NCBI GenBank assembly: GCA_002387735.1
Contig: DGKJ01000029.1
Span: forward strand, 5,015 to 69,014
DNA length: 64,000 nucleotides
DNA from: Bacteriovoracaceae bacterium UBA4573
Lineage (GTDB): Bacteria > Bdellovibrionota > UBA1018 > UBA923
Reading direction: 5' to 3'
The position numbers and the translations under genes were made by a program. Positions 1 through 64,000 of the stretch are shown one piece after another; within the stretch, counting starts at the first letter, position 1; each line of letters opens with the position of its first letter. The notes below the pieces were generated by a model. That model did not search any database. It was not told the origin of the DNA and saw only the letters and a program-made list of their open reading frames with translations.

Positions 1-13
1 AATCAGAGAATCA

Positions 14-1930
14 CTAGGCCGCAAAGGACTTCTTTTGAAACTGAACATTCGGAGGAACTGCACCGAAAACGATGGTCACGTCATCGGCAAGGTTTGCCGC
101 GTTCGGTCCGAAAAACGCCATCGTGTCGGCCATGAAGTCTTCACAAATAGCCGGAGCATTCGACGCGTGACGCTCATGCAGACTTTTGACCATTTTCACG
201 AGGGAGTTTCGACTGATGGTTTTACCTTCCGGATTGGTGCATTCCAGCACACCATCGGTATACCAAAGAATGACATCACCCGGCTCCAAGGCAACGGTAG
301 CCGGCTCTACTTGAATATTTAGGTCGTGCCCGAGTGGGTTGCAACGAGCGTCCATCAAAGGCTTAATTTTTTCTTGGCGGTAAATATAGGGTGGTCGGTG
401 GGATGCGTTTACAAACTCCATTTCACCACTGTCGAGATCAACCAAACTCGCGACAAAAGTCATGGTCGCTTCTTGTTTAGCTGCTGCAAAAACCACTGCA
501 TTGAGTGTTTCGATTACTTCCTTAATAGAGACCTTGGCCTGATCGCGCATGAACTTTTGAATGAGCATCGTGAAGCCGCCGTGCACAGCTGCCGTCACGA
601 GCGCGGAAGACACGCCGTGCCCGGTCACGTCACCGATTACGACTAGGAGTCGGTTTCCTATTGGAGCATAGAACCACCAGTCACCACCGCACTCACTAGC
701 GGGCACAACGCGACCGGCAAGCGTAAGGTTCATGTGTTCAAAGTGCTGCACTGGAAAAAATCGACTTTGCACCACTTGCGCGGTTTCAAGTTCCTTCTCC
801 ATTCGTGCTTTTTCGGCAGTCTGAGCCATGAGCTCATGAATCTTGTCCGCCATAGTATTAAACGACTGCCCTAGACTATTGATTTCGTCAGCAGTGTTAC
901 TCTCGGTTTGCACGCGCACCGAGAAATCCCCTTCCGACACCTGGCGCGTAGCATTCCACAACTCACGAATTCTTCGAGTGAGCCCTTTAACGAACAACAT
1001 CGCAAGACCGATCGACACCAATAAAATGCTGACGCCAAGAGCAAACGATCTTTGTACGAGAGCATGAGCCGCCGCAAACGCAGTGGCTTTAGGTATTGAC
1101 GCGACGACCGTGAATTTGCTCTTCCCTAGGCGTTCATAACTTAGAATGTAATCGTTTTTCTTAGGCCCGACCCATTCGCGGACGCCAGAAGGAAAAGTAG
1201 AAGCAAGTAGTTCTTTTACAATGGACGTCATAGCTTTTTCACTGAGCTCACCACTAGCTCCAAGCGCCTGATCAGAACCCGAAGAAGTCAATCTCTTGCC
1301 TGCACTGTCGTATAAAAAGATACTGGTATCCTTGCTGCCCACGCCCTTGAGCAGAGCCGCGTCTGGTTTAGCAACAGCCAGTAGGTAAACTCCTGCTCCC
1401 GTTAAATCAACTCCGTGGGACGCGATTAGCAGTTTACCATCTGGGTTCGTACCCAAAAGCATTTCAGTTTCGTTAAACTGTGAAGGAGTCCAACCCATGG
1501 CCACTAAATAACCTTCGAGCACGGTCTGTTCTTGGCCAAATGCCGCGTAGGACACAAAGGCCGAATCCTGAGCACGAAAAAACAACGCACTTTCTACGCC
1601 GATAGATTTATCAAATCGTTGAAACAATGTTTCACCGAACTCTCGATCATACTGCCCGTCGCTCCGCAGAAATGCGCCCATCATCCGGGTGTTTGAAACA
1701 ATTTTTGAAATCCAAGAATCGAAACTCTGAGTAGAAATACGAGACTGAGAGAGATTGTAGTCGTAAATGTAAGACACTTTATCACCAATAATCAGAGTCG
1801 TACCAATATAAAGGTAGGAACACAGACTCACCGTCAGCGTAAGTGTAACGAGAAGAATGATTTTAGCTCTAATCGAGAGCGACCAGAAGCGTCTCACGCT
1901 ACCTTTATCGTCGAAATTAATGAGAAACAT
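14..1930 (-). CDS. Membrane sensor serine phosphatase (RsbU-like): N-terminal TM, ~250-aa extracytoplasmic domain, second TM, HAMP domain, then a PP2C/SpoIIE phosphatase domain
   Basis: HAMP-like stretch LTRRIRELWNATRQVSEGDFSVRV...NSLGQSFNTMADKIHEL. PP2C/SpoIIE motifs GGDWWFY...VIGDVTGHGVSSALV...DGVLE. Two hydrophobic segments (res ~20-45 and ~290-310). ATG start confirmed on minus strand. Confidence 0.8.
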   Translation of the reverse strand: MFLINFDDKGSVRRFWSLSIRAKIILLVTLTLTVSLCSYLYIGTTLIIGDKVSYIYDYNLSQSRISTQSFDSWISKIVSNTRMMGAFLRSDGQYDREFGETLFQRFDKSIGVESALFFRAQDSAFVSYAAFGQEQTVLEGYLVAMGWTPSQFNETEMLLGTNPDGKLLIASHGVDLTGAGVYLLAVAKPDAALLKGVGSKDTSIFLYDSAGKRLTSSGSDQALGASGELSEKAMTSIVKELLASTFPSGVREWVGPKKNDYILSYERLGKSKFTVVASIPKATAFAAAHALVQRSFALGVSILLVSIGLAMLFVKGLTRRIRELWNATRQVSEGDFSVRVQTESNTADEINSLGQSFNTMADKIHELMAQTAEKARMEKELETAQVVQSRFFPVQHFEHMNLTLAGRVVPASECGGDWWFYAPIGNRLLVVIGDVTGHGVSSALVTAAVHGGFTMLIQKFMRDQAKVSIKEVIETLNAVVFAAAKQEATMTFVASLVDLDSGEMEFVNASHRPPYIYRQEKIKPLMDARCNPLGHDLNIQVEPATVALEPGDVILWYTDGVLECTNPEGKTISRNSLVKMVKSLHERHASNAPAICEDFMADTMAFFGPNAANLADDVTIVFGAVPPNVQFQKKSFAA

Positions 1931-1959
1931 GAGATTTCCGATAAGGTTCGTGAGGGATT

Positions 1960-3510
1960 ATGAACTCAGAACCTACCTCAAATGCCGAATCTGCAGCCAA
2001 ACCCCGGGTAGCTGTGGAAAAAAGTGCCGGCACTGATACGAATTTAACGTTGTACGCTAATCGCGAATCCAAAAAACGCGAACGGGCGGCCACCGCTTTT
2101 TGGCTTTTTTGCATTAGCCTAGGACTTTTTGGCCTACTAATCGTAAATACCTCGTCGCTCTGGAATCGAATTATCGGAACTTCTTACGCCCCCGAAGCGA
2201 TCGGAAAAATTTTCCTGCAAAAAACCGACGTCCGATACCGCCCGTCAGGCTCGATAGTCTGGATGGATCTTACCAAAAATTCTCAGGACGTAGGCAATGG
2301 AGACACCGTATTTACCGCTGCAACCGGTTCCGCAGAAATCAAATTTAACCGCGGCAATAGCGCACAGATCATGCCCAACTCCCTAGTGGTGATTCAAGAA
2401 TCCGACCGCGAAGCGGCATCGGGCAAAGGCGTACGGGGTTGGTTCGACAACAAACTTGCCTCGCGAGCGGCGGTCAACATTCTGGAAGGAACCGTAAAGT
2501 TAGGTTTCGCGGGCGATGCCAACCCAATTGATCTTAAGATCATGGGTAAGGACTACCGAGTAAGTGCTGCAGGCAGCGGAAGTAGCGTGAATATTTCCGT
2601 TGACCCGACGAATTCCAAAAAACAAGTCTCGATTACCGGCGATGGAAAAATTCAACTGGAAGCCGACGGTAAAAAGTCTTTGATTGATCCTGGAAAAATT
2701 GCCGCCGTGGGCGAAAATAAAAAGATCGAAATTGAGGAAGAAGTTTTTAAGCAGTCACTGCCAAGAAACAACGCTCGCCTAGTCATTGGAGAATCGACTC
2801 AAATAGGAGACGGTCGAGGCAATTTGCCTTTCGAGTGGTCTCGCCGAAAAACAGAAGTTGGTACCATAGAAATTGATGGCGCCGAACACCTACAAGTGCC
2901 CATACAAGCTGAAGACACCAAAACGAAAGTTCCGCTGCGGTCTGGCGATTACCGTTGGCGTTTAATTTCACGTTCACAGAAAAGCGGCAGCCCGTGGTTC
3001 GACTTCAGTGCGTTAGTGGTTGATCGACCTTCGATACGCTACCCAGCCCCTCAGACCGCTTTTCGAATTCCACACACTGAAGACGAAAAAGAAATACAAC
3101 TGGTATTCTCGCATCCAAATCCAGATTTTGAAGTGGAAACTCAGCTTTATGCGGTTGGTAAGTCTGGAGAACTCGTACTCAAACGCGAAGACTCTTTGCA
3201 GCCGGGAGCTCGTACAGGGCAACAAGAAGTTCTAGAGCTCGAACTAGAAGTCGGTCAGTACCAGTTGCGAGCACGCTCCGTTTACACTACCAAGGGCCAA
3301 AACCGCAAAGTTTACAGCCCTTGGACGCAACCAACGACATTCGCTATCATACGAGAGCCCGCGCCTACGCCGGTGCCCACTCCACGTCCAACTCCAATAG
3401 CGCGTAAACCCGCGAGTGAGGACATGAACTCTGATTCCCACTTAAAAAAACCTGCCATTCGCCCGCGGAATGGGAGTACAATTGACGAGCCGTTGATTAT
3501 TTATCCATAA
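1960..3510 (+). CDS. Membrane-anchored hypothetical protein, possible FecR-like domain, Pro-rich C-terminus
   Basis: N-terminal TM (AFWLFCISLGLFGLLIV). Segment GDTVFTAATGSAEIKFNRGNSAQIMPNSLVVIQ resembles FecR beta-rich fold. C-terminal PAPTPVPTPRPTP linker. Confidence 0.5.
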   Translation: MNSEPTSNAESAAKPRVAVEKSAGTDTNLTLYANRESKKRERAATAFWLFCISLGLFGLLIVNTSSLWNRIIGTSYAPEAIGKIFLQKTDVRYRPSGSIVWMDLTKNSQDVGNGDTVFTAATGSAEIKFNRGNSAQIMPNSLVVIQESDREAASGKGVRGWFDNKLASRAAVNILEGTVKLGFAGDANPIDLKIMGKDYRVSAAGSGSSVNISVDPTNSKKQVSITGDGKIQLEADGKKSLIDPGKIAAVGENKKIEIEEEVFKQSLPRNNARLVIGESTQIGDGRGNLPFEWSRRKTEVGTIEIDGAEHLQVPIQAEDTKTKVPLRSGDYRWRLISRSQKSGSPWFDFSALVVDRPSIRYPAPQTAFRIPHTEDEKEIQLVFSHPNPDFEVETQLYAVGKSGELVLKREDSLQPGARTGQQEVLELELEVGQYQLRARSVYTTKGQNRKVYSPWTQPTTFAIIREPAPTPVPTPRPTPIARKPASEDMNSDSHLKKPAIRPRNGSTIDEPLIIYP

Positions 3511-3525
3511 TGAAAAGAAATTCGA

Positions 3526-4047
3526 ATGAGCGACCCAACATTTATTTACACCATCGAAGAAATCGGAACTGGAATTCATGAGCTTCGCCTAGAGGGAACA
3601 CTCAACGAAGACGTAAACTTGGGTGAAGTAGCCGCGTCGGTCATTTCCCTTAAAGAACATTTGCAATCGCTCTCGATTGATCTCAGTCAAATTCGCATGA
3701 TCAATTCGTGCGGAATTCGTGAATGGATTCTTTTTCTGGAAGACATGGCGACCGTAACTAAGGTGCAGTTCAGTCGAGTAGGAAAACTATTTGTCGAACA
3801 AGCTAGCACTGTTCCGAACGTACTCGGAAAACCTGGCACTCACGTTTATAGCATTGAACTTCCCTACTATTGCACCAAGTGCGACGCTGCTTCGAATATT
3901 TTTCTTGAGACCTCAAAAATTCCTTTAGTAAATGGCCAGCCTAAGGCCCCTCAAAAAAAATGTCATCGTTGTGGCGAAGCACTTGAGATCGACGCATTTG
4001 AAGAAGAATATTTAAGCTTTCTTAAATACATGAAAGCAAAAAAATAA
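3526..4047 (+). CDS. STAS-domain (anti-sigma-factor-antagonist-like) protein with C-terminal zinc ribbon (two CxxC pairs)
   Basis: LRLEGTLNED...IDLSQIRMINSCGIREW matches the STAS/SpoIIAA core (L.GELD...DLS.V.F.DSSGLG) with the Ser at the phosphorylation position. C-terminus CTKC...CHRC...EEEYLSFL. Paralogous to the 12588..13055 product. Confidence 0.6.
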   Translation: MSDPTFIYTIEEIGTGIHELRLEGTLNEDVNLGEVAASVISLKEHLQSLSIDLSQIRMINSCGIREWILFLEDMATVTKVQFSRVGKLFVEQASTVPNVLGKPGTHVYSIELPYYCTKCDAASNIFLETSKIPLVNGQPKAPQKKCHRCGEALEIDAFEEEYLSFLKYMKAKK

Positions 4048-4565
4048 TGTCTGAAAAAATTCACGAAACACATCTCGCTCAATGGATTCGGCTCGCAGAA
4101 CCCGTACTCTCGGGTGCTCTAGACGCGGTGGCTGTTGTGGATTTACGAAACCAACTCGCTTACGCCAATCCGTCGATGAAAACTCTACTTAAATTGCGCC
4201 CATCGCACCTTGCAGGCAAAAAAAAGTTCTGCGACTGCATCACCCTCTCGATCTGTGCCAAAAAATGTCAAATCGAAGAGTTAATTCAAACCGCTACTGC
4301 GTTTCGCTTCGACGAAAGCCCTGCGGTTATTTCGAGCAAAGCGGACTCCACCAAGCTCCGAGTCAATATCCGTGGCGTCGCCGTTCCGAATCCCGACACC
4401 AAATCGAGCACCAAGACAATTGGTGCTGTCATCACTTTACGTGACACGTCGGCTGACGTACTCGTTCAGGCCAAGTACCACAAGCTCGCCGAACTTTTGA
4501 AGGAACGCGACGAAACCATTGCCGAACTCCGGCGTCTCAACGCTGTTTTGCGCCGAAAACCCTAG
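4047..4565 (+). CDS. PAS-like sensor domain protein with CxC-x6-C-x3-C cysteine cluster and C-terminal coiled coil
   Basis: ATGA overlap with upstream STAS gene (translational coupling). ALDAVAVVDLRNQLAYANPSMKTLL is a PAS N-cap-like stretch. CDCITLSICAKKC cluster. C-terminal heptad-like AELLKERDETIAELRRLNAVL. Confidence 0.45.
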   Translation: MSEKIHETHLAQWIRLAEPVLSGALDAVAVVDLRNQLAYANPSMKTLLKLRPSHLAGKKKFCDCITLSICAKKCQIEELIQTATAFRFDESPAVISSKADSTKLRVNIRGVAVPNPDTKSSTKTIGAVITLRDTSADVLVQAKYHKLAELLKERDETIAELRRLNAVLRRKP

Positions 4566-4651
4566 TTTCCGACAGAAATACTTCGATTTGACAACCCCCG
4601 TAGAATAACCACATTTATAGAGCTATTCAGATTTAGAGGAGATCGCCAATT

Positions 4652-5539
4652 ATGCTGACACACATGCGCCGCTACTTTTTGTTTTTCGTGGTGAACATTG
4701 GAATCGTATTAACGATTTCGTTGGTCCTAAATCTCCTAGGAGTATCACCCTATATTGAGGCGCGTGGCCTCAACATGGAATCTCTGGCGATCTACTGCTT
4801 AATCTGGGGTATGGCCGGGGCGTTTATTTCACTCGCCATCTCTCGCATCATGGCCAAAATGATGATGGGTGTAAAAGTAATTGACCCAATGACGCGCGAT
4901 AGTGAGCTTCAATGGCTCGTATCCACCACCCATGATTTTGCAAAAGCCGCTGGTCTGCGAAAAATGCCCGAAGTTGGTATTTACGAAAGCCCCGAGCTCA
5001 ATGCCTTTGCTACCGGCCCGACTAAAAATCGCGCGCTCGTTGCGGTATCAACTGGGCTTTTACGCCGCATGAATCGGTCGGAAATCGAGGGAGTTTTAGC
5101 CCATGAGGTTTCTCATATTTCCAATGGCGACATGGTGACGATGACGCTCATTCAAGGAATCATGAACGCGTTCGTCATGTTTCTTGCTCGTCTCATTGCA
5201 TTTGCGCTGACTCAGAACATGAAAGACGAAAGTCGCCCAATGGCTAGAATGTTTATAACCTTGGGATTAGAAATGGTGCTCGCCATCGTGAGCGCGATCG
5301 TCGTTGCCTACTTTTCACGCAAGCGCGAATTCCGGGCCGACCATGGCGGAGCGGTGCTGTCTGGCCGAGAAAATATGATCGCCGCGCTCCGTGCTTTAAA
5401 ACGCAATTTTCAACCACTTGACCCTCGCGGTGAGGCCCTTGCGACTCTCAAAATTTCAACTCGAAGTTCGTTTGCGGCTTTCTTAGCGACTCACCCGCCG
5501 CTTGAAGACCGCATTCGCAGGCTGGAACAATACCATTAA
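4652..5539 (+). CDS. htpX: Zinc metalloprotease HtpX (peptidase M48)
   Basis: Near-identical motif block to E. coli HtpX: ELNAFATGP...LVAVSTGLL...EGVLAHEVSHISNGDMVTMTLIQG (HExxH). Four TM segments. 295 aa. Confidence 0.85.
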   Translation: MLTHMRRYFLFFVVNIGIVLTISLVLNLLGVSPYIEARGLNMESLAIYCLIWGMAGAFISLAISRIMAKMMMGVKVIDPMTRDSELQWLVSTTHDFAKAAGLRKMPEVGIYESPELNAFATGPTKNRALVAVSTGLLRRMNRSEIEGVLAHEVSHISNGDMVTMTLIQGIMNAFVMFLARLIAFALTQNMKDESRPMARMFITLGLEMVLAIVSAIVVAYFSRKREFRADHGGAVLSGRENMIAALRALKRNFQPLDPRGEALATLKISTRSSFAAFLATHPPLEDRIRRLEQYH

Positions 5540-5542
5540 TCG

Positions 5543-5992
5543 CTAATGGAGCGTGGGGGGGTTGCCAGGAACCTCTTCGGCGCTTTCGGCGCCGTCGGCC
5601 TGCATGGGCACAAGTCGTACTGGCGGCGCTAAAATAAACCGCGGGATCACAATTTCAAAGCGGCCACCATCGACGGCCAACATCTCGTAGCGGCCTTCCA
5701 TTGCCCCGGTGTCGGTGGGAACTTGTGTAAAACTGCTATAGGTAAACGACTCTCCCGGATTCAGTATTGGGTGTTGTCCAATGACTCCGGCGCCACGCAC
5801 TTCTTTGACACCCCCAGCGGCGTCACTAATTTTCCAATAGCGATAAAGAAGTTGCACCACGCGTTCCGAACGATTGGTTATCTGAATTTCGTAGGACCAA
5901 GTATAAACCGGAGTAAAGGGTACAGACTGGCGGCGTTCAAAAATTGGCCGAGCTGTTACTTCGATGTCGTGGGTGACGGCGGTATAGTTCAT
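5543..5992 (-). CDS. apaG: ApaG (DUF525) protein
   Basis: IEVTARP...YTWSYEIQITNRSERVVQLLYRYWKISDAAGGVKEVRGAGVIGQHPILNPGESFTYSS aligns along the full length with ApaG. 149 aa. Confidence 0.8.
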   Translation of the reverse strand: MNYTAVTHDIEVTARPIFERRQSVPFTPVYTWSYEIQITNRSERVVQLLYRYWKISDAAGGVKEVRGAGVIGQHPILNPGESFTYSSFTQVPTDTGAMEGRYEMLAVDGGRFEIVIPRFILAPPVRLVPMQADGAESAEEVPGNPPTLH

Positions 5993-6312
5993 AATTTTGG
6001 TGACGTTATTAGTCTTCGCACACTCTCGGTGAGTTGATCAACTGCTTTAGCGTCGTTCTCTAGTTCGAAATGCCACTGCCCCTGGGGGTACGAAACCGCC
6101 ACGATCCCTTTTTCGCAGTGGCCTAAACAACCCGACGCATTCACCCGAATCCGATGTTGTGGATTTTCTCCGAAATCTCGGCACTTGTTTTTAACAGCCT
6201 CGCGCAGAGATCCTCCACCCTTGGCGCCACAGGACGCTCCGGTTTTTCGATCGTTGGTGCAGACAAAAAGATGAACATCGTATTTGTTAAACGCCTCAGT
6301 CATTGTTTCCAC
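5989..6312 (-). CDS. Thioredoxin-like [2Fe-2S] ferredoxin
   Basis: Cys pattern C-x10-C ... C-x3-C (CTNDRKTGASC ... SGCLGHC) typical of thioredoxin-fold 2Fe-2S ferredoxins. 107 aa. Confidence 0.6.
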   Translation of the reverse strand: METMTEAFNKYDVHLFVCTNDRKTGASCGAKGGGSLREAVKNKCRDFGENPQHRIRVNASGCLGHCEKGIVAVSYPQGQWHFELENDAKAVDQLTESVRRLITSPKL

Positions 6313-7399
6313 TCCCCAGAGAGTTCTTCGACTTGCCGGCGGCTCGCAACAGTCGGTCCTGAATTGCGGCCAACAGGCCTGATTCCTTGTCGCAATACTC
6401 AGCTAAAATTAGATCCAGCCCCAATACGTCAAGCTCGCGTAGCGTCGCGAAGAGTTTTTGGGCCATTTCCGATTCATCATTTTTTTCTGAAAGCACGCAT
6501 AGCCGTTCACATCTAGGATCCGCGACTGACGGCCCTGAAAGCAGTAGCACTCCAATTTTTTTTTGTGGGAATTTCGCAAACCCGTCGCGAAGCCCTAATT
6601 CTAATTCACTGCGTTTTTGGAGCAGAAGTTTTGTGGTCGGCGCGTAGTGACTAAGAAGTAGGCCGGGCGCCGGTAAAGGTGTATTTTGTTTCTCGTTTGC
6701 CGTTGAGTTCTGAGTTAACTTAAATGTTCCCAATTTTTTTAGTGCTAGCTCGAGACTCTCCATGGCCACTCCACCCGGCCGAAGGCACACTAGGTCTCCT
6801 GTTTTCGGATCTATCGCCACAATCGTCGATTCCACGCCAACTTGCGACGGCCCACCGTCGAGCACCGCCGAGATTCGGCCTTCTAATTCGGTCATCACAT
6901 GGGCTGCCAACGTTGGACTAATTCGCCCGAAGCGGTTTGCACTCGGGGCTGCGAGAGGCTCGTTTACACGCTCCAAAAGTTTCAACGCGATCGCCTGGCG
7001 TGGCACCCGCAAGCCAACCGTGCCAAGGCCACTAGTAACTAGATCTTTAATTCGATGCCCGCGCGGTAAAACCAACGTCAATGGACCAGGCCAGAACTTC
7101 TCCATCAGCGTTTCGGTCACGGTACGAGCCTGTGGTGAAAGACGGTCCGGATTAATAACCCCAGCTTCGCCCAGGGCATTGACCGAATTCCAGGTCGCCG
7201 GCAGGTGTACGATCAGGGGGTCAAAAAGCGGCCGCTCTTTGGCGCGGAATATTTTTAACACGGCTGTTTCATCAAAGGCCAGGGCAGCGAGTCCGTAAAC
7301 TGTTTCCGTGGGAATACCCACGAGCTCAGAGCCGAGGAGCAGCTGAGCGGCTCGTTCGATGCCAGTGGAATCCGCGGTTAAAAACTCGGTCTTGTGCAT
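6296..7399 (-). CDS. tsaC: L-threonylcarbamoyladenylate synthase (Sua5/YrdC family, with C-terminal Sua5 domain)
   Basis: YrdC signature GIPTETVYGLAA near N-terminus. 367 aa, consistent with YrdC plus Sua5 C-domain. Confidence 0.8.
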   Translation of the reverse strand: MHKTEFLTADSTGIERAAQLLLGSELVGIPTETVYGLAALAFDETAVLKIFRAKERPLFDPLIVHLPATWNSVNALGEAGVINPDRLSPQARTVTETLMEKFWPGPLTLVLPRGHRIKDLVTSGLGTVGLRVPRQAIALKLLERVNEPLAAPSANRFGRISPTLAAHVMTELEGRISAVLDGGPSQVGVESTIVAIDPKTGDLVCLRPGGVAMESLELALKKLGTFKLTQNSTANEKQNTPLPAPGLLLSHYAPTTKLLLQKRSELELGLRDGFAKFPQKKIGVLLLSGPSVADPRCERLCVLSEKNDESEMAQKLFATLRELDVLGLDLILAEYCDKESGLLAAIQDRLLRAAGKSKNSLGSGNND

Positions 7400-7418
7400 A
7401 TAGCCGCTTTACCATAGT

Positions 7419-8690
7419 TTGTTAGAAGAGTCTCGAATGGCAACACCACCGTCACAACCCGTGCTTGGCATCATAGGAGAAGGGCAATTAGCTCGAATGC
7501 TCGTCGAAGCGGCCGAGCGTCGTGGGATTTCAACTTGTGTCTGGAGTTCGCTCCCTCACTCACCCGTTAGCCACCTAGGCGCCGCCCATTGTGAAATAAC
7601 CGCTTCATTGGACTCGCTTCTTACCAAAGCCACCGTTGTGGCTTTTGAAAATGAATTTCAAGACACCGCCATGCTGCGGGCGGCGGCTCAAAAGGTCGGA
7701 CGTGACCCTGAACAACTTTTCATTCCAAAACTTTCGGCAATTCAGCTGTTGCAGGACAAACTGGAACAAAAAAACATCTGCACTCGCCTCGGTTTGCCGA
7801 CATCGCGTTTTTCAGCGGCACCCTCTGCATTTAACACCTCTGATGAGGCCTTCGCTTGGGCAACTGCGGCCTCAAGGCAGTTCCCCCGCGGATTTGTTTT
7901 TAAGTGGAGTCGTCTCGGGTACGACGGCAAAGGCGTCCTGGTTTTAAAGGAAGACGAAAACATCGACCGCGCCGATGTTCGACAAATTGCATTTTTTGAA
8001 GCCGCCATTAGCACCAAGGCGCTCGTTTACGTCGAAGAATATGTGCCCTTTACCAGCGAGTGTGCGCTCGTGAGTGCTCATCAGCCCGGGCCTGGTGATC
8101 CTGTTGCTCGTTATTTTCCTTTAGTACTAACGGAACAAACACAAGGCATCTGTACCCGAGCTCGGGGCCCAATGAAGGCGGGTTTGTCTTCCATTCTCGA
8201 AGCAAGCGCACGCAAAGCCGCTGACGCACTAGCAAAAGATCTTGGTCTTCAAGGGGTGTTTGCCATCGAATTTTTCGTAGTACCGGGTTCCAACAAACTC
8301 TGGATCAATGAAATAGCTCCTCGCGTCCACAATTCGGGCCACCTGACCCAAGACGCTTTCGACTCTAGTCAGTTTGATTTTCACGTTTTGGCTGCGCTGG
8401 GTCGACTGCACGAAAGCACGGCCCCGAAAACTCGGACTCCTCACTACGGAATGCTCAACATTCTGGGCCCTGCGGCAATGCAAAATTCTTTGCCAATCAC
8501 CGACGCTATTCCTTCGATTTCCGACTCCGTGGGCCGACTCCACTGGTACGGCAAAAGCGAAGTTAAAGCTGGGCGAAAACTTGGCCACATCAACCTTACC
8601 GCGGGTTCGATACCTGAACTTGATGACAAATTCCGAGAGGCCGAAGCATTCGTTCGTAATCTTCATTCACACTGGAGTTCGCATGGCTAA
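7419..8690 (+). CDS. purK: N5-carboxyaminoimidazole ribonucleotide synthase (ATP-grasp)
   Basis: LGIIGEGQLARMLVEAA matches the PurK N-terminus (GNGQLGRML). ATP-grasp body. 8-nt overlap with purE downstream. True start may be ATG 7437 (MATPP...). Confidence 0.85.
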   Translation: MLEESRMATPPSQPVLGIIGEGQLARMLVEAAERRGISTCVWSSLPHSPVSHLGAAHCEITASLDSLLTKATVVAFENEFQDTAMLRAAAQKVGRDPEQLFIPKLSAIQLLQDKLEQKNICTRLGLPTSRFSAAPSAFNTSDEAFAWATAASRQFPRGFVFKWSRLGYDGKGVLVLKEDENIDRADVRQIAFFEAAISTKALVYVEEYVPFTSECALVSAHQPGPGDPVARYFPLVLTEQTQGICTRARGPMKAGLSSILEASARKAADALAKDLGLQGVFAIEFFVVPGSNKLWINEIAPRVHNSGHLTQDAFDSSQFDFHVLAALGRLHESTAPKTRTPHYGMLNILGPAAMQNSLPITDAIPSISDSVGRLHWYGKSEVKAGRKLGHINLTAGSIPELDDKFREAEAFVRNLHSHWSSHG

Positions 8691-9198
8691 ACGAAAAAAA
8701 AGCAGTGGAGCAACCCGTTCTTCCCCGCTGGTCGGCATCGTAATGGGAAGCGACTCTGACCTTTCGGTTATGCGCGACGCTGCACAGGCGCTCAAAGGTC
8801 TTGGTGTACCTTATTCAATCGAAATTGTTTCGGCCCATCGCACGCCCCAAGAGGTTGCGCTGTACGCGGAGGCTGCCTTTGAAAAAGGACTGCGTGTTAT
8901 TATTGCCGGAGCAGGCGGGGCGGCTCACTTGCCCGGCATGATTGCGGCCCATTCGGTGCTACCTGTTATTGGCGTACCCGTGCCAATAGGGGAACTCCGT
9001 GGAATGGATGCGCTCCTATCGATAGTGCAAATGCCACGCGGAGTGCCGGTCGCGACTGTCGGCATTGGCAATGCTTGGAATGCGGGAGTTTTGGCCGCGC
9101 AAATCATTGCTACCAACGACAAACGTTTGCAAAATAAAATTGCGGACTACAAAGACACAATGCGCAAGAAGGTTCTTCGAAAAAAGATTTCAGCTTGA
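8683..9198 (+). CDS. purE: N5-CAIR mutase
   Basis: VGIVMGSDSDLSVM...IIAGAGGAAHLPGMIAA...PVIGVPV are hallmark PurE motifs. ATG at 8683 chosen inside longer ORF 8374..9198. Confidence 0.9.
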   Translation: MAKRKKSSGATRSSPLVGIVMGSDSDLSVMRDAAQALKGLGVPYSIEIVSAHRTPQEVALYAEAAFEKGLRVIIAGAGGAAHLPGMIAAHSVLPVIGVPVPIGELRGMDALLSIVQMPRGVPVATVGIGNAWNAGVLAAQIIATNDKRLQNKIADYKDTMRKKVLRKKISA

Positions 9199-9266
9199 AG
9201 GACCGCTCAGTTCCCCCTACTCTTGTAGAGTCAAATCTATCTTTAACAACACCGATGGAGAAATCA

Positions 9267-9773
9267 ATGTTTACAAAAACACGTTATTTCGCGCTCGCAG
9301 CAGTTGCCGCACTGAGTCTTACTTTCAGCGCTACCGTCACTTTCGCTATGGGCGATGCCGGTTGCGGTCTTGGAAGTGTTGTTTTCAGTTCAAATAAGAA
9401 ATTACACCAAATTCTTGCCGCCACTACTAACGGTACTTTTGGTAGCCAAACTTTCGGAATCACGACTGGAACATCTAATTGTAAAGCCAGTGGGTTTGCC
9501 AAAGTCGAAAAAGAACAAATTTTTTATGCCGAATCGAACTATAAAAATCTCATGACAGAAATGGCACAAGGTCGTGGTGAAAGTCTCGAAGGTTTTGCCC
9601 AAGTTCTTGGCTGCAACTCTGCGAGCACTCTGGATTTTGGAAAAATGACTCAGTCCCAATACGAAAGCATTTTTCCCAAAGCCGATACCACGGCCGTCGA
9701 AATGCTACGTTCAGTAAAACAACAAATTCAAGCCCACCCGAAACTTGCAAAGGCCTGCGGCCAAGTAGGTTAA
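9267..9773 (+). CDS. Secreted hypothetical protein (DUF3015-like, GCGLGS motif)
   Basis: Signal peptide MFTKTRYFALAAVAALSLTFSATVTFA. GGAG 6 nt upstream of ATG 9267. Mature region GDAGCGLGSVVF... resembles the DUF3015 family. Confidence 0.55.
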   Translation: MFTKTRYFALAAVAALSLTFSATVTFAMGDAGCGLGSVVFSSNKKLHQILAATTNGTFGSQTFGITTGTSNCKASGFAKVEKEQIFYAESNYKNLMTEMAQGRGESLEGFAQVLGCNSASTLDFGKMTQSQYESIFPKADTTAVEMLRSVKQQIQAHPKLAKACGQVG

Positions 9774-9780
9774 GTTTCAA

Positions 9781-11712
9781 GTGGTTTTCCGGTTGTTCCA
9801 ACAGGGCGTCGCAGTTGGCGGCGCCCTGTTTTTTTTACTTACAACGCAAGTCAGTATCGCCTTTTCGCAAAACCTTCCCACTTCTGAACGAATGCGGACC
9901 TTGTCGAATGAACGCTACTGGCATTTGTTGATGCACTATCGAAAAAACTTGTTCGGAGGTTATCGTTCCGAGGCCGACGGACTAGAGTTTTTTCTGGCAC
10001 CAGACGGTCGAACCGATCCTTACTCAGAACTGGTGGCCAATGTGCGCGCGTTTTTGCAGCCGGAACCGGTAAAAACCATTGGTCCGCTCAAACAACATCC
10101 AAGTTGTGCGTTTCCCGAACGCCACCGCTATTTAAAAGAACAATTGGGTTTGGCTACGCCTGTTGTCAAATGTCCTGACTTCGAAGCGTGGAGGCCCCGT
10201 TTTTCACCCTCTGGTGCTACGCTGGTATTTGCCTCTGCCTATTTGAATAACCCGGCATCAATGTTTGGACATACGTTTCTTCGAATAGATTCAAAACCTA
10301 GAATTGATCACACCAAGAAAAACGATCTTCTCGATTACGGCGTAAACTATTCTGCGAAAACTGGTGACGACGGAGGAATTACTTTTGCCGTTCTAGGCCT
10401 TATCGGTGGGTACCCAGGATTTTTTTCGTTACTCCCCTACTTCGAAAAAGTTCAGGAATACTCCGACGTCGAGAGCCGCGATCTTTGGGAATACCCACTC
10501 CATCTTGAACCCGAACAAATTCACCGAATGATCGGACACATTTGGGAACTCGGCAGTACTTATTTTGATTATTTTTTTTTCGACGAGAACTGTTCCTACC
10601 ACTTACTTTCACTTCTGGAAGTAGCCAACCCGAACTGGCACTTAACCGACGAGTTTTTTTACTGGGTGATTCCAAGCGACACAGTTCGAGTGCTAGCCAA
10701 GGTCCCAGGCGCACTCGGCCCCCCCACCTTTCGCCCCTCGCTCCAACGTCGACTTGAGCGCCAGTATGAGGACCTAAACCCAACTGAACTTGCGCAGTTC
10801 GAACATGCTCGCGACACCCAATTTAAGTTGAAAGGAAACGAATCGGTGGCGGTTCTCGATGTTTTGATCGATCAACAGAAATACGATCTAATGCGAAACC
10901 AACGAAACGAGACGGACCTCGACAAACAATTGCGCCGCGAACTTCTGCTGGCCCGCGCCAAATCTCTTGCAGTTTCCGATCAGAAATATTCCGGCCGAAT
11001 CGATGCCTGGCATTCCGCTGCAGTTAGCAACCGTCCGGACCATGGCGTGCACACCGCCAAACTTTCAGTATACGGCGGCTCGTTTCGAAAAACGGCATAC
11101 TATGGTCTGCAAATACGGCCGGTGTACCACGACTTGTTTGATCAAGACGCCGGCTATCTTGCATTCTCCGAGCTAACCATAGGACGCGTAAACCTCAGAA
11201 TATATCCCAGTGAAAAACGCGTGAGGTTACACTCTGCACATATCGCCGAAGTCACTTCGCTTGCGCCTTCAGATGCGCTCGGAAGCCGTCTGTCTTGGAG
11301 TGCAAGCGGTGGTTTAGTGTCGCCACGCGATGTGGCATGCCGCAATTGTAATGCCTTGGCCGTGGAAGGTGGCGCCGGTGAGAGCTTTTGGCTTTCGCCG
11401 CGTCAAAGTGGAATATTTTACGGCTTACTAAAAATTACTGCTCAGTACAGCGGTTGGTTCGATGCGAATATACGATTCGGTCCACTGGTAGACACCGGTG
11501 CGCTATTTAGTATTAGTGACCAATTAAAAACCGGGCTGCGGGCTCGGTTCACCTATTTTCCGACGCAAAAAATTCGCTGGTCGTTTGAACCCACTTTCAC
11601 CATGGGTTGGTTGTTCGCCAACCAAATGGAGTTTCGCTTTGAGCAAACTTGGACAGCCACGAAAGAAATTCACGGTTTTGACATGAATGGAGCGCTCGCC
11701 TGGTACTTTTGA
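9781..11712 (+). CDS. Large secreted hypothetical protein (possible DUF4105/Lnb-like N-domain plus beta-rich C-terminal half)
   Basis: GTG start 8 nt after upstream stop. N-terminus reads as a signal peptide (VFRLFQQGVAVGGALFFLLTTQVSIAFS). Alternative ATG at 9892. Conserved-looking HTFLRID...GYPGFF...ENCSYHLL block. Confidence 0.5.
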   Translation: MVFRLFQQGVAVGGALFFLLTTQVSIAFSQNLPTSERMRTLSNERYWHLLMHYRKNLFGGYRSEADGLEFFLAPDGRTDPYSELVANVRAFLQPEPVKTIGPLKQHPSCAFPERHRYLKEQLGLATPVVKCPDFEAWRPRFSPSGATLVFASAYLNNPASMFGHTFLRIDSKPRIDHTKKNDLLDYGVNYSAKTGDDGGITFAVLGLIGGYPGFFSLLPYFEKVQEYSDVESRDLWEYPLHLEPEQIHRMIGHIWELGSTYFDYFFFDENCSYHLLSLLEVANPNWHLTDEFFYWVIPSDTVRVLAKVPGALGPPTFRPSLQRRLERQYEDLNPTELAQFEHARDTQFKLKGNESVAVLDVLIDQQKYDLMRNQRNETDLDKQLRRELLLARAKSLAVSDQKYSGRIDAWHSAAVSNRPDHGVHTAKLSVYGGSFRKTAYYGLQIRPVYHDLFDQDAGYLAFSELTIGRVNLRIYPSEKRVRLHSAHIAEVTSLAPSDALGSRLSWSASGGLVSPRDVACRNCNALAVEGGAGESFWLSPRQSGIFYGLLKITAQYSGWFDANIRFGPLVDTGALFSISDQLKTGLRARFTYFPTQKIRWSFEPTFTMGWLFANQMEFRFEQTWTATKEIHGFDMNGALAWYF

Positions 11713-12572
11713 AACGCCGAATCAGTATCTGCTACTTCATTTCCGTTCTGGTTGCCGTCAGCGTTGGCGGCTGCGGCGGTTTTTTTTACCATCCTGATCG
11801 TGAAAAATATTTTGACCCCCATAAAAATGGTTTTAACCCGCAAGACGTTTGGTTCACTGCTGGAGACGGCGCCAAGCTCCACGGGTGGTGGTTCGCGGTG
11901 CCAAATGCTGTAGGCACGATCGTGCAGTTTCATGGCAACGCCGAAAATCTAACGAGCCATTTCGCCAGCCTGGCTTGGCTTACTCGGGAACGCTACAATC
12001 TTTTTATTTTCGACTACCGAGGTTACGGGCAATCTCCGGGCAACCCCGACGCGGCGGGGCTATACTTAGACGGCATGGCTGCGCTCGACACCGCGTGGGA
12101 TTTGCATCAGCGCACGTCTAGGTCGTCGAACCGTTTCGTGGTCTTTGCCCAAAGCTTGGGAGTAATCGTCGCAACACGTGCCTTTTCGGACTTTCAACAC
12201 CGCGACGCCACTTGGATGCTAGTGTTGGACTCTGGGTTTTGCTCTTTTAAAGACCTCGTGCAGGAAAAAATGGCAGACATCTGGATCACCTGGCCTTTCA
12301 GTCCGCTTGGCCGCCTAAGCGTTTCGGATCGATACGCCTGTCGTTCAGTGTTACCTTCACTTCGCGTTCCAACCCTTGTCATTCACGATGAAAACGACCC
12401 GGTCGTTGATATTCGCAATTCTGAAATGATTTTCGACGCACTCACCCAACAAGAAAAACATTTCTGGCGAATTAGCGAGGGGCGCCACGTCGCGGTATTC
12501 GCGATTGATCAACCGAATCGAAGAAAACTCTTTTTAGACCTCTTGTCGTCTCGCCTCGCTCGGGTAAAATGA
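11709..12572 (+). CDS. Alpha/beta-hydrolase-fold lipoprotein
   Basis: Lipobox-like VSVGGC. HG oxyanion motif (VQFHGNAEN). GxSxG nucleophile elbow (AQSLG). 287 aa. Confidence 0.7.
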   Translation: MKRRISICYFISVLVAVSVGGCGGFFYHPDREKYFDPHKNGFNPQDVWFTAGDGAKLHGWWFAVPNAVGTIVQFHGNAENLTSHFASLAWLTRERYNLFIFDYRGYGQSPGNPDAAGLYLDGMAALDTAWDLHQRTSRSSNRFVVFAQSLGVIVATRAFSDFQHRDATWMLVLDSGFCSFKDLVQEKMADIWITWPFSPLGRLSVSDRYACRSVLPSLRVPTLVIHDENDPVVDIRNSEMIFDALTQQEKHFWRISEGRHVAVFAIDQPNRRKLFLDLLSSRLARVK

Positions 12573-12587
12573 ATCAAAGAGGAATAC

Positions 12588-13055
12588 ATGCTCACCGCAA
12601 CCAAAGAAAATCGCGATGGTAAACAATTTGTTTTGTTAGGTGGCACAATCGACGAGACCGACGATTTGGCAAAAGTGATTGGAATGCCGACCGGCCCCTT
12701 GATTGTTTCTTGCCGAGATTTAACGCGAATAAATTCAGTCGGCGTAAAAAATTGGATGAAGTACTTTTCACAACTCCAACAAAATAAATTGCAGTTTGAA
12801 TTCGAAGAACTTTCGGTAGCGCTGGTCGAGCAAGTTAATATTGTCAAAAACTTCGCTTGCGGCGGCCCAGTGCTTTCGATCGCCATGCCGTTTCGGTGTA
12901 ATTCGTGTCAAACGGGATTAACCGGGGCCATCAAGACAGAAGTCGTACGATCGATGAATTTCAATATTGCACCGGTTCAGTGTCCAAAATGTGGCGGATC
13001 GGCGGAATTCGACGACGTGGCCGAAGAATATTTTTCGTTTCTCACGCGCAGCTAG
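12588..13055 (+). CDS. STAS-domain protein with C-terminal zinc ribbon (paralog of 3526..4047)
   Basis: LLGGTIDETDDL...CRDLTRINSVGVKNW (STAS core, conserved Ser). C-terminus CNSC...CPKC...AEEYFSFL. Same architecture and C-terminal EEYxSFL motif as the 3526..4047 product. Confidence 0.6.
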   Translation: MLTATKENRDGKQFVLLGGTIDETDDLAKVIGMPTGPLIVSCRDLTRINSVGVKNWMKYFSQLQQNKLQFEFEELSVALVEQVNIVKNFACGGPVLSIAMPFRCNSCQTGLTGAIKTEVVRSMNFNIAPVQCPKCGGSAEFDDVAEEYFSFLTRS

Positions 13056-13066
13056 AGGGTCGCACC

Positions 13067-14047
13067 ATGAGCGTCAATAAGCTAGTACTGGTGTCTTCGG
13101 GCCCTGAGGATCTCGACTTCGCACTAAAAGTTTGTCAGCGTTTTCGAATTCAGTTGGCCGTGCCTAAATCCTGGCATGAACTACTAGAGACTTTGAGTGA
13201 ATCCTACTCCACCTATATTTTCTGGGCCCTCGGTGATTTGGAACTTCACGACGCCTCTCACCCGTTTTTCATCGGAGCCATTGAAGAGGCACTCACCGGC
13301 CAAGTCGACCCTTCTCGAGTTTTCGCTCTTACGACTAAACCCATACACCACTACCAAGATATGTTTGAAAAGTTCCCCACGATCAAGGGCCGCTTTCAGC
13401 ACAATTTGATCCGCAATTATCCGCCGGGCTGTGAAATTCTTTACGCTAGGCTACTTGAATACTGTTCTGCTCCCGAGCCATCAGGGCTTCAAAAGCTTTT
13501 TGATCCTACGACTAAGATTCAACGACTCGCGCTCAAGAATTCTTCCCAAAAAAACTCCGCGGTTTCCGCCCTCGAAAAAACTCTGCTTAAAACCGGATTC
13601 GATGAACGAATTGCGTCCCGCATTGCGCAGGCGACTGACGAACTACTGATGAACGCAATATTCGACGCATCACGCGACTCCTCAGGGGTGGCCAACCGTC
13701 AAATGCTCGATCGCCGAGTGCATTTCGCCTTTGGCCCTCAAGAACCGGTGGAAATGGAGTTCGGCCTCAATCAAGAATATTTTGCGATCTGCGTCACAGA
13801 CCATTTCGGCTCCTTAAAAAAGGAAACTCTATTTAAATTTCTTCATCAAAATTACCAAGATAAGGACTACCAGCTCCGTAAATACGGTCCTGGAGCCGGT
13901 CTCGGGCTCTACGGCATTGTGGCGGGAGGTCTCAGCCTGCTCATATCCTGCAAACCCGGTAAAAGAACCGATGTAGCGGTGTTTTTCCCACGGGTGAAGA
14001 GCTATCGGGAGTTTCGAAAGAGTTTTCAGTTTACAGCTTTTTTTTAA
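13067..14047 (+). CDS. GHKL-ATPase-domain protein resembling anti-sigma-factor serine kinases (RsbW/SpoIIAB-like) with ~190-aa N-terminal extension
   Basis: ATG 13067 with GAGGGT SD 7 nt upstream. N-box-like ATDELLMNAIFDA. G1-like VTDHFGSL. G2-like GPGAGLGLYGI. N-terminal region KLVLVSSGPEDLDFALKV resembles a degenerate receiver. Confidence 0.5.
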   Translation: MSVNKLVLVSSGPEDLDFALKVCQRFRIQLAVPKSWHELLETLSESYSTYIFWALGDLELHDASHPFFIGAIEEALTGQVDPSRVFALTTKPIHHYQDMFEKFPTIKGRFQHNLIRNYPPGCEILYARLLEYCSAPEPSGLQKLFDPTTKIQRLALKNSSQKNSAVSALEKTLLKTGFDERIASRIAQATDELLMNAIFDASRDSSGVANRQMLDRRVHFAFGPQEPVEMEFGLNQEYFAICVTDHFGSLKKETLFKFLHQNYQDKDYQLRKYGPGAGLGLYGIVAGGLSLLISCKPGKRTDVAVFFPRVKSYREFRKSFQFTAFF

Positions 14048-14065
14048 AGGCACACAATATAAGCT

Positions 14066-14779
14066 GTGACAGGACGTCGCGTTTGGGCCCTTGGGCTCGC
14101 ACTATCGGTTGCTCTCCTTGGTATTTTCTTCTTCGAATCAGAGTCTTCGTCCCCCCCTGCAACCGCGGAGGTGGCGTTTTCTACTCACAACGCGCAACGA
14201 GCGCCGGCGGCCGAAACTCTTGCGCCGACTGAGGCCACGCAATTTGAAACCAGTGGTTGGGCTCCAGTGGTTGTTCCCGCGCCCGACAACGCCCGTCTGC
14301 TTGCCGAGCCTAACGCTTCTAGTGATTCCCAAGTCGCGGCTCTTCACACCTTACTACAGAGTGCGATTTTCGAGTCTGCCGATCTGGAAACACTTGCCCA
14401 CATTGCCCGCACTACGAGTCAGAATAAAACTCGGTACCTGGCGATAGAAGCCATTGCTCGCGCCGCAGATGCTCGCGCAGAAGCAATACTAATTGGCCTT
14501 TTCGAAGACCTCGACGACCCAACTTACTCTCAGGAAACGCGCTCTCAAATACTAAGCAGCATTGAGCCAAGCGATGCTAGTTCCAGCGGAAGTCGTTTTT
14601 TACTTACTCTTTTTTTCCGGGCCGACTTACCAGATTCACTCAAGGAACAAGCCCTTCAGGCACTCGTCGCAGTTTCAATTTCTGACGAATCCGCGATCGA
14701 AGTCTTGGTCCAGCAACTTCCCCAGACTTGGGCCGAACGCTTTATTCTGGCGACTCGGGCGATTCGAGGACAATCATGA
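14066..14779 (+). CDS. Secreted hypothetical protein with HEAT/armadillo-like helical repeats
   Basis: Signal peptide RRVWALGLALSVALLGIFF. Repeated helix-turn-helix stretches (LAHIARTTSQNKTRYLAIEAIARAADARAEAILIGLFEDLDD...). Confidence 0.4.
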   Translation: MTGRRVWALGLALSVALLGIFFFESESSSPPATAEVAFSTHNAQRAPAAETLAPTEATQFETSGWAPVVVPAPDNARLLAEPNASSDSQVAALHTLLQSAIFESADLETLAHIARTTSQNKTRYLAIEAIARAADARAEAILIGLFEDLDDPTYSQETRSQILSSIEPSDASSSGSRFLLTLFFRADLPDSLKEQALQALVAVSISDESAIEVLVQQLPQTWAERFILATRAIRGQS

Positions 14780-16392
14780 CAACTATCAAACGTTATTTGC
14801 GCGCCGCTACGGGCCTTTGTTTCGGTGTATTTTCGATTTTTATGACCGTTCCGGCAAAGGCTGAACACTCGGTGGTTGATTACGGTGAAGCCGTGTACTG
14901 CATTCGAGGCGATGGCGCTCAGTGTACTCCTCAAATGATCGCCAGTCCGGCGCATCGTAAAACTCTGTTACTTCCGACGGGCTATACCGCAAGCGAACGT
15001 GAGGTTTTTCGCCAAGATTTTTACCGGCTTGTTAGCAACCTTGCCCTTGCCGGCACTTCGATCTACGCGGGCGACTATGCCGATCGCATGGTATATGTGG
15101 GTTTTTGGATTGCAAGCCCTCCACTGGAAAGTGGCCAAGCTACTTTTTCAGCTCGCATTGTTCCCCACCCGATTCGAAGCAGCGCCTTAACAATGGACCA
15201 AAGCAAGGTCCACAAGTTAATCGAAAGTCTCAGAAAACTGGAACCGCAGTTATTCACTCCTTGGGCCGCAATCGTCATTTACAACACCGATCGAACGGAC
15301 GTGACGGCCAACGCCTCTCCGCCCTCTTTTATCCAAAAACCCTACGGCCTCGCACGCGTCACACGGGGAGACATTTTAGAGAGTCCCTATATACCGGTTC
15401 ACGAGCTCGCACATGCCGCTCTGAATTTTGTGGACGAGTACACCGAACCTGGACTTGAGAACATGTCGATTCGCTCGATTGACCGTTTAACTCCGCTCGC
15501 CGTGTTATCGGGCGGCTGGTCGGGCTGGGTACGAGCTGTGCGAAATCTCTTTGGGGTGTACTCCTACCGAATTTCAGAGGTACTCGCGGCCAACGGCAAC
15601 GACAATGTCGACGTCACCAAACACCCCACTCGGGTCGCGACCCCGGGGTTTCGCGCCGAAACCTATGAGTACGAAGGCGGAATGTTTTTTGGCCGCGGCA
15701 CTTACCACGACGCGGGTCAAAATTTAATGAACGACGACCGAGCAAACCAAGGAGCCGACGACGGATTCGCCTACGCTCATTCGCCAGCTCAGCAACGGGT
15801 TATTCGTACGGCCTTTCGATTTCCTTACCGGGCCGGGCGCCCCAATGATCGCATTCGAGCTGCCGGACCTCGCGGTAGTTGGAGAGCGGAATGGGGCAAT
15901 ACGACACAACTCATGTTGTTCGACGCTGATAAACACCACCGTTTTCAACCTACCGTTCGTTACGACGTACAAATCGGTTGGTACGACCGCGACTGGAAAA
16001 CTTGTTGGGGCGGCGGCGTAGTGCCCTACCCGTGTTACGAAAATAAATGGGTCACTTTTCAGAAAAGCCAATATCCTTCGGCTCGCAATATAGATTTAAA
16101 TCACACTGCACTTTTCAAGGTTGCAAAGCTATTTCAAAAACTGGCCTGCCACCTTGGAATCGACTCCATCAAACCCAACTCTGCGAGCCAGGGGAAATAC
16201 GATCTCTGTTCACAAGATCTCGACTCGGTCACTGCCAGTTTTCTGCCCACCATGGTGTTTCCGATGCCTTACCAGGACGTATCCATTCCAGCCAAACAGT
16301 GGCTCACCAAATACCACTGGAGGTTTCGCACCTACAACGGCTCATACCATTCCGGCTGGACTGGTTGGAGCTCCTTCACGAGAGCATTATAA
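14776..16392 (+). CDS. Secreted protein with HExxH motif (putative zinc metallopeptidase)
   Basis: ATGA overlap with upstream gene. Signal peptide MTTIKRYLRAATGLCFGVFSIFMTVPAKA. HELAHAAL motif followed by acidic/Glu residues downstream. 538 aa from ATG 14776. Confidence 0.45.
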   Translation: MTTIKRYLRAATGLCFGVFSIFMTVPAKAEHSVVDYGEAVYCIRGDGAQCTPQMIASPAHRKTLLLPTGYTASEREVFRQDFYRLVSNLALAGTSIYAGDYADRMVYVGFWIASPPLESGQATFSARIVPHPIRSSALTMDQSKVHKLIESLRKLEPQLFTPWAAIVIYNTDRTDVTANASPPSFIQKPYGLARVTRGDILESPYIPVHELAHAALNFVDEYTEPGLENMSIRSIDRLTPLAVLSGGWSGWVRAVRNLFGVYSYRISEVLAANGNDNVDVTKHPTRVATPGFRAETYEYEGGMFFGRGTYHDAGQNLMNDDRANQGADDGFAYAHSPAQQRVIRTAFRFPYRAGRPNDRIRAAGPRGSWRAEWGNTTQLMLFDADKHHRFQPTVRYDVQIGWYDRDWKTCWGGGVVPYPCYENKWVTFQKSQYPSARNIDLNHTALFKVAKLFQKLACHLGIDSIKPNSASQGKYDLCSQDLDSVTASFLPTMVFPMPYQDVSIPAKQWLTKYHWRFRTYNGSYHSGWTGWSSFTRAL

Positions 16393-16415
16393 TAGTGTAA
16401 GGTTCGTCCCACACC

Positions 16416-17765
16416 ATGTTCAGTCGTAGATTTTTCCTTGAAACACTTCGTACTCTGCGTCTCGCTGCGCCGATTTCCGGCATGTTCCTGGCCACCATGC
16501 TCATGCAAATAGTTGATACCTTTTTCGTTGGTAAATTAGGGGCCGATGCGTTGGGGGGACTATCGATAGGGGTGGCTGTTTTTTCTTTTTTCATGGTTAC
16601 CGCCATGGGTTTATTGTTGGGGCTAGATTATTTAGTGTCGAAGGCCTACGGCGAGCGTGATCTAAAGGAATGCCGCAATCTTCTGGTGCAAGGGCTTATT
16701 CTTGCGACGACTGTTTCGCTGCCCTTGATCGGGCTTATGCATTTGGCGCCACTGTTTTTTCGCCCCTTCGGACTATCGGATGTCATTAGCGCAAATGCCA
16801 CCGCGTTTTTAATTCCACTTTCTTGGAGCCTGCTTCCCTTTCTACTCACCAATGCTTTTCGAATGTATTTGCAGGGCCAGGGCAACGCGGCGGCGGCTTT
16901 CTACGTAGTAGTGTTGGCGAATGTTCTAAACTTTATACTAAATCCGGTACTCATCTTCGGGGCCTTTGGGTGGGCTGGCATGGGTATAGCCGGTTCTGGT
17001 GTTGCCACATTTATTGGTCGTTGGTTTTCGCTTTTTTTAATCGTGGGTCTTACTTACTTTCACACTCGCTTGCCGCTCTCTGCTTTTGCCGTTACCAGAG
17101 CCCAGACCATTGCCACTCAGAAAAAATTACTGAAGTTGGGGCTACCCGCGGCGGGGCAGCTTTTGTTGGAAGTTGGTGTGTTCGTGGCTACGACCTTTTC
17201 GATTGGTCTCATTAATGCTCAACACCTCGCGGCCCACCAAATAGTTCTTCACATCGCGAGTTTTACGTTCATGATCCCGCTCGGCATTTCGGCCGCAGGG
17301 GCCGTGCGCGTCGGGCAGGCCGTTGGACGTCGCCACTTTTACCGAGTTGCGACCGTGGGCAATGGAGCGCTGTTTTTAAGTTTTATGATCATGGCCAGCT
17401 TTGGCTTAGCCCTCAGTCTCTTCGGCGATTCGGTATTACGGATATTTTCCCACGAGGAACCAGTGATTGCGATTGGGAAAAAACTATTGATAGTCGCTGC
17501 TCTTTTTCAGATCTCCGACGGATTTCAGGTCACCGCTGCGGGCGTATTGCGTGGCATTGGCAATACCAAGGCGTCCCTTTGGGCTAACTTCGTAGGGCAC
17601 TGGTGGTTCGGTTTCCCTCTTGGACTTTACCTGTGTTTTGGCAGTGCAAAGCTCGAATCGTTTGGCGCCTGGATTGGGCTATCAGTTGGGCTAACCGCAG
17701 TGGCTGCGGCCCTCATGGGGGTTTGGTTGGCCAAATCGAACGGTCGCGTACTCAAAGGAAAATAA
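16416..17765 (+). CDS. MATE-family multidrug/oligosaccharide efflux transporter
   Basis: 12 predicted TM helices. Duplicated MATE halves with the characteristic LGLPAAGQLLLEVGVF second-half start. 449 aa. Confidence 0.85.
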   Translation: MFSRRFFLETLRTLRLAAPISGMFLATMLMQIVDTFFVGKLGADALGGLSIGVAVFSFFMVTAMGLLLGLDYLVSKAYGERDLKECRNLLVQGLILATTVSLPLIGLMHLAPLFFRPFGLSDVISANATAFLIPLSWSLLPFLLTNAFRMYLQGQGNAAAAFYVVVLANVLNFILNPVLIFGAFGWAGMGIAGSGVATFIGRWFSLFLIVGLTYFHTRLPLSAFAVTRAQTIATQKKLLKLGLPAAGQLLLEVGVFVATTFSIGLINAQHLAAHQIVLHIASFTFMIPLGISAAGAVRVGQAVGRRHFYRVATVGNGALFLSFMIMASFGLALSLFGDSVLRIFSHEEPVIAIGKKLLIVAALFQISDGFQVTAAGVLRGIGNTKASLWANFVGHWWFGFPLGLYLCFGSAKLESFGAWIGLSVGLTAVAAALMGVWLAKSNGRVLKGK

Positions 17766-18274
17766 CGGTAGGCCAACTCAATGTGCGATTTTTCTTCTTC
17801 AGCAATCTGCCCGAAGATTTCAGCACTTATTGGATCAAATTGTTGCATGCGTTTAGCAAATCGTAACCCCGCGTCTCGCCCCCGTTCTTCGGCTCCCGCA
17901 ATGTAGTGGCAAAATGCGCGAGCGCTGGTGCAAGTAAGAAAGCTTCGCCACAGAAAATCACTCACCGGTCGTTCGCGCAGTGGAATGCCGAGCCCTTCGA
18001 GCCGAGCCAGCAACCAATTCATGTGTTTTTCTTCTTCTTGCGCCAAACGTAGCCAATCCAAGCGTAGTTCCGCGCTGACTTCCTGGGTAAATCGATCGGC
18101 CGCCCATCGAAACCCGTGAATGGCCTGCAGTTCCGCGAACGCTGCGGCACGCAACCGATCGCCTATACCCTCGCGCGTTCCCATGGGGCGCGGAGGATTT
18201 ACGATGCTTGAATCGACCCAAAATGGGTCCCAATTTGGTGTCATGCGGAGAGGGGTATCATATGGCGTACGCAA
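17627..18274 (-). CDS. Ferritin-like di-iron-carboxylate family protein (DUF455-like)
   Basis: Two ExxH motifs in predicted helices (EEEKHMNW and EEEKSHIEL) plus additional Glu ligand candidates (AFAELQ, AGAEERG), typical of the ferritin-like superfamily. C-terminal 46 aa are low-complexity and overlap the MATE gene. Confidence 0.6.
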   Translation of the reverse strand: MRTPYDTPLRMTPNWDPFWVDSSIVNPPRPMGTREGIGDRLRAAAFAELQAIHGFRWAADRFTQEVSAELRLDWLRLAQEEEKHMNWLLARLEGLGIPLRERPVSDFLWRSFLTCTSARAFCHYIAGAEERGRDAGLRFAKRMQQFDPISAEIFGQIAEEEKSHIELAYRYFPLSTRPFDLANQTPMRAAATAVSPTDSPIQAPNDSSFALPKHR

Positions 18275-18381
18275 AATGTTAGGCAGTTTTTTCCTACTCT
18301 TTTGGTTTTTGAAGCGACTCCGACCCCTTACCCCTTTCGTAGCGAGCTCTAGCGACCGATAAAATCACTGGAGGCTCGCTT

Positions 18382-18879
18382 ATGTTCGACTCAATTCGCC
18401 TAAAAAGTTTTTTAGTGTTTGCTCTGGTCCACGCAGGATTCATTACCCTAGGGGTTTCGCTACATAAACTCTCTGGAACCACTCCCGCGAACCCAGCCAT
18501 GACATGGGCGATTATCGGACTGGCGGTCGCGTACTTTGGCTTTGTTCTGGGCTCGGCGTTCTTATACTTACCGTTCGTCCCTTGGATCAAACGGTACCAC
18601 TTTCTTGCGAATTGGCGTGAATGGATTTGGGCCGAGCTCCCAACTCTTCTGGCCTTGATCCCACTAATTCTTGCGCTCGGTAAAGTGGCGCAAAACGCAT
18701 GGGCCGAACTAAAACGCCACCATCGGCGCGACGAACTAGACCTACAAAAATTTGCAAAAATCGTGTCCCATTTCGCGGACCAAGCAAACGGAGTGTTACA
18801 AGAAGAAGAACCTTCTGCTTCGCGAGCCAATAAACCTCGCAAACCAAAATCGACCGTCCGACACCGCAAGGCGGCCTAA
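18382..18879 (+). CDS. Small integral membrane protein (3 TM), hypothetical
   Basis: Three strongly hydrophobic helices (FLVFALVHAGFITLGVSL; WAIIGLAVAYFGFVLGSAFLYLPFV; LPTLLALIPLILALG). Basic C-tail. Confidence 0.45.
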   Translation: MFDSIRLKSFLVFALVHAGFITLGVSLHKLSGTTPANPAMTWAIIGLAVAYFGFVLGSAFLYLPFVPWIKRYHFLANWREWIWAELPTLLALIPLILALGKVAQNAWAELKRHHRRDELDLQKFAKIVSHFADQANGVLQEEEPSASRANKPRKPKSTVRHRKAA

Positions 18880-18949
18880 CCGGCTTTCTCTGCGCGGCTC
18901 GCTCCCCGGTGCCTTGACAGTTCTTTTCGACTCTCCTACCCCTAAATGA

Positions 18950-19759
18950 ATGCACGTTCTGCGAATCTTTTTGGTTCTCATATTGGGTATCGCATTCGTT
19001 TCCCCCGATTTGCTAAACGCTGGTGATTGCCACGACACTGCTGAACCCACGGTTGTGCTCTGCAAATTGACCGTACCCAGTCACGCGCAGCCCACCTGGA
19101 TTTACTTGCGCAACGACGCCCTTGTTGAAAACAACTCCCGCGAATTGGCTCCGATACTACACTTTCACGGAATTCACACCAGTGAGCAGAGTCTTGCAGG
19201 ATTTGAATTTGAGCGGCACCTAGCGGCGCTTTCTGTTGACACTGTACTACTGGTACCCCGAAGCCGAGGGGCTAATAAAGATTTTCGAAAACTTGTGTCC
19301 ACAAAGAGCCGGTTCAATCGCTATTTTAAGCAAATCGAAAAAGCCCTTGCTGCACGGTTTGGATCTTCAATCTCTTTAAAAAGAACGTTCAAGCTCACTG
19401 CACACAGCGGGGGGTACATTCCAGCGGCTACGGTCTTGACCCACTCTTTTTCTCGTGTCGAGAGCGCCGCACTTTTTGACGCTCTTTACCGAAATAAGGA
19501 GTCTTTAGTTTTCGCGCGGTTCGCTAGAGCGAAACCTTTTTTTTCGATTTACCGAAAAAACACGCGAACGGAACGCTACAATCTTGGGTTACTTAAGCGC
19601 CTTCAGAAAAATAGACATCCGTCGCTTCTTCAAGCAGAGCTAACCCATGTTTTTTCGGGGTGTAGCGCAAGCGCCGTGATCGCTTGGACCGATGACGACC
19701 ACTACGATCTCGTTCGACTCTGGTACAGTTCTGTGTTGGAATGGTTCACAACGCTATGA
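18950..19759 (+). CDS. Secreted hypothetical protein
   Basis: Signal peptide MHVLRIFLVLILGIAFVSPDLLNA. Possible nucleophile-elbow-like AHSGG. No further assignment. Confidence 0.45.
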   Translation: MHVLRIFLVLILGIAFVSPDLLNAGDCHDTAEPTVVLCKLTVPSHAQPTWIYLRNDALVENNSRELAPILHFHGIHTSEQSLAGFEFERHLAALSVDTVLLVPRSRGANKDFRKLVSTKSRFNRYFKQIEKALAARFGSSISLKRTFKLTAHSGGYIPAATVLTHSFSRVESAALFDALYRNKESLVFARFARAKPFFSIYRKNTRTERYNLGLLKRLQKNRHPSLLQAELTHVFSGCSASAVIAWTDDDHYDLVRLWYSSVLEWFTTL

Positions 19760-21141
19760 TCAGAAAAACGAAAGCCAGCTCTCATCGAAATAAATTTTGG
19801 ATCACCGGTGCGGTGTTAGTGACTCAGAACAGCCAACGCGATGTTCTGCTCGCAGATATCGTAGTAGACGAACACGGTGTGATCATCGACCTTCCAAAAC
19901 CCCGCAAAAGTTCGCCACCTCGTGGTTTCAAAAAAATTTCAGCTAAAGGGCTCCACGTGCTTCCGGGCTTTGTGCAGACCCACGTGCATCTTTGCCAAAC
20001 GCTTTTTCGTAACACTGCAGATGATCTCGAACTTCTCGATTGGTTGCGAAAAAAGATTTGGGTCTACGAGGCTCGCCACAATAAGTTCACGCTACGCACC
20101 AGTGCACTTCTTGGAATTCAGGAACTTTTGCGGTCCGGTACAACTTGTATTTTAGATATGGGCACGGTCCGCTATACGGAAGAAATTTTTAAGGCCGCAG
20201 TAGAAACTGGAATTCGCGCCAATATCGGCAAATGTTTAATGGATCATCCACAAAATAATCCTCCTGAGCTATGCGAATCGACCGAAGCCGCATTGAAAGA
20301 AGCCCACGCGCTCTTTACCAAGTGGAACGGGACTCACGGCGATCGCATTCGCGCGAGTTATGCCCCAAGATTTGCCATTTCCTGCACCGAAACACTTTTA
20401 CAAAGCGTGGCGAAGTCTGCACGCGAGCGTGGAGCGATTATTCATACCCACGCATCTGAAAACCGAACTGAATGCGATCTAGTAATGCGAATGTCGGGAG
20501 GGCGTTCTAACATTGAATATTTAAGTGCAACTGGGATTTGTTGTGAACGCGCTGTTATTGCCCACGGTGTGTGGCTTAGCCCTGAGGAAATGCGAATCTT
20601 GAGTGAAAAGAAAGCGTCAATCACCCACTGTCCTAGTTCTAATCTTAAACTGGCAAGCGGTGTCGCGCCCGTGCCCGAACTGCTAGAGGGCGGCGTGAAC
20701 GTAGCGCTCGGCGCTGACGGGGCACCGTGTAACAACACCCTCGACATGTTTCACGAAATGCGGCTTGCTGCTACGTTACACAAGCCACGGCGTGGCCCCA
20801 CAACGTTGCCGGCGCCTGAAATTCTAGATCTCGCAACTCGCAACGGTGCCAAGGCGCTTCACTGGTTTGATCAGATTGGGTCTATAGAAATCGGAAAAAA
20901 GGCCGACTTCGTGGCTTTAGATTTAAACGACATCGCCACTTTGCCGACGCATCCGACTTCATTAAAGGCCGTGGCGTCAGCCATCGTCTATGCTGGGACG
21001 GCTAGCAACGTTGCTTGGACTATGGTCGACGGGCAAATGTGTTATCGGCGGTCGCTAAGCGACCAGAGCACATCGGCGCGTTTATTAAAGGACCTTCAAA
21101 AAGCTCGAAACGCGATTCTGCGCCCTGTATCCCCGTTATAA
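19741..21141 (+). CDS. mtaD: Amidohydrolase-superfamily deaminase (5-methylthioadenosine/S-adenosylhomocysteine deaminase-like)
   Basis: N-terminal ...LVTQNSQRDVLLADIVVDEHGVII... HxH metal site HVLPGFVQTHVHLCQTLFR. Later HTHASE and ...GADGAPCNNTLDMF (Asp/His ligands) as in MtaD/SsnA/TRZ-ATZ enzymes. Confidence 0.75.
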   Translation: MVHNAMIRKTKASSHRNKFWITGAVLVTQNSQRDVLLADIVVDEHGVIIDLPKPRKSSPPRGFKKISAKGLHVLPGFVQTHVHLCQTLFRNTADDLELLDWLRKKIWVYEARHNKFTLRTSALLGIQELLRSGTTCILDMGTVRYTEEIFKAAVETGIRANIGKCLMDHPQNNPPELCESTEAALKEAHALFTKWNGTHGDRIRASYAPRFAISCTETLLQSVAKSARERGAIIHTHASENRTECDLVMRMSGGRSNIEYLSATGICCERAVIAHGVWLSPEEMRILSEKKASITHCPSSNLKLASGVAPVPELLEGGVNVALGADGAPCNNTLDMFHEMRLAATLHKPRRGPTTLPAPEILDLATRNGAKALHWFDQIGSIEIGKKADFVALDLNDIATLPTHPTSLKAVASAIVYAGTASNVAWTMVDGQMCYRRSLSDQSTSARLLKDLQKARNAILRPVSPL

Positions 21142-21200
21142 ATAGAATCTTTTCTTTTAGGGAGCTGTTCCGCATGTTCACACTCACGGTGGTAGCCGTT

Positions 21201-22370
21201 TCATTTTTTAAATACCATTTTTACTGCAGAGGTCGGGGACTTTATTTTCTTCAAAACCCGATTCACTCTATTGAAAGCTGCTAGAACCTGTCTACGTAAC
21301 CGGCTTGGCTCTTCTTTTATTCCAGTCGCAAAGGCCGGGCTTAATTTACCCAATACGGTTTGGGTGGCGGGATATTTTTTTGAAATATTATTTAATGTTT
21401 GCAGCCAAATCCAACTATCGTCTGCATATTTGCTCTCAATTAAGTTGAGTCCATTTTGTTCGCCAAGCTTTTGCAAAGAATCCGGAGTGAGTAAGTACAA
21501 ATGTCTGGGAGCGTGATACCCTCCCCACACTCCAGATTTAGTTAGTTGGAAGTGAATTCCCGTTGGAGAAGGCGCCTCTAACACGAGTACTCCTCCTTTT
21601 TTTAAATGCTTTTCCGCGAGCTCAAATAGGGCCTCGGGGGCTTCCATATGCTCAACTACATGATTGGCGAATATTATATCAAATTGCCCTGGAGAAGCTG
21701 TCCTCGGATCAAACGTTTGAGTCGAATGTTTTACCGGCGCTAATTCGTCAAATAAAAATAGATTTTTCTCCTGAAATCCGACTTGAGTAAGGATTTCTAG
21801 GAACAAACCATCGCCGCCACCTACATCCAGGATCCTAGCCTTAGCCTTGGTGGTCCCTATTTTTTCCAAAAACTCCTCAGTGAGATCTTTAGCGACTGCA
21901 TCGCGCCATTCGGCGAAATACCTTTTACCTTCGACCGAATTTTTATATGCGTCATAGTTTTTAAGAAGATGATACGAGTAATAGTTTTCTGGATAGGCAT
22001 TGCCAAGCTCGCCTCTTGATATGGGTGAGGTAAGCATCACGCTTCCGCAACCTTCGCAGGCACTATATTCAAACGATCGATCACTAGACTGGTACTCGTA
22101 GTCTTTTGCCACTGCTAACTGAACATTCGGTTCCTTCTTACAGGTTGGACATTGGATTGAATTTAATTTCATATCATCTAGTACGGCCGAACATTTGGTA
22201 ACTTGTTTAGATTCGGTTGCGCGCAATAGCGACGGCAACAAACCAACCGCAGTACACGCAAACATTATCTGCAAAAATACCTGTATATTCCTTTCCATAG
22301 CATTGGGTCGAATTTCATACAATTTTTGTCGGATATAATCAAGCAATTTTAGATACCGACAGTTAATCAT
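21201..22370 (-). CDS. Class I SAM-dependent methyltransferase with N-terminal zinc ribbon
   Basis: CPTCKK...CEGCG zinc ribbon. Motif I ARILDVGGGDGLF. Acidic motif II LFLFDEL. 389 aa. Confidence 0.7.
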   Translation of the reverse strand: MINCRYLKLLDYIRQKLYEIRPNAMERNIQVFLQIMFACTAVGLLPSLLRATESKQVTKCSAVLDDMKLNSIQCPTCKKEPNVQLAVAKDYEYQSSDRSFEYSACEGCGSVMLTSPISRGELGNAYPENYYSYHLLKNYDAYKNSVEGKRYFAEWRDAVAKDLTEEFLEKIGTTKAKARILDVGGGDGLFLEILTQVGFQEKNLFLFDELAPVKHSTQTFDPRTASPGQFDIIFANHVVEHMEAPEALFELAEKHLKKGGVLVLEAPSPTGIHFQLTKSGVWGGYHAPRHLYLLTPDSLQKLGEQNGLNLIESKYADDSWIWLQTLNNISKKYPATQTVLGKLSPAFATGIKEEPSRLRRQVLAAFNRVNRVLKKIKSPTSAVKMVFKK

Positions 22371-22662
22371 TCAATTACGACTAACTTCTGACGAAGAGGG
22401 CCATTCAAGGGCTGCTCCGCAGATAAACGCGATCGACCAACCCACTTGAACTCTGAATCCCGTAACCGAGAACATTCTGCCCCTTATTCATGCGGCGTTC
22501 TTGCTCGAAACGAATTCGTCTTTTACAATTTGCGGTATGAACACATGTGGATACGGACCTCAATGTTGGGTTAGTTGCATTCTCATCTGCCTTGGCTGGT
22601 TGCTTGCTAGCTCTGGCTTGCTCTACTTCACTTGGAACAAGGTGATCGCCGAGGTCACCAAA

Positions 22663-22809
22663 ATGAAACAAGTGAAATATTGGCAAGCACTCTTGTTTCT
22701 AGCCACAGTTTGCGCTCTTTGTGCACCTCGCGCCTATATGAAAAAAGGCCACTGCTTCGGAAAAAAAGGCGAATGTCACTACGAGCGAAGCGGAAAAAAT
22801 TCGGACTAA
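22663..22809 (+). CDS. Candidate small secreted Cys-containing peptide (48 aa)
   Basis: GAGGT SD 7 nt upstream of ATG 22663. Signal-peptide-like MKQVKYWQALLFLATVCALCAP, then basic mature region RAYMKKGHCFGKKGECHYERSGKNSD. Lies in a 450-bp otherwise uncalled gap. Confidence 0.3.
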   Translation: MKQVKYWQALLFLATVCALCAPRAYMKKGHCFGKKGECHYERSGKNSD

Positions 22810-22818
22810 CCGCAGTTT

Positions 22819-23256
22819 ATGAAAAGTCGCTTAAGAATCCTGATTTATCCCCGTTTTCAGTTGTTACTACTGGGAATTAACTTTCTAGTATTCGCAATCG
22901 TTAGCGGCGTCATGTTTTGGCAACACCAACGCACTCAGGGCGCTATTCGGCAGCTTGGACTAGACGCGAATCTTTCTCCCTCGCACGGGTTCTTTCAATT
23001 AGTCGAACTGCAGTCACAGCAATATCTAGCAAGTCTTACGGCCGTTATGCTTTTTGGCTTCATTTTTTCGGCTTTGGTGATGCTCGTGGTCTCAAATCGT
23101 CTCGCGGGACCAATCGTGCGTTTGCGTCGCTACTTCGGCGACATTGCGATCAAAACCGACAACGTACCACCTTTGTCTTTTCGAAAAGGCGACTTCTTTG
23201 GCGACCTACCCGAAGTCGTTAATCGGGCCGTGCAGGCGCTGCAGACCAAAAAATAA
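22819..23256 (+). CDS. Small membrane protein with HAMP-like linker
   Basis: Two TM segments (LLLLGINFLVFAIVSGVMFW; AVMLFGFIFSALVMLVV) followed by amphipathic LAGPIVRLRRYFGDIA...GDLPEVVNRAVQAL. Confidence 0.4.
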   Translation: MKSRLRILIYPRFQLLLLGINFLVFAIVSGVMFWQHQRTQGAIRQLGLDANLSPSHGFFQLVELQSQQYLASLTAVMLFGFIFSALVMLVVSNRLAGPIVRLRRYFGDIAIKTDNVPPLSFRKGDFFGDLPEVVNRAVQALQTKK

Positions 23257-23262
23257 AGCCAC

Positions 23263-26200
23263 TTATTGCGGCTGGCATGGACTAACTTGCACCGGAAACC
23301 CAGTGCCTGGATATTTTCCTGTAGTGTTATGTATGCACACTTCGTCTATCACTCCATCGAAATAGGCACTGCTCGAAGCGTCCCGCCCTAAATACAGCGG
23401 CAGATCCGGGTTATTAATCGTGGCTCTATGACCACTGTCGTTAATAAAGCTACCGTTTGCGACTCTAGAACCATTTAAAAAACCCCGCACTTGCGCGGCG
23501 TTCGAGTGGTCGGTATCAAGTCGGTAGACGATATGATAAAAAGTGTTTGTGCTAATTGTTACTGGTGCGGTCACTATTTCATCGTAAGTATTTCCACCGT
23601 CGACACTCGCCCGGAAAACCAGGACGATCTTGTTGTCGCCCGTGCGCCGACGCAGGTAGATCTGCCAACCATAACTGCCCGCCGTGCTGCCGCCCTTTGA
23701 AGCAAGAGCCATTTGTCTGCCCTTTGCTGGCAATTTACGTACCGACACATACATCTCGAATATCATTCTCTCTCGCAACGAATCGTAACGCGCTTCGTTC
23801 GGTATCGAAAGGTAGTGCCGAAATCCCGGCGTAAGCGAGCGTCCTTCAGCGAACCTTCCCGTTGCGTTGCCAGTGCCGAAGCTCTGAATTGTAATCCCAG
23901 AGCCGATCTGAGCGTAATAACTGCTGTCGGCAAACGAGCCGGTGGCGTTGTCAAAGTGATAAAGTGCGATTGTTTCGAATGTGTCGGTTATGTTCCAACT
24001 AAACCCTTGGGGCAGACTCGGATTACCGACCGCATCTAAAGCTCTGATCTCTAAAGTATGTGCCCCGACGCCCAACCCTTGAACTACATGGGGCGAGGTG
24101 CAGGTGGCGTAGTCCCCTCCATCGAGTCGACACTCGAAGTGGTGTACGTCGCCGCTTCCCGATCCCCAGAAATAGGCCGTTGCTTCGCGCGAAGGAGTTG
24201 ATCCAGTCGGTCCCGCGCCGAGAAAAAAGGTAGGTGGTGTCGTGTCACGAATCCAGGTGGCGGGCACGGAACTAGAATTATAACCATTTTCGGGCTTGTG
24301 AGCGTAAACACCAATTTCGTAGTTTCCGTCGGCCGCAAAATGCAGAGGAATTTCAAATATTCCATCGTTGCACGGAATGGCCAATTCCGCAGCTGCGAAA
24401 CCACCGCTCACTAATCCCAGTGTACGCATTTCGGTCCCTATTTGGCAGGTTCCTCTTACGTTCATGGTGTCGGACTGCGTGAGAAACCAAGCCTGAGGCG
24501 GCCACTGAATCATTGGCGCACTCGGGCCGGCAGTGTCTCGAACCCAGCGAAACGTAACCTCGTTGGACGGGTTGCCCACGTCGTCGGTAGCCGAAAAAGT
24601 ATAACTGTAGGTACCGTCGTTGGACTGATGCAAATAGACTTCGAAGGTGCCCGAAGAACAAGTAATGAGCATCTCCCCCACGCTTGGCTCAAAGCCCCGT
24701 ACGACTCTGGCATCGCCGCAGGTACCTTCCACCGTGATGGCGGTTGGGGAATAAAAGGGTTGAGCCATGGGCGAAACGATTGCGACAGTCGGCGGAGTCG
24801 TATCGAGTACCCAGTCAAAACGCGTAGGACTCGACTCTACAAGAGTGTAGGCCTGCATTTGCTTGAAATACACCGAGTGAGCCCCTTCAGCGCTTTCATG
24901 AAGTTCAAAATAAGCGCTCCCGCTTGAATCACATATTTTTTGAATTGGAGTCTCAACAGAGAGCCCTTCGACTTGGACCGTGTTGCCGGGCGAACAAAAA
25001 ACTCTGACCGTAAAATCTACCGCTCGCGTCGCAAACGGCTGTTCATTCGGGGCTGCAATCGTTACAGGACTAGGAACGCTCGGATCGGTGTAAAACCGGA
25101 ATTCTCGCTGCACCGAAGGGTTTCCAGCGCGGTCCACCTGGGTAAAATAGAACGTTCGGAATTGACTCATTTGGCCCACAGCTTCGTAAGTAGCTTGGCC
25201 ATCGGCTCCGCAGGCCAAGTTCGTCACAACGAGGTTCGGGTCATCGATCGCAACATCGATTCGCGCCAGCGGTTCACAGCCCAGCAGCAGATCGTGCGTC
25301 TGTTCAACCGATGCCAACTCACTCGGACTAAAGGCCACTGCATTCGGCGCAATTGGGTCGAAAGCTATTGTGGTCTCAACATCGGCCGACGGAGCTCCGC
25401 CTGGTCCGAATTGGCGAGCCCGCGCTAGTACTACGCGTTCGCTGGTCACCGAAGGCGGTATGTCCAACGTGGCGTATCCTACGCCGTTTGTTTGGCATAA
25501 AAACGGAATTTTTCCGAACTCGGTTTCTACTTCTCCCGAAGCATTTGGCTGACAGCTCAGTTCGAACTCTACGTTGCGTAAACGAGTGTTCAACGGATTT
25601 ACATTCGGGCGTACAATCGTCGGTGATACCGGCACCGACGAATCGCGCCGCCACACTAGTTGCGAAGAAGCGCTGGGGTTTCCGGCCCAATCGGTCTGGG
25701 AAAAAGCAAAAGTGTACGACCCATCGCTTTCACCTAGCACTCGAAACGTGAACGATTCGTTTTGACACAATACCGATTCTCGACGCCCGTCGGTGTGTTC
25801 TAGAAAAACAGTTGCCCCGGGTTCGCACGAACCGAGAATTGTTAATTCATTTTGATACGAAACATGGGTTGGCGATGCGGGGCTTGTCACTCTAGGCGGC
25901 GCCGGGGCCCTGCGATCCAAGGTCCAGTTAAAAATAACGGCTTGAGAGCTTACTCCCGAACGATCGTCGTGAAAAAACGAAAATAAGTAAGTACCATCGT
26001 CACTTTTGGTAGCTGGATAGCTAAACTCACCGGAACCCGTACAGGTTAGCTCTTGAGCCTCTGCGCCCCCGTCGCTCACAAGCAAAGCATATCGCGCGTC
26101 GCACTCGCCCGTAATCACTACATGATCGCTATTCGACTGAAGAGGGTTCAACACGGGCGACACTATTCGCGGAGAAGGAATGATCGGAATGGGAGCCGGC

Positions 26201-26376
26201 GTAATTATCGGTGCCGAACCAGTGGTAGAACTACTACCGCCGCCACCACCAGAGCCGCCGCCCGAACCACCGCCCGAAGCCCCACCGCCACCAGATGATA
26301 AACAACCGGAAGCCATCAAAGCTCCGAACAATACTATGGCCGCTCGACAGCTAAAAAACAGTCGCACGTTCCTCAA
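23263..26376 (-). CDS. Giant surface lipoprotein: Gly/Ser linker, ~8 tandem Cys-pair Ig-like repeats, C-terminal LamG/concanavalin-like jellyroll domain
   Basis: Signal peptide plus ...LMASGC lipobox-like. (GGGS)n linker. Repeats of ~100 aa each carrying C...C and ending D..GNPS (e.g. ILGSCEPGA...VLCQNESFTF...FSQTDWAGNPS). C-terminal ~230 aa with LamG-like pattern (YHIVYRLD...GFLNGSRV...LYLGRDASSSAYFDGVIDEV). Confidence 0.7.
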   Translation of the reverse strand: MRNVRLFFSCRAAIVLFGALMASGCLSSGGGGASGGGSGGGSGGGGGSSSTTGSAPIITPAPIPIIPSPRIVSPVLNPLQSNSDHVVITGECDARYALLVSDGGAEAQELTCTGSGEFSYPATKSDDGTYLFSFFHDDRSGVSSQAVIFNWTLDRRAPAPPRVTSPASPTHVSYQNELTILGSCEPGATVFLEHTDGRRESVLCQNESFTFRVLGESDGSYTFAFSQTDWAGNPSASSQLVWRRDSSVPVSPTIVRPNVNPLNTRLRNVEFELSCQPNASGEVETEFGKIPFLCQTNGVGYATLDIPPSVTSERVVLARARQFGPGGAPSADVETTIAFDPIAPNAVAFSPSELASVEQTHDLLLGCEPLARIDVAIDDPNLVVTNLACGADGQATYEAVGQMSQFRTFYFTQVDRAGNPSVQREFRFYTDPSVPSPVTIAAPNEQPFATRAVDFTVRVFCSPGNTVQVEGLSVETPIQKICDSSGSAYFELHESAEGAHSVYFKQMQAYTLVESSPTRFDWVLDTTPPTVAIVSPMAQPFYSPTAITVEGTCGDARVVRGFEPSVGEMLITCSSGTFEVYLHQSNDGTYSYTFSATDDVGNPSNEVTFRWVRDTAGPSAPMIQWPPQAWFLTQSDTMNVRGTCQIGTEMRTLGLVSGGFAAAELAIPCNDGIFEIPLHFAADGNYEIGVYAHKPENGYNSSSVPATWIRDTTPPTFFLGAGPTGSTPSREATAYFWGSGSGDVHHFECRLDGGDYATCTSPHVVQGLGVGAHTLEIRALDAVGNPSLPQGFSWNITDTFETIALYHFDNATGSFADSSYYAQIGSGITIQSFGTGNATGRFAEGRSLTPGFRHYLSIPNEARYDSLRERMIFEMYVSVRKLPAKGRQMALASKGGSTAGSYGWQIYLRRRTGDNKIVLVFRASVDGGNTYDEIVTAPVTISTNTFYHIVYRLDTDHSNAAQVRGFLNGSRVANGSFINDSGHRATINNPDLPLYLGRDASSSAYFDGVIDEVCIHNTTGKYPGTGFPVQVSPCQPQ

Positions 26377-26523
26377 TGGAAGGTCCCCCTAGACCAATCC
26401 ATTTTGCTATACCGTATCTATTTAATCAACAATTAATATACTGAAATTTATCTAATAATTACAGGGCATTACACGAGCTTAATCTGGTAAAACAGCCGCC
26501 CAGGGTGCGACTCCCCCGGGTGT

Positions 26524-29139
26524 TTAGCCGTGCAGGGTGTCTGTGAGGAGCGCCAGCAATTCGTCGCGTGAAAACGCTTTTAGGCCCACGGGTGACTCTT
26601 CGATCAGCACGCCGCTGAGAGTCTTTTTACTCTGAATGATTTCGGCGATGCGGTCTTCGATTGTTTCAGGGCACTGGAGTTTAAAAACCTGCACGCCGCG
26701 GGTTTGGCCAATGCGGTGCAAACGGTCAGTTGCTTGGTTCTCTTTCGCGGGGTTCCACCAACGATCAAAGTGAATGCACACACTGCCGGCCGTGAGATCG
26801 ATACCCAAGCCCCCAGCGAGCAAGCTACAGAGAAACACCTTACATTCAGGGTCGTCTTGAAACCGCATGATGCGTTCACCGCGATCACGGGTGTCACCAC
26901 GAAGTTCGGTAAACTGGATTCCCTGTTTTTTTAGCCAAATACCAATGACATCGATCATGCCGAGATACTGGGTAAATACGACGACTTTGAGATTCGAGCG
27001 CAGCGCTTCTTCAAGAAGCTCCACGAACACTTCCCACTTGCCAGTTTCCTCAGGGTCAATCTTGGTGGCCTTCTTAATTTTTCCAGTAGTGTAAGCCGGC
27101 AGTCGCGGGTGATCACAAACTTGTTTTAGCCGGGTGAGCATTGAAAGAACGCCCGCGTAGTCAATTTTTTCACCAGCCTCGATATCGGCCCTTAGTTTTG
27201 CAGCTTCGCTACTATTGAGAAACGCACGGTATTGCTTCTTCTGAATCGAAGTCATCTCGCAACGAACCACTTCTTCAGTTTTTTCAGGCAACTCCGTTAA
27301 CACCTGAGACTTTGTTCGCCGCAACAGAAACGGCGAAACAAGTCGCTTAAGTGTGGTCGCTTGTTCTTTGGTCGGAATCTCACGGCCATATCCGTAAAGA
27401 CGCTTAAAACGCGGCAGTGAACCCAAATAACCCGGGAGCAAAAACTCCATGATCGACCAAAGGTCGGAAGCCTGATTCTCTACCGGCGTACCGGTCATCG
27501 CCAATCGAAACTTGCACTTCAGAACACGCGAAGCGCGCGCGCTAATGGTGGTCGCATTTTTAATGGCCTGAGCTTCATCGAGGATTACCACGTGCCAGGG
27601 GCGCTCGCGCAGTGCAGACTCTTTTTGTAAAATTCCGTAGGTCGTTAGTACTAGTTTAGTGTCTTTACATGGCATTACTCGACCCTTGCCATGAAACACG
27701 CTCCACTTGAGCCCCGTTTTATAACGTTCGAGTTTGTGGCTCCAAGACGCTACGACCGACGTAGGAGCAATCACCAAACTCGGGTGTTCTGGGCTGTCTT
27801 TGCCTTCGTACATACTCGAAAGAAAAGCCATTACTTGGTGGGTTTTACCAAGCCCCATGTCGTCGGCCAAAAGCGCGGCGAGTCCCCGATGCGACAAACT
27901 CCACAACCAACTCAGACCATTTTTTTGATATTCGCGCAGATCGAATCCGTATTCCACGTTTGGCAATTCTGGAATGTCTTTGCGTTCAAAGTTCTTACGC
28001 CACTCGTGAAACTCTTTCCAATCTGCATCGACCGAAAAATCTTCAACTCCGACCTCGAGACTCAATCGATAGGCCGCTAGCGGGTGCAGTGGTTGTTGGT
28101 TGTTGTCTTCGAGATCAATAAACCCCGTAGGAGTCTTTACCCGCGGCGACGACTCTGGGCCCGCCACACCGCTGCGATTAGCCAAGCGTGCAAGCTGAGC
28201 GAGCGACGTTGAGAGTCGAAAAATTTTATTACCGATCCAAACGAAGTTGGTAGAGAGGCGCCCGATTTCCGAAAGTTTCGCCATTTCATCGCTGGTGATT
28301 CGAGCTTCGTCGTTAGCAAATTCGTAGGACACCGAGCGGGCCTTGTCGGATTTTTTGCCAATATGCATGCCCACTAATCGAAGTGGTTTAGATGCCAAAG
28401 TTACGCCCGCTAGATCGTTATGAAAAACGATAGCTGCCTTCTCTGCGTGCATCATTAAAAGCGCGAGCTGTTCGAGCGCTGCTTGGCCCTGATAAATAAT
28501 CTTCGCCGCATCTAGCGACTTTAAAACTGGCACATATTCGTGAGCGGGTTGGTATAGTTTGCCGTCGGGGGCCTTCCACACTTTGCCGCCGCCCTGAAAT
28601 AGCAGTTGCGAGAGCGGAAACACCACTTCACTTTTCTTTATTTGAGGCGAGCTCTTGCTTCCCACGACGTGTTCAACGTCGGAACTACGATAACGAAAGC
28701 CTGCCTCTACGGCCAAAGAATGCAGGCGTTTTCCGGCAAAGGTAGGCCGCACAAATGCCACAGGCTCAGCCGTTAAAACTTCGGGTTCACCCTCTTCTTC
28801 GGGTACTACGAAAGACTCGGCTACGCCGTCGTCCTCATCGCCAATTCCGGCGCGCAGCAAACTGCCTCGCTCGATCACCCAAATACTAAGGGCCGCTATG
28901 TGCCGGCAATGAGCCTCTCCCACGTGGTGGGTCGGGCACTGGCAGCTCGACTTAGCAATCGTGCCGCGGGCCATAATGATTTCAATTTTAAATTGTGAGG
29001 TATCGGGCTCTTCGACACGCGCAACTACTGCATCGCCACGCAGTCGAACCTCTTTTACTCGATCCTCTCGATAAAAGATCTGGCCCGTTTTCCAGCTCGT
29101 CAGTGAGAACTCGCGTTTAATTTGATTCAAAAACAACAT
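26524..29139 (-). CDS. SNF2-family helicase with N-terminal SWIM zinc finger
   Basis: SWIM CQCPTHHVGEAHCRHI. Walker A/motif I LLADDMGLGKT. Motif II DEAQAIKN. C-terminal helicase motifs (TGTPVEN, HRIGQT). Confidence 0.85.
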   Translation of the reverse strand: MLFLNQIKREFSLTSWKTGQIFYREDRVKEVRLRGDAVVARVEEPDTSQFKIEIIMARGTIAKSSCQCPTHHVGEAHCRHIAALSIWVIERGSLLRAGIGDEDDGVAESFVVPEEEGEPEVLTAEPVAFVRPTFAGKRLHSLAVEAGFRYRSSDVEHVVGSKSSPQIKKSEVVFPLSQLLFQGGGKVWKAPDGKLYQPAHEYVPVLKSLDAAKIIYQGQAALEQLALLMMHAEKAAIVFHNDLAGVTLASKPLRLVGMHIGKKSDKARSVSYEFANDEARITSDEMAKLSEIGRLSTNFVWIGNKIFRLSTSLAQLARLANRSGVAGPESSPRVKTPTGFIDLEDNNQQPLHPLAAYRLSLEVGVEDFSVDADWKEFHEWRKNFERKDIPELPNVEYGFDLREYQKNGLSWLWSLSHRGLAALLADDMGLGKTHQVMAFLSSMYEGKDSPEHPSLVIAPTSVVASWSHKLERYKTGLKWSVFHGKGRVMPCKDTKLVLTTYGILQKESALRERPWHVVILDEAQAIKNATTISARASRVLKCKFRLAMTGTPVENQASDLWSIMEFLLPGYLGSLPRFKRLYGYGREIPTKEQATTLKRLVSPFLLRRTKSQVLTELPEKTEEVVRCEMTSIQKKQYRAFLNSSEAAKLRADIEAGEKIDYAGVLSMLTRLKQVCDHPRLPAYTTGKIKKATKIDPEETGKWEVFVELLEEALRSNLKVVVFTQYLGMIDVIGIWLKKQGIQFTELRGDTRDRGERIMRFQDDPECKVFLCSLLAGGLGIDLTAGSVCIHFDRWWNPAKENQATDRLHRIGQTRGVQVFKLQCPETIEDRIAEIIQSKKTLSGVLIEESPVGLKAFSRDELLALLTDTLHG

Positions 29140-29200
29140 ACGAAGGCCGGTAACCTATCAGGAAATTGTTCTGAGCGCTAGGGAAGGTTTCTGGTCCGCC

Positions 29201-29245
29201 AAACTAAATAAAAAGGGGCCGGTTACCACATGGATAACCGACCCC
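29201..29245 (-). terminator. Rho-independent terminator for hppA (minus strand)
   Basis: Hairpin GGGGCCGGTTA-CCACATGGA-TAACCGACCCC with one mismatch. On the minus strand it is followed by a TTTTTATTTAG T-run. Sits 35-80 nt downstream of the hppA stop. Confidence 0.5.
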
Positions 29246-29278
29246 TTCTAAATAAGACCTTGTAGATCTATCTGGGTA

Positions 29279-31738
29279 CTAAACGGTCAAATGAGCGGGT
29301 TTATTCCCACCACCGGCCCGTTTTGCCTTCTGTTCGGCGATCGAGTCTTGAGTAATGCGCATTCCGTAGAACGAACGCACTACGAAGAACAGACCAACGA
29401 TGAAAAAGCCAACACCGAGATACATAGCCACGTCAGCCGCCGAAACAGCGATTTCCACCGCCAGCAAGCCAAACAGGGTCGTGAACTTGATGATTGGGTT
29501 CAAGGCCACCGAAGAGGTGTCTTTGAACGGATCGCCCACGGTGTCGCCAACCACGGTTGCCGCATGCAATGGGGTGCCCTTTTCGCGCAGATCCACTTCG
29601 ACTACCTTTTTAGCGTTATCCCAAGCGCCGCCGGCATTGGCCATGAACATAGCTTGGAACAGACCAAAAGCGGCAATCGAGATCAAGTAGCTGGCAAAGA
29701 ACGTAGGGTCGAAACAAGCAAATGCGAGCGTGAACGAAAAGATCACGCCGAAAATGTTGATCATGCCCTTCTGAGCGTACTGGGTACAGATCTTCACCAC
29801 TTCTTTGGAGTCCTTTACGGAAGCTTTAGCCGTAGAATCCAAACGAATGTTGGCTTTGATGTACTCCACCGCACGGTAAGCACCCGTTGTAACCGCTTGA
29901 ATCGAAGCACCAGTGAACCAATAGATCACCGCACCACCACAGATCAAGCCAAGCAACACGCGAGGATCGAGTAGGTCGAGCTTCAGATTGAGCATTAGGA
30001 TGATCGAAAAGATCATCGTTGTTGCACCAATCACCGCGGTACCAATCAACACGGGTTTAGCCGTTGCCTTAAATGTGTTTCCAGCCGAGTCGTTTTCTTC
30101 GAGATAATGTTTACCTTTTTCGAAGTTTGGCGAAAAACCGAAATCTTTTTCGATTTCTTGCTTAATGCCAGAAACGTTTTCGATCTGTGACAATTCGAAC
30201 ACCGATTGGGCGTTGTCTGTCACTGGACCGTAGCTGTCTACCGCAATGGTCACAGGCCCCATGCCAAGCATGCCGAACGCCACGAGACCGAAGGCGAATA
30301 CTGCCGGATAAACCATGAATTCATCCAAACCGCTCTTCGAAGTCCAGTACGCAACGAGCATCAAGCCCACCATGATCATGCCCTTCCAGAAGGCGCCGAA
30401 GTTACCGGCAACCATGCCCGAAAGAATGTTCAACGATGCGCCGCCTTCGCGAGATGCGGTGACCACTTCAGCCACGTGCTTCGACTTAGCGCTGGTGAAC
30501 ACTTTGGTAAGCTCTGGAATAATCGCAGCCGCAAGAGTTCCGCAGCTGATGATCGTCGAGAGTTTCCACCAAAGATCAGGCGATATGTTCGCAAGCAAAA
30601 TATAACTTACGGCATAGGTCACGCCGATCGAAAGAAGCGACGTAATCCATACTAGCGAAGTCAAAGGTGCTTCGAAGTCGAAGTGATCTTTACTACGATA
30701 CATCGAAGAAGCGATGGCGCCATTCACCCAATACGAAGCGATGGAAGTAACAACCATCAATACACGCATTGCAAAAATCCACACGATCAAGATCGATTGG
30801 ATTTCAGGGTTCGTTAGCGTCAACGTGCCGTCTGCGCCTTGGGTCATGCCTGCAGCGAGAACGATGAAGCTAATGAGCGCAACGCCCGTCACTCCATAGG
30901 TTTCAAAACCGTCGGCCGTAGGACCCACGCTGTCACCAGCGTTATCGCCAGTACAATCTGCGATCACGCCTGGGTTACGTGCGTCGTCTTCTTTGATATT
31001 GAAAACAATCTTCATCAAGTCCGAACCGATGTCGGCAATCTTCGTGAAGATACCACCGCAAATTCGCAGTGCGCTCGCTCCGAGAGATTCGCCGATGGCA
31101 AATCCAATGAAACAAGCTCCGGCCGATTCACGAGGTACGAAAAGAAGAATAAAAATCATCATTGCGAGTTCAACGCAGATGAGAAGCACGCCAATGCTCA
31201 TTCCTGAACGCAATGGAATGTCCATCACGTCGTATGGGCGGCCGCGCAAGCTAGCAAAAGCCGTGCGGCTGTTCGCGTAAGTGTTGATTCGAATACCGAA
31301 CCAAGCAACCGCGAAAGAGCCGAGAATGCCCAACATCGACCACACAAGGATCAACATTACTTTGCTCATTTCCATGTGCTGCAAAAATGAGAAGTAATAA
31401 ATGATACATGCGCCGATGAACAACTCGAGGATCACCAACAACTTACCTTGCTGAAGAAGGTAGGTTTTGCAGGTCTCATAAATGAGAGCTGAAATCTCGA
31501 GCATCGATTGGTGAGCTGGAAGTTTTTTCACTCGAGCAGCTTCGAGAAAACCAAAAACCATGCCCACGGCCGAAACGATCAGGCCGAACCAAAGAATTTG
31601 ATTTCCAGAAACTGTTGCGCCGAAAATATTAAATGTGTTTGTAAGTTCAGGAATGTGAAGGTCTGCTTCGCTGCCGAAAGCCAGGCTTCCGAAACAGAGC
31701 ATCCCAAGGAATAGTATCGCTTTAAAAATACGCATCAT
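29279..31738 (-). CDS. hppA: Membrane-bound proton/sodium-translocating pyrophosphatase
   Basis: Hallmark GDTVGDPFKDTSSVALNPIIK and ...DNAGGAWDNAKK... motifs. About 16 TM. 819 aa with an N-terminal extension. Confidence 0.9.
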   Translation of the reverse strand: MMRIFKAILFLGMLCFGSLAFGSEADLHIPELTNTFNIFGATVSGNQILWFGLIVSAVGMVFGFLEAARVKKLPAHQSMLEISALIYETCKTYLLQQGKLLVILELFIGACIIYYFSFLQHMEMSKVMLILVWSMLGILGSFAVAWFGIRINTYANSRTAFASLRGRPYDVMDIPLRSGMSIGVLLICVELAMMIFILLFVPRESAGACFIGFAIGESLGASALRICGGIFTKIADIGSDLMKIVFNIKEDDARNPGVIADCTGDNAGDSVGPTADGFETYGVTGVALISFIVLAAGMTQGADGTLTLTNPEIQSILIVWIFAMRVLMVVTSIASYWVNGAIASSMYRSKDHFDFEAPLTSLVWITSLLSIGVTYAVSYILLANISPDLWWKLSTIISCGTLAAAIIPELTKVFTSAKSKHVAEVVTASREGGASLNILSGMVAGNFGAFWKGMIMVGLMLVAYWTSKSGLDEFMVYPAVFAFGLVAFGMLGMGPVTIAVDSYGPVTDNAQSVFELSQIENVSGIKQEIEKDFGFSPNFEKGKHYLEENDSAGNTFKATAKPVLIGTAVIGATTMIFSIILMLNLKLDLLDPRVLLGLICGGAVIYWFTGASIQAVTTGAYRAVEYIKANIRLDSTAKASVKDSKEVVKICTQYAQKGMINIFGVIFSFTLAFACFDPTFFASYLISIAAFGLFQAMFMANAGGAWDNAKKVVEVDLREKGTPLHAATVVGDTVGDPFKDTSSVALNPIIKFTTLFGLLAVEIAVSAADVAMYLGVGFFIVGLFFVVRSFYGMRITQDSIAEQKAKRAGGGNKPAHLTV

Positions 31739-31847
31739 TATCCTCTTTAGTGTGTCTTTATGTAAAATGTCTTGATTGACGAGGCTTTTTCGTAGCCAAC
31801 TCGTTTGCCCTTGTCAAAGCAAAAAGTTTTAGTCAGTTTTTAAAACC

Positions 31848-32516
31848 ATGAGCACCCTCACTTTATTTGATCTCGATCAAACTTTGATTCGCGAGGACAG
31901 TGACACCGAGTGGACGCATTTTTTGATCGACCAAGGAGTGTTGCCGAAAGAAGCGACCCTAAAAAAAATAAATCTATATATGAAGCAGTACGTCGAAGGA
32001 CGACTCGATATCCTCGAGTACCTGACCTTTCAACTACGTCCTTTCGCCCTTTTCCCACGCCCCCAACTTGAATCCTGGCGCGCTCAGTTTTTTCGTGAAC
32101 GAATCCTGCCAATCATCACCGAAAAGGCTAAAGAATTGGTTCGAACAGAACTTAAAAAATCCGACTACACGGCGATCATTACCGCGACCAACACCTTCGT
32201 GGCAGAACCCATTGCGCAAGCTTTTGGAATACCCTACCTAATCGCAACTCAGCTTCAGGAAAAAAAAGGGGTATTTACCGGACAACCTCGCGGAACCCCA
32301 TGCTTTCGTGAAGGAAAAATAACCAACCTCAACGCCTGGTTGAAAAAGAGAAAGCTCAAGTGGGAAGATTTTTCTCTCACACGCTTCTACAGTGATTCCC
32401 AAAATGATATCCCCTTAATGAGCCGCGTCACCGAACCGGTCGCAGTGGATCCAGATCCTGTTTTGCTAAAACATGCCCAGACGAAAAAATGGCCTATTAT
32501 CAGCTTGGCTGACTAA
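31848..32516 (+). CDS. HAD-IB subfamily hydrolase (phosphoserine-phosphatase-like)
   Basis: Motif I LFDLDQTL (DxD). Motif II ATNTF. Lys and terminal DSxND (YSDSQNDIP). Confidence 0.7.
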   Translation: MSTLTLFDLDQTLIREDSDTEWTHFLIDQGVLPKEATLKKINLYMKQYVEGRLDILEYLTFQLRPFALFPRPQLESWRAQFFRERILPIITEKAKELVRTELKKSDYTAIITATNTFVAEPIAQAFGIPYLIATQLQEKKGVFTGQPRGTPCFREGKITNLNAWLKKRKLKWEDFSLTRFYSDSQNDIPLMSRVTEPVAVDPDPVLLKHAQTKKWPIISLAD

Positions 32517-32535
32517 TCGATTGGAAACTCGTATA

Positions 32536-34542
32536 ATGAAATTTATGAAAAAACTCTCCACCCTAGTATTGGTTGCCACACTCTTCATCACTCAACCTGC
32601 ATTCGCATTTAAGTTTTTCTCTGGCGGCCTAGATTGCCCGGTTCTGCCCCACATCACTAAAGGGTTTCTCGCAAATCACGTTCAAGTCAGAGAACTCGAC
32701 CCGTCAATTGAACTTCGCACGGTTGATCAGTTTATCAAACGACTCGACCCCTCTAAGCTTTATTTGCTAGAGAGCGATGTAGCCGAGATTCGAGAGAGTT
32801 TTAAGGACATTTTCAGCAAACTTGGTAACGATTGCTCGGCCATCGAGAAGTCACAAAAAATTCTTACGAATCGTTTATCGGAAGCCTTTGTTTTCGTGAA
32901 AAAATCGCTCGGAAAAGATTTCAAATTCCAGGAAAACACGGAACTTACAATTGATCCCCAACTTCGAAAGACCCCTAAAGATAAAAAAGAGGCCGAAGAA
33001 CTGCTTGGAAAATTTTTGCAGTTCCAAATTTCAAACTATCTTGCCACCGACATGAAACTCGAACAGGCAAAAAAACAACTAATTCATCGCTACGAACTTG
33101 CACTGGCTCGCCAGAAAAAGCAGAAAAAAGATGAAGTTCACAGCATGTTTTTGGACTCCTTCGCTTCTTCGCTCGACTCCCATTCCTCGTATCTTTCCCA
33201 AGAAACACTGGAAGACTTCGAAATACAAATGCGACTCTCGCTTGAAGGCATTGGCGCCGCTCTTTCTTGGGAAGACGGCTACACCACGATCGACAATTTA
33301 ATCCCCGGTGGCTCCGCCGAACGATCCGGCGAGTTGCAACCCAAAGATAAAATCATTGCCGTTGCTCAAGGTGAAAAAGGGAGTTTCGAATCGGTTATTG
33401 ACCTCCAATTACGAGACGTCGTGAAACTCATTCGCGGGAAAAAAGATACCATCGTACGTTTAACTGTTCTACGCGAAGAAGGCGGCGAAGCGAAACGACT
33501 CATCGTTTCTCTCAAACGCGACAAAATCAATCTGCAAGACGAAGCCGCCAAACTCACCTACACCACTCGCAAGATCGGCGATAAGTCTCAAAAAATCGCA
33601 GTCATCGACCTGCCGTCGTTCTATGGCGATATGAGTCGCAAGACCCGATCTTCCTACGAAGACCTCAAAAAGCTGGTCGACCAAGCGGTAAGAGAAAAGG
33701 CCGACGGCATTGTATTGGACCTTTCAACCAATGCAGGTGGTTTACTGTCCGAGGCGGTTCGCATTACTGGTTTATTTATCTCGAAGGGTAACGTCGTAGC
33801 TACCAAAGGTCCCAATCAGAAACTAGACGCGCTTGACGACGACGACGATAAAATCGCCTATAGTGGTCCCCTTGTCGTTCTTACCAGCCGTCTTTCTGCG
33901 AGCGCTTCTGAAATTGTTTCCGGTGCTCTACAAGATTATAAAAGAGCCCTCATCGTGGGTGGCGATCATACTTTTGGCAAAGGCACGGTGCAGGCGATGA
34001 TGAACCTCCCTGCGGGACTCGGTGCTATTAAAGTAACCACCGGAATGTTTTACGTACCTAGTGGCAACTCCACCCAAATGCGGGGGATTCCTGCCGACAT
34101 CGTATTACCCAGTGTTTTTAGCACCAAGGATATGGGCGAGGTCAGCCTTGATTACGCGTTGCCAGCCCATAAAGTAGACCCATTTTTAAGCCCTGAGGCC
34201 ACTCAAAAACTTGCTTCGACTGTTTCTTCGGAACTTATCGCAAAGCTTCGTGCCAAATCCGAAGCTCGCGTGAGCAAAGATCCGGAGTTTAAAAAGATCA
34301 AAGACGAAGTGGCGGAATTCGAAAAGAAAAAAGGCGTCGTCAAACTGAGCGACTCGCTAAAAAAACAAAAAGAAGAAAACATTAAAGAGAAGAAAGAAAA
34401 GAAAGTCGCCAAGAAATCTCGCCGACGCCAAAGCGATGAAGACTATCTGAAAACGCCTCAAGTTAAAGAAGCAGTCGATATTTTGGGCGATTGGTTAGAG
34501 TTAAACGCCTCGAACAGTACGTTTGCTCGCACCGGCGCTTGA
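32536..34542 (+). CDS. prc: Tail-specific (C-terminal processing) protease, S41 family
   Basis: Signal peptide MKFMKKLSTLVLVATLFITQPAFA. PDZ region. S41 catalytic block GIVLDLSTNAGGLL and ...TSRLSASASEIVSGAL... with K downstream. Lys-rich C-terminus. ATG 32536 chosen to avoid overlap with the HAD gene. Confidence 0.8.
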   Translation: MKFMKKLSTLVLVATLFITQPAFAFKFFSGGLDCPVLPHITKGFLANHVQVRELDPSIELRTVDQFIKRLDPSKLYLLESDVAEIRESFKDIFSKLGNDCSAIEKSQKILTNRLSEAFVFVKKSLGKDFKFQENTELTIDPQLRKTPKDKKEAEELLGKFLQFQISNYLATDMKLEQAKKQLIHRYELALARQKKQKKDEVHSMFLDSFASSLDSHSSYLSQETLEDFEIQMRLSLEGIGAALSWEDGYTTIDNLIPGGSAERSGELQPKDKIIAVAQGEKGSFESVIDLQLRDVVKLIRGKKDTIVRLTVLREEGGEAKRLIVSLKRDKINLQDEAAKLTYTTRKIGDKSQKIAVIDLPSFYGDMSRKTRSSYEDLKKLVDQAVREKADGIVLDLSTNAGGLLSEAVRITGLFISKGNVVATKGPNQKLDALDDDDDKIAYSGPLVVLTSRLSASASEIVSGALQDYKRALIVGGDHTFGKGTVQAMMNLPAGLGAIKVTTGMFYVPSGNSTQMRGIPADIVLPSVFSTKDMGEVSLDYALPAHKVDPFLSPEATQKLASTVSSELIAKLRAKSEARVSKDPEFKKIKDEVAEFEKKKGVVKLSDSLKKQKEENIKEKKEKKVAKKSRRRQSDEDYLKTPQVKEAVDILGDWLELNASNSTFARTGA

Positions 34543-34551
34543 GAGAGTTAC

Positions 34552-35328
34552 CTAAATATCGGTCACATTCCAGGAACGTAATGTTTCGCTTTTTTCGGAA
34601 TTGGAATTCACTTTTTTAAATTTGGCTCCCGCGCGCCCATGAACCACGGCTTGGCACTCTGGCCAAGTTCGATGTTCCTGCAGTTTTCCGTTCACATAAC
34701 TGAGGTATATCGGAAAACCCGCCTCCGGCGGTCCCGAACTAGAACTGGTTTTTTTAACTCTTGGTTGGGTCGGCTCGAGCCTCGAAAGATCTACAGAATA
34801 AGAATCTGCGGGCCCATCATAGAGCTCCACGTGGTGCCCCAGTGCAAAACCTTCAGCTATCGCGTCACACCGTTCATTACCCGGAATTCCGGCGTGCCCT
34901 TCGACGTAGGTCCAACTCAAACTTGCGCGCACGGCCAGACGCTCGATAAGTGCGTCCAGCTCCTGCCACTGCCTAAGATTTGCCACGGGAGTGCCGTCTT
35001 GTTTTTTCCAACCCGCTCGTTTCCAGCCGTTGCGCCAAGAAGAGGCGCCCTGAAGCACATATTTGGAGTCGGAATATACCTGAATGGCAACAGCACTCTT
35101 TGGCAACAGACGCGCTAATTCGCGTTCAACAAAAAGTAGCGCGCACGCCACCCCCGTGAGTTCCATAATGTTATTGGTCGTAAGTGCTTCCCCCGCTCCG
35201 AGTTCTCGTACTTCGTCTCCAATACACACAATGGCCCCCCAGCCACCGGGGCCGGGATTTCCTTTGCATGCGCCGTCGCTAAAAACGACGATCTGATAAC
35301 TTGTTGCGTTATTTGGTTTACTCGACAT
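34552..35328 (-). CDS. rnhA: Ribonuclease HI with C-terminal hybrid-binding-domain-like extension
   Basis: IVVFSDGACKGNPGPGGWGAIV...ELTGV...YSDSKYV...GHAGIPGNERCDAIA is collinear with E. coli RnhA. An extra ~90 aa C-terminal, FPIYLSYVNGKLQEHRTWPECQAVVHGRAGAKFKK, resembles the RNase H1/caulimovirus HBD. Confidence 0.8.
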   Translation of the reverse strand: MSSKPNNATSYQIVVFSDGACKGNPGPGGWGAIVCIGDEVRELGAGEALTTNNIMELTGVACALLFVERELARLLPKSAVAIQVYSDSKYVLQGASSWRNGWKRAGWKKQDGTPVANLRQWQELDALIERLAVRASLSWTYVEGHAGIPGNERCDAIAEGFALGHHVELYDGPADSYSVDLSRLEPTQPRVKKTSSSSGPPEAGFPIYLSYVNGKLQEHRTWPECQAVVHGRAGAKFKKVNSNSEKSETLRSWNVTDI

Positions 35329-35398
35329 CAGAGACTTCGTTCGTTACGATGGTCCAAAATTTTCAACAGTATTTCAACTGAATAGAAGGGAATTAACC

Positions 35399-36199
35399 AT
35401 GATATTGGGAATCCTTAGTTTCGTTTTCTTGGCGACCGCTCATGCCGATACTCCGACTGTCGCGGCACCGAAAGAAAAACACACCGTTTATGTTACCCCA
35501 GACCACATGTTCGTGCCCCCCGGGTACGACAGCACTGACGTGAATGTCGAGGTTGGCCTCGTCGGAACACTCCCGAACAACTGCTTCGAACTAGCCGGTA
35601 GCCCGGTGGTCGACCATTCCCGTTTGGATCAGGGTATTATCGTTTTGCGCCAACGGGCGATCTACAAACCTAAACTGATCTGTACTCAAATTTCAGAACC
35701 CTATTTGCAAATCGCAAATCTTGGCGCGGAAATTCCAGCCGGCAACTACCAGATCATTGTTGAGTCCTCCGAAAAGCCGACTGAACCCTTTACAACAGCA
35801 ATGACCATTGCCGAAACCGAAACCGGCGACATCGACAATTTTCATTACCTCAACATTCAAGACGCCTTTCTCACGAAAAAAACGGTAGAAACGGTGGGTC
35901 AGTCCGAAGAAGAAACTCTTCTCGAAGATCCTAAAAACAAAATTAAACGCTTTTTAAATCTGCGCGGCGAACACCGCAACGTGTGCGTCAGTCTTCGCGA
36001 CGTAGATATTAAAGTTTTTCTAAAAGAGCGCATCATTCAGGTTTTACCAATAGTCGATCTTAACCAAGATCCTTCGTGTGCTAAAAAAGTCGCTGAAGTC
36101 GTGTTTAGTGGGGAGCTTCCTAAGCTACCGGAAGGTCAGTACTTGGTTCATATTCGCTCGGCCTTCGGAAAATCTAAGAACGTTTTGGTTGATTTTTAA
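35399..36199 (+). CDS. Secreted hypothetical protein
   Basis: Signal peptide MILGILSFVFLATAHA. No recognisable catalytic motif. Confidence 0.45.
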   Translation: MILGILSFVFLATAHADTPTVAAPKEKHTVYVTPDHMFVPPGYDSTDVNVEVGLVGTLPNNCFELAGSPVVDHSRLDQGIIVLRQRAIYKPKLICTQISEPYLQIANLGAEIPAGNYQIIVESSEKPTEPFTTAMTIAETETGDIDNFHYLNIQDAFLTKKTVETVGQSEEETLLEDPKNKIKRFLNLRGEHRNVCVSLRDVDIKVFLKERIIQVLPIVDLNQDPSCAKKVAEVVFSGELPKLPEGQYLVHIRSAFGKSKNVLVDF

Positions 36200-37364
36200 T
36201 CGCACGCGCCACGTGGGCGGCAAGCGACACACAGCCTTGAATTAAATAACCGCCAGTCGGGGCGTCCCATGAGAGCATTTCTCCGGCGAGGTAGACGCCA
36301 GGGTATCGCTTTAACATTAAGTTCTGGTCCACCTCGGTCCACGCCACCCCACCGCTAGTGGAAATGGCCTCGTCGATCGGTCGGCTGCGATTTAATTTAA
36401 TTGGGAACCTTTTGAGCAAGCGAGCTAGTTCCATGGGATTCTCGACCAAACTTCCGTGGTGATAAAGCAGCGCTTGAACGGTTTTCTGAGGCCGAAGAGC
36501 GCGCTGCACCAGTCGAATCGGACCAAGTTTTTCGCGTACTTTACTAAATTTTTCGACGATCATTTCACTAGTATAATCTGGAAACAAATCAATCCAAGCT
36601 GGTCCCGAAATCCCCAACGTATAAATGGGTGTTCCCTCGAGGCCATATTGCGTTACGAGGAGTTCGCCTCGCATTGACCCGCGTGTCGTTTCCAAACCGA
36701 TATTTTTTATGGGCTGACCTTCAGCCTCTTTTAAAAACTCTGATGCCCATTCCACTTCGAACCCTACGTTCGAGGCACAAAGCGTTTCGATCGCCACACC
36801 TTTTTTTTTGAACATCTCTGGCCAGCTCAAATCGTTTTCATAGCTTCCACCACCGAGAGCAAAACAAACGGCGTGCCCATGAAAGGCGCCTACGGCGCCC
36901 TCGCGTGTCTGATACCGCAATTGTGGACCACTCGAAGTAGAATCGAAGTCCGTCACCTTGGTGTCGGACTCAATTCTCACGCCCTGTTGTTCAAGGCGGT
37001 CAATCCAAGCCTTCACCAACTTGGAAGCTTTCATGTTTTTCAAAAAATATCGACCAGAGGTTCCAAGATAAGTCTGCTGGCCCAACTCATTAAGAAACTG
37101 CAGCCAATCCTTGGGCGAGAACGCCCGGAGAATTTCAGACCAAAACTTGGCATTTGGCGCGCCCATATAACGCTCGTGGAACGTCTCCTCGGAGGTCGAG
37201 TGCGTCACATTGAGGCCCGAACTTCCGGCGATTAACAACTTTCGCGCCAGAGCAGGATTTTTCTCAAAAAGAACGACAGAAGCGCCTGATCGCGAAAGCA
37301 GATCGGCCACCATTAAACCGGCTGGACCTGATCCAACTACAGCGACTCGGTCGTCGATCCGCAC
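36174..37364 (-). CDS. HI0933/YhiN-family FAD/NAD(P)-binding flavoprotein
   Basis: Rossmann VAVVGSGPAGLMVADLL. Body collinear with the TIGR00275 family (GSGxxN...IGNGGRC-like). 396 aa. Confidence 0.75.
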   Translation of the reverse strand: MRIDDRVAVVGSGPAGLMVADLLSRSGASVVLFEKNPALARKLLIAGSSGLNVTHSTSEETFHERYMGAPNAKFWSEILRAFSPKDWLQFLNELGQQTYLGTSGRYFLKNMKASKLVKAWIDRLEQQGVRIESDTKVTDFDSTSSGPQLRYQTREGAVGAFHGHAVCFALGGGSYENDLSWPEMFKKKGVAIETLCASNVGFEVEWASEFLKEAEGQPIKNIGLETTRGSMRGELLVTQYGLEGTPIYTLGISGPAWIDLFPDYTSEMIVEKFSKVREKLGPIRLVQRALRPQKTVQALLYHHGSLVENPMELARLLKRFPIKLNRSRPIDEAISTSGGVAWTEVDQNLMLKRYPGVYLAGEMLSWDAPTGGYLIQGCVSLAAHVARAIKNQPKRS

Positions 37365-37366
37365 GC

Positions 37367-37849
37367 TCAGTGGTGGTGGTGCCCGCCGCGCCCGTGGGCG
37401 TGACCATGAGATAATTCTTCTGGAGTAGCAGCGCGTATTTCAACGATTTCAACGTCGAAAAACAAATCTTGTCCCGCAAGTGGGTGGTTGCCATCAACGC
37501 TCACGTGAGTTGCCGAAGTCTTAACAACGGTAAATACCGGAGACGCTTCCTGATCCGAACCCGGACCACCGATTTTAAATTGCATTCCTACTTGAATGTC
37601 TTCGTTTGGAGGGAACTGAGTGCGTGGCACGTCGAATGCTAGTTCGCTATCTTTTTCGCCGTAAGCGTCTTTAGCTTTCACTTCTACTTTTTTCTTATCT
37701 CCGCTAGCGCAGCTTTTTAACTGAGATTCCAGTCCTGGAATGATTTGACCGCTACCTTCAAGATAAGTCATGGGTTCGCCGCCTGAAGAACTATCGAGTA
37801 GCTCACCGCTTTTATTTTTGAGAACGTAGTGAAAACTTACAACACGCAT
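37367..37849 (-). CDS. slyD: FKBP-type peptidyl-prolyl isomerase / metallochaperone SlyD with His-rich tail
   Basis: Collinear with E. coli SlyD (VSFHYVLK...LEGSGQIIPGLE...VDGNHPLAGQDLFFDVEIVEIRAATPEELSHGH). C-terminal HGHAHGRGGHHHH. Confidence 0.8.
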   Translation of the reverse strand: MRVVSFHYVLKNKSGELLDSSSGGEPMTYLEGSGQIIPGLESQLKSCASGDKKKVEVKAKDAYGEKDSELAFDVPRTQFPPNEDIQVGMQFKIGGPGSDQEASPVFTVVKTSATHVSVDGNHPLAGQDLFFDVEIVEIRAATPEELSHGHAHGRGGHHHH

Positions 37850-37878
37850 AGAATGCCTCTTTTCTTTGATTAGAGCCG

Positions 37879-39294
37879 TTAAAAATGAATCGCTCTTTTG
37901 TGTACAGCGAGCGCCGCTTCTTTCATGGCCTCAGGAAGCGTGGGGTGGGCGTGCGTTGAGAGCGCAATGTCTTCCGCTGACCCACCAAACTCCATCACCA
38001 TGACGGCCTCTGCAATCATGTCAGACGCCCGAGGACCTACCATATGCAGGCCCAAAAGTCGGTCCGTTTTTGCGTCAGCGATTATTTTGATCATTCCTTC
38101 GGATTCGTCCATGGCCTTAGCACGCCCGTTGGCAATAAAGGGAAAGGTCCCTGTGCGAACCGCGATCTCTTTGGCCTTGCAGTCTTGTTCGCTCATACCA
38201 ACTGTTGCGAGTTCCGGCCAAGTGTAGATTACACTCGGAATAGCGTCGTAGTTCACGTGGCCAGCCTTACCAGCCATTATTTCAGCTACTGCGATGCCTT
38301 CGTCTTCCGCCTTGTGGGCAAGCATAGGCCCCCGCACTACGTCGCCGATTGCGTACACGCCTGCTACCTTTGTTCGAAAATGATTGTCGATTTCAATGCG
38401 GCCAGCCTTATCGGTAGCAAGCCCAATTTTATCGAGTCCTAAATTGTCGGTGAAGGGCTTACGTCCCACTGCTACCAATACTACGTCGGCCTCGATCGTT
38501 TCACGAGTACCGCCCGCCGCTGGCTCCATCTCAACAGCTGCTTTCGACCCTACGTTTTGAACGTTCACCACTTTGGTCGCGAGTTTGAATTTCATTCCTT
38601 GGCGTTGCAATATTTTCAACAACTCACCGCTAATTTGGTGATCGGCGAAACTCGCGATGCGTTCGTTGTATTCCACCACTGTGACATCAGCGCCCAAACG
38701 CATCCAGACCGAACCCATTTCAAGTCCAATCGCTCCCCCTCCAATGACGACCATGGATTTTGGCACCTGAGGCAGCGCCAGCGCTTCAGTCGAACTTATC
38801 ACTCGTACGCCATCGAGCGCAGCAACCGGAATTCTGGCCACATCACTACCAGTGGCAATCACGATGTTTTTCGCAGAAATCGTTTCTTTCGCACCATTTT
38901 CAGCAACCACTTCTACCGTGCCCGGCGCCGTGATGCGGCCGTGACCGACCAAATGAGCAATTTTATTTTTTTTAAACAGTCCAGCAATTCCAGTCGTAAG
39001 TCCCGTTACAACTTGATCTTTGCGTTTCATCATTTGGCCAAGATCAATTTTAAGATCTCCGACCACCAGACCGTGTTTGGCGGCTTTGTGTTTCACAAAT
39101 GCAAAGTGTTCACTCGAATCAAGCAGGGCCTTCGAAGGAATACAGCCAATGTTGAGACAAGTCCCGCCCAGTGCTTTTCGTTTTTCGACGCAAGCGGTCT
39201 TCATGCCAAGCTGGGCACTGCGAATTGCACCCACGTATCCGGCCGGGCCACCACCGATATAAACTACATCGTACTGTTCCATTTTACGGCTCAA
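37879..39294 (-). CDS. lpdA: Dihydrolipoyl dehydrogenase (E3)
   Basis: [13 protein letters not shown]. Redox-active disulfide [14 protein letters not shown]-terminal HAHPTLPE. Confidence 0.9.
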
Positions 39295-40522
39295 ATCCTA
39301 AAGAAGTTGGGTTTTCGATGCCCTCTTTCACTTTAATCAAAAACGTCACGGCTTCTTTGCCGTCGATAATTCGATGGTCGTAGGAAAGCGCTACGAACAT
39401 CATGGGTCGGATAACCACCTGACCATTGACCGCCATGGGGCGCTCCTGAATTTTGTGCATGCCAAGAATCCCGCTTTGAGGCGGATTCAAAATCGGAGTT
39501 GAAAGAAGAGACCCATAAGTACCACCATTACTGATGGTGAAAGTCCCTCCCGTGAGTTCTTTAATCGAGAGTTTTCCGTCTCGCGCTTTCAGCGCCAACG
39601 CACCGATGCCTTTTTCTATATCTACGAAATTCATGTGACCAACTTCGCGCAACACTGGAACCACCAGTCCCCGCTCGGTTCCAACCGCAATCCCTATATC
39701 GTAGTAGTCGTGATAAACGATTTCTTTGCCGTCTATGAAAGCATTTACAGCTGGAACAGCTTTGAGTGCCTCGACAACTGCTCGAGTAAAAAAAGACATA
39801 AAACTAAGATTCACACCATGTTTACTCTTAAACGCGTCTTTATGTTGGCTACGCAAAGCCATGGTGTTGCTCATATCAATTTCGTTGAACGTCGTGAGTA
39901 TTGCTGCCGTATGTTGAGCCTGCACCAAACGTTCAGCGATGCGCTGCCGAAGTAAAGTCATGGGAACGCGCCGCTCTCGCGCATTGGGATCAGCAATCGA
40001 GGTTGTTGTCGATGGTGTCGAACCCGTAGAGCCCCGAGAGGAACGTGTTTCTTGATAAGCGATAACATCGCCGTTGGTGATTCGCCCGCCTCGCCCGGTT
40101 CCGGGAATTTGCCCGACGTCGAGTCCCGCCTCAACTACGGCTTTGCGGACGGATGGCGAAAGCGGCATTGCAACGCCCGCAGCAGTAGCGCCCGCACCCA
40201 TAGGTGCTGGACTAGCACTCATCGTAGTAGCCACTGTCGGGCTCGGCTGTGTTGCAGCTGGTTTAGCCGCTGCGACAGTTCCAGCAGCCCCTTCTTGAAT
40301 GTGCCCCAGGACTTCTCCGATTTTTACAGTCTCGCCGGCCTGGCGGGTGATCTGAATGGCTCCGTTATATTCGGCCACTACCTCGACCGTCGCTTTGTCG
40401 GATTCGATTTCCAGCAAAACATCACCGACCTTAACGGCATCGCCAGATTGTTTTTTCCAACCTGCAATTCGAACCTCTGTAATGGATTCACCCACACTTG
40501 GCGCTTTAATCTCTCGATTCAC
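39284..40522 (-). CDS. sucB: Dihydrolipoamide succinyltransferase (E2 of 2-oxoglutarate dehydrogenase)
   Basis: Lipoyl domain [11 protein letters not shown]. Ala/Pro linker. Catalytic [13 protein letters not shown]. Sits directly downstream of sucA. Confidence 0.85.
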
Positions 40523-40594
40523 TGGAGTTCTCCTATGATGCCCATAGGTTATCGGAGTTACTCGAGGCTGCCAAGCAAGGAAATAAGTCGAATC

Positions 40595-43423
40595 TTAAGC
40601 CAACGCGGCTTCGATGAGCGCTTTTTGTTCTTTCTCGTGTACTTTGGCAGACCCGACTGCCGGGGCCGCTGAGGCCCCGCGCCCTACGTACGAGAGACGC
40701 TGCCCTGCGACTAGGTTGTTTTCGAGGTAGTCACGCACGAAAAGCCAAGCACCCATGTTGCGAGGTTCCTCTTGCACCCACATGACTTCTTTAGCATTGG
40801 GGTATTTTTTTAATTCCGACTCTATCTGTTTTGTCGGCCACGGATAAAGCTGCTCGACCCGAACAATGGCCACGTCACTGCGCCCTTTTGTTTTGCGAGC
40901 TGCCTGTAGGTCGTAGAAAACTTTACCCGAACAAAACAGTACACGCCCCACTCGTTCGGCATCGGCCCCCGAATCGGCGATCACTTCCGAAAACCCAGCC
41001 GACGTAAAGTCCGCAAGCTTACTAACCGCTTCGGGATGCCGCAATAAACTCTTGGGCGACATCACGACTAAGGGCTTTCGAAAATCACGGAGCAATTGGC
41101 GACGAAGCGCGTGAAATATTTGAGCTGGCGTCGTTAGATTGCAGACCTGCATGTTGTTTTTAGCACAAAGCTGCAAAAATCGTTCTAACCGAGCACTTGA
41201 GTGTTCGGGCCCCTGGCCTTCGTAACCATGTGGCAGCAATAACGTAACGCCGCTCATGCGTTGCCATTTCATTTCCGAACTGGCGATAAACTGGTCGATA
41301 ATTACTTGAGCGCCATTTGCGAAATCGCCAAACTGAGCTTCCCAAATTGTGAGCACACTCGGATCGGCAATCGAATACCCGTATTCAAATCCAAGAACCC
41401 CTGTCTCAGAGAGGTTCGAATTATAAACTTCAAATCGCCCCTGCCCCGACTTGAGGTGATTGAGCGGAGAATATTTTCCATCTTTTGAGTAATTTGCGAA
41501 AACCGAGTGGCGATGGCTGAACGTACCACGCTCACAGTCTTGCCCGGAAAGCCGAATCGAACGTCCTTCGACTAACAGAGACCCATAAGCCAGCAATTCG
41601 CCAGTACCCCAATCGATATTCTGACCAGTTTCAACTGATTTCGCCCGAGTTTCCAAGAGTCGCACCAATTTCGGGTGAACTTCGAAATCGGCGGGAACTT
41701 CAGTCATTTTTTTCCCGATTTCTTTGAGTGTTGTTTCTTTCACTGCGGTTTGAGTTCGAACCCAAATGTCTTCGTCCGATGCGCGCTTTAGGCCCTTCCA
41801 CGCACCTTCGAATACCGAAACATGGGGAGCCTTGGCTGCGGATTTCGCTCGGGCATGTGCTTCGGTCAGTAATCCATTAATTTGCTGTACGATCATGTCC
41901 GCATCGGCTGCGCTCAAGTCACCGCGTGCGGCAAGCTCCGCGGCGTAGGTTTCGCGGGGACTGCGATGATCTTTAATTTTACGATACATCGCTGGTTGCG
42001 TGAATCCTGGCTCATCTCCTTCGTTGTGGCCATATTTGCGGTAACAAATAAGGTCGATCACAACGTCTTTGTGAAATTTCTGGCGATAGTCCATCGCAAG
42101 TTCGGTTACGTACACACACGCTTCGGCGTCGTCACCATTTACGTGGAATATGGGGGACTCAAGCATTTTCGCTAGATCGGTGGAATAAGTCGTCGAACGC
42201 GCATCACAGGGAGAGGTGGTGAACCCAACTTGATTGTTGATCACAAAGTGAATGGTTCCACCGGTGGCATAACCGGCCAACTGGGACAACTGAAGAGTTT
42301 CGTACACTACGCCTTGCCCCGCAAACGCAGCATCACCATGAATAAGCACGGGTACCACCTTTTCACGGGCCACGTCTTGTTTCATGGTCTGTTTAGCGCG
42401 TGCCATGCCCTCTACCACTGGATTCACAAATTCAAGGTGGCTCGGATTTGAGGCCAACGAAAGGTGAATAACTCCCGACGGCGTTTGCATGTCGGCTGAA
42501 TAGCCCATGTGGTACTTCACGTCGCCTTCACCGAGTGACGTATCTACCTGGTAGGTACCTTCAAATTCGGTAAAAATGTCTTCGTATTTTTTCCCGAAAA
42601 TATTGGTAAGAACATTCAACCGCCCGCGATGGGCCATTCCCATAACCATATCACTCGCGCCAAGCGCCGACGCGCGAACCGCGAGCCGATCAAGCATTGG
42701 GATTATCGCGTCTCCACCTTCGACCGAAAATCTCTTTTGCGCTACGAACCGGGTGTGCAGATAGCGCTCAAAACATTCTGCTTCCGTAAGTTTTTTTAAA
42801 ATTTGTTTTTTAATCGCACCGTCAAACTGCGGGCGATTGCGCACTTTTTCCATGCGATCTTCTAACCAATGACGCGAGCCTGGATCTTCAATGTGGGTGT
42901 ACTCGACACCGATTTTTCCGCAATAGGTCTCATGCAACATCGCAAGAATCTCACGCAACGTAGCGGGTTGAGTAAACCCCAAGAGGCGCGCCGCCGTAAA
43001 CTTGCGCTCCAGATCGGCCTCAGATAATTCGAATTTTTTTAGATCCAACAGTTCGTGACTCTTGGTAGGCGACTCGAGCGGATTCGTGTCCGCCAATAAT
43101 CGCCCGAGTTCGCGATAGGCTTGAATCAATTCTGCAACTTTCGCTTCGTGACTGAGAGCACTCGAAAGCGGGGTGACTGGCGCAGCTGTCGCGACTAATT
43201 GGGGTCCACTCGCACCACCGTTGCCATTGGCGTGACCATTGGATTTTCCGTTGGACAGGTGTTCTTCGGCGTCGTCTTTGGCCGCACCTTCGCCCATCAC
43301 GAGCCCGTCAAAGAAATACTGCCAACTTTCGTCAACCGAGTGAGGGTTTTCGAGATACCTCGCATAAAGCTCTTCAATATAATCCGCGTTTTGCGACTTT
43401 AGGTACTGAGCAGTTTGCTTCAT
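40595..43423 (-). CDS. sucA: 2-oxoglutarate dehydrogenase E1 component
   Basis: 942 aa. TPP-binding GDAAFAGQGVV and ...HGYEGQGPEHSSARLERFLQL... blocks characteristic of SucA/OdhA. Confidence 0.9.
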   Translation of the reverse strand: MKQTAQYLKSQNADYIEELYARYLENPHSVDESWQYFFDGLVMGEGAAKDDAEEHLSNGKSNGHANGNGGASGPQLVATAAPVTPLSSALSHEAKVAELIQAYRELGRLLADTNPLESPTKSHELLDLKKFELSEADLERKFTAARLLGFTQPATLREILAMLHETYCGKIGVEYTHIEDPGSRHWLEDRMEKVRNRPQFDGAIKKQILKKLTEAECFERYLHTRFVAQKRFSVEGGDAIIPMLDRLAVRASALGASDMVMGMAHRGRLNVLTNIFGKKYEDIFTEFEGTYQVDTSLGEGDVKYHMGYSADMQTPSGVIHLSLASNPSHLEFVNPVVEGMARAKQTMKQDVAREKVVPVLIHGDAAFAGQGVVYETLQLSQLAGYATGGTIHFVINNQVGFTTSPCDARSTTYSTDLAKMLESPIFHVNGDDAEACVYVTELAMDYRQKFHKDVVIDLICYRKYGHNEGDEPGFTQPAMYRKIKDHRSPRETYAAELAARGDLSAADADMIVQQINGLLTEAHARAKSAAKAPHVSVFEGAWKGLKRASDEDIWVRTQTAVKETTLKEIGKKMTEVPADFEVHPKLVRLLETRAKSVETGQNIDWGTGELLAYGSLLVEGRSIRLSGQDCERGTFSHRHSVFANYSKDGKYSPLNHLKSGQGRFEVYNSNLSETGVLGFEYGYSIADPSVLTIWEAQFGDFANGAQVIIDQFIASSEMKWQRMSGVTLLLPHGYEGQGPEHSSARLERFLQLCAKNNMQVCNLTTPAQIFHALRRQLLRDFRKPLVVMSPKSLLRHPEAVSKLADFTSAGFSEVIADSGADAERVGRVLFCSGKVFYDLQAARKTKGRSDVAIVRVEQLYPWPTKQIESELKKYPNAKEVMWVQEEPRNMGAWLFVRDYLENNLVAGQRLSYVGRGASAAPAVGSAKVHEKEQKALIEAALA

Positions 43424-43576
43424 GGTCGAATGCCTTTTCCTCTATGTGTTGCCTCTTTATCGGCAGTTTCTTAAGTTTCTCTGTAGAAAAATCAACATAG
43501 CGCCACGACGATCAGGCGCGCAAGCCAGGAAAATGGGCAAAATAATCCAGTTGTTATTGTCCTGGAAAGCCTAAGC

Positions 43577-45610
43577 TTAATCTTCTCCCAAAACGATTTT
43601 GCATCCGCCAGCCCCTGCGTCGTCAACCGGACTTTTTGCGGCACTTGGGCCAGTACCCTTGGTATTGTCCTTACGTCTAGGTCCACTGCCGCCTAGTTCG
43701 TGGCTTAACATCGCTCGCCCCTGAGTGACTCGCGATACGGGGGCGTAACTGAGAACCAACGCCAGGGCGCGTTTAATACGTTCGACCCGCTCGACAATCA
43801 AACTAGCGGTCGCATCCGCTTCGGTGCCGGATTCGGTCGATTCCTGAGATACTTCCGTCGTCGCATTGAGTTGCTGCGCGGTTGAGTCTAACGCCTCAAG
43901 GCGCGCCGCTAACATACCAAACATGCCCTTTGGAAAGCCGGTACGACTAGCGATTCCCGCATTCAACGGTGAGCGCGCTACGAATCGCTGACGATCTTCC
44001 CGATAGCCCAAATATTTTAAAGTCTCTTCGATGGTCTCAACGCCGCGAGTGTTGCTCCCCGAAACAAAATCGACCACATCTTTCCAAAGCTCCTCGACGA
44101 TCATCTGAGCCAATAGGGTTTCGAGCGTCTGATATTTGCCCAGCGTCGAAGCAATTAAAAACGACTCAGGTAACTCTAACTTATTGTTGTCTTGCGAACG
44201 CTGCAGAACTTCTTCCATGTACTTCGTGACCGCAAGATACAAGTGCAATGCTTTAAGATATGGGGTCGTATAAATCTTATGAATCGGGTCGTTTTCGAAA
44301 AAACGATACTGCACGATTCGATAAATCGGAAGCGGATGGGTTCCATTGAGCAACTGCTCCATCAGTGTGGGATCTTCAGACACCTGAATCGAAATTTCTT
44401 CGGCCACTTTCAAAGCGGCTTCGCGACTAGCCGCGCCTACCAAGAGAAGGTCCGCATTTTCTGCTGCCGTCGTCGAAGTTGAGATCTGACCAAGGCGATC
44501 AGAGGTCACCTCGCAAGAGCGTCCGTATTTTTCGAGGTAAGCCTTGATTTGCTCGATCATGTTGTTGATCGCCTCGGGCGAGGCCGCGTTAGCCTGCGGC
44601 ACTTCTACGGCCTCTAGTGGAAACAAACTTTGGGAACTAGAGCGCAGCAAGTCTTTTTTAACTCTCTTGCGAATAAACGTTGAAAGTTTCTGACTAGCGT
44701 CGAAGAGATCGATTCCCATGTCGCCCTGTTTTAAACGAGCATGGAAAGGTTCACTCATTTTAACGGAACCAGAGTGGGAATGGTGCCAAGCGCGGGCCAG
44801 CTGTTCCGAAAGAGTCGCTTTCATCGATGCGCGCAAAGCAGCCACCACCTCCGCGGTTTCCGGACGTGCCTGCTGTTCCATGTCGGCGATTTGTTCTTCA
44901 ATCGAAGCTTGCAGCACGCTGACGAGCATCATTTGATTGAGTACGTGTTCGCCACGAATGTGCCCGAGTTCGTGTCCGATCACCGCCTCCAGTGCGTCGG
45001 CCGCAATCTGCTCGCGAGTTTTGCTTTCACCAGCGTTTTTCGCCAACACTTCGGCCGAATGGTTGAAGGATTGAATTAATCCCTGGAGAACTACAAAGCG
45101 GATCATCTTCCCGGTGCTAAAGGTATAAGCATTAATCTCCGGGGTATTGGCCACAAATACGACTGCGTCCTTGCGAGCTGCCGGCGAAAAGTCGAGTTTT
45201 TCGGAAACACGCTCAACCATGGCCATGATGTCAGCGTGTTGAAGCCCCGAGGCCTTCGCAAAGGCACCCGAATACACCAATGTGGTTTTTTTGATGAGTT
45301 CACCTAAATAACGTTCGGCCTCGGCCCGAATCACTCCGTAGCTGGGGAGAGACTGAAGCTTGTGCGTCACTTCAGCGTCCAGGCCATCACGAATGTCTCC
45401 CATGAACTGGTCGTCCAAAAAACGCTGGGTCATTGGATGCGACGCAAATACGTCGAGCACGGTCCTCAAGAACTTCTCGTGATCGGCAGTCCAGGGGGCC
45501 TCGGAGAGCTTAATTTTGCGAAACGGTCCCTGCTGAGACTCGTTGGCTCGGGAAACAACCGGAGCTGCCACTAGTAGAGACGCCAAAACTGCCAAAAATG
45601 TGAATTTCAT
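43577..45610 (-). CDS. Secreted M48-family metallopeptidase-domain protein with ~400-aa C-terminal extension
   Basis: Signal peptide MKFTFLAVLASLLVAAPVVSRA. INAYTFSTGKMIRFVVLQGLI...VIGHELGHIRGEH (HExxH plus downstream E), as in Ste24/HtpX-like M48 peptidases. Confidence 0.6.
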   Translation of the reverse strand: MKFTFLAVLASLLVAAPVVSRANESQQGPFRKIKLSEAPWTADHEKFLRTVLDVFASHPMTQRFLDDQFMGDIRDGLDAEVTHKLQSLPSYGVIRAEAERYLGELIKKTTLVYSGAFAKASGLQHADIMAMVERVSEKLDFSPAARKDAVVFVANTPEINAYTFSTGKMIRFVVLQGLIQSFNHSAEVLAKNAGESKTREQIAADALEAVIGHELGHIRGEHVLNQMMLVSVLQASIEEQIADMEQQARPETAEVVAALRASMKATLSEQLARAWHHSHSGSVKMSEPFHARLKQGDMGIDLFDASQKLSTFIRKRVKKDLLRSSSQSLFPLEAVEVPQANAASPEAINNMIEQIKAYLEKYGRSCEVTSDRLGQISTSTTAAENADLLLVGAASREAALKVAEEISIQVSEDPTLMEQLLNGTHPLPIYRIVQYRFFENDPIHKIYTTPYLKALHLYLAVTKYMEEVLQRSQDNNKLELPESFLIASTLGKYQTLETLLAQMIVEELWKDVVDFVSGSNTRGVETIEETLKYLGYREDRQRFVARSPLNAGIASRTGFPKGMFGMLAARLEALDSTAQQLNATTEVSQESTESGTEADATASLIVERVERIKRALALVLSYAPVSRVTQGRAMLSHELGGSGPRRKDNTKGTGPSAAKSPVDDAGAGGCKIVLGED

Positions 45611-45680
45611 GAGTTCCCTTTGTTAAAAATGTCCTCTGGTTCCCTAGCACCCCGAGAATACTTGAACAAGAACTTCTAAA

Positions 45681-46415
45681 ATGGTAGCGGTGCGTCAACT
45701 ATTCCATGAAAGGAAGTACCAAAATATGCGCACCAACAAACCGTCCTATTTGATCATTTTTTCGATTTTAGCTTCACTACCCGTATTGACCGGCGTGAAC
45801 GGGTGTCCGACAAGCACCGATAGCCACTCCCTCAATCCTGCCGGTGAGTTTTACGTCGAAGGTACTTCCGAAGTGACCCTTAGCACCCAATACCGTAGCG
45901 AAACACTCAATACTCAAACGGTATTACCGAGCTACTGGCCCAGCGTCGATGCGATTAGAGCCGCTACCACCATGAATGTACGAGTGGCCGAACGTTTGAC
46001 AGATCAAACAGTTGTTACCCTGAATCAGCTCTCGGGCGAAATCGTTCGCATTCCTCTAGATAAAACCGGCCGCGGCAGCGGACTCCTTGTTTCCCAAAAA
46101 GAGCGAGTTTCCGACGGCTGTTTCTTGATCACTAGCGAACAAGTTCACGTGCAATTTAACGAAGCCGGCGATGAGTTCGAACTTTCGTATTCTACGAATT
46201 GGTACTACGACAGCGTCGTAACCGAGCACGTCCCGTGCCCTCTTTATCTCGAAAACTACGCTGCTAACTTAATGGTCATTGGGTCCCCCGACCAGTACGC
46301 CAATCTACGGGACCGCTTATTTGTTTCTACCCAGGCTCTTAGTCTTGAAAGGATGCCAGAACTCCTCAACTTGAAGTTAACACATCACTACGTTGGTTCT
46401 CGTGTTAGCGAATAA
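45681..46415 (+). CDS. Secreted/lipoprotein hypothetical
   Basis: Signal peptide with Cys (LASLPVLTGVNGCPTS). No assignable domain. Confidence 0.4.
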   Translation: MVAVRQLFHERKYQNMRTNKPSYLIIFSILASLPVLTGVNGCPTSTDSHSLNPAGEFYVEGTSEVTLSTQYRSETLNTQTVLPSYWPSVDAIRAATTMNVRVAERLTDQTVVTLNQLSGEIVRIPLDKTGRGSGLLVSQKERVSDGCFLITSEQVHVQFNEAGDEFELSYSTNWYYDSVVTEHVPCPLYLENYAANLMVIGSPDQYANLRDRLFVSTQALSLERMPELLNLKLTHHYVGSRVSE

Positions 46416-47470
46416 TGTTGAAGTGGGTCAATAGAGGCGTTTCGAAGAGGTCACTGATACTCAGCGGTTTGCTGTTGAGTCTTGTGGTCTTGGGAAATCA
46501 CTCGTATGCCCTTTCTCCAACCTACAAACAAGCGGCGGCCTCCCAACTAATTCAACATTTGCGCCCCGAGCTGCGGGGAGTTTTAGGACAACTGCGCAAC
46601 CGGGGAATTCTCGGGTATTGCGAGAGCCTCTTGGCGGGAACCTCGGACCCGGAACATCGCCGCGCGACGCTCGCATTAGAGGCCTTAGACGAACGGTTCT
46701 GGATGGCTGCTGCAGCTCACGTACCCAAGGGTGAAGCGCTGCCCGAGCAGGCGATTTTTCGCCTGGACCACCATGGGGCCACTTACGTTGCTACCAATTA
46801 CCTTATTCACGCCGATTACCTCGCGGGAGAGTTGGCTCGCGCTGCGCGCCTGCCAAATGCGAATAGTCGCATTCCACGAAAACGAATAGATCTGGGTTTA
46901 GCGCTTTGGAATTCTTTTCGTGATGCACTGGTTACAAACCCCCGCATGTGGCGCTGGAAACTTTTGCAACGCCAACCCAGTGGAGCCCTATTGGTCCAAT
47001 ACGAGACGCCCTGGAGAAAACCCGTTCCTTCGGCGGTGGCCCTTCTTGAGCGCCCCGACGGTTCGCGCCTTGCACTTCATCGTACAGCCGATGACCGAGA
47101 ATACCCGAACTTTTGGTCACTGCCGGGCGGAAAAGTAGACGGAATTGAAAACGGATTCGACACCGTTCAACGAGAGGTGTTTGAAGAAACCGGAGTCCTA
47201 GTCGAACATTTTGTACGAGTCGGAAGACAAGAATCGTCTCTGCCGAGTCGCAACGGATACCGCTACGACATCGAAATGTTCTACGCCCGCGTGCCTCAAG
47301 ATATTAAAATTCGCCATTCAACGGAGCACGACGAATTGCGCTGGGTCACACCCCACGAGGTTCGCGCACTTCATCCGATCGGTCCCGTCACGAAGAAATT
47401 GCTGCTCGGACCGCGACCACCGTCAACCATGTCCAGCCAGCTAAATACAGCACGCCACCAATCGGAGTAA
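46415..47470 (+). CDS. Secreted protein with C-terminal NUDIX hydrolase domain
   Basis: Signal peptide. Perfect Nudix box GGKVDGIENGFDTVQREVFEETGV (Gx5Ex7REUxEExGU). Confidence 0.65.
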   Translation: MLKWVNRGVSKRSLILSGLLLSLVVLGNHSYALSPTYKQAAASQLIQHLRPELRGVLGQLRNRGILGYCESLLAGTSDPEHRRATLALEALDERFWMAAAAHVPKGEALPEQAIFRLDHHGATYVATNYLIHADYLAGELARAARLPNANSRIPRKRIDLGLALWNSFRDALVTNPRMWRWKLLQRQPSGALLVQYETPWRKPVPSAVALLERPDGSRLALHRTADDREYPNFWSLPGGKVDGIENGFDTVQREVFEETGVLVEHFVRVGRQESSLPSRNGYRYDIEMFYARVPQDIKIRHSTEHDELRWVTPHEVRALHPIGPVTKKLLLGPRPPSTMSSQLNTARHQSE

Positions 47471-47771
47471 TGGCACCGAAAACTTTAATCCCGGTGAGCA
47501 CCAACGCGTAAAGACTGCCACCAAACACCAGCACGCCCAAAACCCAGCATACGGCTGGCCCCATCAAGTACAATTCTTTAGTTTTACCCGTGGCCGCGGC
47601 AAGACCAACAGCGACTAACGCCAAAGCGTGAAACATTTGGTACCGTACCGCCGTTTCGAACACTTCCAACATTCTAGGCTCAAGCCGCGTTCGCAGAGCG
47701 TGTGCTCCAAAGGCCCCGAGGGCTACAGACAAAAATCCAAAAATACTCCCGATCACCAATATCCAACGCAT
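47388..47771 (-). CDS. DUF423-family small membrane protein
   Basis: 4 TM, 127 aa. N-terminus MRWILVIGSIFGFLSVALGAFGAHAL typical of DUF423 (YgdD-like). TAATG overlap with upstream phhA-like gene. Confidence 0.6.
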   Translation of the reverse strand: MRWILVIGSIFGFLSVALGAFGAHALRTRLEPRMLEVFETAVRYQMFHALALVAVGLAAATGKTKELYLMGPAVCWVLGVLVFGGSLYALVLTGIKVFGAITPIGGVLYLAGWTWLTVVAVRAAISS

Positions 47772-49618
47772 TACGCCGCGCCCTTAGACAGCGCGCTTGC
47801 GTCTGCAAGCAGTTCTCGACCCCGCGCAATCATTTCTGCTTTTTCTACCGACCCGCGGGCGATTTCGTCGAGTCGTTTGTTAATGTTACCGATCCAAGAC
47901 TGCACCCGATGTGCGTTAGAGGTTTTCGCGTCTAGATACCCTGCAATCTCCAGAAGTTCCAACCGCAACAACCAATCTCGGGGATATTTGCGATCAAGTT
48001 TTTCTACTACTCGGTCGAGTCTCACGCCCGTAGCTTCAGGAAGGTTTGCCAGGCTTGCTTTCTTTCTTAATACCGACTCCCGAAATGCTCTAACTTCAGC
48101 GTACAAAACATTAAGCTCTGCGTTTTCCTTCGTAAGATTAGTTTTGGGTTTCGACGGACGCTGGGTATAACCTCCCATCGACGCAACGTAGGACGAACGA
48201 TCCGGTGCGTGACCGAATACGCTTTTAATCGTATTGCCTCGCACCCAGTCGTATTCGCCCCAAGCCGGCTCAAACAGTATGCGGTCGCCCCACTGCACTT
48301 TACAGTCAGTGAAGGTCTTCACGAAACCGCGAGCCCCTGGCTTTGGTACTCCGAGAATTTTTACTCCTGAAACAAAAGTAATTTCGGTTTTTCCCGTAGA
48401 TAGTTTGCGTTCACTTTCGATAGGTCCAACCGGGCAACCAAACCCTTGAGGGTGCCGGGCGACGCCGTGGCCTTTAAGTTCTTTTTCACGAATAGCAAGT
48501 TGGCAGGGGCCTTCAAAACGCAAATAGGCTGGCGACCCATCGCGCGCGCAAAGGGTTTCTACTAATTTTCCGCCGATTTGCACGCCTGAATCAAGCTCTA
48601 CTGTACACACGGCCCGCGAACGTTGAGCTTTCTGCAAACCTGTAATTCCACCCGTTTTAAAAGCCATAGTGCGAGCGAACTGCTCCAACACGACTCCCAG
48701 CGCCTCGAAATTAGGTGTTACGAACAACTGCGGTTGCGGTTTGGTAATATCGTAATGTTGCTGAATACAATTAAGGTCAAACGGAAGCTTTTTTACCGCT
48801 CGATCGAAACAATGAAAAGACTCCGAAAGCGAAGACAACAACCCCGCCCCATAAATTTTTGGATTTTTTAAATCACCTACTAAACCGTATTCAGTTGTCC
48901 ACCAGGCCATGCGCGAAAGCTCGGCAGCTTCACTCGTGTGATCGATAAGTGAGAGAGCCTTTTGCAACTCACGCTCTGCCTTCGCAATGTCGGCCGACGT
49001 CGAACTAGGATTTTCTTTAATATCCGAAAGTTCGCGAATGGCGTCGTACAAGTTGAGATCATGCTGTGCGATGATCGCCTTTCGGGACACCTCGCCGTAT
49101 TGTTTAAGGTATTTTGCGTAGCTTCGATCCGCAAGAATAGGAGCGTGGCCCGCGGCCTCGTGTACTATGTCCGGAGCTGGTGTATAGCCCAAGTGTTCGA
49201 GCGTGCGCATGTCACAGGCGATCGGCAACACACCAATCGAAAGAAACTCTAAAAACACGGCCGGCGGAATAAACCCAACCACGGGTACCGCACGCCAACC
49301 AAAGCGTTTGAGTTTTGCATCCATTTCGCTAATCAACGGAATCCGCTCGATACAAATTCCTGTTTCCTCGAGCCCCTCTAGATATTTTTCATGGGCCTTT
49401 TTTGCAAAAAACCGTTGAGATACCCGCAAAATAAAACGCCAACTCGCATGATCAATGAAAGTGTAAAGAGACGGATCTTGGGCGGCCACAAACGCCGTAA
49501 GGTGAGTAGGAATCGCAATCGTCCGCACCGCTTTTTTGCGGGCGAGTACCCGGGTCTTTTTTTTCTTAACGAGCGAACGCTTTACAGGTTTCGACTTTGC
49601 TTTTTTTCGAGAACGCAT
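47771..49618 (-). CDS. Aromatic-amino-acid (phenylalanine-4-) hydroxylase-like protein with basic N-terminal and ~250-aa C-terminal extensions
   Basis: Core collinear with bacterial PhhA: ...ERIPLISEMDAKLKRFGWRAVPVVGFIPPAVFLEFLSIGVLP...PDIVHEAAGHAPILADRSYAKYL...WWTTEYGLVGDL...IYGAGLLSS. Iron ligands are the two His in HEAAGH, plus the downstream ...WWTTEYGL... Glu. N-terminal KKAKSKPVKR... and a C-terminal Gly/Cys-containing extra domain. Confidence 0.7.
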   Translation of the reverse strand: MRSRKKAKSKPVKRSLVKKKKTRVLARKKAVRTIAIPTHLTAFVAAQDPSLYTFIDHASWRFILRVSQRFFAKKAHEKYLEGLEETGICIERIPLISEMDAKLKRFGWRAVPVVGFIPPAVFLEFLSIGVLPIACDMRTLEHLGYTPAPDIVHEAAGHAPILADRSYAKYLKQYGEVSRKAIIAQHDLNLYDAIRELSDIKENPSSTSADIAKAERELQKALSLIDHTSEAAELSRMAWWTTEYGLVGDLKNPKIYGAGLLSSLSESFHCFDRAVKKLPFDLNCIQQHYDITKPQPQLFVTPNFEALGVVLEQFARTMAFKTGGITGLQKAQRSRAVCTVELDSGVQIGGKLVETLCARDGSPAYLRFEGPCQLAIREKELKGHGVARHPQGFGCPVGPIESERKLSTGKTEITFVSGVKILGVPKPGARGFVKTFTDCKVQWGDRILFEPAWGEYDWVRGNTIKSVFGHAPDRSSYVASMGGYTQRPSKPKTNLTKENAELNVLYAEVRAFRESVLRKKASLANLPEATGVRLDRVVEKLDRKYPRDWLLRLELLEIAGYLDAKTSNAHRVQSWIGNINKRLDEIARGSVEKAEMIARGRELLADASALSKGAA

Positions 49619-49668
49619 CGCCTACATTAAAACTGAGACTTTTCCGATTGGCAATCGCTCTCTCTAGC

Positions 49669-51291
49669 TCAAGACTTCACGACGCCATTGCAACTTCGCT
49701 CGTAAGCTTCTTCCAACTTTTCGGAGAGCTTTTCTAAATCTAAAATCTCTTTTTCGTGCCCCGGAAGCACTGCGTAAGTGTCTTTACCAGTGCGAGTAAA
49801 ATAAAACCGAAGACACTCCGCGTCCGACAAATAATCTAATGCGTAACGCGGTCCGTAGGTCGCGGTGATCTGCGAAAAAAAACCTTTCACAGTAGGGTTC
49901 CCCCCGTTGGCTGGAAACTCTTTGAGAAAAAGAGCTAGAAAATCTCGTTTCACCTTAGGGTCTGCAGTATTCGGAGGCGTTTGAGGAACAACGGCGGCTA
50001 CTCCACTCGAACTGCCGGGTTGCGCATAAGTGACTGGCCCCACGCTCGATGGAACAGTGGCTACGGTCCCGTTTCCTCCCGTAGGCGGCGTCGCTGTGAT
50101 CTGCCACTGAGTACCGGAACCTGCCTTTAAGGTAAATTTCGAGTGCGTATGCAAAGGAATTGCAGATCTCGGCACCCAACTTTGGTGGCCCTCTTTTGGG
50201 TGATCGATCAGAATTTGCGGCGCTCCGCTTCTCTTCAACAGCGGCAACTGCCCCGACAAGATAGGTCCCCCAACCGGCGGAGGCGACATCGCGAAAACCA
50301 AGGCACTCTTTGGCAAACGCATTCCGCGAGAATCAACTCCTTCGTAGGAGTTCCCCGCACGCAGGATCAAATCGCGTCCGGCGTTTTCGGTTCCGAGTAG
50401 TTCGAGATCCTTCGAACCGCTCGGGTAAGGAATTGCCGCAGCCGCCTGAGGTTTCCAACTGTGATAATCAAACCGCACCACAAACGAGTGCCAATACCCG
50501 TTCCATCGCAGTGGGGTTGACGGCCGCACCAAAACCCAGGCCGAACTACTGCCACCCACGACCGACACTACGTCACTCGGTACGCCCGCATCGATAGCGT
50601 GATTGGGAAGCGGCGAAAACGTTAGCCGTGTGTTTGGTAACAATACCTCGAACTCTACTTTTCCGGATCGATTCACATCACCAAACGTTTCAACTTTTAT
50701 GAGATAAAGTTTGTCGGTCACGGCCACGAACTGGGAATCCGAGACCATGTGAATATCAAGAATCTGGCCATAAATGCTGGGGTCCACTACGGAAGCATTG
50801 CCCAAAGCCGGCACCGAGTTCGGTACTAGTTTACGCCGATCGAGCAACACCAAGCGATTTTGATCCGTAACTGCCACGACGGTACCTAGATCCCACTCCG
50901 CAATCGAATAAACAGGGGTCGCCATTGGTTGGATAGGTGCGAGTGAATTTTGGGCCTGCGCAGTGTAAAGACGGTAAGAATCATTGATCCACCAGGTTTG
51001 GGGATTCAACGAATTCAAATTGGTGGAAAGAGATTTGCGAATCCAATCTCCTGGTACCAGGTGGCGCACAACATGGCGGTAAACTGAAGGATTAGGGAAC
51101 GACTGTTGATCAAATTCCAAAAGGTCGGCGGTCAAGAGTCCCGCGACTGCCCCGCTGGGCCCTGAGGCCGGGGCGACTATTTGAGCGAAAGTGCCATTGG
51201 CCAACGCAGCCCAACTGCAAAATGGATAGACCGCGAACACCAAGCCGACAATTAAAGTTAGACTTTTTCTAAAAATAAAAACAAAGCTCAT
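49669..51291 (-). CDS. Secreted hypothetical protein (540 aa), beta-rich
   Basis: Signal peptide MSFVFIFRKSLTLIVGLVFAVYPFCSWA. Start overlaps the radical-SAM stop by 4 nt. Confidence 0.5.
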   Translation of the reverse strand: MSFVFIFRKSLTLIVGLVFAVYPFCSWAALANGTFAQIVAPASGPSGAVAGLLTADLLEFDQQSFPNPSVYRHVVRHLVPGDWIRKSLSTNLNSLNPQTWWINDSYRLYTAQAQNSLAPIQPMATPVYSIAEWDLGTVVAVTDQNRLVLLDRRKLVPNSVPALGNASVVDPSIYGQILDIHMVSDSQFVAVTDKLYLIKVETFGDVNRSGKVEFEVLLPNTRLTFSPLPNHAIDAGVPSDVVSVVGGSSSAWVLVRPSTPLRWNGYWHSFVVRFDYHSWKPQAAAAIPYPSGSKDLELLGTENAGRDLILRAGNSYEGVDSRGMRLPKSALVFAMSPPPVGGPILSGQLPLLKRSGAPQILIDHPKEGHQSWVPRSAIPLHTHSKFTLKAGSGTQWQITATPPTGGNGTVATVPSSVGPVTYAQPGSSSGVAAVVPQTPPNTADPKVKRDFLALFLKEFPANGGNPTVKGFFSQITATYGPRYALDYLSDAECLRFYFTRTGKDTYAVLPGHEKEILDLEKLSEKLEEAYERSCNGVVKS

Positions 51292-53255
51292 TTTACTCCC
51301 CTTACCCCAAAATTCTCGGTCTCCCCGCTTAAACTTGTATCTTCGTTGCGTAATGCGTTTCGTACTAAGTTTCTCGCGACACTAGGCCTTGGCACCATTT
51401 CTATGCCTTCATCGCCAAACCAACCGCGCACATCTTCTCGTAATCCGAGTCCATGCATGTAATTGTAAAGCGCTCGTCGCAGAGCTCGCCCCAACACGTC
51501 GTGATCCACTCCGGTCGGATCCACAAACTCTAGGTCGTTTTCCGCGAAGCCTTCAAATTTTTTGGGCAGAACTTTAATGCCAAAACGCTCAGGATTTCGA
51601 CCAATCGGACTATGCACAGTGGCCGAGAATCGGTGCCAATAAGCAGATTTTAAACAGTCGTTTTCGAAAAGTTGTCGCACTAGTTCCAAACTATCGACCG
51701 TGTCCTGAAGGGTTTGAGATGGAAACCCGTACATCAGATACGCGTGAACCAATATACCAGCGTTGGCAAAGTTTTTGGTCACTCTCGCGACCTGTTCGAC
51801 GGTCACGCCCTTATCCATGAGTTTCAATAGCCGATTGGTTGCCACCTCGAGGCCCCCAGTCACCGCGATACAACCGGCATCACTCATGAGTTGCGCCAGT
51901 TCAGACGTAAAACTTTTCTCGAATCTAAGATTTCCCCACCAACTCGCCACCAAGTCTCGTTTTAGTATTTCTTCGGAAATAGCTCGCAGAGCGGCGGGAG
52001 GAGCAGCCTCGTCTACAAAGTGAAAACCACTCACGCCGGTCTCTCGCACCAAAGCCTGCATGTGATCTACAACCATACCGCTCGGAGTGTTTTGATATCG
52101 CCCAATATAGTCGAGACTCGTGTCGCAAAACGTGCACTTTTTCCAGTAACAACCGTGGGCGATCGTCAATTTGTTCCACCGCGCGTCGGACCAAATCCGG
52201 TGCATGGGATTGAGCATTTCGATGACCGAAATATACTGCGCAAGATTTAAACCCTCGTAAGATGGGGCACCGAGCTCAGCCATGGGAATGTCGTCTTCCT
52301 GGGCGTCATTGCACCACTGAACACTAGTTCCATTCCCCACCAAAGTTCTTAGAAGTTTTGATTGCGGGCGCTTGCCGTGCAGAAACTCCAAAATGTTCAG
52401 AAGTGGTCGCGCTCCATCGTCAAACACCAAAAAATCAAAATAATTGAAAACCCGTGTTTCACTGCAACGTCGTAGTTCGGTATTCACGTAACCACCGCCA
52501 AGAGCCAACTTAATGTTCGGCTGCTTGAGTTTTACCTGACGCGCTACTCGAAACGCGCCATACACGTTTCCCGGAAACGGTGCACTCAAGCAAATGAGCT
52601 CCGGTTCTAGTTCCGCTACGACTTCCGCGGAGAGTTCATCGAGCATTTCGTCAACCAACGTAGGAGCCTCGGATTCTAATGCTTCGTTCAGAGCGGCAAA
52701 ACTTGTCTGACTGGCCGCCAGTTTCTCACCGTATCGCGCGAGACTAAACCGAGAGTCTATTCCCTGCGCAATTACGTCCGCCAGATCGTCCAAAAAAAGT
52801 GAACCCAGGTACTTTGCCTGATCTTGAACCCCCATTTCACCAAACATCTTTAACAGGTGGTGTCCTACAGCAGAGTCCTGAAGCGGAAGAAACCGAGGCC
52901 CCTCCGGCACCAAAGTGCGTCCAGCAAGACGCGTAGCAAGTGAAGGGTTTTTTCCTTGAAGAAACGCGACCACCGAATCGACAACCCGAACATAGTCGTC
53001 GGCCGCTTCTAAGAAAAACTGCACACTCTCTGATTCGATGGCTGACGATTCGAAATCTCTCTTTAAGCGTTCGCGAACTCGCTTTAATCCACTGGCCGAA
53101 AAAATCCTGCAGGCTAATTCAATTGAAAGATCTCTCTGGTAGGGCTGAACATTCAGTTCGCCGGCGCGGTTTTTTAGAAAACCATAAAGCGCGGCGCTCG
53201 CCGGATACGGCGTATTCAATTGCGTCATCGGTGGTGTAAGAAGAAGGACTCGCAC
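51288..53255 (-). CDS. B12-binding-domain radical SAM protein (non-canonical Cx4Cx2C cluster motif)
   Basis: N-terminal MRVLLLTPP...YPASAALYGFLKNRAG typical of the cobalamin-binding domain of class B rSAMs. GCYWKKCTFCD cluster motif. 655 aa. Confidence 0.65.
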   Translation of the reverse strand: MRVLLLTPPMTQLNTPYPASAALYGFLKNRAGELNVQPYQRDLSIELACRIFSASGLKRVRERLKRDFESSAIESESVQFFLEAADDYVRVVDSVVAFLQGKNPSLATRLAGRTLVPEGPRFLPLQDSAVGHHLLKMFGEMGVQDQAKYLGSLFLDDLADVIAQGIDSRFSLARYGEKLAASQTSFAALNEALESEAPTLVDEMLDELSAEVVAELEPELICLSAPFPGNVYGAFRVARQVKLKQPNIKLALGGGYVNTELRRCSETRVFNYFDFLVFDDGARPLLNILEFLHGKRPQSKLLRTLVGNGTSVQWCNDAQEDDIPMAELGAPSYEGLNLAQYISVIEMLNPMHRIWSDARWNKLTIAHGCYWKKCTFCDTSLDYIGRYQNTPSGMVVDHMQALVRETGVSGFHFVDEAAPPAALRAISEEILKRDLVASWWGNLRFEKSFTSELAQLMSDAGCIAVTGGLEVATNRLLKLMDKGVTVEQVARVTKNFANAGILVHAYLMYGFPSQTLQDTVDSLELVRQLFENDCLKSAYWHRFSATVHSPIGRNPERFGIKVLPKKFEGFAENDLEFVDPTGVDHDVLGRALRRALYNYMHGLGLREDVRGWFGDEGIEMVPRPSVARNLVRNALRNEDTSLSGETENFGVRGVK

Positions 53256-53388
53256 GACTACCCCTTAAAGACTTTTTCAGAAATAATGCATAGCATTAAC
53301 ACACTTAAAAAGTCAACTTAACCAAAGATATCGTAATCTTAGGGACTTGCCTCTCGTGTCGTGTTAGGCGGACGCCAGGGGGTGTTCT

Positions 53389-54828
53389 ATGAAAATTCTA
53401 AAATTCTTCTGGCCCGTGCTTGTTTTGGCCATGATTCCCGTTTCCAGTCACTCAGCGACAAAGGTTAACGATCTTTTGATCGCGATGTACATGGAGCCCC
53501 ACTCCCCGGGTGGACTGCACTTCGTCACATTTGAAACTCTTGGGGAAAACCCCACACCCGTGCCGTTTAAGGATTTACCAACCATCGATTCTTCGAAGCT
53601 CGTCATGAAGACCCACTCTCTTTCGCTTTCTTATTTGAGTTACCCCTTTGCTCACACACCCACACTGCCGCTGGTTGCGGGTTCACTACGGCTTGAAAAC
53701 CGAACCGTGGGCGTACCCGATTTAGTTCCTTCAGACCGCGGCTCTCGCCCGCTTGTGCTTGGCCAGGTAACCGAGAGCCTCGCACTAGATGTTCCAATCG
53801 GTGGAACCAATCACCTGATTTCCGTTTCGGAAGTTCGTTATGAGTCGGGAATCGCTCTTTTAGGCGACACCCTAGAGGCGCGCGGTCGTTTTCGGGACGC
53901 AGTTCTTCACGAAGCTCGAACCGATCTAAGAGAAAGTTTAAAACGCAACCGAGGTCACGAACCAGTCAATCGAGCCGCCCTCAACCGCATGTTTCCAGGA
54001 CTCGAGGTTAGCGCAAAATCCTTGATGGCCAGTTTACGGGCTTTTTTAATCGCCGAAGATGCATCGGAAGTCGACGCCACTCTAAAGAGATTGGAAGAGT
54101 TTTTTTATCGGCTTGCGGCCCAATCTCCGACACTCGTTGAAACGTCAGAGCGTGATTTCCTGGCCGGCCAGAAAATCCCCTCAACCTTGCCGAGATCTGT
54201 ACCGAACCCAGAAACCGCGACCGTAAGGCTCACGCGATTGTCTGAATTTTTTTTCGAGTCTGCTCAATCGTCGCACTTAGCACGGGAGCGCGGCGAAATC
54301 GAAAATGCTAAAATTGCGGCCACTAACGCATTTCGAGTGTTACTCGAAATGCACGTTGTGATCGGAAAAAATCTCGGTTCTCCGGGCACCAAGCGAACTC
54401 TCCATGCCCTGGGCGATGTTGGCATCATGATCGCATCAATGATTGCGTCGTGGAACACCGACGGCGGGGCCCATGCCGGTCTCTTGGCGCTGAGTTTCGC
54501 CGCAATGGCCGATTTATTTAGAACGACTTGGGTGCGCGACAACGTACTTCGCTCACCAAGATTTTTATTTCCCGGCATTCGCGGAAGCGTCGAACGCAAT
54601 TCCGCAAGGGACCTGCTCAGTCAAGGACGTTTCGAAAACCTACTGCAGGTAGGGCTCCGGAGCCCTGTAATAATAAACCCCCAGTTTCAGGATTGGCATC
54701 GAGCTGCTTCTGAACTCGCAGAAAACGGCAAACTCGTAAGTGCGCGAGAGATGCTCGACGTTCTAAAACTTGCGTCCAAACTCGAGGCCGACGCATTGGT
54801 TTCTTGCGCGACGCTACTTGAGAACTAA
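53389..54828 (+). CDS. Secreted hypothetical protein (479 aa)
   Basis: Signal peptide MKILKFFWPVLVLAMIPVSSHSA. Mostly helical C-terminal half. Divergent from the radical-SAM operon. Confidence 0.5.
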   Translation: MKILKFFWPVLVLAMIPVSSHSATKVNDLLIAMYMEPHSPGGLHFVTFETLGENPTPVPFKDLPTIDSSKLVMKTHSLSLSYLSYPFAHTPTLPLVAGSLRLENRTVGVPDLVPSDRGSRPLVLGQVTESLALDVPIGGTNHLISVSEVRYESGIALLGDTLEARGRFRDAVLHEARTDLRESLKRNRGHEPVNRAALNRMFPGLEVSAKSLMASLRAFLIAEDASEVDATLKRLEEFFYRLAAQSPTLVETSERDFLAGQKIPSTLPRSVPNPETATVRLTRLSEFFFESAQSSHLARERGEIENAKIAATNAFRVLLEMHVVIGKNLGSPGTKRTLHALGDVGIMIASMIASWNTDGGAHAGLLALSFAAMADLFRTTWVRDNVLRSPRFLFPGIRGSVERNSARDLLSQGRFENLLQVGLRSPVIINPQFQDWHRAASELAENGKLVSAREMLDVLKLASKLEADALVSCATLLEN

Positions 54829-55147
54829 AAGCGCACGCAGACTCACCTCTGCCGGGTGATCGCAAATGACATTGGAGTTCCCTTTGATGGACTGCCGAAC
54901 TCGTCGGACAAACCGATTATTCTCGATAGTTTATCGTCCTTAACACTTCCCTTTTGGCCTTTGTAGCGAAGCATGATAATATTGAAGACGTACTGCGTCA
55001 CACGTCTGTGAGGTGGTACCCCGTTTAAAGGAATAGTCCTCGAACGGGTGTTAATGTCCACTATCAGACCCGCCCAAGACGTCTTCCCAATGGTCCAGAC
55101 CTCTTGTCCGGATTTCGATAGTTCTGGTTCTAGAAAGAGGAGACCTC

Positions 55148-55528
55148 ATGGGTAAGAAACTATTTGTCGGCAACCTTCCATTTTCGGCAACTGACGAGTC
55201 GCTTGCGCAAATTTTCGCACAAGTCGGCACCGTTGAGTCCGCGAAGGTGATCACTGACAAAATGTCCGGGCGCAGTAAAGGCTTTGGATTCGTAGAAATG
55301 GCCGACGATGCGCAAGCAGCCGATGCCGTTGCGCGCTTCAATGGCATTGAACTCGAAGGCCGACCACTCACAGTAGCTGAAGCTAAACCGCAGGAGCCCC
55401 GCCAAGATCGTGGCGGCCGCGGTGGTTTTGGCGGTGGCGGTGGTCGCGGTGGTTACGGCGGCGGTGGCGGCCGTGGCGGCGATCGCGGTGGTTACGGCGG
55501 CGGCGGCGGTGGCCGCGGTCGATACTAA
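55148..55528 (+). CDS. RRM-type RNA-binding protein with RGG/Gly-rich C-terminal tail
   Basis: RNP-2 LFVGNLPF. RNP-1 KGFGFVEM. Tail (GGGGRGGYGGGGGRGGDRGGYGG). GAGGAGA SD 5 nt upstream. Confidence 0.85.
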   Translation: MGKKLFVGNLPFSATDESLAQIFAQVGTVESAKVITDKMSGRSKGFGFVEMADDAQAADAVARFNGIELEGRPLTVAEAKPQEPRQDRGGRGGFGGGGGRGGYGGGGGRGGDRGGYGGGGGGRGRY

Positions 55529-55552
55529 CCTCGGCTATAGAATATAGCTTCG

Positions 55553-55590
55553 AAAAACCCGGGTGGCGAAAGCTCCCCGGGTTTTTTTAT
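55553..55590. terminator. Bidirectional rho-independent terminator shared by the convergent RRM and 5'-nucleotidase genes
   Basis: AAAAACCCGGG-TGGCGAAAGCTCC-CCGGGTTTTTTT. A 6-7 bp GC stem flanked by an A-run and a T-run. The T-run contains the stop codon of the minus-strand gene. Confidence 0.7.
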
Positions 55591-57299
55591 TTTCGAAAAT
55601 TACTGAGCACCCCAGCACACGAGTCTTCACTCAATCGCAGGCGAGCGAGGCCCGGTAGGAGAACTTCAGTGTTTACTGGAGCATCGTTGAGAGTCCATTC
55701 GGCTCGCTGATAAATGCCGTCAATTTCCGGAATTTTATAGCCATTCATGCCGGTGTAATGATCCGTCACCACCAAGTAAAATCCATTTGGATCCACCACA
55801 CGTACAGTGCCATTGAGGTCGGTGATCAAGAAACGACGATCCCGTTCGACTACGTTAGAAGACAACACTGGATTGGGAAATGGACGGGAAGATTGCGCGC
55901 CGTAGTCGCGCATGGCCGCTACCAATTCAAGAAAGTCCGCGCCTTTTAAAAGGCGTGCGCCTAAGCGGCCCCGAAAGTGCACCACGCTCTTTAAATTCCC
56001 GACCGTGACCGGACCTTCGAAAAGCGCGTCGATTTTTGAACCCCATCCGTAGGACAAATAATTGTAAAGCCCTACAACGTCCGAGATTTTTCGGCCCACC
56101 TCTTTTTCGGAGTAAAACTTTAGCGCCCAATTCCTTAGAGTATCGGCCAAAACCCGCCCGACTCGCATTCGACGGTGCTCTTCGCGATTTAGAACGAACC
56201 CACGATCTTCCCAAAGCGGCGGAGCCAGAATCTCGACATTTTCGGCGTTGACGCTGTCTACAATCGCGTTGGCTTCTTTATAAAGTTCGGTAAACGCTTC
56301 GGGCAAAAGGGGCTCCGTTGGCTGCTGCAACCACTGATCACTGCTGCGACGGTCCCAATGATGAACCAGTGATACTTTGCCGTTGTCGTCCAGCTGAATC
56401 TCGGAAAAAGCTAGGTCCGACCCCGCCTCTACCACGCGCGTACCATGAAGTTCAGAATCAATTACCTGGTGCATATGGCCGCTAGCTACGAGCGGCACCA
56501 GCAACTTTTGTACGCGATCGTCACTGCGTTTCCAGTTTAAATACTCTTCGACGATCGGAGTCAGACGTGCTGCCCCATCGTGAATCAAAAAAACTACGCT
56601 TTCGACTCCGTCGTTGGCAGCCAATACGCTCTGTTCTTTCATCGTATCCAAGTATTTTCGTGGAGCCTCAGTTTTGAAAATACGAGCGCCCGTTTGGCTA
56701 TAAGCAGTTTCCTGAAAAAAAGTCTCAAGTGAAATACCTACGACCCGTACCCGTTTTCCCCCAAGTCGGTGTTCTTGGTACGGAGCAAAGATTCTACGGT
56801 ACTTCTTCTCCGGGAACAAATTGGCCGTCAGCACACTTTGTCCCGTGCGATTCAAATAACGCCGGTGCTGCTTCAAAAAAACTTGATGGGGTTTTCCGAC
56901 GTGATTGAAATCAAACCCCTCGTGGTTGCCAAGCGCCAGAGCCGTTGGGTATTCGTTGGCTAAAGTCTCTACCAATCGATAGTCGAGTTCGCCGTGGTCA
57001 CGCTCTGCGTACAATCCGGTTCCAGCAATGTCGCCATTCACTAGTACCAAGACGTCACCATTGGCAGCTCGCTGGCGAAATTCCCTAACCCGAGCCGATA
57101 GGCCTTTTAAAAATGGTTCGAATTGGTCGTAGGCGCTATGAGTGTCCGAAATGAGAAAAATTCGACTTTCACCAGCCTGGGCCGAAGCGACTGTGGCCAA
57201 CAGAATCTGTACCAAAACCAAAAGCGCCAGTTTCATTACTATTATTCCCTTCGAAGTTGATGGGGACGACCTACCGAAGTTCAAAGATTTTTGATACAC
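55587..57299 (-). CDS. Secreted bifunctional metallophosphatase/5'-nucleotidase (UshA-like)
   Basis: Signal peptide. Calcineurin-like motifs ISDTHSAY, LVNGDIAG, LGNHEGFDF, then GHMHQV. C-terminal 5'-nucleotidase substrate-binding domain. Confidence 0.7.
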   Translation of the reverse strand: MYQKSLNFGRSSPSTSKGIIVMKLALLVLVQILLATVASAQAGESRIFLISDTHSAYDQFEPFLKGLSARVREFRQRAANGDVLVLVNGDIAGTGLYAERDHGELDYRLVETLANEYPTALALGNHEGFDFNHVGKPHQVFLKQHRRYLNRTGQSVLTANLFPEKKYRRIFAPYQEHRLGGKRVRVVGISLETFFQETAYSQTGARIFKTEAPRKYLDTMKEQSVLAANDGVESVVFLIHDGAARLTPIVEEYLNWKRSDDRVQKLLVPLVASGHMHQVIDSELHGTRVVEAGSDLAFSEIQLDDNGKVSLVHHWDRRSSDQWLQQPTEPLLPEAFTELYKEANAIVDSVNAENVEILAPPLWEDRGFVLNREEHRRMRVGRVLADTLRNWALKFYSEKEVGRKISDVVGLYNYLSYGWGSKIDALFEGPVTVGNLKSVVHFRGRLGARLLKGADFLELVAAMRDYGAQSSRPFPNPVLSSNVVERDRRFLITDLNGTVRVVDPNGFYLVVTDHYTGMNGYKIPEIDGIYQRAEWTLNDAPVNTEVLLPGLARLRLSEDSCAGVLSNFRK

Positions 57300-57306
57300 C
57301 TTCTTT

Positions 57307-58191
57307 ATGGAAAACCGACAACTGCCTGCCTATTTTTTGGAAAACGGCCAACACCCAATTGAAAAAGCTCACGTTGCCGTCGTACCGGTCCCCTTCGAAG
57401 GGGCGATCAGCTACCTATCGGGGGCCTCGGCCGGACCTCGGGCCATTCTCGAAGCCAGTGCGCAAGTTGAGCTATATGATTTCGAAAATGATGTTGATCT
57501 AACAAACGTGCGATTTCATACAGCAGATGCCCCTACTCTTAAAACCTACCAAGACGTGCGCAATCACGTCGCATCACATCTGGCATCTTTAACGCCGGAA
57601 CAATTCTATCTCGGCCTTGGCGGTGATCACACGGTAACTATTCCGGCGATCGAGCATTTTTCAAAAAAATATCCCAAAATGGGAATCGTTCAATTCGACG
57701 CACATGCTGATCTCCGCGACACGCTTCACGACGACAAATACAGTCACGCTTGCATCATGCGTCGTAATGCTGAGATTATTGGACCCAAAAACATTCTCTC
57801 CGTTGGCATTCGGGCGGTAAGTTTAGAAGAAAAAAATTACATTCAAGAAAATGGCGTGAACACCATTCCCGGAAACTTCGCTTTACACGAAAATTTACTT
57901 CCGCGTTTTAGCGAACTACTCATACGACTCCCCCACGACATTTTTCTAACCGTGGACCTTGACGGTCTTGACCCAACGATCATGCCTCACGTGGGCACGC
58001 CCGTGCCTGGCGGTCTAAGCTGGCACCAAACGGTCCAGTTGATCAAAGAACTTTTTCGCCGCAAAAACGTAATCGCGGCTGACGTCGTGGAAATCGCGAG
58101 CAACTCCAACTCTCAGCGGTCCGACTTTACAGCAGCTCTGCTTGCACAAAAGATCGTGGCGTTTTGGGCCCGCAATCGGCGTCTCACATGA
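57307..58191 (+). CDS. Arginase/agmatinase/formiminoglutamase-family ureohydrolase
   Basis: Mn-ligand motifs GGDHTVTIPAI, QFDAHADL, LTVDLDGLDP. 294 aa. The SELLIRLPHDIFLTVDLDGLDP region resembles agmatinase. Confidence 0.75.
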   Translation: MENRQLPAYFLENGQHPIEKAHVAVVPVPFEGAISYLSGASAGPRAILEASAQVELYDFENDVDLTNVRFHTADAPTLKTYQDVRNHVASHLASLTPEQFYLGLGGDHTVTIPAIEHFSKKYPKMGIVQFDAHADLRDTLHDDKYSHACIMRRNAEIIGPKNILSVGIRAVSLEEKNYIQENGVNTIPGNFALHENLLPRFSELLIRLPHDIFLTVDLDGLDPTIMPHVGTPVPGGLSWHQTVQLIKELFRRKNVIAADVVEIASNSNSQRSDFTAALLAQKIVAFWARNRRLT

Positions 58192-58502
58192 ACTCAGATA
58201 TTGCCAGTGCCCCCGTACTCGCACTTACGGAAGAAAATTTCTCAAAGGGTTTTTTAGTCGACGATGAATGGATCGCGGGAGTCACCGAGTTACCAAGCAC
58301 TACGGGGGGAACGGTTTTCGCTGCCTATGTTAGTCACTACCTGACTGGTGAGACTATCCAATACCAGGAATTCCCTGAACCACGCCAGGCCATAGATTTT
58401 ATACGCGCGATCGACCGCGCATGGGTGTACGAAGCAATCGGGTGCGACACTCACGGCAGTAGCGCGAAATCTTGCTCTAAATCTTGTTCCGGCTGCGGTT
58501 AA
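58188..58502 (+). CDS. Small hypothetical protein with Cys-rich C-terminus (CSKSCSGCG)
   Basis: ATGA overlap with the ureohydrolase stop (translational coupling). 104 aa. Ends in C-x3-C-x2-C. Confidence 0.3.
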   Translation: MNSDIASAPVLALTEENFSKGFLVDDEWIAGVTELPSTTGGTVFAAYVSHYLTGETIQYQEFPEPRQAIDFIRAIDRAWVYEAIGCDTHGSSAKSCSKSCSGCG

Positions 58503-59065
58503 ACCGACACTACTTCTTGAATTTCTGGGATAGCGCTTTTGAGGCGTGTCTCAATGCCTTGTTTTAGTGTGGCAGTCGAACTCGGACAACCACTGCATGA
58601 GCCCTGCATTTGCAAATACACCACGCCCGCCTCGAAGCGATCAAAAGTGATATCGCCGCCATCCATTGCTACGGCTGGACGAATTTCGCGGTCTAGAATT
58701 TCACGAATCTTGTCTTCGATTCCGCCACCGGCGCTCGCGCTAGCGGCAGCATCATGGGCCGCTACATAGTCGGCGTCAACCACTGGCAAACCCTTACCCA
58801 AGTGGTCTTTCATGACGTCCATGACTCCTCGATTAAGACTCTCCCAGTCGCCGTCACTGCCTTTAGTGATTGTCACAAAATTGCGGCCGATCATTACCCC
58901 CGCCACTCCAAGCACTTCGAAAAGTCGGGTGGCGAGTGGAGACTTCGTGGCGGACTCACGAGTCGCAAAATTAGCAGGCCCTTTTTCCAAAATCGTTTCT
59001 TCTAACACGTACTTGAGCGTGTTCGGATTGGGCGTGAATTCCAACGAAATGTTCGGCGTGTTCAT
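58499..59065 (-). CDS. Nfu-type Fe-S cluster assembly protein (Nfu_N + NifU C-terminal CxxC domain)
   Basis: N-domain LKYVLEETILEKG...VAGVMIGRNFVTITK. C-domain ...IRPAVAMDGGDITF...LQMQGSCSGCPSSTATLKQGIE. Confidence 0.75.
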   Translation of the reverse strand: MNTPNISLEFTPNPNTLKYVLEETILEKGPANFATRESATKSPLATRLFEVLGVAGVMIGRNFVTITKGSDGDWESLNRGVMDVMKDHLGKGLPVVDADYVAAHDAAASASAGGGIEDKIREILDREIRPAVAMDGGDITFDRFEAGVVYLQMQGSCSGCPSSTATLKQGIETRLKSAIPEIQEVVSV

Positions 59066-59130
59066 GAGTTCAGCTCCTGATAGATGATTCTAATGCCGAT
59101 GATATATATCGTAATTTGAGCGAATGCACA

Positions 59131-59934
59131 CTAAAAACGAAATCGAACGCCGCCTTTTAGCACCGATATGTCGTCGCGCAAGTAAGGAACCGTGGCTCCG
59201 TCACGCACCGACGGGCTATTTCTTAAAATTTGGTCAAAATTGGCAAAAAGCCCTACGCGCAAGTCGAAGTCTCTAAGGGCTACTAAGTAGTCGGCGTCGA
59301 TTTCGAATTGGGTTGTATCGCCGGTGCCATAGGTCACGGCGTGATCAACATCGTAGGAAATTGAAGCGGACTTACAAGTAAAGGCCCCTTTTGAACCAAC
59401 AACTGGGCGACCACTCTCTTGTTCACCGTGAGTGAGATTGTCGTACCAAGCCACACCTGCCACGCCGTAGAGTTCAATCTGGCAGCTGCCTTTTGCCTTA
59501 ATCACTTTCCCAAGATAAATGGACGTTTTGGTTCGAACATAGTCTGGAATTCCCACGATTTCAGAAACCTGCACGGCCGCGTCCAGAGCGTCGACGCCGA
59601 CCCAATAGTGTCCGCCGGCGAGATCAACGTAGCGCGAGAGTCCTAAAACGCCTTTCACGGAACCCGCCCACGCGTCGTCGACCACCGAACCAGTGGCTTC
59701 GATGCGGGATATCCATTTTGTCTTAGCTTTTTTGGACAGCTTTCCGGATTGAATGATTAACAACTGCAGATCCGTTCCACGATCCATTCCTGAGTTGTAG
59801 TTATAGGGGTGACGCATACCGAGCATCCCCACCTGAGCTTTGGTCACCGGTAAAGCGTACACTGTAACGCTCTCATCGGCGTTTGCGCTCCCGATCAAAC
59901 TTAAACCCAACAATAACGTGGTGAGAATTTTCAT
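59131..59934 (-). CDS. Outer-membrane beta-barrel protein (hypothetical)
   Basis: Signal peptide MKILTTLLLGLSLIGSANA. Alternating amphipathic beta-strands. C-terminal ...GGVRFRF ending in Phe. Confidence 0.5.
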   Translation of the reverse strand: MKILTTLLLGLSLIGSANADESVTVYALPVTKAQVGMLGMRHPYNYNSGMDRGTDLQLLIIQSGKLSKKAKTKWISRIEATGSVVDDAWAGSVKGVLGLSRYVDLAGGHYWVGVDALDAAVQVSEIVGIPDYVRTKTSIYLGKVIKAKGSCQIELYGVAGVAWYDNLTHGEQESGRPVVGSKGAFTCKSASISYDVDHAVTYGTGDTTQFEIDADYLVALRDFDLRVGLFANFDQILRNSPSVRDGATVPYLRDDISVLKGGVRFRF

Positions 59935-60075
59935 GAAAATGGTTCCCTTTCGAAAAAAATACAGTTCCGAGTAACGCGGCGCTTAATATCAAAATCTCCT
60001 GCAACTTGAAAGGCAAACGCCATTCTGATAAAAAAAGTCGATTTTTTAAGGATCCTCATAACCGACGGAGTCCGA

Positions 60076-61632
60076 ATGCGCGTGTTGGCTTTTGCACTTA
60101 GCTTAATGTTCGGTCCCGAGCTTTTAACCCCCACGACAACTGCAGCAGCCGAAATTTCACCGACTCCCAAACCTCAGAATCAAGCAATGATCACCCTTTT
60201 ACATATAAACGACGCATATGAACTGGCTCCAATCCAGGGCCGGGGTGGACTTGCCCGAATAAAAGGGCTTAGCGAACAAATTCGACGCCACCATGAAAAA
60301 CCGGAGAACGTGCTGTTGCTCCATGCCGGCGATTTTTTGGCCCCTTCGCTGGATTCTCAGATTTTTCGGGGCACCCAAATGATTGACGTCATGAATCGTA
60401 TGGGTTTCGACGCGGTCACCTTGGGTAACCATGAATTCGAGTACGGCCCGGAAACACTCTTAGAAAGAATGGCGACCGCCAAGTTCCCAATTGTTACTTC
60501 GAATATTCACCAAATTAATAGTTTTGGTTTTGGCAACGCTCATCGATTCTTATTGATTGAACGAAATGGCATCAAAATTGGAATTTTCGCAGTCACCACA
60601 CCTAGCACCACGCAGTCTTCTTTTCCCGGACCGAACGTGGTGTTTGACGACGTTATTCCGGCAGCAAAAAAAGCGGTTCGACAGTTACAGGACCGAGGCG
60701 CGCAATTTGTAATCGCCCTCACTCACCTAGGAATCGCAGAGGACCGCGCACTAGCCCGCGCCGTTGACGGCGTTCATCTAATTCTTGGTGGCCATGATCA
60801 TAGCCCCATGCACATCGAAGAAAACGGCGTGCAAATAATTAAAGCCGGTACCGACGCTCAGTACTTGGGACGAGTAGATTTGGTTTTTACGGATGGTGGA
60901 GCCGTGAGTAGCAAACAATCCTCTTTAATACCCATAACTGCTGAGACTCCGTCTGATCCTGATCTTGACGCCCTCATTACGAATTACGTGAACGAGGTTC
61001 AGCAAAAAACTCACCATCCCTTGGCAGCCACAGAAGTGGACTTTGAGGTGGACCAAGATGTCGTTCGCACAAAAGAAACCGCTGTGGGAAATCTTCTTGC
61101 TGACGCTTTTCGTGAACGCTTCAAGGCCGACCTTGCAATCGTCGGAGGTGGCACGATTCGCGGCAACCGGCTTTTTAAGGCGGGAGAATCTATTTCGCTT
61201 TCGGACATTCGCAGCATGATTCCCTGGGCCGGCACGTTGGCCAAGATTAAAATATCGGGCGCGACTTTGCTGAGAACACTGGAACACTCGATCAACACCA
61301 TTCCGAGTTCGAGTTTTCCCCAGGTTTCCAAGAACGTCCGACTTGAATTTGATCCGTCCCGTTCGCCCGGTAACAGGATCGTAACTCTCACGCTCGACGG
61401 AATTCCCGTGAGTGCCGACCAGCAGTACACTTTAGCGATCGACAATTACCGAATTAATGGCGGTGACGGGTTTGGATACCTCGCACAGGAAAGCGAGATT
61501 CTAATCGGCGACGACGCAAAGGTCGGCGAATTCGATGCTTTAGTCGACGCCATTCGCGGAAAGACAATCGCACCAGTGGTCGATGGCCGCGTTAAATGCG
61601 TCGATATTCTAAAATCCGGTTCAGAGAGCTGA
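60076..61632 (+). CDS. Secreted bifunctional metallophosphatase/5'-nucleotidase (UshA-like), paralog of 55587..57299
   Basis: Signal peptide. LLHINDAYE, LHAGDFLAPS, LGNHEFEYG, GGHDHSP. C-terminal 5'-nucleotidase domain (...LAIDNYRINGGDGF...). Confidence 0.7.
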   Translation: MRVLAFALSLMFGPELLTPTTTAAAEISPTPKPQNQAMITLLHINDAYELAPIQGRGGLARIKGLSEQIRRHHEKPENVLLLHAGDFLAPSLDSQIFRGTQMIDVMNRMGFDAVTLGNHEFEYGPETLLERMATAKFPIVTSNIHQINSFGFGNAHRFLLIERNGIKIGIFAVTTPSTTQSSFPGPNVVFDDVIPAAKKAVRQLQDRGAQFVIALTHLGIAEDRALARAVDGVHLILGGHDHSPMHIEENGVQIIKAGTDAQYLGRVDLVFTDGGAVSSKQSSLIPITAETPSDPDLDALITNYVNEVQQKTHHPLAATEVDFEVDQDVVRTKETAVGNLLADAFRERFKADLAIVGGGTIRGNRLFKAGESISLSDIRSMIPWAGTLAKIKISGATLLRTLEHSINTIPSSSFPQVSKNVRLEFDPSRSPGNRIVTLTLDGIPVSADQQYTLAIDNYRINGGDGFGYLAQESEILIGDDAKVGEFDALVDAIRGKTIAPVVDGRVKCVDILKSGSES

Positions 61633-61654
61633 CCCGGCGTAAGCGACGCCTAAA

Positions 61655-62797
61655 TCAGACGTACTGACCTTTCTTTATCTTATCTACGATGATTTTTTCT
61701 GGCATCGTCGGGTCCTTCGGATCAACCGTAAAGTACGCCTGTTGTTCGCAACGACGTTTGTTTTTAAGCAACCAACGAAGAATTTCAGAACACCCTTTAT
61801 TGCGTTTATCTTGAAAAAAGGGGTCATTTTTAAGTGCGTCGTCGGCTTTCTTTAGGGCGCGCACCTCTTGAGCGTCATTCTCTTTTACGGGATAGTCGTT
61901 TAGATCATATTTTTTAATGTCTTCTGGCAACACCCCTAAGAAATGAACATCGGGGGCCGAGTAGTCGGAGTTTCGAATAAGACTCGCTGCGGACCCCGCC
62001 TTAAGTGTGCGATAAATGTTTTGCATGGTGTACGCGTCAAGGTCGCCAAAGAAAAACATCGGCGTCCGCAATTGGTCCTGAATGAGTTTAGCCCAGCCGC
62101 GCACGGCGTTTGACGGCACCCCTTGCGCACCAATCACGATAGCATTGTGCCGTTTGGTGAAACCATTGGCCACGAGCGTATTGGCGGTACCTTCCGATTC
62201 GACAATAAGAGCAAAATCCACTTTCTTTTTTGTCGTCAGTTTTAAGTTTTGCGGTCGATTTTTTGGCTGAAAGGGACTTGTTCCGAGCTTAGAAAGGTCG
62301 ATCACTGCCTTTTCGCCGTCCGGTAAAGTTTCCGTAACAACCAAATGCTGGGAATAGGTTTGCCCGCCTCGGTCGTTTGCGTAGCAATTCACTTCTTCGC
62401 GATAAATCTCTAACATTTCGCAGATGAAGTCGATCGTAGCGTCACTTTCGTCTTGATCCCCGAAATCCAGCGGTTTGAGTTTTGGATTGTGCTTAATCTC
62501 GCCTTTCGAAATATAGTACAACTCGCGTTTGGTATTTACGCTCCCGGTATCGAGATTTCGTAAAAGAATCTCCAGCATGAAAATTGCGCGCGACATTTTT
62601 TTTACAGAACTTACGTTCAGTTCTGTACGAACCTTTTTGTTACCGGGCTGCAAATAACCGACCTTGTGATCGTATCTCGCGTTGTCCAATGCGCATTTGG
62701 TGGCCAGCAGCACTGGACGTTTGGCCTTCTCGAGATCACTCAACAAGCGGCTACAAAGTTCTCGCGACATTTTTGGTATCGTTTGGTCTTTATTCAT
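61655..62797 (-). CDS. DNA topoisomerase VI subunit A / Spo11-like (5Y-CAP + Toprim)
   Basis: Catalytic-Tyr motif TKRELYYISK in winged-helix region. Toprim Glu (ALIVESEGTANTL) and DxD (FFFGDLDAYTMQNI). 380 aa, typical of Top6A. Confidence 0.7.
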   Translation of the reverse strand: MNKDQTIPKMSRELCSRLLSDLEKAKRPVLLATKCALDNARYDHKVGYLQPGNKKVRTELNVSSVKKMSRAIFMLEILLRNLDTGSVNTKRELYYISKGEIKHNPKLKPLDFGDQDESDATIDFICEMLEIYREEVNCYANDRGGQTYSQHLVVTETLPDGEKAVIDLSKLGTSPFQPKNRPQNLKLTTKKKVDFALIVESEGTANTLVANGFTKRHNAIVIGAQGVPSNAVRGWAKLIQDQLRTPMFFFGDLDAYTMQNIYRTLKAGSAASLIRNSDYSAPDVHFLGVLPEDIKKYDLNDYPVKENDAQEVRALKKADDALKNDPFFQDKRNKGCSEILRWLLKNKRRCEQQAYFTVDPKDPTMPEKIIVDKIKKGQYV

Positions 62798-62805
62798 GTG
62801 TTCCT

Positions 62806-64000
62806 CTACAAATTGAAACTAGTTTGACCGCCGCCATCACTGTCGTCGTCGTCACTGCTAGCTCGTACGGCAGCCGGCTTAGCTTTTTCACGGGCACCGC
62901 TTTTAGATTTTTTCTGTTTTCCGTTTTCGGAGCCGTCACTATCCCCGCCTTCGTCGTCGTCCGGCTTTTTATTTTTGTTACTTTTGGCGATCGCTGCGGT
63001 CACAATCGCATCTGCTTCTTTTAACTCGGTTTGTGCTTCCCGAGCATCACGACCAAGAATTTTTACCAACCCATCCTCAGCGCGTTTTTTGCGAGCTTCA
63101 GGAGCATTGGTGATCCGACAAAGACCATCGACTAAAATTGGGCAAAACTGTTCGATATGCCGCAGTTTTTCTTCGAGATCATTGGCTTTGACTTCGCGCC
63201 GAATATGCCGTGAAAGTCGTTGCCCCGCTTGTATAAGCGCTCTTCGAATTTCTTCTACTAGCTCTTCACTCGCGTCGATGGTTTCTTTGGATGCATTTTT
63301 AAATTTAATAAACGGCGACACCACCGACACGGCCATGACGTAGGGGCCCGAAGGCAACCCACCGCGCGGCTGCGCCAGTTGATATGCGCGCCAATTTACA
63401 CTTTCAATTGCTTTAACTATTGCACATGCCGCTTTATCGAACTGTAGCGGCACCCGATTAGCGAAACGCAAAACCTGAACCGGAGTTTCGGCGTCATCGC
63501 CTACCGCGCGGTTTAACAATCGCGCAATCGCCACTTCAACCTGAACGGGTTTAAAGTCCGCGATGGTGGGCTTGCGAGAAACCACCGAAAAAAAATCTAC
63601 TTCGCCCAATCTTTGAATTGCTTTCGAGAGCGACGCCTCGCCGATTGCAAGCACCGATCGAGTGCTAGGCGCCATGAGCGGAGTATTTTGAATTGCACTG
63701 AAAAGTTCTCTAAACTCTGCTTCACTGAGTGCATCAACGTTCTTTTCAAACAATGCGGGCTTTAGCCCAGCTTTCTTTAATTCGGCAATCGATGCATCGC
63801 TGACTCGCGAAAAACCTTTTTTTAGCCAAGCCGAAGTTTTCACCCGGCCAAACAAGTGAGAGTGCGCAATGAATTCGCCCAACTTCATGGTGTGGGGGTG
63901 CGGTTCGGTGGCTTGAGGAATTTCTGGGATCTCTTTGGTCAGACGTTCAAGTTTTTGCACGCCCAGTTCAGGAAGTTTATAGCTAAGCGTTATGTGGGGG
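62806..64000 (-). CDS. DNA topoisomerase VI subunit B, C-terminal part (H2TH + transducer). Gene continues beyond the window edge
   Basis: Transducer-domain block VLRFANRVPLQFDKAACAIVKAIESVNWRAYQL...GPYVMAVSVVSPFIKFKNASKETIDASEELVEEIRRAL matches the Top6B transducer. The GHKL ATPase N-terminal half is not in the window. Charged low-complexity C-tail. Confidence 0.65.
   Translation of the reverse strand, partial: PHITLSYKLPELGVQKLERLTKEIPEIPQATEPHPHTMKLGEFIAHSHLFGRVKTSAWLKKGFSRVSDASIAELKKAGLKPALFEKNVDALSEAEFRELFSAIQNTPLMAPSTRSVLAIGEASLSKAIQRLGEVDFFSVVSRKPTIADFKPVQVEVAIARLLNRAVGDDAETPVQVLRFANRVPLQFDKAACAIVKAIESVNWRAYQLAQPRGGLPSGPYVMAVSVVSPFIKFKNASKETIDASEELVEEIRRALIQAGQRLSRHIRREVKANDLEEKLRHIEQFCPILVDGLCRITNAPEARKKRAEDGLVKILGRDAREAQTELKEADAIVTAAIAKSNKNKKPDDDEGGDSDGSENGKQKKSKSGAREKAKPAAVRASSDDDDSDGGGQTSFNL

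Follow-up and report, generated by a model that had tools for sequence, protein, structure and literature searches.

The four genes at the start of the window (the whole 64,000-nucleotide stretch of DNA analysed) belong to a widespread, uncharacterised signalling cassette that occurs in predatory and gliding bacteria. In it, a membrane phosphatase and a kinase probably turn a small STAS protein with a C-terminal zinc ribbon (STAS-ZnR) on and off. The cassette is the known partner-switching scheme in a modified form, and no new kind of system. A partner-switching-type module was the best reading because the STAS fold, the alignment of its serine and the ribbon coincide with linkage to genes for HAMP-PP2C, FecR-like and PAS proteins. 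The host is an Oligoflexia (Bdellovibrionota) MAG. All four open reading frames proposed in the initial annotation are present and match the public gene calls for the same contig in ENA (ERZ761592, NODE_3, 729 kb). A second STAS-ZnR gene and a kinase-type gene were found 8.5 kb away, side by side (Table 1).

Table 1. Coordinates of the cassette genes and of the second STAS-ZnR site in the window.
Feature	Position	Strand	Product length
Membrane sensor phosphatase, HAMP-PP2C	14..1930	-	638 aa
FecR-like membrane protein	1960..3510	+	516 aa
STAS-ZnR paralog 1	3526..4047	+	173 aa
Short PAS protein with C-terminal helix	4047..4565	+	172 aa
STAS-ZnR paralog 2	12588..13055	+	155 aa
REC-like and RsbW/SpoIIAB-like Bergerat (GHKL) protein	13067..14047	+	326 aa

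STAS-ZnR paralog 1 contains INSCG at residues 59–63 and two cysteine pairs (C116xxC119...C146xxC149). The initial annotation had described it as a STAS protein with a conserved serine and a double-CxxC ribbon, and had taken the lack of a STAS hit as grounds for rejection. HMMER against Pfam gave no such hit, as neither PF01740 nor PF13466 matched even at E ≤ 1; overall, Pfam and NCBIfam returned nothing usable for this protein, and Pfam STAS was detected at E < 0.01 in only 6 of 96 family members. The STAS identity therefore stands on structure and profile evidence, which solely overturned the Pfam result. The AF2 model (pLDDT 85, pTM 0.82) showed a STAS fold, and Foldseek against PDB matched it to RsfB (8ih8), SpoIIAA (1tid and 1th8), RsbV (6m36) and RsbS (6jhk) with probability 1.00 and E-values from 1.8e-4. 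The family profile also matched the TM1442 antagonist (E 5e-5), with iNScG aligned on mDSaG, so that Ser61 falls on the DSaG serine. S61, G63 and all four ribbon cysteines (C116, C119, C146 and C149) were invariant in 96 homologs, which confirmed the expected conservation of the cysteine pairs. These data support a predicted STAS fold with a candidate phosphorylation site at Ser61 and a C-terminal Cys4 zinc ribbon.

The family to which this protein belongs was revealed by exhaustive profile search, whereas a word-indexed protein search gave only three homologs. It comprises 1,262 representatives at E ≤ 1e-10 and 3,238 (50% identity level) at E ≤ 1e-3, with 420 hits among species-representative genomes, and is concentrated in Bdellovibrionota, which are predators, and Myxococcota. 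The family has no Pfam or NCBIfam model, its members are mostly labelled ‘hypothetical’, and our literature search found no paper joining STAS, zinc ribbon and partner switching.

Related loci were retrieved with a 4-sequence STAS-ZnR alignment, and two independent sets, one from genomes and one from metagenomes, were compared. Across 161 related loci, the usual operon consists of genes for a HAMP-PP2C phosphatase, a REC-like/RsbW-like kinase, STAS-ZnR, a PAS hybrid histidine kinase and a REC protein, with a divergent FecR-like gene. Peredibacter sp. HCB2-198 (L022) is a cultivable carrier of this operon. The gene immediately upstream of STAS-ZnR encoded the kinase in 55/75 loci of the genome set and in 35/53 of the metagenome set, and a co-oriented PP2C gene lay upstream in 43/65 and 22/36 loci, respectively. 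A histidine kinase gene followed immediately downstream in 50/71 and 24/40 loci, respectively. In many loci, the PP2C and kinase were fused into a single protein of ~860 aa. The proposed association of the four genes thus held up across many genomes, and it exceeds chance because it recurs in both independent sets. The balance of this evidence leans towards a conserved phospho-switch cassette, carried mostly by Bdellovibrionota and Myxococcota, whose copy in the window is split.

Within the window subtype, STAS-ZnR and the short PAS gene adjoined in every relative seen (L001, L003, L006, L007, L009, L010, L035, L085, L087, L088 and two JGI contigs). The four-gene order of the window recurred in L007, and a PP2C gene was nearby in the window, L007 and L088; PP2C was absent from the examined flanks of L003, L009, L010 and L087. 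This pattern bears on the alternative that STAS-ZnR is not phospho-regulated and serves as a constitutive adaptor or as a small-molecule- or zinc-binding subunit of the PAS sensor, comparable to MlaB-MlaF and SLC26, while the PP2C would have some other substrate. In this subtype no link is tighter than that between STAS and PAS, the examined flanks of L003, L010 and L087 contain neither PP2C nor kinase, and the STAS domains of MlaB and SLC26 were also among the fold matches of the 173-aa model. Nevertheless, we consider such an adaptor quite improbable, given the invariance of Ser61 and Gly63 in 96 homologs, the position of Ser61 on the TM1442 serine, and the Bergerat kinase and PP2C that flank STAS-ZnR in most loci, often as a fusion.

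The phosphatase matched HAMP (E 1.8e-10) and SpoIIE/PP2C (PF07228; E 7.8e-36, 124.3 bits against a cut-off of 25), both beyond the Pfam cut-offs. Hydrophobic segments at ~22–48 and 294–316 enclose a periplasmic loop of ~245 aa, giving the order TM, periplasmic loop, TM, HAMP and PP2C of the SpoIIE/RsbU type, in agreement with the originally described RsbU-like membrane phosphatase with a large extracytoplasmic domain. The PPM metal-site motifs are intact (GGDW415, GDVTGHG433, TDGV558 and DDVT616). It aligns with 30% identity to residues 48–527, which include the periplasmic part, of the phosphatase encoded upstream of STAS-ZnR in the L016 operon. Its best named NCBIfam match was the SiaA model (E 1.9e-17); however, at 63 bits against a cut-off of 700 for SiaA, this match falls far short, and the protein is therefore no SiaA ortholog.

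The label given to the divergently encoded 516-aa protein was only partly borne out: a weak resemblance to FecR exists, but the Pfam match was sub-threshold (PF04773, E 0.048, 14.5 bits against a cut-off of 24). Homologs in L007 and L016 matched the same model at 2.6e-4 and 6.3e-5 (21.8 and 23.8 bits, respectively), and the family profile searched against PDB matched a putative anti-sigma factor (4m0h, E 0.003), PupR (6ovk, E 0.42) and titin/FN3 structures. A single TM segment (45–65) is preceded by only ~45 cytoplasmic residues, too few to form an anti-sigma domain of the FecR type, and the protein is thus unlikely to be an anti-sigma factor. This short tail, together with the adjoining genes, weighs against FecR/ECF-type trans-envelope signalling, in which the 516-aa protein would be the anti-sigma factor and the other genes unrelated neighbours. 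The weak FecR-domain similarity speaks for that explanation, but neither an N-terminal cytoplasmic anti-sigma domain nor an adjoining ECF sigma gene was found, the neighbours being the PP2C and STAS-ZnR genes; moreover, larger homologs (~1000 aa) are encoded divergently from the PP2C gene, and not beside a sigma gene, in approximately 45 of 81 genome loci. We regard it as highly improbable. The 516-aa protein is instead a candidate co-sensor for the phosphatase, predicted to span the membrane once and to carry in the periplasm a putative FecR-like beta-sandwich and, after it, Ig/FN3-like repeats.

The absence of an RsbW kinase reported in the initial annotation is correct for 14..4565 but misleading, because a copy of this type, the usual partner in most relatives, is encoded beside STAS-ZnR paralog 2. 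The latter has an NSVG serine motif, the cysteines C104xxC107...C132xxC135 and a Zn_ribbon_8 match (E 5.6e-4), and shares 28% identity with paralog 1 (BLASTP E 3e-14). For the adjacent 326-aa protein, HATPase_c_2 scored 16.3 bits, below the gathering threshold of 27.4, and among 21 relatives at E < 0.1, HATPase_c_2 and HATPase_c were matched in 3 and 5, respectively. Searches of PDB with HMM profiles of the family yielded no more than weak REC and HATPase matches, and the fold was settled by Foldseek with the AF2 model (pLDDT 92, pTM 0.90). LvrC (9qih) was the best match (E 4e-8; sequence identity ~16%), followed by RsbW (TMt 0.81–0.88), SpoIIAB (TMt 0.73–0.80) and UsfX. The N-box (E192 and N196), G1 (D245 and G248) and G2 (G278 and G280) residues were invariant in 64 homologs. 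The modelled fold makes the protein a candidate for the kinase of the STAS serine or for an anti-sigma-like partner. It is a divergent subtype, with 17–24% identity to the operon kinases of relatives, and is paired with paralog 2; for these reasons, it may not act on paralog 1.

The resemblance to LvrC, with RsbW, SpoIIAB and UsfX next, also favours classical sigma partner switching, in which the REC-Bergerat protein, as an anti-sigma factor, would bind a sigma factor whose gene lies elsewhere, STAS-ZnR would be the anti-anti-sigma factor, and the PAS protein or kinase would act on the input side only, for example by phosphorylating the REC-like domain in the way that LvrB phosphorylates LvrC. 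The hybrid histidine kinase and REC protein sharing the operon in most relatives fit this arrangement as well. However, no sigma-factor domain was present among the Pfam hits (E up to 0.01–1) of 17 selected window ORFs from 14 to 19.8 kb and the L016 operon genes, and the REC-like domain had no invariant acceptor Asp in 64 homologs. Sigma control of this kind is consequently judged unlikely.

The stand-alone PAS gene starts at a junction (...AAATAATGTCT) where the TAA stop of STAS-ZnR and the ATG start overlap by one base (TAATG), not at the ATGA coupling originally described. Its product matched PAS_9 at E 0.0018 (18.9 bits against a cut-off of 27), an identical protein is named ‘PAS domain-containing protein’ by NCBI, and homologs adjoining P0002/P0003 matched PAS_4. 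Over its full length, it is homologous to the first ~150 residues of the histidine kinases encoded 3' of STAS-ZnR elsewhere. Judging from this homology, the sensor domain of the kinase usually encoded after STAS-ZnR is present here as a separate protein. No homologs of the histidine kinases of the L016 or L068 operons, or of the L016 receiver, were detected in the 64-kb window. The cysteine cluster reads CxC-x5-C-x3-C (C62, C64, C70 and C74), which corrects the x6 spacing of the CDC-x6-C-x3-C motif noted initially. Only three of these cysteines are widely conserved, C64 is confined to the closest relatives, and the cluster is absent from two homologs and from every kinase PAS domain of the Bacteriovoracaceae. 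We accordingly rejected a fixed CxC...C...C metal site as a family feature, and redox or metal sensing by the cluster remains speculation because the cluster is not fixed in the family.

From these components, we infer a switch centred on STAS-ZnR paralog 1. Ser61 would be phosphorylated by a REC-like/RsbW-like Bergerat kinase, for which the 326-aa protein adjoining paralog 2 is the sole candidate in the window, and dephosphorylated by the membrane HAMP-PP2C. The activity of the phosphatase would be set by a periplasmic signal, probably read jointly with the FecR-like protein. The phosphorylation state would then select the partner of STAS-ZnR, either the kinase or the PAS sensor encoded downstream. 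In most relatives, the PAS domain serves as the input of a hybrid histidine kinase, and a REC protein comes next, so that signalling would lead into a two-component relay and not to an adjacent sigma factor; in this lineage, the PAS protein stands alone and would have to act via protein contacts. The Cys4 ribbon may be a structural zinc site for partner binding, possibly thiol-sensitive. A bolder suggestion, which we put forward tentatively and at well below even chances, is that STAS-ZnR represents a new switch class tying serine phosphorylation to a PAS sensor or histidine kinase without a sigma factor, in which Cys4 and the Cys-rich PAS (Oligoflexia and Myxococcota) confer sensitivity to zinc or to the oxidation of thiols, and which could gate the predator lifestyle by an envelope signal.

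As in the RsbU-RsbV-RsbW-sigmaB and SpoIIE-SpoIIAA-SpoIIAB-sigmaF systems of Bacillus, the scheme combines a PP2C, a STAS protein with a D/N-S-x-G serine and a Bergerat serine kinase. It differs from these in the invariant C-terminal Cys4 zinc ribbon of the STAS protein, the additional N-terminal REC-like domain of the kinase, the HAMP-containing membrane sensor as phosphatase, and the PAS hybrid histidine kinase and REC protein that follow in an operon without a sigma gene. HsbR-HsbA-HptB (Pseudomonas aeruginosa) and SypE-SypA (Vibrio fischeri; see PMC6482189 and PMC10120452) similarly bring the activities of a PP2C, a receiver and an RsbW-like kinase to bear on a STAS protein of one domain, and are likewise wired to hybrid histidine kinases with outputs beyond sigma factors. 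Unlike in HsbR and SypE, the domains here run TM-HAMP-PP2C-REC-like-kinase and the input is periplasmic, the STAS protein carries a zinc ribbon, and the REC-like domain is possibly a pseudo-receiver; in contrast to HsbR-HsbA-HptB, the cassette showed no Hpt protein.

LvrC of Leptospira is a REC-Bergerat protein and a proposed anti-sigma factor phosphorylated by the histidine kinase LvrB, and the LvrB-LvrC pair shares with the cassette the REC and Bergerat anti-sigma-like architecture and the joining of a histidine kinase to partner switching; however, no STAS-ZnR or PP2C partner was found in the passages on LvrC in PMC13269768. In SiaA-SiaB-SiaC-SiaD of P. aeruginosa (see PMC8457831), a membrane HAMP-PP2C likewise opposes a kinase on a small protein with a non-sigma output, but SiaC is not a STAS-ZnR protein and the output is a diguanylate cyclase. 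The operon offers a testable wiring that runs from a periplasmic input through HAMP-PP2C versus REC-like kinase and STAS-ZnR to a PAS histidine kinase and REC. Such a wiring would bring two-component systems under the direct control of partner switching, and STAS-ZnR and the REC-like/Bergerat kinase would each be a new domain family. Bdellovibrionota and Myxococcota are phyla in which signalling is rich and poorly mapped.

Downstream of the PP2C gene, past the window edge, a gene for a 274-aa protein was considered as a kinase and rejected; the protein has no Pfam match, and it may be exported because its N-terminus is hydrophobic and signal-peptide-like. An Rfam search of 1..16000 returned no match, and a scan for promoters and terminators showed no excess over chance, with the exception of a single promoter-like site at 3482-3511, which scored 10/12.

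The four genes of the module were all recovered by ORF calling, and gene predictions deposited for the identical contig (ENA ERZ761592 NODE_3, 729 kb; JGI 3300005680) concurred, confirming the initial annotation. The phosphatase matched the Pfam models HAMP (E 1.8e-10) and SpoIIE/PP2C (E 7.8e-36), its PPM motifs were intact, and two hydrophobic segments (~22–48 and 294–316) enclosed a ~245-aa loop, in line with its description as a HAMP-PP2C membrane phosphatase with a large extracytoplasmic domain. Past the window edge (L082), just left of window position 1, the PP2C gene is followed, 61 bp on, by a same-strand gene with which it may be co-transcribed; this gene had no match in Pfam, and its product may be exported because its N-terminal stretch is hydrophobic and signal-peptide-like.

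Coordinates of features in the window, just left of its edge (L082), and in related loci
Feature	Location	Strand	Length (aa)
HAMP-PP2C phosphatase	14..1930	-	638
FecR-like protein	1960..3510	+	516
Sigma-70-like site	3482..3511		
STAS-ZnR, paralog 1	3526..4047	+	173
PAS protein	4047..4565	+	172
Cys-containing protein	5989..6312	-	107
STAS-ZnR, paralog 2	12588..13055		155
Candidate kinase	13067..14047		326
ORF with weak HEAT_2	14066..14779		237
Paralog 2 and kinase pair	L001:10050-11518		
HEAT_2 protein	L082:2813-5074		753
PP2C-adjacent gene	L082:5082-5906	-	274
His_Phos_1 gene and TPR protein	L003:4748-5380		
His_Phos_1 gene and TPR protein	L010:4763-5356		
STAS-ZnR fusion example	L148:2832-4997		

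A Pfam scan of the proposed STAS protein returned no STAS match, and neither Pfam nor NCBIfam had a model covering its family. The AlphaFold2 model, built on an alignment with three close homologs, was a single, confident unit (pLDDT 85, pTM 0.82), whose N-terminal ~110 residues were matched by Foldseek to RsfB, SpoIIAA, RsbV, RsbS, and MlaB with a probability of 1.00 and a lowest E of 1.8e-4. A profile of 96 family sequences matched the Thermotoga antagonist TM1442 (E 5e-5), with iNScG aligned on mDSaG, the motif bearing the phosphorylated serine of SpoIIAA-type antagonists. S61, G63, C116, C119, C146, and C149 were invariant across these 96 sequences, two CxxC pairs ~30 residues apart occurred in nearly all of the best 150 matches, and the C-terminal part gave sporadic zinc-ribbon matches among members. 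Together, fold, profile, and cysteines identify the protein as a predicted fusion of a STAS domain with a Cys4 zinc ribbon (STAS-ZnR), so that both the INSCG serine and the double-CxxC ribbon proposed initially were borne out. The junction with the PAS gene was misread as ATGA; it is TAATG, in which the stop codon shares one base with the start. The sigma-70-like site (TTGACG-18-CATAAT, 10/12), 15 bp upstream of the STAS-ZnR start, could be a promoter specific to the STAS-PAS pair, but the total of such sites in the region is at chance level.

An exhaustive profile search yielded 3,238 cluster representatives with a cut-off of E<=1e-3, of which 1,262 passed E<=1e-10; they were mostly full-length matches of 155–190 aa and largely unnamed or 'hypothetical', with one named 'anti-anti-sigma regulatory factor'. 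Among species-representative genomes, 420 stretches encoded relatives; the best 80 of them came mostly from Bacteriovoracaceae, Bacteriovorax, Halobacteriovorax, Peredibacter, and Oligoflexia, with some Myxococcota (Haliangium, Kofleriaceae, Polyangia). Fusions within the family (P0106, P0113, P0127, P0029, and one in L148) comprised a 321-aa tandem double STAS-ZnR as well as proteins, 299–721 aa long, in which the unit was C-terminal or internal.

Gene neighbourhoods were surveyed in 81 genome loci by ORF calling, phmmer/HMM labelling, and clustering, with Pfam run on representatives. A six-gene operon recurred, comprising a divergent FecR-like gene (~1000 aa), HAMP-PP2C (~515 aa), an unannotated 310-aa family (~310 aa), STAS-ZnR (~156 aa), a hybrid histidine kinase (HisKA-HATPase-REC, ~510 aa), and a REC protein (~135 aa); in many loci, the second and third genes were fused into one ~860-aa protein. 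The 310-aa domain lay directly upstream of STAS-ZnR in 55/75 genome and 35/53 metagenome loci, PP2C upstream on the same strand in 43/65 and 22/36, and the histidine kinase directly downstream in 50/71 and 24/40, counts that appear to far exceed expectation for unlinked genes. The co-occurrence suspected from the window thus recurs, and L007, a Bdellovibrionales MAG, repeats its order exactly: PP2C(-), FecR-like(+), STAS-ZnR(+), short PAS(+). In two Oligoflexia MAGs (L003 and L010), a gene of the histidine phosphatase superfamily (His_Phos_1) and a TPR protein directly upstream of the STAS-ZnR/short-PAS pair occupy the position held by PP2C in other loci.

The initial annotation found no RsbW kinase in the four-gene sub-locus; elsewhere in the window, however, a 310-aa-family member, the candidate kinase, begins 11 bases after a second STAS-ZnR, which is 28% identical to paralog 1 and likewise carries a serine motif (NSVG) and two CxxC pairs. 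The pair also occurs in L001, a 78%-identical relative. The family conserves NELxxNA, DxFGxL, and GAGLGLY motifs, and N-box E192 and N196, G1 D245 and G248, and G2 G278 and G280 were invariant in 64 homologs, so ATP binding is likely kept; no invariant acceptor Asp was seen in the REC-like half of these homologs, which may therefore be a pseudo-receiver. The very confident AF2 model (pLDDT 92) best matched Leptospira LvrC (E 4e-8; REC plus Bergerat-fold, anti-sigma-like), followed by SpoIIAB (TMt 0.73–0.80), RsbW (0.81–0.88), and UsfX. According to its published description (PMC13269768), LvrC is RsbW-like, regulated through REC, and receives its input from a histidine kinase.

The locus is probably a partner-switching-type phospho-switch, in which a Bergerat kinase would phosphorylate STAS-ZnR at Ser61, the periplasm-sensing HAMP-PP2C would remove the phosphate, and the phospho-state would select the partner, either the kinase or the PAS sensor/kinase encoded downstream. 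The main alternative, which we consider unlikely, retains the switch but has a sigma factor encoded elsewhere as output; in it, the REC-like domain would take its input from the histidine kinase, as LvrC does from LvrB. The window's candidate kinase belongs to a divergent subtype (17–24% identity to operon kinases), and STAS-ZnR of L016, a relative with the typical operon, is 35% identical to paralog 1 vs 25% to paralog 2; action of the window's candidate kinase on paralog 1 is therefore uncertain. STAS-ZnR as a non-phosphorylated adaptor is, with S61 invariant, among the less likely readings and rather improbable.

Evidence for the FecR-like assignment was weak but consistent at the family level: FecR was below the Pfam threshold in the window protein (E 0.048), homologs scored 21.8–23.8 bits, and in PDB the family profile ranked the putative anti-sigma factor 4m0h first (E 0.003), PupR reaching E 0.42. 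Ig/FN3-like repeats follow the FecR-like region. The protein has one TM segment (45–65); as just ~45 residues are cytoplasmic and the neighbourhood lacks a sigma gene, it would more likely be a periplasmic co-sensor of HAMP-PP2C than an anti-sigma factor, and a FecR/ECF reading of the locus, also among the less likely, is very improbable.

In the PAS protein, PAS_9 was below threshold (E 0.0018), and the cysteines reported as CDC-x6-C-x3-C are spaced C62-x-C64-x5-C70-x3-C74. Almost the entire short-PAS HMM aligned with the N-terminal ~150 residues of histidine kinases after STAS-ZnR elsewhere (E 1e-13 to 4e-16 in Myxococcota; ~1e-4 to 1e-8 in Bacteriovoracaceae), and the window protein thus appears to be a stand-alone sensor domain plus exit helix. 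D89, E90, R132, Q141, K143, and Y144 were invariant in short PAS proteins, which adjoin STAS-ZnR in every window-subtype relative seen. Conservation of the cysteine cluster is partial: C62, C70, and C74 are kept in 8/10 Oligoflexia-type homologs, with similar cysteines in Myxococcota, C64 occurs only in the closest relatives, and L007, P0276, and Bacteriovoracaceae kinases are without the cluster. Myxococcota cassettes (L049, L054, L056, L064, L068, L081, L130, L159, L161-L163) have a PAS histidine kinase after STAS-ZnR plus a separate short Cys-rich PAS protein (165–230 aa) nearby, in most cases next to the PP2C gene, so stand-alone copies are not unique to the window lineage.

Every part of the cassette belongs to known superfamilies, and its logic resembles RsbU/V/W, HsbR/HsbA, SypE/SypA, SiaABC, and LvrB/LvrC. 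It differs in four respects: the STAS protein bears an invariant zinc ribbon, the kinase has a REC-like N-terminus, the membrane PP2C has a FecR-like partner, and a fixed PAS histidine kinase/REC downstream replaces a sigma factor. Our literature search found no paper joining STAS, zinc ribbon, and partner switching.

HEAT_2-repeat proteins adjoin both modules, one (E 1e-16) just past the PP2C gene and its neighbour, left of the window edge (L082), and the other after the candidate kinase gene. Between the ApaG and Sua5/YrdC genes, the window also encodes a Cys-containing protein, conserved in L001, that weakly matches DUF1636 and thioredoxin-like [2Fe-2S] ferredoxin.

Follow-up and report, generated by a model that had tools for sequence, protein, structure and literature searches.

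A predicted partner-switching module with a STAS-zinc-ribbon antagonist and a receiver-linked GHKL kinase in a Bdellovibrionota genome

Results

Genes of the locus

The host is a predatory-type bacterium (Oligoflexia/Bdellovibrionota). The window, by which we mean the whole 64,000-nucleotide stretch of its DNA that was analysed, carries a group of four consecutive genes (A to D) and, at its left end, a second group with a paralog of A (Table 1). An NCBIfam scan of A, B, C, D, E and F gave no match. The A and B families both lie below the curated cut-off of every Pfam and NCBIfam model, and because neither reaches any of these cut-offs, such genes are annotated as hypothetical.

Table 1. Genes, predicted domains and motifs of the two gene groups, numbered from the first letter of the window.
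Feature	Position	Strand	Remarks
HAMP-PP2C (SpoIIE-type) transmembrane phosphatase	14-1930	-	638 aa; predicted module phosphatase
FecR-like single-pass membrane protein	1960-3510	+	516 aa; conserved phosphatase neighbour
E, second STAS-zinc-ribbon paralog	3526-4047	+	173 aa; Ser in MINSCG
F, stand-alone PAS-like protein	4047-4565	+	172 aa; start overlaps stop of E
A, STAS-zinc-ribbon protein, predicted antagonist	12588-13055	+	155 aa
A, codon of predicted phospho-acceptor	12735-12737		Ser50
A, Cys4 zinc ribbon	12876-13010		about residues 97-141
B, receiver-like domain plus predicted SpoIIAB/RsbW-type GHKL serine-kinase domain	13067-14047	+	326 aa
B, receiver-like domain	13067-13486		residues 1-140
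B, GHKL domain	13508-14047		residues 148-326
B, N box	13637-13669
B, G1 box	13799-13816
B, G2 box	13892-13909
C, HEAT-like protein with N-terminal hydrophobic anchor	14066-14779	+	237 aa
D, secreted HExxH...DEY protein	14776-16392	+	538 aa

A STAS domain with its own zinc ribbon

The structure model of A (monomer, pLDDT 95.4) has a STAS fold, with a core at residues 1-95 and the zinc ribbon placed between this core and the last STAS helix. Its landmarks are the motif RINSVG, two cysteine pairs (C104xxC107...C132xxC135) and an EEYFSFL end within a conserved acidic tail (FDDxxEEYFxFL). The earlier note assumed a conserved STAS serine, and the predicted phospho-acceptor Ser50 is indeed invariant among 50 relatives. 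Helix 2 of the model begins at this residue, which forms its N-cap, the position that Ser58 holds in SpoIIAA. Each of the four ribbon cysteines is at least 90% conserved in the aligned relatives, and the ribbon would be expected to bind zinc. The pI of A is 5.2, and that of the GHKL domain of B is 9.6. Because the zinc-ribbon region is itself acidic (median pI 4.8 over the 50 relatives), we set nucleic-acid binding aside and consider a protein-docking surface the more likely role.

Neither A nor E matched Pfam STAS (PF01740) at E<=1, let alone at the gathering threshold; weak matches were found in 16 of the 50 relatives of A (best E 2e-4), and two database relatives have a precomputed PF01740 match. 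A homolog search with the single sequence of A returned only 5 matches, so that a profile was needed; this gave 20 matches in a word-indexed database and 4,874 in an exhaustive one. The STAS-zinc-ribbon family thus found spans at least 4,800 clusters at 50% identity. Its members occur alone, in tandem, or fused to Hanks kinases, FIST or PDZ domains, and full-text literature searching found no description of the architecture.

Gene E, with the motifs MINSCG, CTKC...CHRC and EEYLSFL, had been called a paralog of A, and BLASTP bears this out: the two align over their full length, zinc ribbon included, at 28% identity (E 3e-14). The A-family HMM matches E at 6.7e-55. This likeness exceeds that to other STAS proteins, since solved canonical ones share 9-16% identity with A in structural alignments and score E 6e-4 at best against the family profile. 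The product of F has a sub-threshold match to Pfam PAS_9 (E 0.0018). E-type relatives lie divergent beside B in one related locus (L005) and near B in two others (L009 and L017), where homologs of F follow them directly; in a further locus (L062), a PAS histidine kinase stands in place of F. F is a conserved partner gene of E-type paralogs. The idea that it encodes a second kinase was dropped because B and F share no similarity.

A GHKL domain behind a degenerate receiver

The ATG of B lies 11 nt past the TAG of A, and the sequence GAGGGT overlaps that stop. The earlier note also gave this GAGGGT, but its length of 327 aa is one residue too long. It had also described N, G1 and G2 boxes, which we could identify with invariant residues of the family (D191, E192, M195, N196 and A197; D245 and G248; G278 and G280). 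Across 84 relatives of B there is no variation at D191, E192, N196, D245, G248, G278, G280 or T301, and these residues fall on the N, G1, G2 and G3 boxes when aligned with the catalytic domains of histidine kinases. In the G1 box the sequence is D-x-F-G-S, compared with the canonical D-x-G-x-G. A match to Pfam HATPase_c_2 (PF13581), which the earlier note had put forward as a check, did not materialise: B scores 16.3 bits (E 0.0099), below the gathering threshold of 27.4 bits, and 6 of the 84 relatives reach E<0.01. Searched against PDB sequences, a profile of full-length B matched no SpoIIAB or RsbW chain, and one of the C-terminal domain gave weak histidine-kinase matches only. The kinase assignment therefore rests on the fold (monomer model, pLDDT 93.0) and on the conserved residues.

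The N-terminal half adopts a flavodoxin-like (beta-alpha)5 fold and is, as had been proposed, a degenerate receiver. At the end of strand 3, where 75 of the 84 family members retain the acceptor Asp, B has Ala54, and the two sequences most closely related to it carry Thr and Ser. Ser10 replaces the first acidic residue after strand 1 in 77 members, Arg116 replaces the conserved Lys after strand 5 in 81, and none of the 84 matches Pfam Response_reg at E<0.01. Judging from its sequence, the domain in B must act without phosphorylation, since the acceptor Asp is missing, and its role is probably dimerisation or docking. Most members keep Asp54, Ser/Thr89 and Arg116, so that in other genomes the domain might be phosphorylated and the family might consist of true response regulators.

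Linkage to a membrane phosphatase and a FecR-like protein

The earlier note had proposed a co-occurrence analysis of the two kinds of gene in related genomes. Among 83 B genes from 80 species-level genomes, 36 have A directly upstream on the same strand, three more have it divergent and others have it within the flank; for 27, no A-family gene was found within 8 kb. One locus (L065) carries a natural A+B fusion. These data support A and B as a conserved, functionally linked pair.

A third component of the module, absent from the earlier note, is a HAMP-PP2C phosphatase with a FecR-like neighbour, both of which are present in the window. The phosphatase matches Pfam SpoIIE (7.8e-36) and HAMP (1.8e-10), and its hydropathy profile has two segments (about residues 18-48 and 290-319) around an extracytoplasmic region of ~240 aa. 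About 28 related loci encode an ortholog of it beside A-B in divergent orientation, and about 22 of these have the FecR-like gene too. The FecR-like protein of the window is matched by the profile of a neighbour family from 21 loci (E 9e-11), a representative of which scores 27.4 bits on Pfam FecR, where the cut-off is 24. The protein of the window has one hydrophobic segment (residues 42-68) and is a probable co-sensor. FecR-like protein, PP2C phosphatase, STAS-zinc-ribbon protein and kinase are thus encoded together, as a conserved cassette, in about 22 related genomes. The rebuilt core is found again in dozens of Bdellovibrionota genomes and has relatives in Myxococcota. Here, 10.6 kb separate A-B from the phosphatase, and E-F sits where A-B usually does.

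No histidine kinase and no sigma factor was found among the recurrent neighbour families of B. Pfam scans of about 50 probable window genes (taken from a greedy longest-ORF call and scanned, ORF 62806-63960 excepted, at differing E-value limits) detected no sigma-factor domain. Around both gene groups, scans for promoters and terminators scored no better than chance and are therefore uninformative on operon structure.

Genes C and D

The HEAT-like and HExxH features that the earlier note saw in C and D were found again, as was their ATGA overlap, by which the two genes are translationally coupled. C has a single N-terminal hydrophobic segment (residues 4-26) and a match to Pfam HEAT_2 below cut-off (E 0.0018). 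D begins with what by eye resembles a signal peptide and carries a HELAH...DEY motif; HELAHAALNFVDEY was found in it. Its sequence suggests that it is probably a distant M64-like metallopeptidase (Pfam Peptidase_M64, 16.7 bits, cut-off 26), and no sequence relatives were found in the PDB. What did not hold up is the membership of C and D in the arrangement. Neither has a homolog in any of 86 related loci, so we rejected both as parts of the system and regard them as mere neighbours. In the closest relative (83% identity) the contig stops directly behind B and is silent on this point; elsewhere B is followed by Maf and YggS (21-27 loci) or by unrelated genes.

Discussion

We think it probable that A is the antagonist, and B the serine kinase, in a partner switch of the RsbV/RsbW (SpoIIAA/SpoIIAB) kind, with the HAMP-PP2C protein as phosphatase working together with its FecR-like neighbour. 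What the analysis shows directly is the folds, the invariance of key residues and the linkage of the genes; we infer phosphotransfer, zinc binding, the direction of signalling, the existence of a target of B and the part played by E and F. The ATP-bound GHKL domain of B would phosphorylate A on Ser50, and phospho-A would be unable to bind B. The PP2C domain would be activated when the phosphatase and the FecR-like protein sense an extracytoplasmic signal or one from the envelope, and would then dephosphorylate A. Unphosphorylated, acidic A would then bind the basic GHKL domain and displace whatever B holds. Two lineage-specific additions, the Cys4 zinc ribbon on A and the receiver-like domain on B, would alter this scheme. 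By analogy with RsbV1 and RsbV2 of Chlamydia, E, with F as its partner, would most likely be a second antagonist that feeds into the kinase and phosphatase used by A.

Other readings of the same genes were weighed. B could be a non-catalytic ATP-binding anti-factor, a pseudokinase, to which A simply binds, with control through the zinc ribbon, for example by thiol oxidation and zinc release, rather than through phosphorylation of Ser50. The non-canonical G1 box, the sub-threshold Pfam kinase scores and the conserved cysteines of A all fit this idea, and redox switches built on zinc-bound cysteines are known in the ZAS anti-sigma factors. We nevertheless hold it to be unlikely. No variation is seen at the Mg/ATP ligand positions, at the putative catalytic Glu192 or at Ser50 in families that are otherwise 25-40% identical, and the most conserved neighbour is a dedicated PP2C phosphatase, which would make sense only alongside a phospho-protein.

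An unlinked histidine kinase might instead phosphorylate the receiver of B and so cause release of a sigma factor, A being an accessory antagonist only, or unrelated to B. This we find quite improbable, given the replaced acceptor Asp, the Ser10 and Arg116 substitutions, the lack of any Response_reg match at E<0.01 among the 84 family members, and recurrent neighbours that are a STAS protein and a PP2C phosphatase and not a histidine kinase. That A, B, C and D form one operon, in which the A/B pair controls or works with secreted C and D, would agree with their common strand, with the 18-nt B-C gap free of any terminator-like site and with the C/D overlap. The related loci, with no C or D and with other genes after B, speak against it; the promoter and terminator scan, being at chance level, gives no sign of co-transcription. 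We judge this reading very unlikely.

The predicted partner switch resembles the RsbV-RsbW-RsbU/RsbP and SpoIIAA-SpoIIAB-SpoIIE modules of Bacillus in its core. It departs from them in several ways. Its antagonist bears a Cys4 zinc ribbon and its kinase a further receiver-like domain of 140 residues; the phosphatase, a HAMP protein that crosses the membrane twice, comes as a pair with a FecR-like protein; there is no linked sigma factor gene, and sequence similarity stays below Pfam thresholds. The Rsb system of Chlamydia trachomatis (RsbU, RsbV1, RsbV2, RsbW) likewise combines a pair of STAS paralogs with a single RsbW-type kinase and with a PP2C phosphatase that spans the membrane and has an extracytoplasmic sensor domain; its output is not an alternative stress sigma factor (PMC8256260). 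The chlamydial proteins are plain STAS-domain-only and RsbW proteins, in a review that makes no mention of zinc or cysteine (PMC8256260). The FecR-like partner, like the PAS-like partner of the second paralog, is described only for the present system. In SiaABCD of Pseudomonas aeruginosa, the DUF1987 protein SiaC acts as an activator of the diguanylate cyclase SiaD (PMC8457831); no cyclase is linked here, and similarity to SiaB-SiaC is weaker than to RsbV/RsbW.

The earlier note proposed that the kinase may be regulated through a pseudo-receiver; the combination of a receiver with an RsbW-like domain is not new. In LvrC of Leptospira (PDB 9qih) and TciR of Vogesella indigofera, as in B, a receiver fold at the N-terminus precedes an RsbW-like Bergerat domain within a single chain of ~300 aa. 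The receiver of LvrC is canonical, D53 being the site at which the histidine kinase LvrB phosphorylates it, and V. indigofera, the source of TciR, has no RsbV homolog. The receiver of B, by contrast, is degenerate and without the acceptor Asp, and B is linked to a STAS partner and a PP2C phosphatase, with no histidine kinase as a recurrent neighbour. RsbW-like kinases with a receiver domain that act on a STAS protein, with a non-sigma output, are also known from the HsbR-HsbA type. The same arrangement is summarised for SypE-SypA of Vibrio fischeri in PMC12826045. In SypE and HsbR, kinase, receiver and PP2C are fused and the receiver is a real phospho-acceptor, whereas in the present system a distinct membrane sensor is the predicted phosphatase and the Asp is missing from the receiver-like domain. 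What distinguishes the present system is the zinc ribbon on the antagonist, the degenerate receiver on the kinase and the tie to a membrane phosphatase and FecR-like pair.

Partner switching is a main bacterial route from a signal to a change of state, and its known parts are plain STAS proteins and RsbW-type kinases. A broader and decidedly tentative reading is that the STAS-zinc-ribbon proteins are a large undescribed signalling family, in which the ribbon gives the antagonist its own output or a redox input, and that the cassette might be a Bdellovibrionota-wide envelope-signal pathway with a non-sigma target, perhaps for sensing surfaces or prey. What the zinc ribbon and the pseudo-receiver contribute, and what B targets, become testable questions. 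Recognising the A and B families gives a group of predatory bacteria, about whose signalling little is understood, a further candidate regulatory pathway.

The STAS-zinc-ribbon protein and its paralog

We analyzed the product of the STAS-zinc-ribbon gene (A), the protein encoded directly downstream, in which a receiver-like domain is joined to a GHKL kinase domain (B), and the genes around them. As the earlier note had described, B directly follows A behind a GAGGGT ribosome-binding site, with 11 nt between the stop of A and the start of B; the predicted gene stood, but its product is 326 aa long and not 327. Database proteins 100% identical to these products, from an Oligoflexia (Bdellovibrionota) metagenome-assembled genome, are labelled 'hypothetical proteins'.

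Genes of the A-B region and related genes in the window
Gene	Position	Strand	Length	Remark
A, STAS-zinc-ribbon protein	12588-13055	+	155 aa	
B, receiver-like + GHKL protein	13067-14047	+	326 aa	
C, HEAT-like protein	14066-14779	+		
D, HExxH secreted protein	14776-16392	+		
E, paralog of A	3526-4047	+		
F, PAS-like protein	4047-4565	+		
HAMP-SpoIIE (PP2C) phosphatase	14-1930	-		same system as A-B
FecR-like protein	1960-3510	+		same system as A-B

A and its paralog E have the same architecture, with RINSVG in A and MINSCG in E, two CxxC pairs each and an EEYxSFL end in both. They are 28% identical over their full length (E-value 3e-14), and this similarity far exceeds that of either protein to canonical STAS proteins. 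An AlphaFold2 model of A, built on 20 sequences, has a mean pLDDT of 95.4. The STAS core offers only about 95 alignable residues; beyond it, residues 97-141 are modeled as extra beta-hairpins bearing the four cysteines, followed by two short helices. Ser50, the STAS serine, is invariant in 50 relatives, as are Gly52 and Trp56, and each of the four cysteines is at least 90% conserved among them. In the model Ser50 starts helix 2 and so matches the phosphorylated Ser58 of SpoIIAA in position. Pfam STAS did not match A itself and was matched below threshold by 16 of the 50 relatives, while the A-family profile matched RsbV at an E-value of 6e-4, which amounts to a weak but real tie of the family to STAS at the sequence level. 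The ribbon presumably binds zinc. With a median pI of 4.8 for this acidic stretch and a pI of 9.6 for the basic GHKL domain of B, a role in protein docking is favored over nucleic-acid binding.

A divergent GHKL domain with a receiver-like partner

The model of B (built on 84 sequences; pLDDT 93, pTM 0.91) has two domains. Its C-terminal half, where GHKL N, G1 and G2 boxes had been noted, folds like SpoIIAB/RsbW according to Foldseek (TM 0.74-0.87, normalized on those proteins), and the boxes match residues invariant in 84 relatives: D191 E192 xx M195 N196 A197 in the N box, D245 xx G248 in G1 and G278 x G280 in G2, together with T301 in G3. The relatives are otherwise 25-45% identical, and the invariant positions are exactly the ATP-site residues. 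In a profile search with the domain, its N, G1, G2 and G3 residues aligned with the equivalent boxes in the catalytic domains of VanS and WalK, although the E-values were weak. Pfam HATPase_c_2 (PF13581) gave only 16.3 bits on B and reached E<0.01 in only six of the 84 relatives, low scores that make the B family a very divergent branch of GHKL kinases.

Pfam Response_reg matched none of the 84 family members at E<0.01 in the receiver-like half. Across the family, Ser10 replaces the first acidic residue and Arg116 the conserved Lys. An Asp is kept at the acceptor position in 75 of the 84, where the family profile aligns it with the phosphorylated Asp in a receiver of solved structure, and 69 have Ser or Thr at the position of CheY Thr87. 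B of the window has Ala54 instead (codon 13226-13228), and its two closest relatives, P0002 and P0003, have Thr and Ser. The term 'pseudo-receiver' is therefore right for this protein, as the earlier note had it. To judge from the alignment, replacement of Asp54 looks like a recent loss specific to this clade, and a residual phospho-acceptor role of the domain elsewhere in the family is conceivable.

B-type GHKL domains also lie at the C-terminus of larger proteins (L072:5907-8576 (+), L063:2775-4961 (+), L056:5469-7733 (+) and L079:6096-8579 (+)), with PAS-Hpt-HATPase_c, a canonical receiver domain, PEGA repeats and a 7TMR-DISM membrane sensor as partners, so the kinase domain is reused in other signaling architectures outside Bdellovibrionota.

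Linkage of A and B across genomes

Relatives of B turned up at 80 loci in a scan limited to a single genome for each species, mostly in Bdellovibrionota (Bacteriovoracaceae, Oligoflexia); the GHKL half also occurs in Myxococcota, Silvanigrellales and Bradymonadia. We ran an A-family HMM on the six-frame ORFs from every locus. Of 83 B genes, 36 have an A-family gene immediately upstream in the same orientation; such a gene is divergent and adjacent for three more, and elsewhere in the flank, directly downstream included, for 13. No A gene was detected within 8 kb of 27/83. One locus from an unclassified MAG (L065:3156-4685 (+)) encodes both parts in a single 510-aa ORF, with the STAS-zinc-ribbon domain at residues 14-167 and the B-type GHKL domain at residues 307-507; Pfam had no matches on this ORF. 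The natural fusion provides Rosetta-stone support for an interaction of A with B and, with the linkage in 36/83, bears out the proposed antagonist-kinase pair, an unusual one, as real.

Genes that belong to the system and genes that do not

The earlier note had counted C and D into the arrangement. The ATGA overlap between these two genes is present, but none of 86 related loci holds a homolog of either, and the genes after B elsewhere are Maf and YggS or unrelated ones; C and D are thus lineage-specific neighbors. From its HELAH...DEY motif and a weak Peptidase_M64 match, D is probably a distant secreted metallopeptidase.

Apart from A, the gene most often found near B encodes a HAMP-SpoIIE (PP2C) phosphatase (about 640 aa). 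It is divergent beside A in about 28 loci, and in about 22 it is adjoined by a gene for a FecR-like protein (about 530 aa). Both genes are present in the window and belong to the A-B system. The phosphatase matches Pfam SpoIIE (7.8e-36) and HAMP (1.8e-10), and two hydrophobic segments flank a predicted extracytoplasmic stretch of about 240 residues; the FecR-like product matches the neighbor family at an E-value of 9e-11 and has one membrane segment. E-F takes the slot beside the phosphatase that normally belongs to A-B, both in the window and in a relative with 83% identity, and A-B comes about 9 kb later, past housekeeping genes. An E-type gene stands divergent next to B in locus L005, in L009 and L017 an E-type gene precedes an F homolog at a distance of 3-4 kb from B, and L062 has a PAS histidine kinase in the place corresponding to F. 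This co-occurrence indicates that E-F is a conserved pair associated with the B kinase family.

Other genes in the window

Directly downstream of E-F is an M48-family peptidase gene (4652-5539 (+)), whose position is kept in the 83% relative, L087. A second such gene (43577-45610 (-)) encodes an unusually long protein of 677 aa with only a partial M48 match. Just upstream of A, 9781-12572 (+) encodes an Lnb_N/DUF7840/DUF7843 protein and an alpha/beta hydrolase. The same pair lies a few kb from A-B in L061 (1209-3999), and an Lnb-like gene is near the cassette in L085 (11151-13073), which may reflect a weak, recurring association or simply synteny. We also observed a 126-aa RRM_1 RNA-recognition-motif protein (55148-55528 (+); Pfam 2.2e-22) and a 615-aa protein (47771-49618 (-)) with two partial matches to biopterin-dependent aromatic amino-acid hydroxylases (Pfam 2.5e-28), far longer than typical bacterial members of that group. 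Few bacteria have type IIB topoisomerases; the window encodes a topoisomerase VI subunit A/Spo11-like protein (61655-62797 (-); TOP6A-Spo11_Toprim 4.9e-36, TP6A_N 3.4e-13), and the adjoining 384-aa ORF (62806-63960 (-)) could be the B subunit.

A candidate partner-switching module

With these folds, invariant catalytic and acceptor residues, linkage and fusion observed, the best-supported reading of A, B, the phosphatase and the FecR-like protein is a partner-switching module. The new variant proposed earlier is partly supported: it keeps the A-B pair, loses C and D, and gains the phosphatase and FecR-like genes that the claim had lacked. In the scheme that we infer for phosphotransfer, signal direction and target, B would phosphorylate Ser50 of A, the membrane PP2C and its FecR-like partner would strip the phosphate upon an envelope signal, and A without phosphate would bind B, freeing the target of B. 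No sigma factor came up when about 50 probable genes of the window were scanned with Pfam, nor among recurrent neighbors, so the output may be something else, as it is in the SypE/SypA and Sia systems.

The core is the same as in RsbV/RsbW/RsbU and SpoIIAA/AB/E, and Chlamydia Rsb likewise combines a pair of STAS paralogs with a single kinase and a PP2C sensor that spans the membrane (PMC8256260). LvrC (structure published 2026) and TciR (2025) share the Rec-plus-Bergerat architecture of B, but their receivers are canonical and, unlike B, they lack a STAS partner. Neither the full-text literature searched nor a dedicated STAS review (PMC8256260) describes a zinc ribbon on the antagonist, a degenerate receiver on a STAS-linked kinase or the FecR-like/HAMP-PP2C pairing.

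An exhaustive profile search over 1.84 billion cluster representatives returned 4,874 STAS-zinc-ribbon matches at E<=1e-3; of these, 4,054 reach E<=1e-10 and 1,117 reach E<=1e-30. The whole domain including the ribbon was covered among the matches listed. Many family proteins are about 700-750 aa long with two tandem copies, the commonest multidomain form among the best 150 of the 4,874. Partners of the tandem domains in L062:5303-7552 (+) and proteins P0144-P0241 include a Hanks-type Ser/Thr kinase, FIST and PDZ domains. No match from the A or B family reaches any curated cut-off in Pfam or NCBIfam. The interest of these findings lies mainly in a large unannotated signaling domain family and a conserved Bdellovibrionota cassette.

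Follow-up and report, generated by a model that had tools for sequence, protein, structure and literature searches.

The gene studied here (23263..26376, reverse strand) encodes a protein that we read, with a probability of roughly 0.6, as an exported, N-terminally lipid-anchored envelope protein in which a long stalk carries a distal head, probably serving as a surface adhesin or receptor-binding protein. The architecture put forward in the first-pass annotation, in which a lipoprotein signal and flexible linker lead into an Ig-like stalk with a jellyroll head, was recovered by Pfam and NCBIfam models, AF2 models and fold matches. The protein is a real but fairly ordinary bacterial envelope protein of the conventional repeat-stalk type. 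From this organization we infer lipidation, disulfide bonds, an outer-membrane or surface location and a binding function; a surface-exposed head of this kind could bind a carbohydrate or protein and act in attachment to prey, host or substrate.

Gene structure and genomic context

The gene lies in a window of 64,000 nucleotides, by which we mean the whole stretch of DNA that was analysed. Its open reading frame is intact, with 1037 codons and a TTG start, and has exactly the coordinates first assigned to it. Its features, in the direction of transcription, are as follows.

26384..26389, reverse strand: Shine-Dalgarno-like GGGGGA, 7 nt upstream of the TTG (direct sequence reading)
26374-26376, reverse strand: TTG start codon
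26305..26376, reverse strand: signal peptide, aa 1-24, MRNVRLFFSCRAAIVLFGALMASG, read from the TTG start
26302..26304, reverse strand: lipobox Cys25, predicted lipidation site; A-S-G-C pattern, with Leu, not Asp, at +2
26176..26301, reverse strand: flexible linker, aa 26-67; (GGGS)n-like tract, then Pro-rich APIITPAPIPIIPSP
25900..26175, reverse strand: Ig-like repeat R1, aa 68-159, Cys92/Cys112; leave-one-out HMM 52.5 bits
25627..25899, reverse strand: Ig-like repeat R2, aa 160-250, Cys184/Cys204, DWAGNPS; leave-one-out HMM 49.6 bits
25351..25626, reverse strand: Ig-like repeat R3, aa 251-342, Cys275/Cys294; leave-one-out HMM 17.8 bits
25069..25350, reverse strand: Ig-like repeat R4, aa 343-436, Cys367/Cys389, DRAGNPS; leave-one-out HMM 29.0 bits
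24793..25068, reverse strand: Ig-like repeat R5, aa 437-528, Cys461/Cys482; leave-one-out HMM 41.0 bits
24520..24792, reverse strand: Ig-like repeat R6, aa 529-619, Cys553/Cys573, DDVGNPS; leave-one-out HMM 53.1 bits
24205..24519, reverse strand: Ig-like repeat R7 and a short connector, aa 620-724, Cys644/Cys669; leave-one-out HMM 31.9 bits
23983..24204, reverse strand: OmpL47-type small beta domain, aa 725-798, FECRLDGGDYATCTSP, Cys749/Cys759, DAVGNPS
23266..23982, reverse strand: C-terminal LamG/ConA-like jellyroll and tail, aa 799-1037, with Cys1014/Cys1034 in the tail
23257..23273, reverse strand: terminator-like hairpin followed by a T-run, overlapping the stop codon (23263-23265)

A second terminator-like hairpin (26499-26520) follows the upstream helicase gene, and the presence of such hairpins on both sides suggests that the gene is transcribed alone, as a monocistronic unit. 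No conserved gene neighbourhood or operon partners were found in the target window or at loci L006 and L008, no paralogue of the target is present within the window, and Rfam identified no RNA family in it. PADLOC returned nothing for the target, and a defence island was rejected, as the matches of the upstream helicase to the DpdE and ZorD models come via its generic SNF2 core.

Signal peptide, lipobox and linker

Lipoprotein signals were judged by a basic n-region, a hydrophobic core and a lipobox of the form [LVI][ASTVI][GAS]C within the first ~40 residues. In the target, the N-terminus (MRNVRLFFSCRAAIVLFGALMASG followed by C) combines a basic n-region and a hydrophobic core with a lipobox-type A-S-G-C, which is non-canonical in having Ala, not Leu, Val or Ile, at position -3. 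The signal peptide is present only if the TTG start is used (MRNVR...AAIVLFGALM-ASG-C); given that start, the sequence reads as a candidate lipobox-type signal followed by the (GGGS)n spacer, as in the first-pass annotation. The G/S tract occupies roughly aa 27-54 (SSGGGGASGGGSGGGSGGGGGSSSTTGS), its DNA contains a tandem repeat of 12 nt x 3 (26243-26278, TRF), and when the whole protein was compared with PDB sequences, the only matches were synthetic G/S linkers, which aligned to this stretch.

The relatives described below have clear signal peptides, with the lipobox placed directly before a G/S-rich tract. Their lipoboxes read LSAC, LTAC and LASC, but also ASGC, ATGC and TSGC, and in the closest full-length relative (P0001) the sequence VVSC is followed by GGGSGGGGSGGGG. 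A lipobox-like [LVIMAFT][ASTVIGLMF][GAS]C was found at residues 11-60 in 26 of the 44 family members, most of the other 18 being N-terminally truncated sequences.

These N-termini bear on the choice of start codon, since the public gene call begins at Met21, whose ATG has a GGAG 5 nt upstream, and thus yields a 1017-aa product without a signal peptide, which would not be a lipoprotein. We consider such a protein highly improbable: the cytoplasm is ill-suited to nine Cys pairs and to Ig and LamG domain types that are extracytoplasmic, the G/S tether begins right after the Cys, and the relatives carry both signal peptide and lipobox. The start of the public gene model was probably mis-called, thereby hiding the signal peptide. 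Neither the 1037-aa nor the 1017-aa product had an identical entry when looked up.

An old array of Ig-like repeats

The stalk consists of seven homologous repeats of ~92 aa each. Their Cys pairs recur with a period of 91-94 aa, and leave-one-out HMMs scored all seven at 18-53 bits, compared with at most 9 bits in 200 shuffles, so that the periodicity claimed at first pass is upheld and lies far beyond chance. The most divergent repeat, R3, scored 17.8 bits, where its shuffles reached at most 4.8, and R7 carries an insertion. The earlier count of about eight repeats holds for these seven, whereas the eighth module is of a different domain type, the OmpL47-type. Likewise, each module does have two Cys, but the D..GNPS motif ascribed to all of them is exact in four of the eight (aa 229, 415, 598 and 781) and degenerate in the rest.

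Pairwise identity among the seven repeats is 12-32%. They are too divergent for self-BLASTP, which found no internal match in the protein, and Cys-anchored alignment and leave-one-out HMMs were needed to detect them. At the DNA level no repeat of ~276 nt was found, which indicates, in agreement with the original suggestion, that the array is old.

The repeats belong to known types of bacterial Ig-like domain, with Pfam scores above the cut-off for Big_13 (PF19077, 48.3 bits, cut-off 27) and Big_6 (PF17936, 43.9 bits, cut-off 27.6), and a score of 48.4 bits, below the cut-off of 50, for the NCBIfam model Ca_tandemer (NF033510); the best stretches for all three are in R2. An AF2 model of two repeats (R5 and R6) is all-beta, with a pLDDT of 95.6 and a pTM of 0.80, the latter of which may indicate a defined inter-domain geometry. 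Its fold matches include SiiE (TM up to 0.70), the Bap C-region (E 2e-8), intimin D00-D0, a large-adhesin extender and tandem Ig/FnIII structures. Exactly two Cys are present in 305 of the 317 repeats detected in the family, the median period being 90 aa, and each Ig-like domain is probably stapled by one intradomain disulfide.

OmpL47-type domain and LamG head

The module that follows R7 matches the NCBIfam OmpL47-type domain (NF047446) at 56.1 bits, above a cut-off of 40, and its two Cys are spaced by 10 residues, as opposed to ~20 in the Ig-like repeats. It is all-beta in the AF2 model, and in most family members a domain of this type precedes the LamG domain.

The C-terminal LamG-like jellyroll, also proposed at first pass, is confirmed by agreement between domain model, structure prediction and fold search. 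Pfam Laminin_G_3 (PF13385) covers aa 873-1018 with 50.2 bits (cut-off 27.6), the C-terminal cassette was modelled by AF2 with a pLDDT of 86.4, and Foldseek assigned this model a probability of 1.0 to ConA-like jellyrolls in PDB and BFVD. The structures matched are AbnA, the clostridial neurotoxin Hc, CBM40, PAPP-A2 and phage tail or baseplate LamG proteins; matches to carbohydrate- or receptor-binding modules have E values of 1e-6 to 1e-10, and profile matches in PDB are to pappalysin, AbnA and an S-layer-domain protein. Conservation in the LamG domain appears to fall mainly on fold-core positions, and therefore no binding site is definable from it.

The accessory domain of the GH43 arabinanase AbnA, sialidase CBM40 modules and glycosidases are among the top PDB matches by fold and profile, and the LamG domain might accordingly be a carbohydrate-binding module for nutrient capture, tethering environmental or prey-derived glycans at the envelope for separate enzymes to degrade. 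Nevertheless, likeness to a ConA-like jellyroll fold does not predict the ligand, neither Pfam nor NCBIfam identified a catalytic domain in the protein, and no glycoside hydrolase or transporter genes are located near the gene in the window or at L006 and L008, which makes polysaccharide capture an improbable explanation.

A family with stalks of variable length

A full HMMER scan revealed 379 relatives of the C-terminal LamG domain and at least 44 cluster representatives that share the architecture of the target and carry 2-19 Ig repeats. We define the family by a lipobox signal, a number of ~90-aa two-Cys Ig repeats, an OmpL47-type domain and a C-terminal LamG domain, all four of which are found in the target when it is read from the TTG. 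The C-terminal cassette is constant across the family, while the stalk contains anywhere from 2 to 19 repeats. Public names for its members are generic ('hypothetical', 'large repetitive protein'), and neither a characterised homologue was found nor, in the literature on Bdellovibrio adhesins, lipoproteins, and Ig-like and LamG/concanavalin domains, any paper on it; the family thus appears undescribed.

All 44 relatives, unlike the target, end in Asp, and the tail consensus of the family is R-[WY]-x3-F-x-x-P-x3-[YF]-x-[AP]-D-COOH. The tail of the target has the same length but reads K-Y-P-G-T-G-F-P-V-Q-V-S-P-C-Q-P-Q and does not match this consensus, marking it as a divergent family member. 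Since it departs from the consensus at several conserved positions, in a G-rich loop and in the C-terminal tail, its function may differ or be relaxed.

The named cluster members that bear a taxon label, which are not a census, all belong to Bdellovibrionota (labelled Bdellovibrionales, Bdellovibrionota or Pseudobdellovibrio). Genome matches to the full cassette came from one Pseudobdellovibrio MAG, one Bdellovibrio MAG and one 'Proteobacteria bacterium' MAG; these three were obtained with a single peptide pattern from a six-sequence alignment and are likewise not a census, the wider alignment (A1) being too diverse for designing a search pattern. A genome scan with the target itself as query gave no match. 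The cluster of a neighbouring gene is labelled Oligoflexia, and this label and those of the relatives are consistent with the predator lineage guessed initially.

The family came to light through exhaustive HMMER scanning, word-indexed searches being nearly blind to it. Searched in this way, the full protein gave 10 matches, with the same architecture only in P0001, the C-terminal domain returned only a fragment of the target itself, and the family profile retrieved six unrelated LamG proteins.

The second-best full-length match is annotated as the adventurous gliding motility protein AgmC of Cystobacter fuscus (E 6e-29, 71% of the query). Bdellovibrio-like organisms glide, and the target could accordingly be an AgmC-like adhesin that binds the substratum and is coupled to the gliding machinery, with no role in prey recognition. 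Yet identity to this match is only 24%, a similarity for which generic Ig repeats most likely account; Laminin_G_3 is missing from the Pfam families given for the match, and the gene has no gliding genes beside it in the window or at L006 and L008. We give a function in gliding low odds.

Proposed function and cellular location

We propose that the protein would be exported by Sec and then lipidated at Cys25, with a tether of ~40 Gly/Ser/Pro residues joining the membrane anchor to the stalk. In the stalk, seven bacterial Ig-like domains of Big_13/Big_6 type would be strung together into a rod, capped by one OmpL47-type beta domain and by the distal LamG/ConA-like jellyroll as a putative ligand-binding module. 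Together, the ~8 domains and tether may reach roughly 30-40 nm, an estimate based on typical tandem-Ig spacing. Such a reach exceeds the width of the periplasm, making the cell surface the most likely location.

Most Gram-negative lipoproteins face the periplasm, which is the default for proteobacterial-type lipoproteins. The target might do the same from the inner leaflet of the outer membrane or from the inner membrane, its Ig array acting as a spacer or scaffold and its LamG domain binding peptidoglycan or another envelope polymer. Disulfides would fit the periplasm equally well, and neither a surface-export signal nor a partner gene was found. However, seven Ig-like domains with an OmpL47-type and a LamG domain are estimated to exceed typical periplasm width, relatives with up to 19 repeats would be hard to accommodate there, and the folds closest to that of the stalk belong to extracellular adhesins. 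We therefore regard a periplasmic location as unlikely. Counting against the main reading as a lipid-anchored surface protein, besides the lack of an identified export signal, are the Ala at -3 of the lipobox and the dependence of the signal on the TTG start.

Taking the surface adhesin reading further, we speculate that the family might comprise prey-recognition adhesins specific to Bdellovibrionota that work as molecular rulers. A constant LamG head would recognize a glycan or protein of the prey envelope, the number of repeats (2-19) would set the reach through the capsule, O-antigen or S-layer of the prey, and the invariant C-terminal Asp would form part of a site that binds metal or ligand, or of a new sorting signal; the target replaces this Asp and rebuilds its tail with a Cys1014-Cys1034 pair. 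We consider this reading distinctly unlikely.

If the target is indeed an adhesin, the family would join MAT fibres and MIDAS adhesins as a third class, by architecture, of candidate attachment factors of predatory and related Bdellovibrionota, and the effect of reach on attachment could be studied through its naturally varying stalks. The domain definition itself (Ig repeats, an OmpL47-type domain and LamG with a terminal Asp) could supplant the generic names now in use.

Comparison with known systems

The tandem stalk of ~90-aa Ig-like domains resembles those of SiiE of Salmonella, Bap of Staphylococcus and Acinetobacter, and the RTX/LapA-type 'Ca tandemer' adhesins, which also project a binding region away from the cell. 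Those adhesins depend on T1SS secretion or sortase anchoring, and in many of them Ca2+ stiffens the junctions between domains. The target differs in having a predicted N-terminal lipoprotein signal and a conserved Cys pair in each domain, and neither Pfam nor NCBIfam identified an RTX or T1SS C-terminal region in it. The head shares its fold and Pfam family with other Laminin_G_3 modules (AbnA, CBM40, the N-subdomain of neurotoxin Hc, pappalysin and phage LamG proteins) and is placed distally, as in many receptor-binding proteins, but at 9-21% identity no common ligand-binding residues are established. The family is set apart from these modules by its LamG tail with the invariant C-terminal Asp, which the target lacks.

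With the Leptospira surface protein OmpL47 the target shares one type of small beta domain (signature F-x-C-x-L-D-G...C-x-S-P...D-x-x-G-N). Orthology was rejected, as the target scored 21.8 bits with the equivalog model NF047441, whose cut-off is 250, and the two proteins differ in overall architecture. Like the target, myxobacterial AgmC is a large Ig-repeat envelope protein, and since both proteins contain Big_13/Big_6 domains their sequence similarity stems most likely from generic Ig repeats.

The prey-recognition MAT fibres of Bdellovibrio are chimeric and trimeric, with TNF-like, C-type-lectin or tailspike-like tips (PMC10769870), and Bd0875 is a Bdellovibrio adhesin of the MIDAS family (PMC11003981). 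No sequence relationship was detected between the target and either the MAT fibres or Bd0875, and the MAT fibre paper makes no mention of LamG, Ig-like or lipoprotein features (PMC10769870). Both the MAT fibres and Bd0875 come from the same phylum as the target, and MAT fibres follow the same logic of a stalk with a binding tip. In MAT fibres it is the tip that varies among paralogues, whereas in the family described here the head is constant and the stalk varies in length.

Reading frame and N-terminus

The ORF listing gives one unbroken frame for the gene, which starts with TTG and is laid out as follows.

23263-26376 (-): gene for the 1037-aa protein, start codon TTG at 26374-26376
26314-26376 (-): start-codon region, from the TTG to Met21
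26206-26301 (-): (GGGS)n tether, aa 26-57
24442-24927 (+), 24940-25428 (+) and 25353-25751 (+): opposite-strand ORFs of 130-160 aa

The opposite-strand ORFs are almost certainly spurious, because they lie wholly inside a gene backed by homology and structure. Read from TTG, the N-terminus is MRNVRLFFSCRAAIVLFGALMASG|CLSS, in which a basic n-region precedes the hydrophobic core and a lipobox-type A-S-G-C motif, and GGGGGA lies 7 nt 5' of the start codon. Directly after Cys25 comes SSGGGGASGGGSGGGSGGGGGSSSTTGS, encoded by a 12-nt x 3 tandem repeat, and the G/S tract is followed by a Pro-rich APIITPAPIPIIPSP. Among PDB sequences this tether matches only the engineered linkers of scFv and fusion proteins, a harmless effect of its low complexity by which automated annotation could be misled.

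The public gene call (contig L002, 12824-15877), read from ENA assembly ERZ761592, NODE_3 (729 kb), which is identical to the window over this gene, starts at Met21, giving 1017 aa and losing the signal peptide and lipobox context. A protein made from Met21 would not be a lipoprotein; however, relatives carry an unmistakable signal peptide and lipobox before a G/S tract (P0001, ...VVSC-GGGSGGGGSGGGG; P0028, LSAC-SSGGGGGS; P0044, LTAC-GGGGGGGG), and nine Cys pairs with Ig and LamG domains make little sense in the cytoplasm. For these two reasons we prefer the TTG start, which gives a 1037-aa lipoprotein precursor, and consider the deposited start to be probably mis-called. The lipobox-type signal and (GGGS)n spacer described in the first-pass annotation are present when the frame is read from TTG. 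The precursor would be exported by Sec, lipidated at Cys25 and sorted to the outer membrane, the sorting being judged by the E. coli rule (+2 is Leu, not Asp), which may not hold in Bdellovibrionota.

Domain architecture and modelled folds

The intact gene encodes a signal, a linker, seven Ig domains (R1-R7), one OmpL47-type domain and a LamG domain. Nine Cys pairs run along the protein.

Cysteine pairs (aa positions)
R1: 92/112
R2: 184/204
R3: 275/294
R4: 367/389
R5: 461/482
R6: 553/573
R7: 644/669
After R7: 749/759, then 1014/1034

Cys-anchored alignment shows seven homologous modules of ~92 aa with pairwise identities of 12-32%. Self-BLASTP of the protein did not detect them; the periodicity is borne out by leave-one-out HMMs, in which each repeat scores 18-53 bits against a model of the other six, while shuffled repeats reach at most 9 bits (200 shuffles per left-out repeat). 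No DNA-level repeat of module length is present in the gene, which indicates that the array is ancient, as had been proposed from its divergence in DNA. The count of about eight Cys-pair repeats needs amendment: seven are homologous, while the eighth module (aa ~725-798, Cys spacing 10) is of another type, matching the NCBIfam OmpL47-type model at 56.1 bits (cut-off 40). Similarly, the D..GNPS motif said to end each module is exact in four of the eight and inexact in the rest. Apart from the change to seven plus one, the earlier architectural reading is right.

In Pfam, Big_13 (48.3 bits) and Big_6 (43.9 bits) match the repeats, and Laminin_G_3 matches aa 873-1018 at 50.2 bits (cut-off 27.6). 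The folds are modelled with confidence by AlphaFold2. R5-R6, with tandem repeat pairs of relatives as the input alignment, give an all-beta model (mean pLDDT 95.6, pTM 0.80) that resembles in Foldseek the tandem Ig-like stalks of adhesins, namely those of the Bap C-region (E 2e-8), SiiE (TM up to 0.70), intimin D00-D0 and a large-adhesin extender, with further matches to FnIII tandems. The model of aa 720-1037 (pLDDT 86.4) resembles the ConA-like jellyroll of the GH43 arabinanase AbnA (E 8e-10); other jellyroll matches are a cyanophage tailspike, the tetanus/botulinum toxin Hc N-subdomain, sialidase CBM40, PAPP-A2 and many phage LamG tail or baseplate proteins. A profile of the family searched against PDB sequences matched pappalysin, AbnA and an S-layer-domain protein. 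The C-terminal concanavalin/LamG-like jellyroll first proposed from the sequence is therefore upheld by both Pfam and the model.

The protein family: constant head, variable stalk

Word-indexed searches were nearly empty, the sole equivalent architecture being P0001 (25% identity over 82% of the query). Searched exhaustively with HMMER, aa 797-1037 matched 379 proteins at E<1e-3, including 56 at E<1e-10. Among the best 150 matches, at least 44 cluster representatives are built like this protein: a lipobox signal (in members with a complete N-terminus), the two-Cys Ig repeat in 2 to 19 copies, a stretch of ~80 aa that corresponds to the OmpL47-type domain, and a C-terminal LamG. Exactly two Cys occur in 305 of the 317 repeats detected across the family (median period 90 aa), strong comparative evidence that each Ig domain would hold one disulfide. 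The C-terminal cassette of OmpL47-type and LamG domains aligns well across members (alignment A1); by these comparisons, the head is constant and the stalk variable.

Named cluster members are listed below.

'hypothetical protein [Bdellovibrionales bacterium]'
'LamG-like jellyroll fold domain-containing protein [Bdellovibrionota bacterium]'
'large repetitive protein [Pseudobdellovibrio sp.]'
'LamG domain-containing protein [bacterium]'

In one-genome-per-species GTDB contigs, full-cassette matches occur in three MAGs (one Pseudobdellovibrio, one Bdellovibrio and one 'Proteobacteria bacterium'), a scan that is not a census because a single peptide pattern was used. A search of the available literature library found no paper on such proteins, and in the Bdellovibrio MAT-fibre paper (PMC10769870) LamG, Ig-like and lipoprotein features go unmentioned. 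The present protein is one divergent member of this unnamed family of stalked LamG lipoproteins, whose taxon-labelled members are from Bdellovibrionota.

Its cassette shares only 23-31% identity with the others and differs from the consensus at sites that at least 80-97% of members conserve. The G-rich LamG loop, GTIGTAGS in the family, is SFINDSGHR here (aa 977-985, 23422-23448 (-)), which may reflect altered specificity or relaxed constraint. Cys1014 takes the place of the family's DEVR-strand Arg, and Cys1034 that of the tail Tyr/Phe. The final residue is Asp in 44/44 same-architecture relatives ([YF]-x-[AP]-D-COOH), and also in 24 other LamG matches outside that set; this protein alone ends in ...SPCQPQ, with Gln1037 last and the tail length of the family (aa ~1013-1037, 23266-23340 (-)). 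Since that length is kept, the two new cysteines may pair, and we hypothesize from the residues that a disulfide could replace an Arg/aromatic/terminal-carboxylate interaction.

Gene neighbourhood

Two genes flank the lipoprotein gene.

26524-29139 (-): SNF2/SWIM helicase, 871 aa, directly upstream
22819-23256 (+): two-TM ORF, 145 aa, convergent on the stop codon with a 6-nt gap, also called in the public contig

The helicase has an N-terminal SWIM-type Cys/His motif by eye, without Pfam confirmation. Its strong matches to the PADLOC models of DpdE and ZorD (E ~1e-110) come from the generic helicase core, nothing else belonging to a defence system was seen near it, and its protein cluster holds a member named 'Oligoflexia bacterium' (NCBI), i.e. 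of the phylum Bdellovibrionota. PADLOC gave nothing for the lipoprotein. The 145-aa ORF, in which by eye two segments look hydrophobic and one stretch HAMP-like, has no Pfam or PADLOC match. Terminator-like hairpins follow the helicase gene and overlap the lipoprotein stop codon, suggesting that the gene is monocistronic; the latter hairpin (23257-23273) may terminate both convergent genes.

Further neighbours in the window include a class-I methyltransferase, an amidohydrolase, an H+-PPase and a Tsp protease, and no paralogue is present there. The Pseudobdellovibrio member adjoins fmt, rpe and histidine-utilisation genes, and the member at L008, in the 'Proteobacteria bacterium' MAG, adjoins a racemase, a pentapeptide-repeat protein and a hybrid kinase. 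A 264-aa ORF beside the latter (L008 1745-2539 (+)) resembles matrixin-like Peptidase_M10 (22.4 bits, under the cut-off of 24) and was found at L008 only among the family loci compared. No gene is common to these three loci, and thus no operonic partner informs function.

Predicted function

Tandem Ig domains are typically spaced roughly 3.5-4.5 nm apart. If the Ig array forms an extended rod, eight beta domains and a ~40-residue tether would reach about 30-40 nm, and relatives with 19 repeats far beyond that. This estimated reach speaks against a periplasmic scaffold and argues for the cell surface. One AgmC-annotated match might suggest a gliding adhesin; however, it most likely arises through the generic Ig repeats. 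We favour a predicted exported binding protein, with the distal LamG domain as the putative binding module. Its ligand could be a glycan, a protein or a lipid, since all three are bound by ConA-like jellyrolls, and a CBM-like glycan tether is an alternative reading of this domain. An Ig-repeat stalk bearing a lectin-like head is a well-known kind of protein, of which the present family is an unnamed example.

What the first reader, a model, noticed from the sequence alone, without database searches (positions are those of the whole stretch)
34552..35328. RNase HI with a C-terminal hybrid-binding-domain-like module
The first ~165 aa are canonical RnhA. The extra ~90 aa contain FPIYLSYVNGKLQEHRTWPECQAVVHGRAGAKFKK, which matches the RNase H1 N-terminal hybrid-binding domain (HBD / caulimovirus ORF VI domain) pattern Y.V..G...GI(Y)..W.EC...V.G..GA.(Y/F)K. 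In eukaryotic and the few bacterial HBD-containing RNases H the HBD is N-terminal. A C-terminal placement is an unusual permutation and may alter processivity on RNA:DNA hybrids.
Basis: partly seen in the sequence, partly recalled or inferred. Interest (0 to 1): 0.55.

Follow-up and report, generated by a model that had tools for sequence, protein, structure and literature searches.

The report
RNase HI with C-terminal hybrid-binding domain
This gene encodes an ordinary housekeeping RNase HI carrying a small RNA:DNA-hybrid-binding domain at its C-terminal end; that layout is real, but it was described in Bdellovibrio, Myxococcus and Gloeobacter in 2007 and is widespread in bacteria.

Summary
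Window 34552..35328 (minus strand) is a 258-aa ORF. It has an E. coli-type RNase HI core (Pfam RNase_H, residues 12-159, E=1.9e-32; 40% identical to E. coli RnhA; all five catalytic residues present). A ~25-residue low-confidence linker follows, then a C-terminal module at residues ~206-253.

That module is a genuine hybrid-binding domain (HBD/dsRHbd, Pfam PF01693):
- It passes the Pfam cut-off narrowly on its own (21.1 against 21 bits). 40 of 43 family members also hit PF01693.
- A family profile finds the yeast (1QHK, E=1e-6) and human (3BSU, E=3.5e-5) HBDs.
- AlphaFold gives a confident beta-beta-alpha-beta-alpha fold whose best PDB matches are those two structures.
- The human hybrid-contact residues W43, F58, K59, K60 align without gaps to W222, F237, K238, K239 (Y29 to Y208). 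W222 and K239 are invariant across homologues; F237 and K238 vary only F/Y (one H) and K/R.

The "unusual permutation" claim is not new. Kochiwa et al. 2007 listed C-terminal dsRHbd RNases HI, including Bdellovibrio bacteriovorus (RNH 18-164, dsRHbd 207-248). I found the same order in every complete gene among 65 genomes from five or more phyla, and 435 cluster representatives at E<=1e-10. Any effect of domain order on processivity is untested. Interest is low.

The parts
34552..35328 (-). Complete rnhA-type CDS, 258 aa plus stop codon (34552-34554)
   Evidence: ORF list. 120 homologues cover 93-100% of it. AlphaFold mean pLDDT is 91.8.
34789..35295 (-). RNase HI catalytic domain: residues 12-180 (Pfam match 12-159, plus the conserved C-terminal tail LYxGPxxxYxxD to about residue 180). 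Catalytic residues D18, E56, D87, H145, D155. Basic protrusion around residues 98-121.
   Evidence: Pfam RNase_H E=1.9e-32. 40% identity to E. coli RNase HI, aligned through the basic protrusion. Foldseek to E. coli RNase HI structures gives E~5e-18 and TM 0.84. The five catalytic residues are invariant in 116 sequences.
34714..34788 (-). Flexible linker, residues ~181-205 (SRLEPTQPRVKKTSSSSGPPEAGFP), poorly conserved and variable in length
   Evidence: pLDDT falls to 59-74 here. There is no consensus in the alignment. The segment between core and HBD measures 31-65 residues in homologues, median 40.
34570..34713 (-). Hybrid-binding domain (HBD/dsRHbd, PF01693), residues 206-253. Strands 207-212, 215-219, 236-240; helices 222-229, 243-252. 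Contact-residue equivalents Y208, W222, F237, K238, K239.
   Evidence: Pfam Cauli_VI. Profile hits to 1QHK and 3BSU. Isolated-domain model has pLDDT 90 with beta-beta-alpha-beta-alpha topology. Best PDB fold hits are 1QHK and 3BSU, TM 0.70-0.72, rmsd 2.3-2.4 A. Residue conservation.
34555..34569 (-). Short unconserved C-terminal tail, residues 254-258 (NVTDI)
   Evidence: Lower pLDDT and no conservation.

Best explanation
The gene encodes a housekeeping type-1 RNase H (RNase HI). It belongs to the already described subgroup that carries its hybrid-binding domain at the C-terminus. The N-terminal 180 residues form an E. coli-like catalytic domain with the DEDD+H active site and the basic protrusion. 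This domain cleaves the RNA strand of RNA:DNA hybrids by two-metal catalysis. A flexible linker of about 25 residues tethers a 48-residue beta-beta-alpha-beta-alpha HBD. By analogy with the human HBD, the HBD is inferred to bind the hybrid duplex independently, through W222, F237, K238 and K239 (with Y208). That would raise substrate affinity and keep the enzyme on the hybrid between cuts. Shown here: domain identities, fold, conservation of catalytic and contact residues, conserved domain order across phyla, and chromosomal housekeeping context. Inferred: actual hybrid binding, any gain in affinity or processivity, and the view that domain order has little effect because the tether is long and disordered.
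For: Catalytic core: Pfam RNase_H E=1.9e-32. 40% identity to E. coli RnhA, including the basic protrusion. Structural match to E. coli RNase HI at E~5e-18. D18/E56/D87/H145/D155 are invariant in 116 homologues. HBD: PF01693 hit in the query and in 40 of 43 relatives. Profile hits to the yeast and human HBD structures. hhalign gives 95.6%. The isolated-domain model is confident (pLDDT 90), and its top five PDB fold matches are all HBDs. Its top annotated viral matches are RNase H and caulimovirus P6 proteins. The module aligns without gaps to the human HBD, so that W43/F58/K59/K60 correspond to W222/F237/K238/K239 and Y29 to Y208. W222, K239 and Y208 are invariant; F237 is F or Y in 115 of 116 and K238 is K or R in all 116. 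Trp43, Lys59 and Lys60 form the human HBD binding surface, and W43A or deletion of FKK abolishes hybrid binding (PMC6846478). Architecture: all 120 listed homologues are full length. The order RNase H then HBD holds in all 62 loci, out of 65 genomes, where the core is not lost at a contig end or ORF break. 144 of the top 150 representatives carry the module at the extreme C-terminus. The layout was published in 2007. Context: the neighbours are Prc protease, a HAD hydrolase, a flavoprotein, a SlyD-like FKBP and lipoamide dehydrogenase, with no mobile or defence genes.
Against: No biochemical data exist for any C-terminal-HBD RNase HI in the literature I could search. The query's own Pfam HBD score is only just above the cut-off (21.1 against 21) and covers 23 of the 44 model positions. 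Foldseek E-values for the 56-residue domain are weak (0.3-0.5), although the top hits are the right family. HBDs also bind dsRNA and, in human cells, proteins such as P32 (PMC3750045 abstract), so the preferred ligand is not proven. The NCBIfam RNase HI equivalog score (146.6) is below its cut-off of 160.
Confidence: 0.85

Rival explanations
1. The C-terminal HBD has the same fold, but its position gives the enzyme a different cleavage geometry or polarity from N-terminal-HBD enzymes. For example, it might cut at a fixed distance from the opposite hybrid end, or show different processivity.
For: The C-terminal-type modules form a recognisable sub-family with their own invariant positions: C225, G231, W253 and the YLSxVxG motif. 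Domain order is strictly conserved across phyla, so the arrangement is under selection. Kochiwa et al. noted that C-terminal dsRHbds resemble each other.
Against: The linker is long (median 40 residues between core and HBD, range 31-65), variable and predicted to be disordered. That argues against a rigid geometric constraint. The contact residues are the same as in N-terminal HBDs. No data were found either way.
Confidence: 0.2
2. The C-terminal module is an HBD-fold domain whose main role is not hybrid binding. It might instead bind dsRNA or recruit a partner protein such as a replisome or SSB-like factor.
For: The domain was originally named dsRHbd because it binds dsRNA as well as hybrids (PMC1950709). 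The human HBD also binds the protein P32 (PMC3750045 abstract). The same module is found fused to other enzymes, namely YbeY-RNase H and a PIF1-like helicase.
Against: The residues that form the hybrid-binding surface in the human domain are invariant or conservatively replaced in this family. The domain is nearly always attached to an RNase H core, whose substrate is the hybrid.
Confidence: 0.08
3. The extension is an artefact: a chance motif match, a read-through, or two genes fused by a sequencing error.
For: The query's own Pfam score is marginal. Single-sequence phmmer against the PDB is weak, at E=0.012.
Against: The same continuous ORF architecture occurs in hundreds of independent assemblies. 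The module folds confidently. Profile-level statistics are strong.
Confidence: 0.01

Closest known systems
RNase HI with C-terminal dsRHbd of Bdellovibrio bacteriovorus, Myxococcus xanthus and Gloeobacter violaceus (Kochiwa et al. 2007, BMC Evol Biol 7:128)
   Same: The domain order is the same, RNase H then dsRHbd/HBD. The boundaries are nearly the same: B. bacteriovorus has RNH 18-164 and dsRHbd 207-248, while this protein has RNase_H 12-159 and HBD 206-253. Named Bdellovibrio homologues align over 95% of the length (P0048, P0118).
   Different: Identity to named Bdellovibrio proteins is only about 42-45%. The three published sequences themselves were not fetched or compared. None of them has been characterised biochemically, as far as I could find.
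Human and yeast RNase H1 (HBD structures 3BSU and 1QHK)
   Same: They also combine an HBD, a flexible linker and a catalytic domain that has a basic protrusion. The HBD fold matches, and so do the contact residues W43/F58/K59/K60, plus Y29.
   Different: In the eukaryotic enzymes the HBD is N-terminal; here it is C-terminal. The linker here is shorter, about 25-40 residues. HBD identity is only about 30%.
E. coli RNase HI (RnhA)
   Same: 40% identity over the catalytic domain, the same DEDD+H active site and basic protrusion, and structural TM of 0.84.
   Different: E. coli RnhA is a single-domain protein of 155 aa with no HBD. The query falls below the NCBIfam PRK00203 equivalog cut-off, at 146.6 against 160 bits.
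Bacterial N-terminal-HBD RNases HI (Bacillus halodurans, Thermotoga maritima, Shewanella and others listed in Kochiwa Table 3)
   Same: They contain the same two domain families in a single polypeptide.
   Different: The domain order is reversed. From my own knowledge, not tested here, the B. halodurans-type core lacks the basic protrusion that this protein retains.

Membership tests
Type 1 RNase H / RNase HI (Pfam PF00075) | Score above the Pfam gathering threshold | tested here: met
   112.8 bits against a cut-off of 25.8, E=1.9e-32.
Type 1 RNase H / RNase HI (Pfam PF00075) | Catalytic carboxylates D10/E48/D70/D134 and H124 (E. coli numbering) | tested here: met
   D18, E56, D87, D155 and H145 align to the E. 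coli residues. All five are invariant in 116 homologues.
Type 1 RNase H / RNase HI (Pfam PF00075) | RNase H fold | tested here: met
   The AlphaFold model (pLDDT 91.8) matches E. coli RNase HI crystal structures at E~5e-18 and TM 0.84.
Type 1 RNase H / RNase HI (Pfam PF00075) | NCBIfam equivalog PRK00203 (ribonuclease HI) curated cut-off | tested here: not met
   146.6 bits against a cut-off of 160. It is the best NCBIfam hit but falls short of equivalog level, consistent with a diverged two-domain subfamily.
Type 1 RNase H / RNase HI (Pfam PF00075) | Metal-dependent cleavage of RNA in RNA:DNA hybrids | not testable with these tools
   Requires an enzyme assay.
Hybrid-binding domain (HBD / dsRHbd / Cauli_VI, PF01693) | Score above the Pfam gathering threshold | tested here: met
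   21.1 bits for the full protein and 23.5-24.2 bits for the isolated module, against a cut-off of 21. This is marginal and covers model positions 15-37 of 44. 40 of 43 family members hit, best E=1.5e-11.
Hybrid-binding domain (HBD / dsRHbd / Cauli_VI, PF01693) | Three-stranded sheet plus two helices (beta-beta-alpha-beta-alpha) matching solved HBDs | tested here: met
   The predicted topology is E-E-H-E-H at pLDDT 90. The top five PDB hits are 1QHK and 3BSU chains, with TM 0.70-0.72 and rmsd 2.3-2.4 A, although Foldseek E-values are only 0.3-0.5 for this tiny domain.
Hybrid-binding domain (HBD / dsRHbd / Cauli_VI, PF01693) | Conserved binding-surface residues (human W43, F58, K59, K60; also Y29) | tested here: met
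   W222, F237, K238, K239 and Y208 occupy the same positions in a gap-free register. Y208, W222 and K239 are invariant; F237 is F/Y and K238 is K/R in 116 sequences. The role of the human residues comes from PMC6846478. The role of Y29 is from my own knowledge of the 3BSU structure.
Hybrid-binding domain (HBD / dsRHbd / Cauli_VI, PF01693) | Binding of RNA:DNA hybrid (and dsRNA) | not testable with these tools
   Requires EMSA or SPR.
C-terminal-dsRHbd RNase HI subgroup (Kochiwa et al. 2007) | Domain order RNase H then dsRHbd in one polypeptide | tested here: met
   Core at residues 12-159 and HBD at 206-253. The same order holds in all complete genes among 65 genomes.
C-terminal-dsRHbd RNase HI subgroup (Kochiwa et al. 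2007) | Direct sequence similarity to the B. bacteriovorus, M. xanthus and G. violaceus proteins | not tested
   Those three sequences were not retrieved. Indirect support comes from full-length homologues named Bdellovibrio sp. (P0020, P0048, P0118) and cyanobacterial ones (P0081, P0105, L003).

The most novel reading that the evidence does not exclude
The C-terminal tethering of the HBD, conserved across at least five bacterial phyla, gives these RNases HI a cleavage-site positioning or processivity that differs from N-terminal-HBD enzymes such as human RNase H1. For example, the HBD might anchor at the opposite end of the hybrid. No member has been characterised, so this would be a new functional variant of RNase H1-type enzymes.
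Probability: 0.15. Interest if true: 0.4.

Novelty: already known. Interest (0 to 1): 0.15.

Why it matters
It matters little for discovery. The gene is a correctly identifiable housekeeping RNase HI, and its two-domain layout was catalogued in 2007 and is annotated in public databases. The remaining value is practical. The C-terminal-HBD subgroup is large (435 cluster representatives at E<=1e-10) and phylogenetically broad. It includes Bdellovibrionota, Cyanobacteria, Chloroflexota, Elusimicrobiota and Patescibacteria. It appears to be biochemically uncharacterised. It therefore offers a natural experiment on whether HBD position affects RNase H positioning and processivity on R-loops and primers. 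The compact HBD could also be another source of hybrid-binding probes.

Tried and rejected
- Single-sequence phmmer of the C-terminal 57 aa against the PDB gave only a weak hit to 1QHK (E=0.012), alongside spurious polyketide cyclase hits. The profile search replaced it.
- The search for related loci with the 43-sequence HBD alignment failed because no stretch was conserved enough. I re-ran it with a 13-sequence subset sharing GAKFKKV, so that survey is biased to that motif variant.
- The Nowotny 2008 HBD structure paper (tried as PMC2323259) is not held. Residue roles are cited from PMC6846478 instead.
- Phrase searches for 'C-terminal HBD' returned only heparin-binding and helicase-binding domains. 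No biochemical study of a C-terminal-HBD RNase HI was found.
- The antisense ORF at 34639..35118 (+, 159 aa) and other short overlapping ORFs were dismissed. They lie inside a strongly conserved coding sequence and have no support of their own.
- The gene-fusion or frameshift artefact was rejected because the architecture recurs in independent assemblies.
- The source organism was not determined. Full-length identity is about 42-46% to Bdellovibrionales, cyanobacterial and Elusimicrobia proteins alike. I ran no further search on this.
- Relative domain orientation in the full-length model could not be examined, because no coordinates or PAE are returned.

Full report
**Observation.** The coordinates given correspond exactly to a minus-strand ORF, 34552..35328. 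It runs from ATG to a stop codon at 34552-34554 and encodes 258 aa. Pfam assigns residues 12-159 to RNase_H (PF00075, E=1.9e-32). It assigns residues 220-242 to Cauli_VI / 'Ribonuclease H1 N-terminal domain' (PF01693) at 21.1 bits against a gathering score of 21. The isolated C-terminal segment scores 23.5-24.2 bits.

**The catalytic half.**
- The N-terminal part is 40% identical to E. coli RNase HI across the whole catalytic domain.
- D18, E56, D87, H145 and D155 align with E. coli D10, E48, D70, H124 and D134. All five are invariant in 116 homologues.
- The AlphaFold model built on that alignment is confident (mean pLDDT 91.8). Its best PDB matches are E. coli RNase HI crystal structures, at E~5e-18 and TM 0.84 normalised to the target.
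- The only negative is the NCBIfam RNase HI equivalog model, which scores 146.6 bits against a cut-off of 160.

**The C-terminal module.** A database search returned thousands of RNase HI relatives. The 120 best listed are 230-310 aa long and align over 93-100% of the query, so the extension is a conserved part of the protein. In the alignment the region from residue 206 to 253 is as conserved as the catalytic core. The consensus is YLSxVxGxLxRHxTWxECExRVKGxxGAKFKKVxSxxEExxxLKxWG, with Y208, W222, C225, G231, K239 and W253 invariant.
- Forty of 43 such modules hit PF01693 individually, best E=1.5e-11.
- A profile of them searched against all PDB sequences finds the yeast RNase H1 N-terminal domain (1QHK, E=1e-6), the human HBD (3BSU, E=3.5e-5) and full-length human RNase H1 (6VRD, E=9e-4). 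Nothing else scores below E=0.25.
- hhalign against the human HBD gives 95.6% probability.
- In the full-length model the module is strand 207-212, strand 215-219, helix 222-229, strand 236-240, helix 243-252. Modelled alone it gives the same topology at pLDDT 90.
- Its five best PDB fold matches are 1QHK and four 3BSU chains, at TM 0.70-0.72, rmsd 2.3-2.4 A, about 31% identity and probability 0.92-0.95 for the 3BSU chains (0.57 for 1QHK). E-values are only 0.3-0.5 for so small a domain.
- In the viral structure library the best annotated matches are a Pithovirus RNase H, caulimovirus transactivator/viroplasmin (P6) proteins and a phage RNase H1.
- The module aligns to human residues 27-75 with no gap. 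This places Y208, W222, F237, K238 and K239 on human Y29, W43, F58, K59 and K60.
- Trp43, Lys59 and Lys60 form the binding surface of the human HBD. W43A or deletion of F58-K60 abolishes hybrid binding (PMC6846478).
- In the bacterial family these positions are Y 116/116, W 116/116, F/Y 115/116, K/R 116/116 and K 116/116.

I conclude that the module is a complete, probably functional HBD, not a fragment. The short Pfam envelope reflects divergence at the two ends.

**Linker.** Residues ~181-205 are unconserved and rich in Ser, Pro and Lys. They have pLDDT 59-74. The segment between core and HBD measures 31-65 residues in homologues, median 40. This is a flexible tether, like the connection domain of eukaryotic RNase H1 but shorter.

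**Is the C-terminal placement unusual or new?** It is the minority arrangement, but it is not new. Kochiwa et al. 2007 (BMC Evol Biol 7:128, PMC1950709) surveyed dsRHbd (their name for the HBD) in 353 prokaryotic genomes. [quoted passage not shown] Their Table 3 lists B. bacteriovorus RNH 18-164 / dsRHbd 207-248, M. xanthus RNH 3-154 / dsRHbd 199-240 and G. violaceus RNH 1-138 / dsRHbd 156-197. These boundaries almost coincide with those found here.

Public precomputed Pfam annotations already show 'PF00075, PF01693' in that order for several homologues, which are named 'ribonuclease HI' by NCBI and JGI.

My own survey gave the following.
- A scan of one genome per GTDB species for the motif GxxGAKFKKV found 65 confirmed loci. 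They come from Bdellovibrionota (Bdellovibrio, Bacteriovorax, Oligoflexia, Pseudobdellovibrionaceae), Elusimicrobiota, Chloroflexota (Roseiflexaceae, Thermoflexus), Cyanobacteria (Drouetiella) and Patescibacteria (Saccharibacteria, Nomurabacteria, Parcubacteria).
- In 63 of the 65 loci the ORF contains an RNase H core directly upstream of the HBD. In two of these (L013, L018) only part of the core is present in the stop-to-stop ORF. The other two (L002, L011) lie within about 115 bp of a contig end, and only the HBD part was recovered.
- A full HMMER scan of 1.84 billion cluster representatives with the HBD profile found 1233 proteins at E<=1e-3 and 435 at E<=1e-10. Of the top 150, 144 carry the module within 15 residues of the C-terminus. 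Of the 85 that are at least 200 aa long, 78 have it beyond residue 150 and at the C-terminus.

**Context.** The gene is monocistronic. It is convergent with a tail-specific protease gene (Prc: Peptidase_S41 + TSP_NTD + PDZ, 32473-34542 +), and the two stop codons are 9 bp apart. It is divergent from a 266-aa ORF with a hydrophobic N-terminus and no Pfam match (35399-36199 +). Further neighbours are a HAD hydrolase, an HI0933-like flavoprotein, a SlyD-like FKBP and, judging by its sequence only, a dihydrolipoamide dehydrogenase. There are no mobile-element or defence genes nearby, and no Rfam families or tRNAs in the 64-kb window. Promoter and terminator scans around the gene are at background level. 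This is an ordinary chromosomal housekeeping setting.

**Mechanism.**
- Shown: an intact RNase HI active site and fold, an intact HBD fold and binding surface, a disordered tether, and strict conservation of the arrangement.
- Inferred: the catalytic domain hydrolyses the RNA strand of RNA:DNA hybrids. The HBD binds the hybrid independently, using the aromatic residues and the Lys pair, which increases affinity and residence time as in human RNase H1.
- Domain order: because the tether is long and variable, I expect domain order to have little effect. This is not tested.

**Verdict.** The novelty claim is not supported. This is a further member of a known, widespread and already published RNase HI architecture. 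Interest is low (0.15). The one open point is that no member of the C-terminal-HBD subgroup appears to have been characterised biochemically in the literature I could search.

Noticed in passing
Database proteins P0121, P0222, P0225, P0122, P0254, P0249: The same HBD-type module occurs in other architectures. P0121 (667 aa) has RNase_H followed by three HBD-like repeats. P0222 (400 aa) is a YbeY-RNase_H-HBD fusion. P0225 (334 aa) has two HBDs plus a PIF1-like helicase. P0122 has four tandem HBDs. P0254 has three N-terminal HBDs plus RNase_H. P0249 (1079 aa) has no Pfam domain apart from a C-terminal HBD-like module.
   Followed up: partly
window 35399-36199 (+): A 266-aa ORF divergent from rnhA has a hydrophobic, signal-peptide-like N-terminus (MILGILSFVFLATAHA) and no Pfam family at E<=1e-3.
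   Followed up: partly
window 34542-34552: The convergent Prc-like tail-specific protease gene (32473-34542 +) and rnhA end only 9 bp apart. The scan found no terminator-like hairpin between them.
   Followed up: partly
window 37367-37849 (-): A SlyD-like FKBP peptidyl-prolyl isomerase has a His-rich C-terminal tail (HGHAHGRGGHHHH), as in metal-binding SlyD proteins.
   Followed up: no
window 1-64000: No tRNA genes and no Rfam family at gathering threshold in the whole 64-kb window.
   Followed up: yes
window 34552-35328 (-), residue 184: The nearest database entry, P0001 (ENA metagenome contig of 2219 bp), is listed as 100% identical but differs at one residue, E184 here against V in P0001. 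The next closest homologue is only 58% identical, so the source lineage is poorly sampled. Full-length identity is about 42-46% to Bdellovibrionales, cyanobacterial and Elusimicrobia proteins alike.
   Followed up: partly
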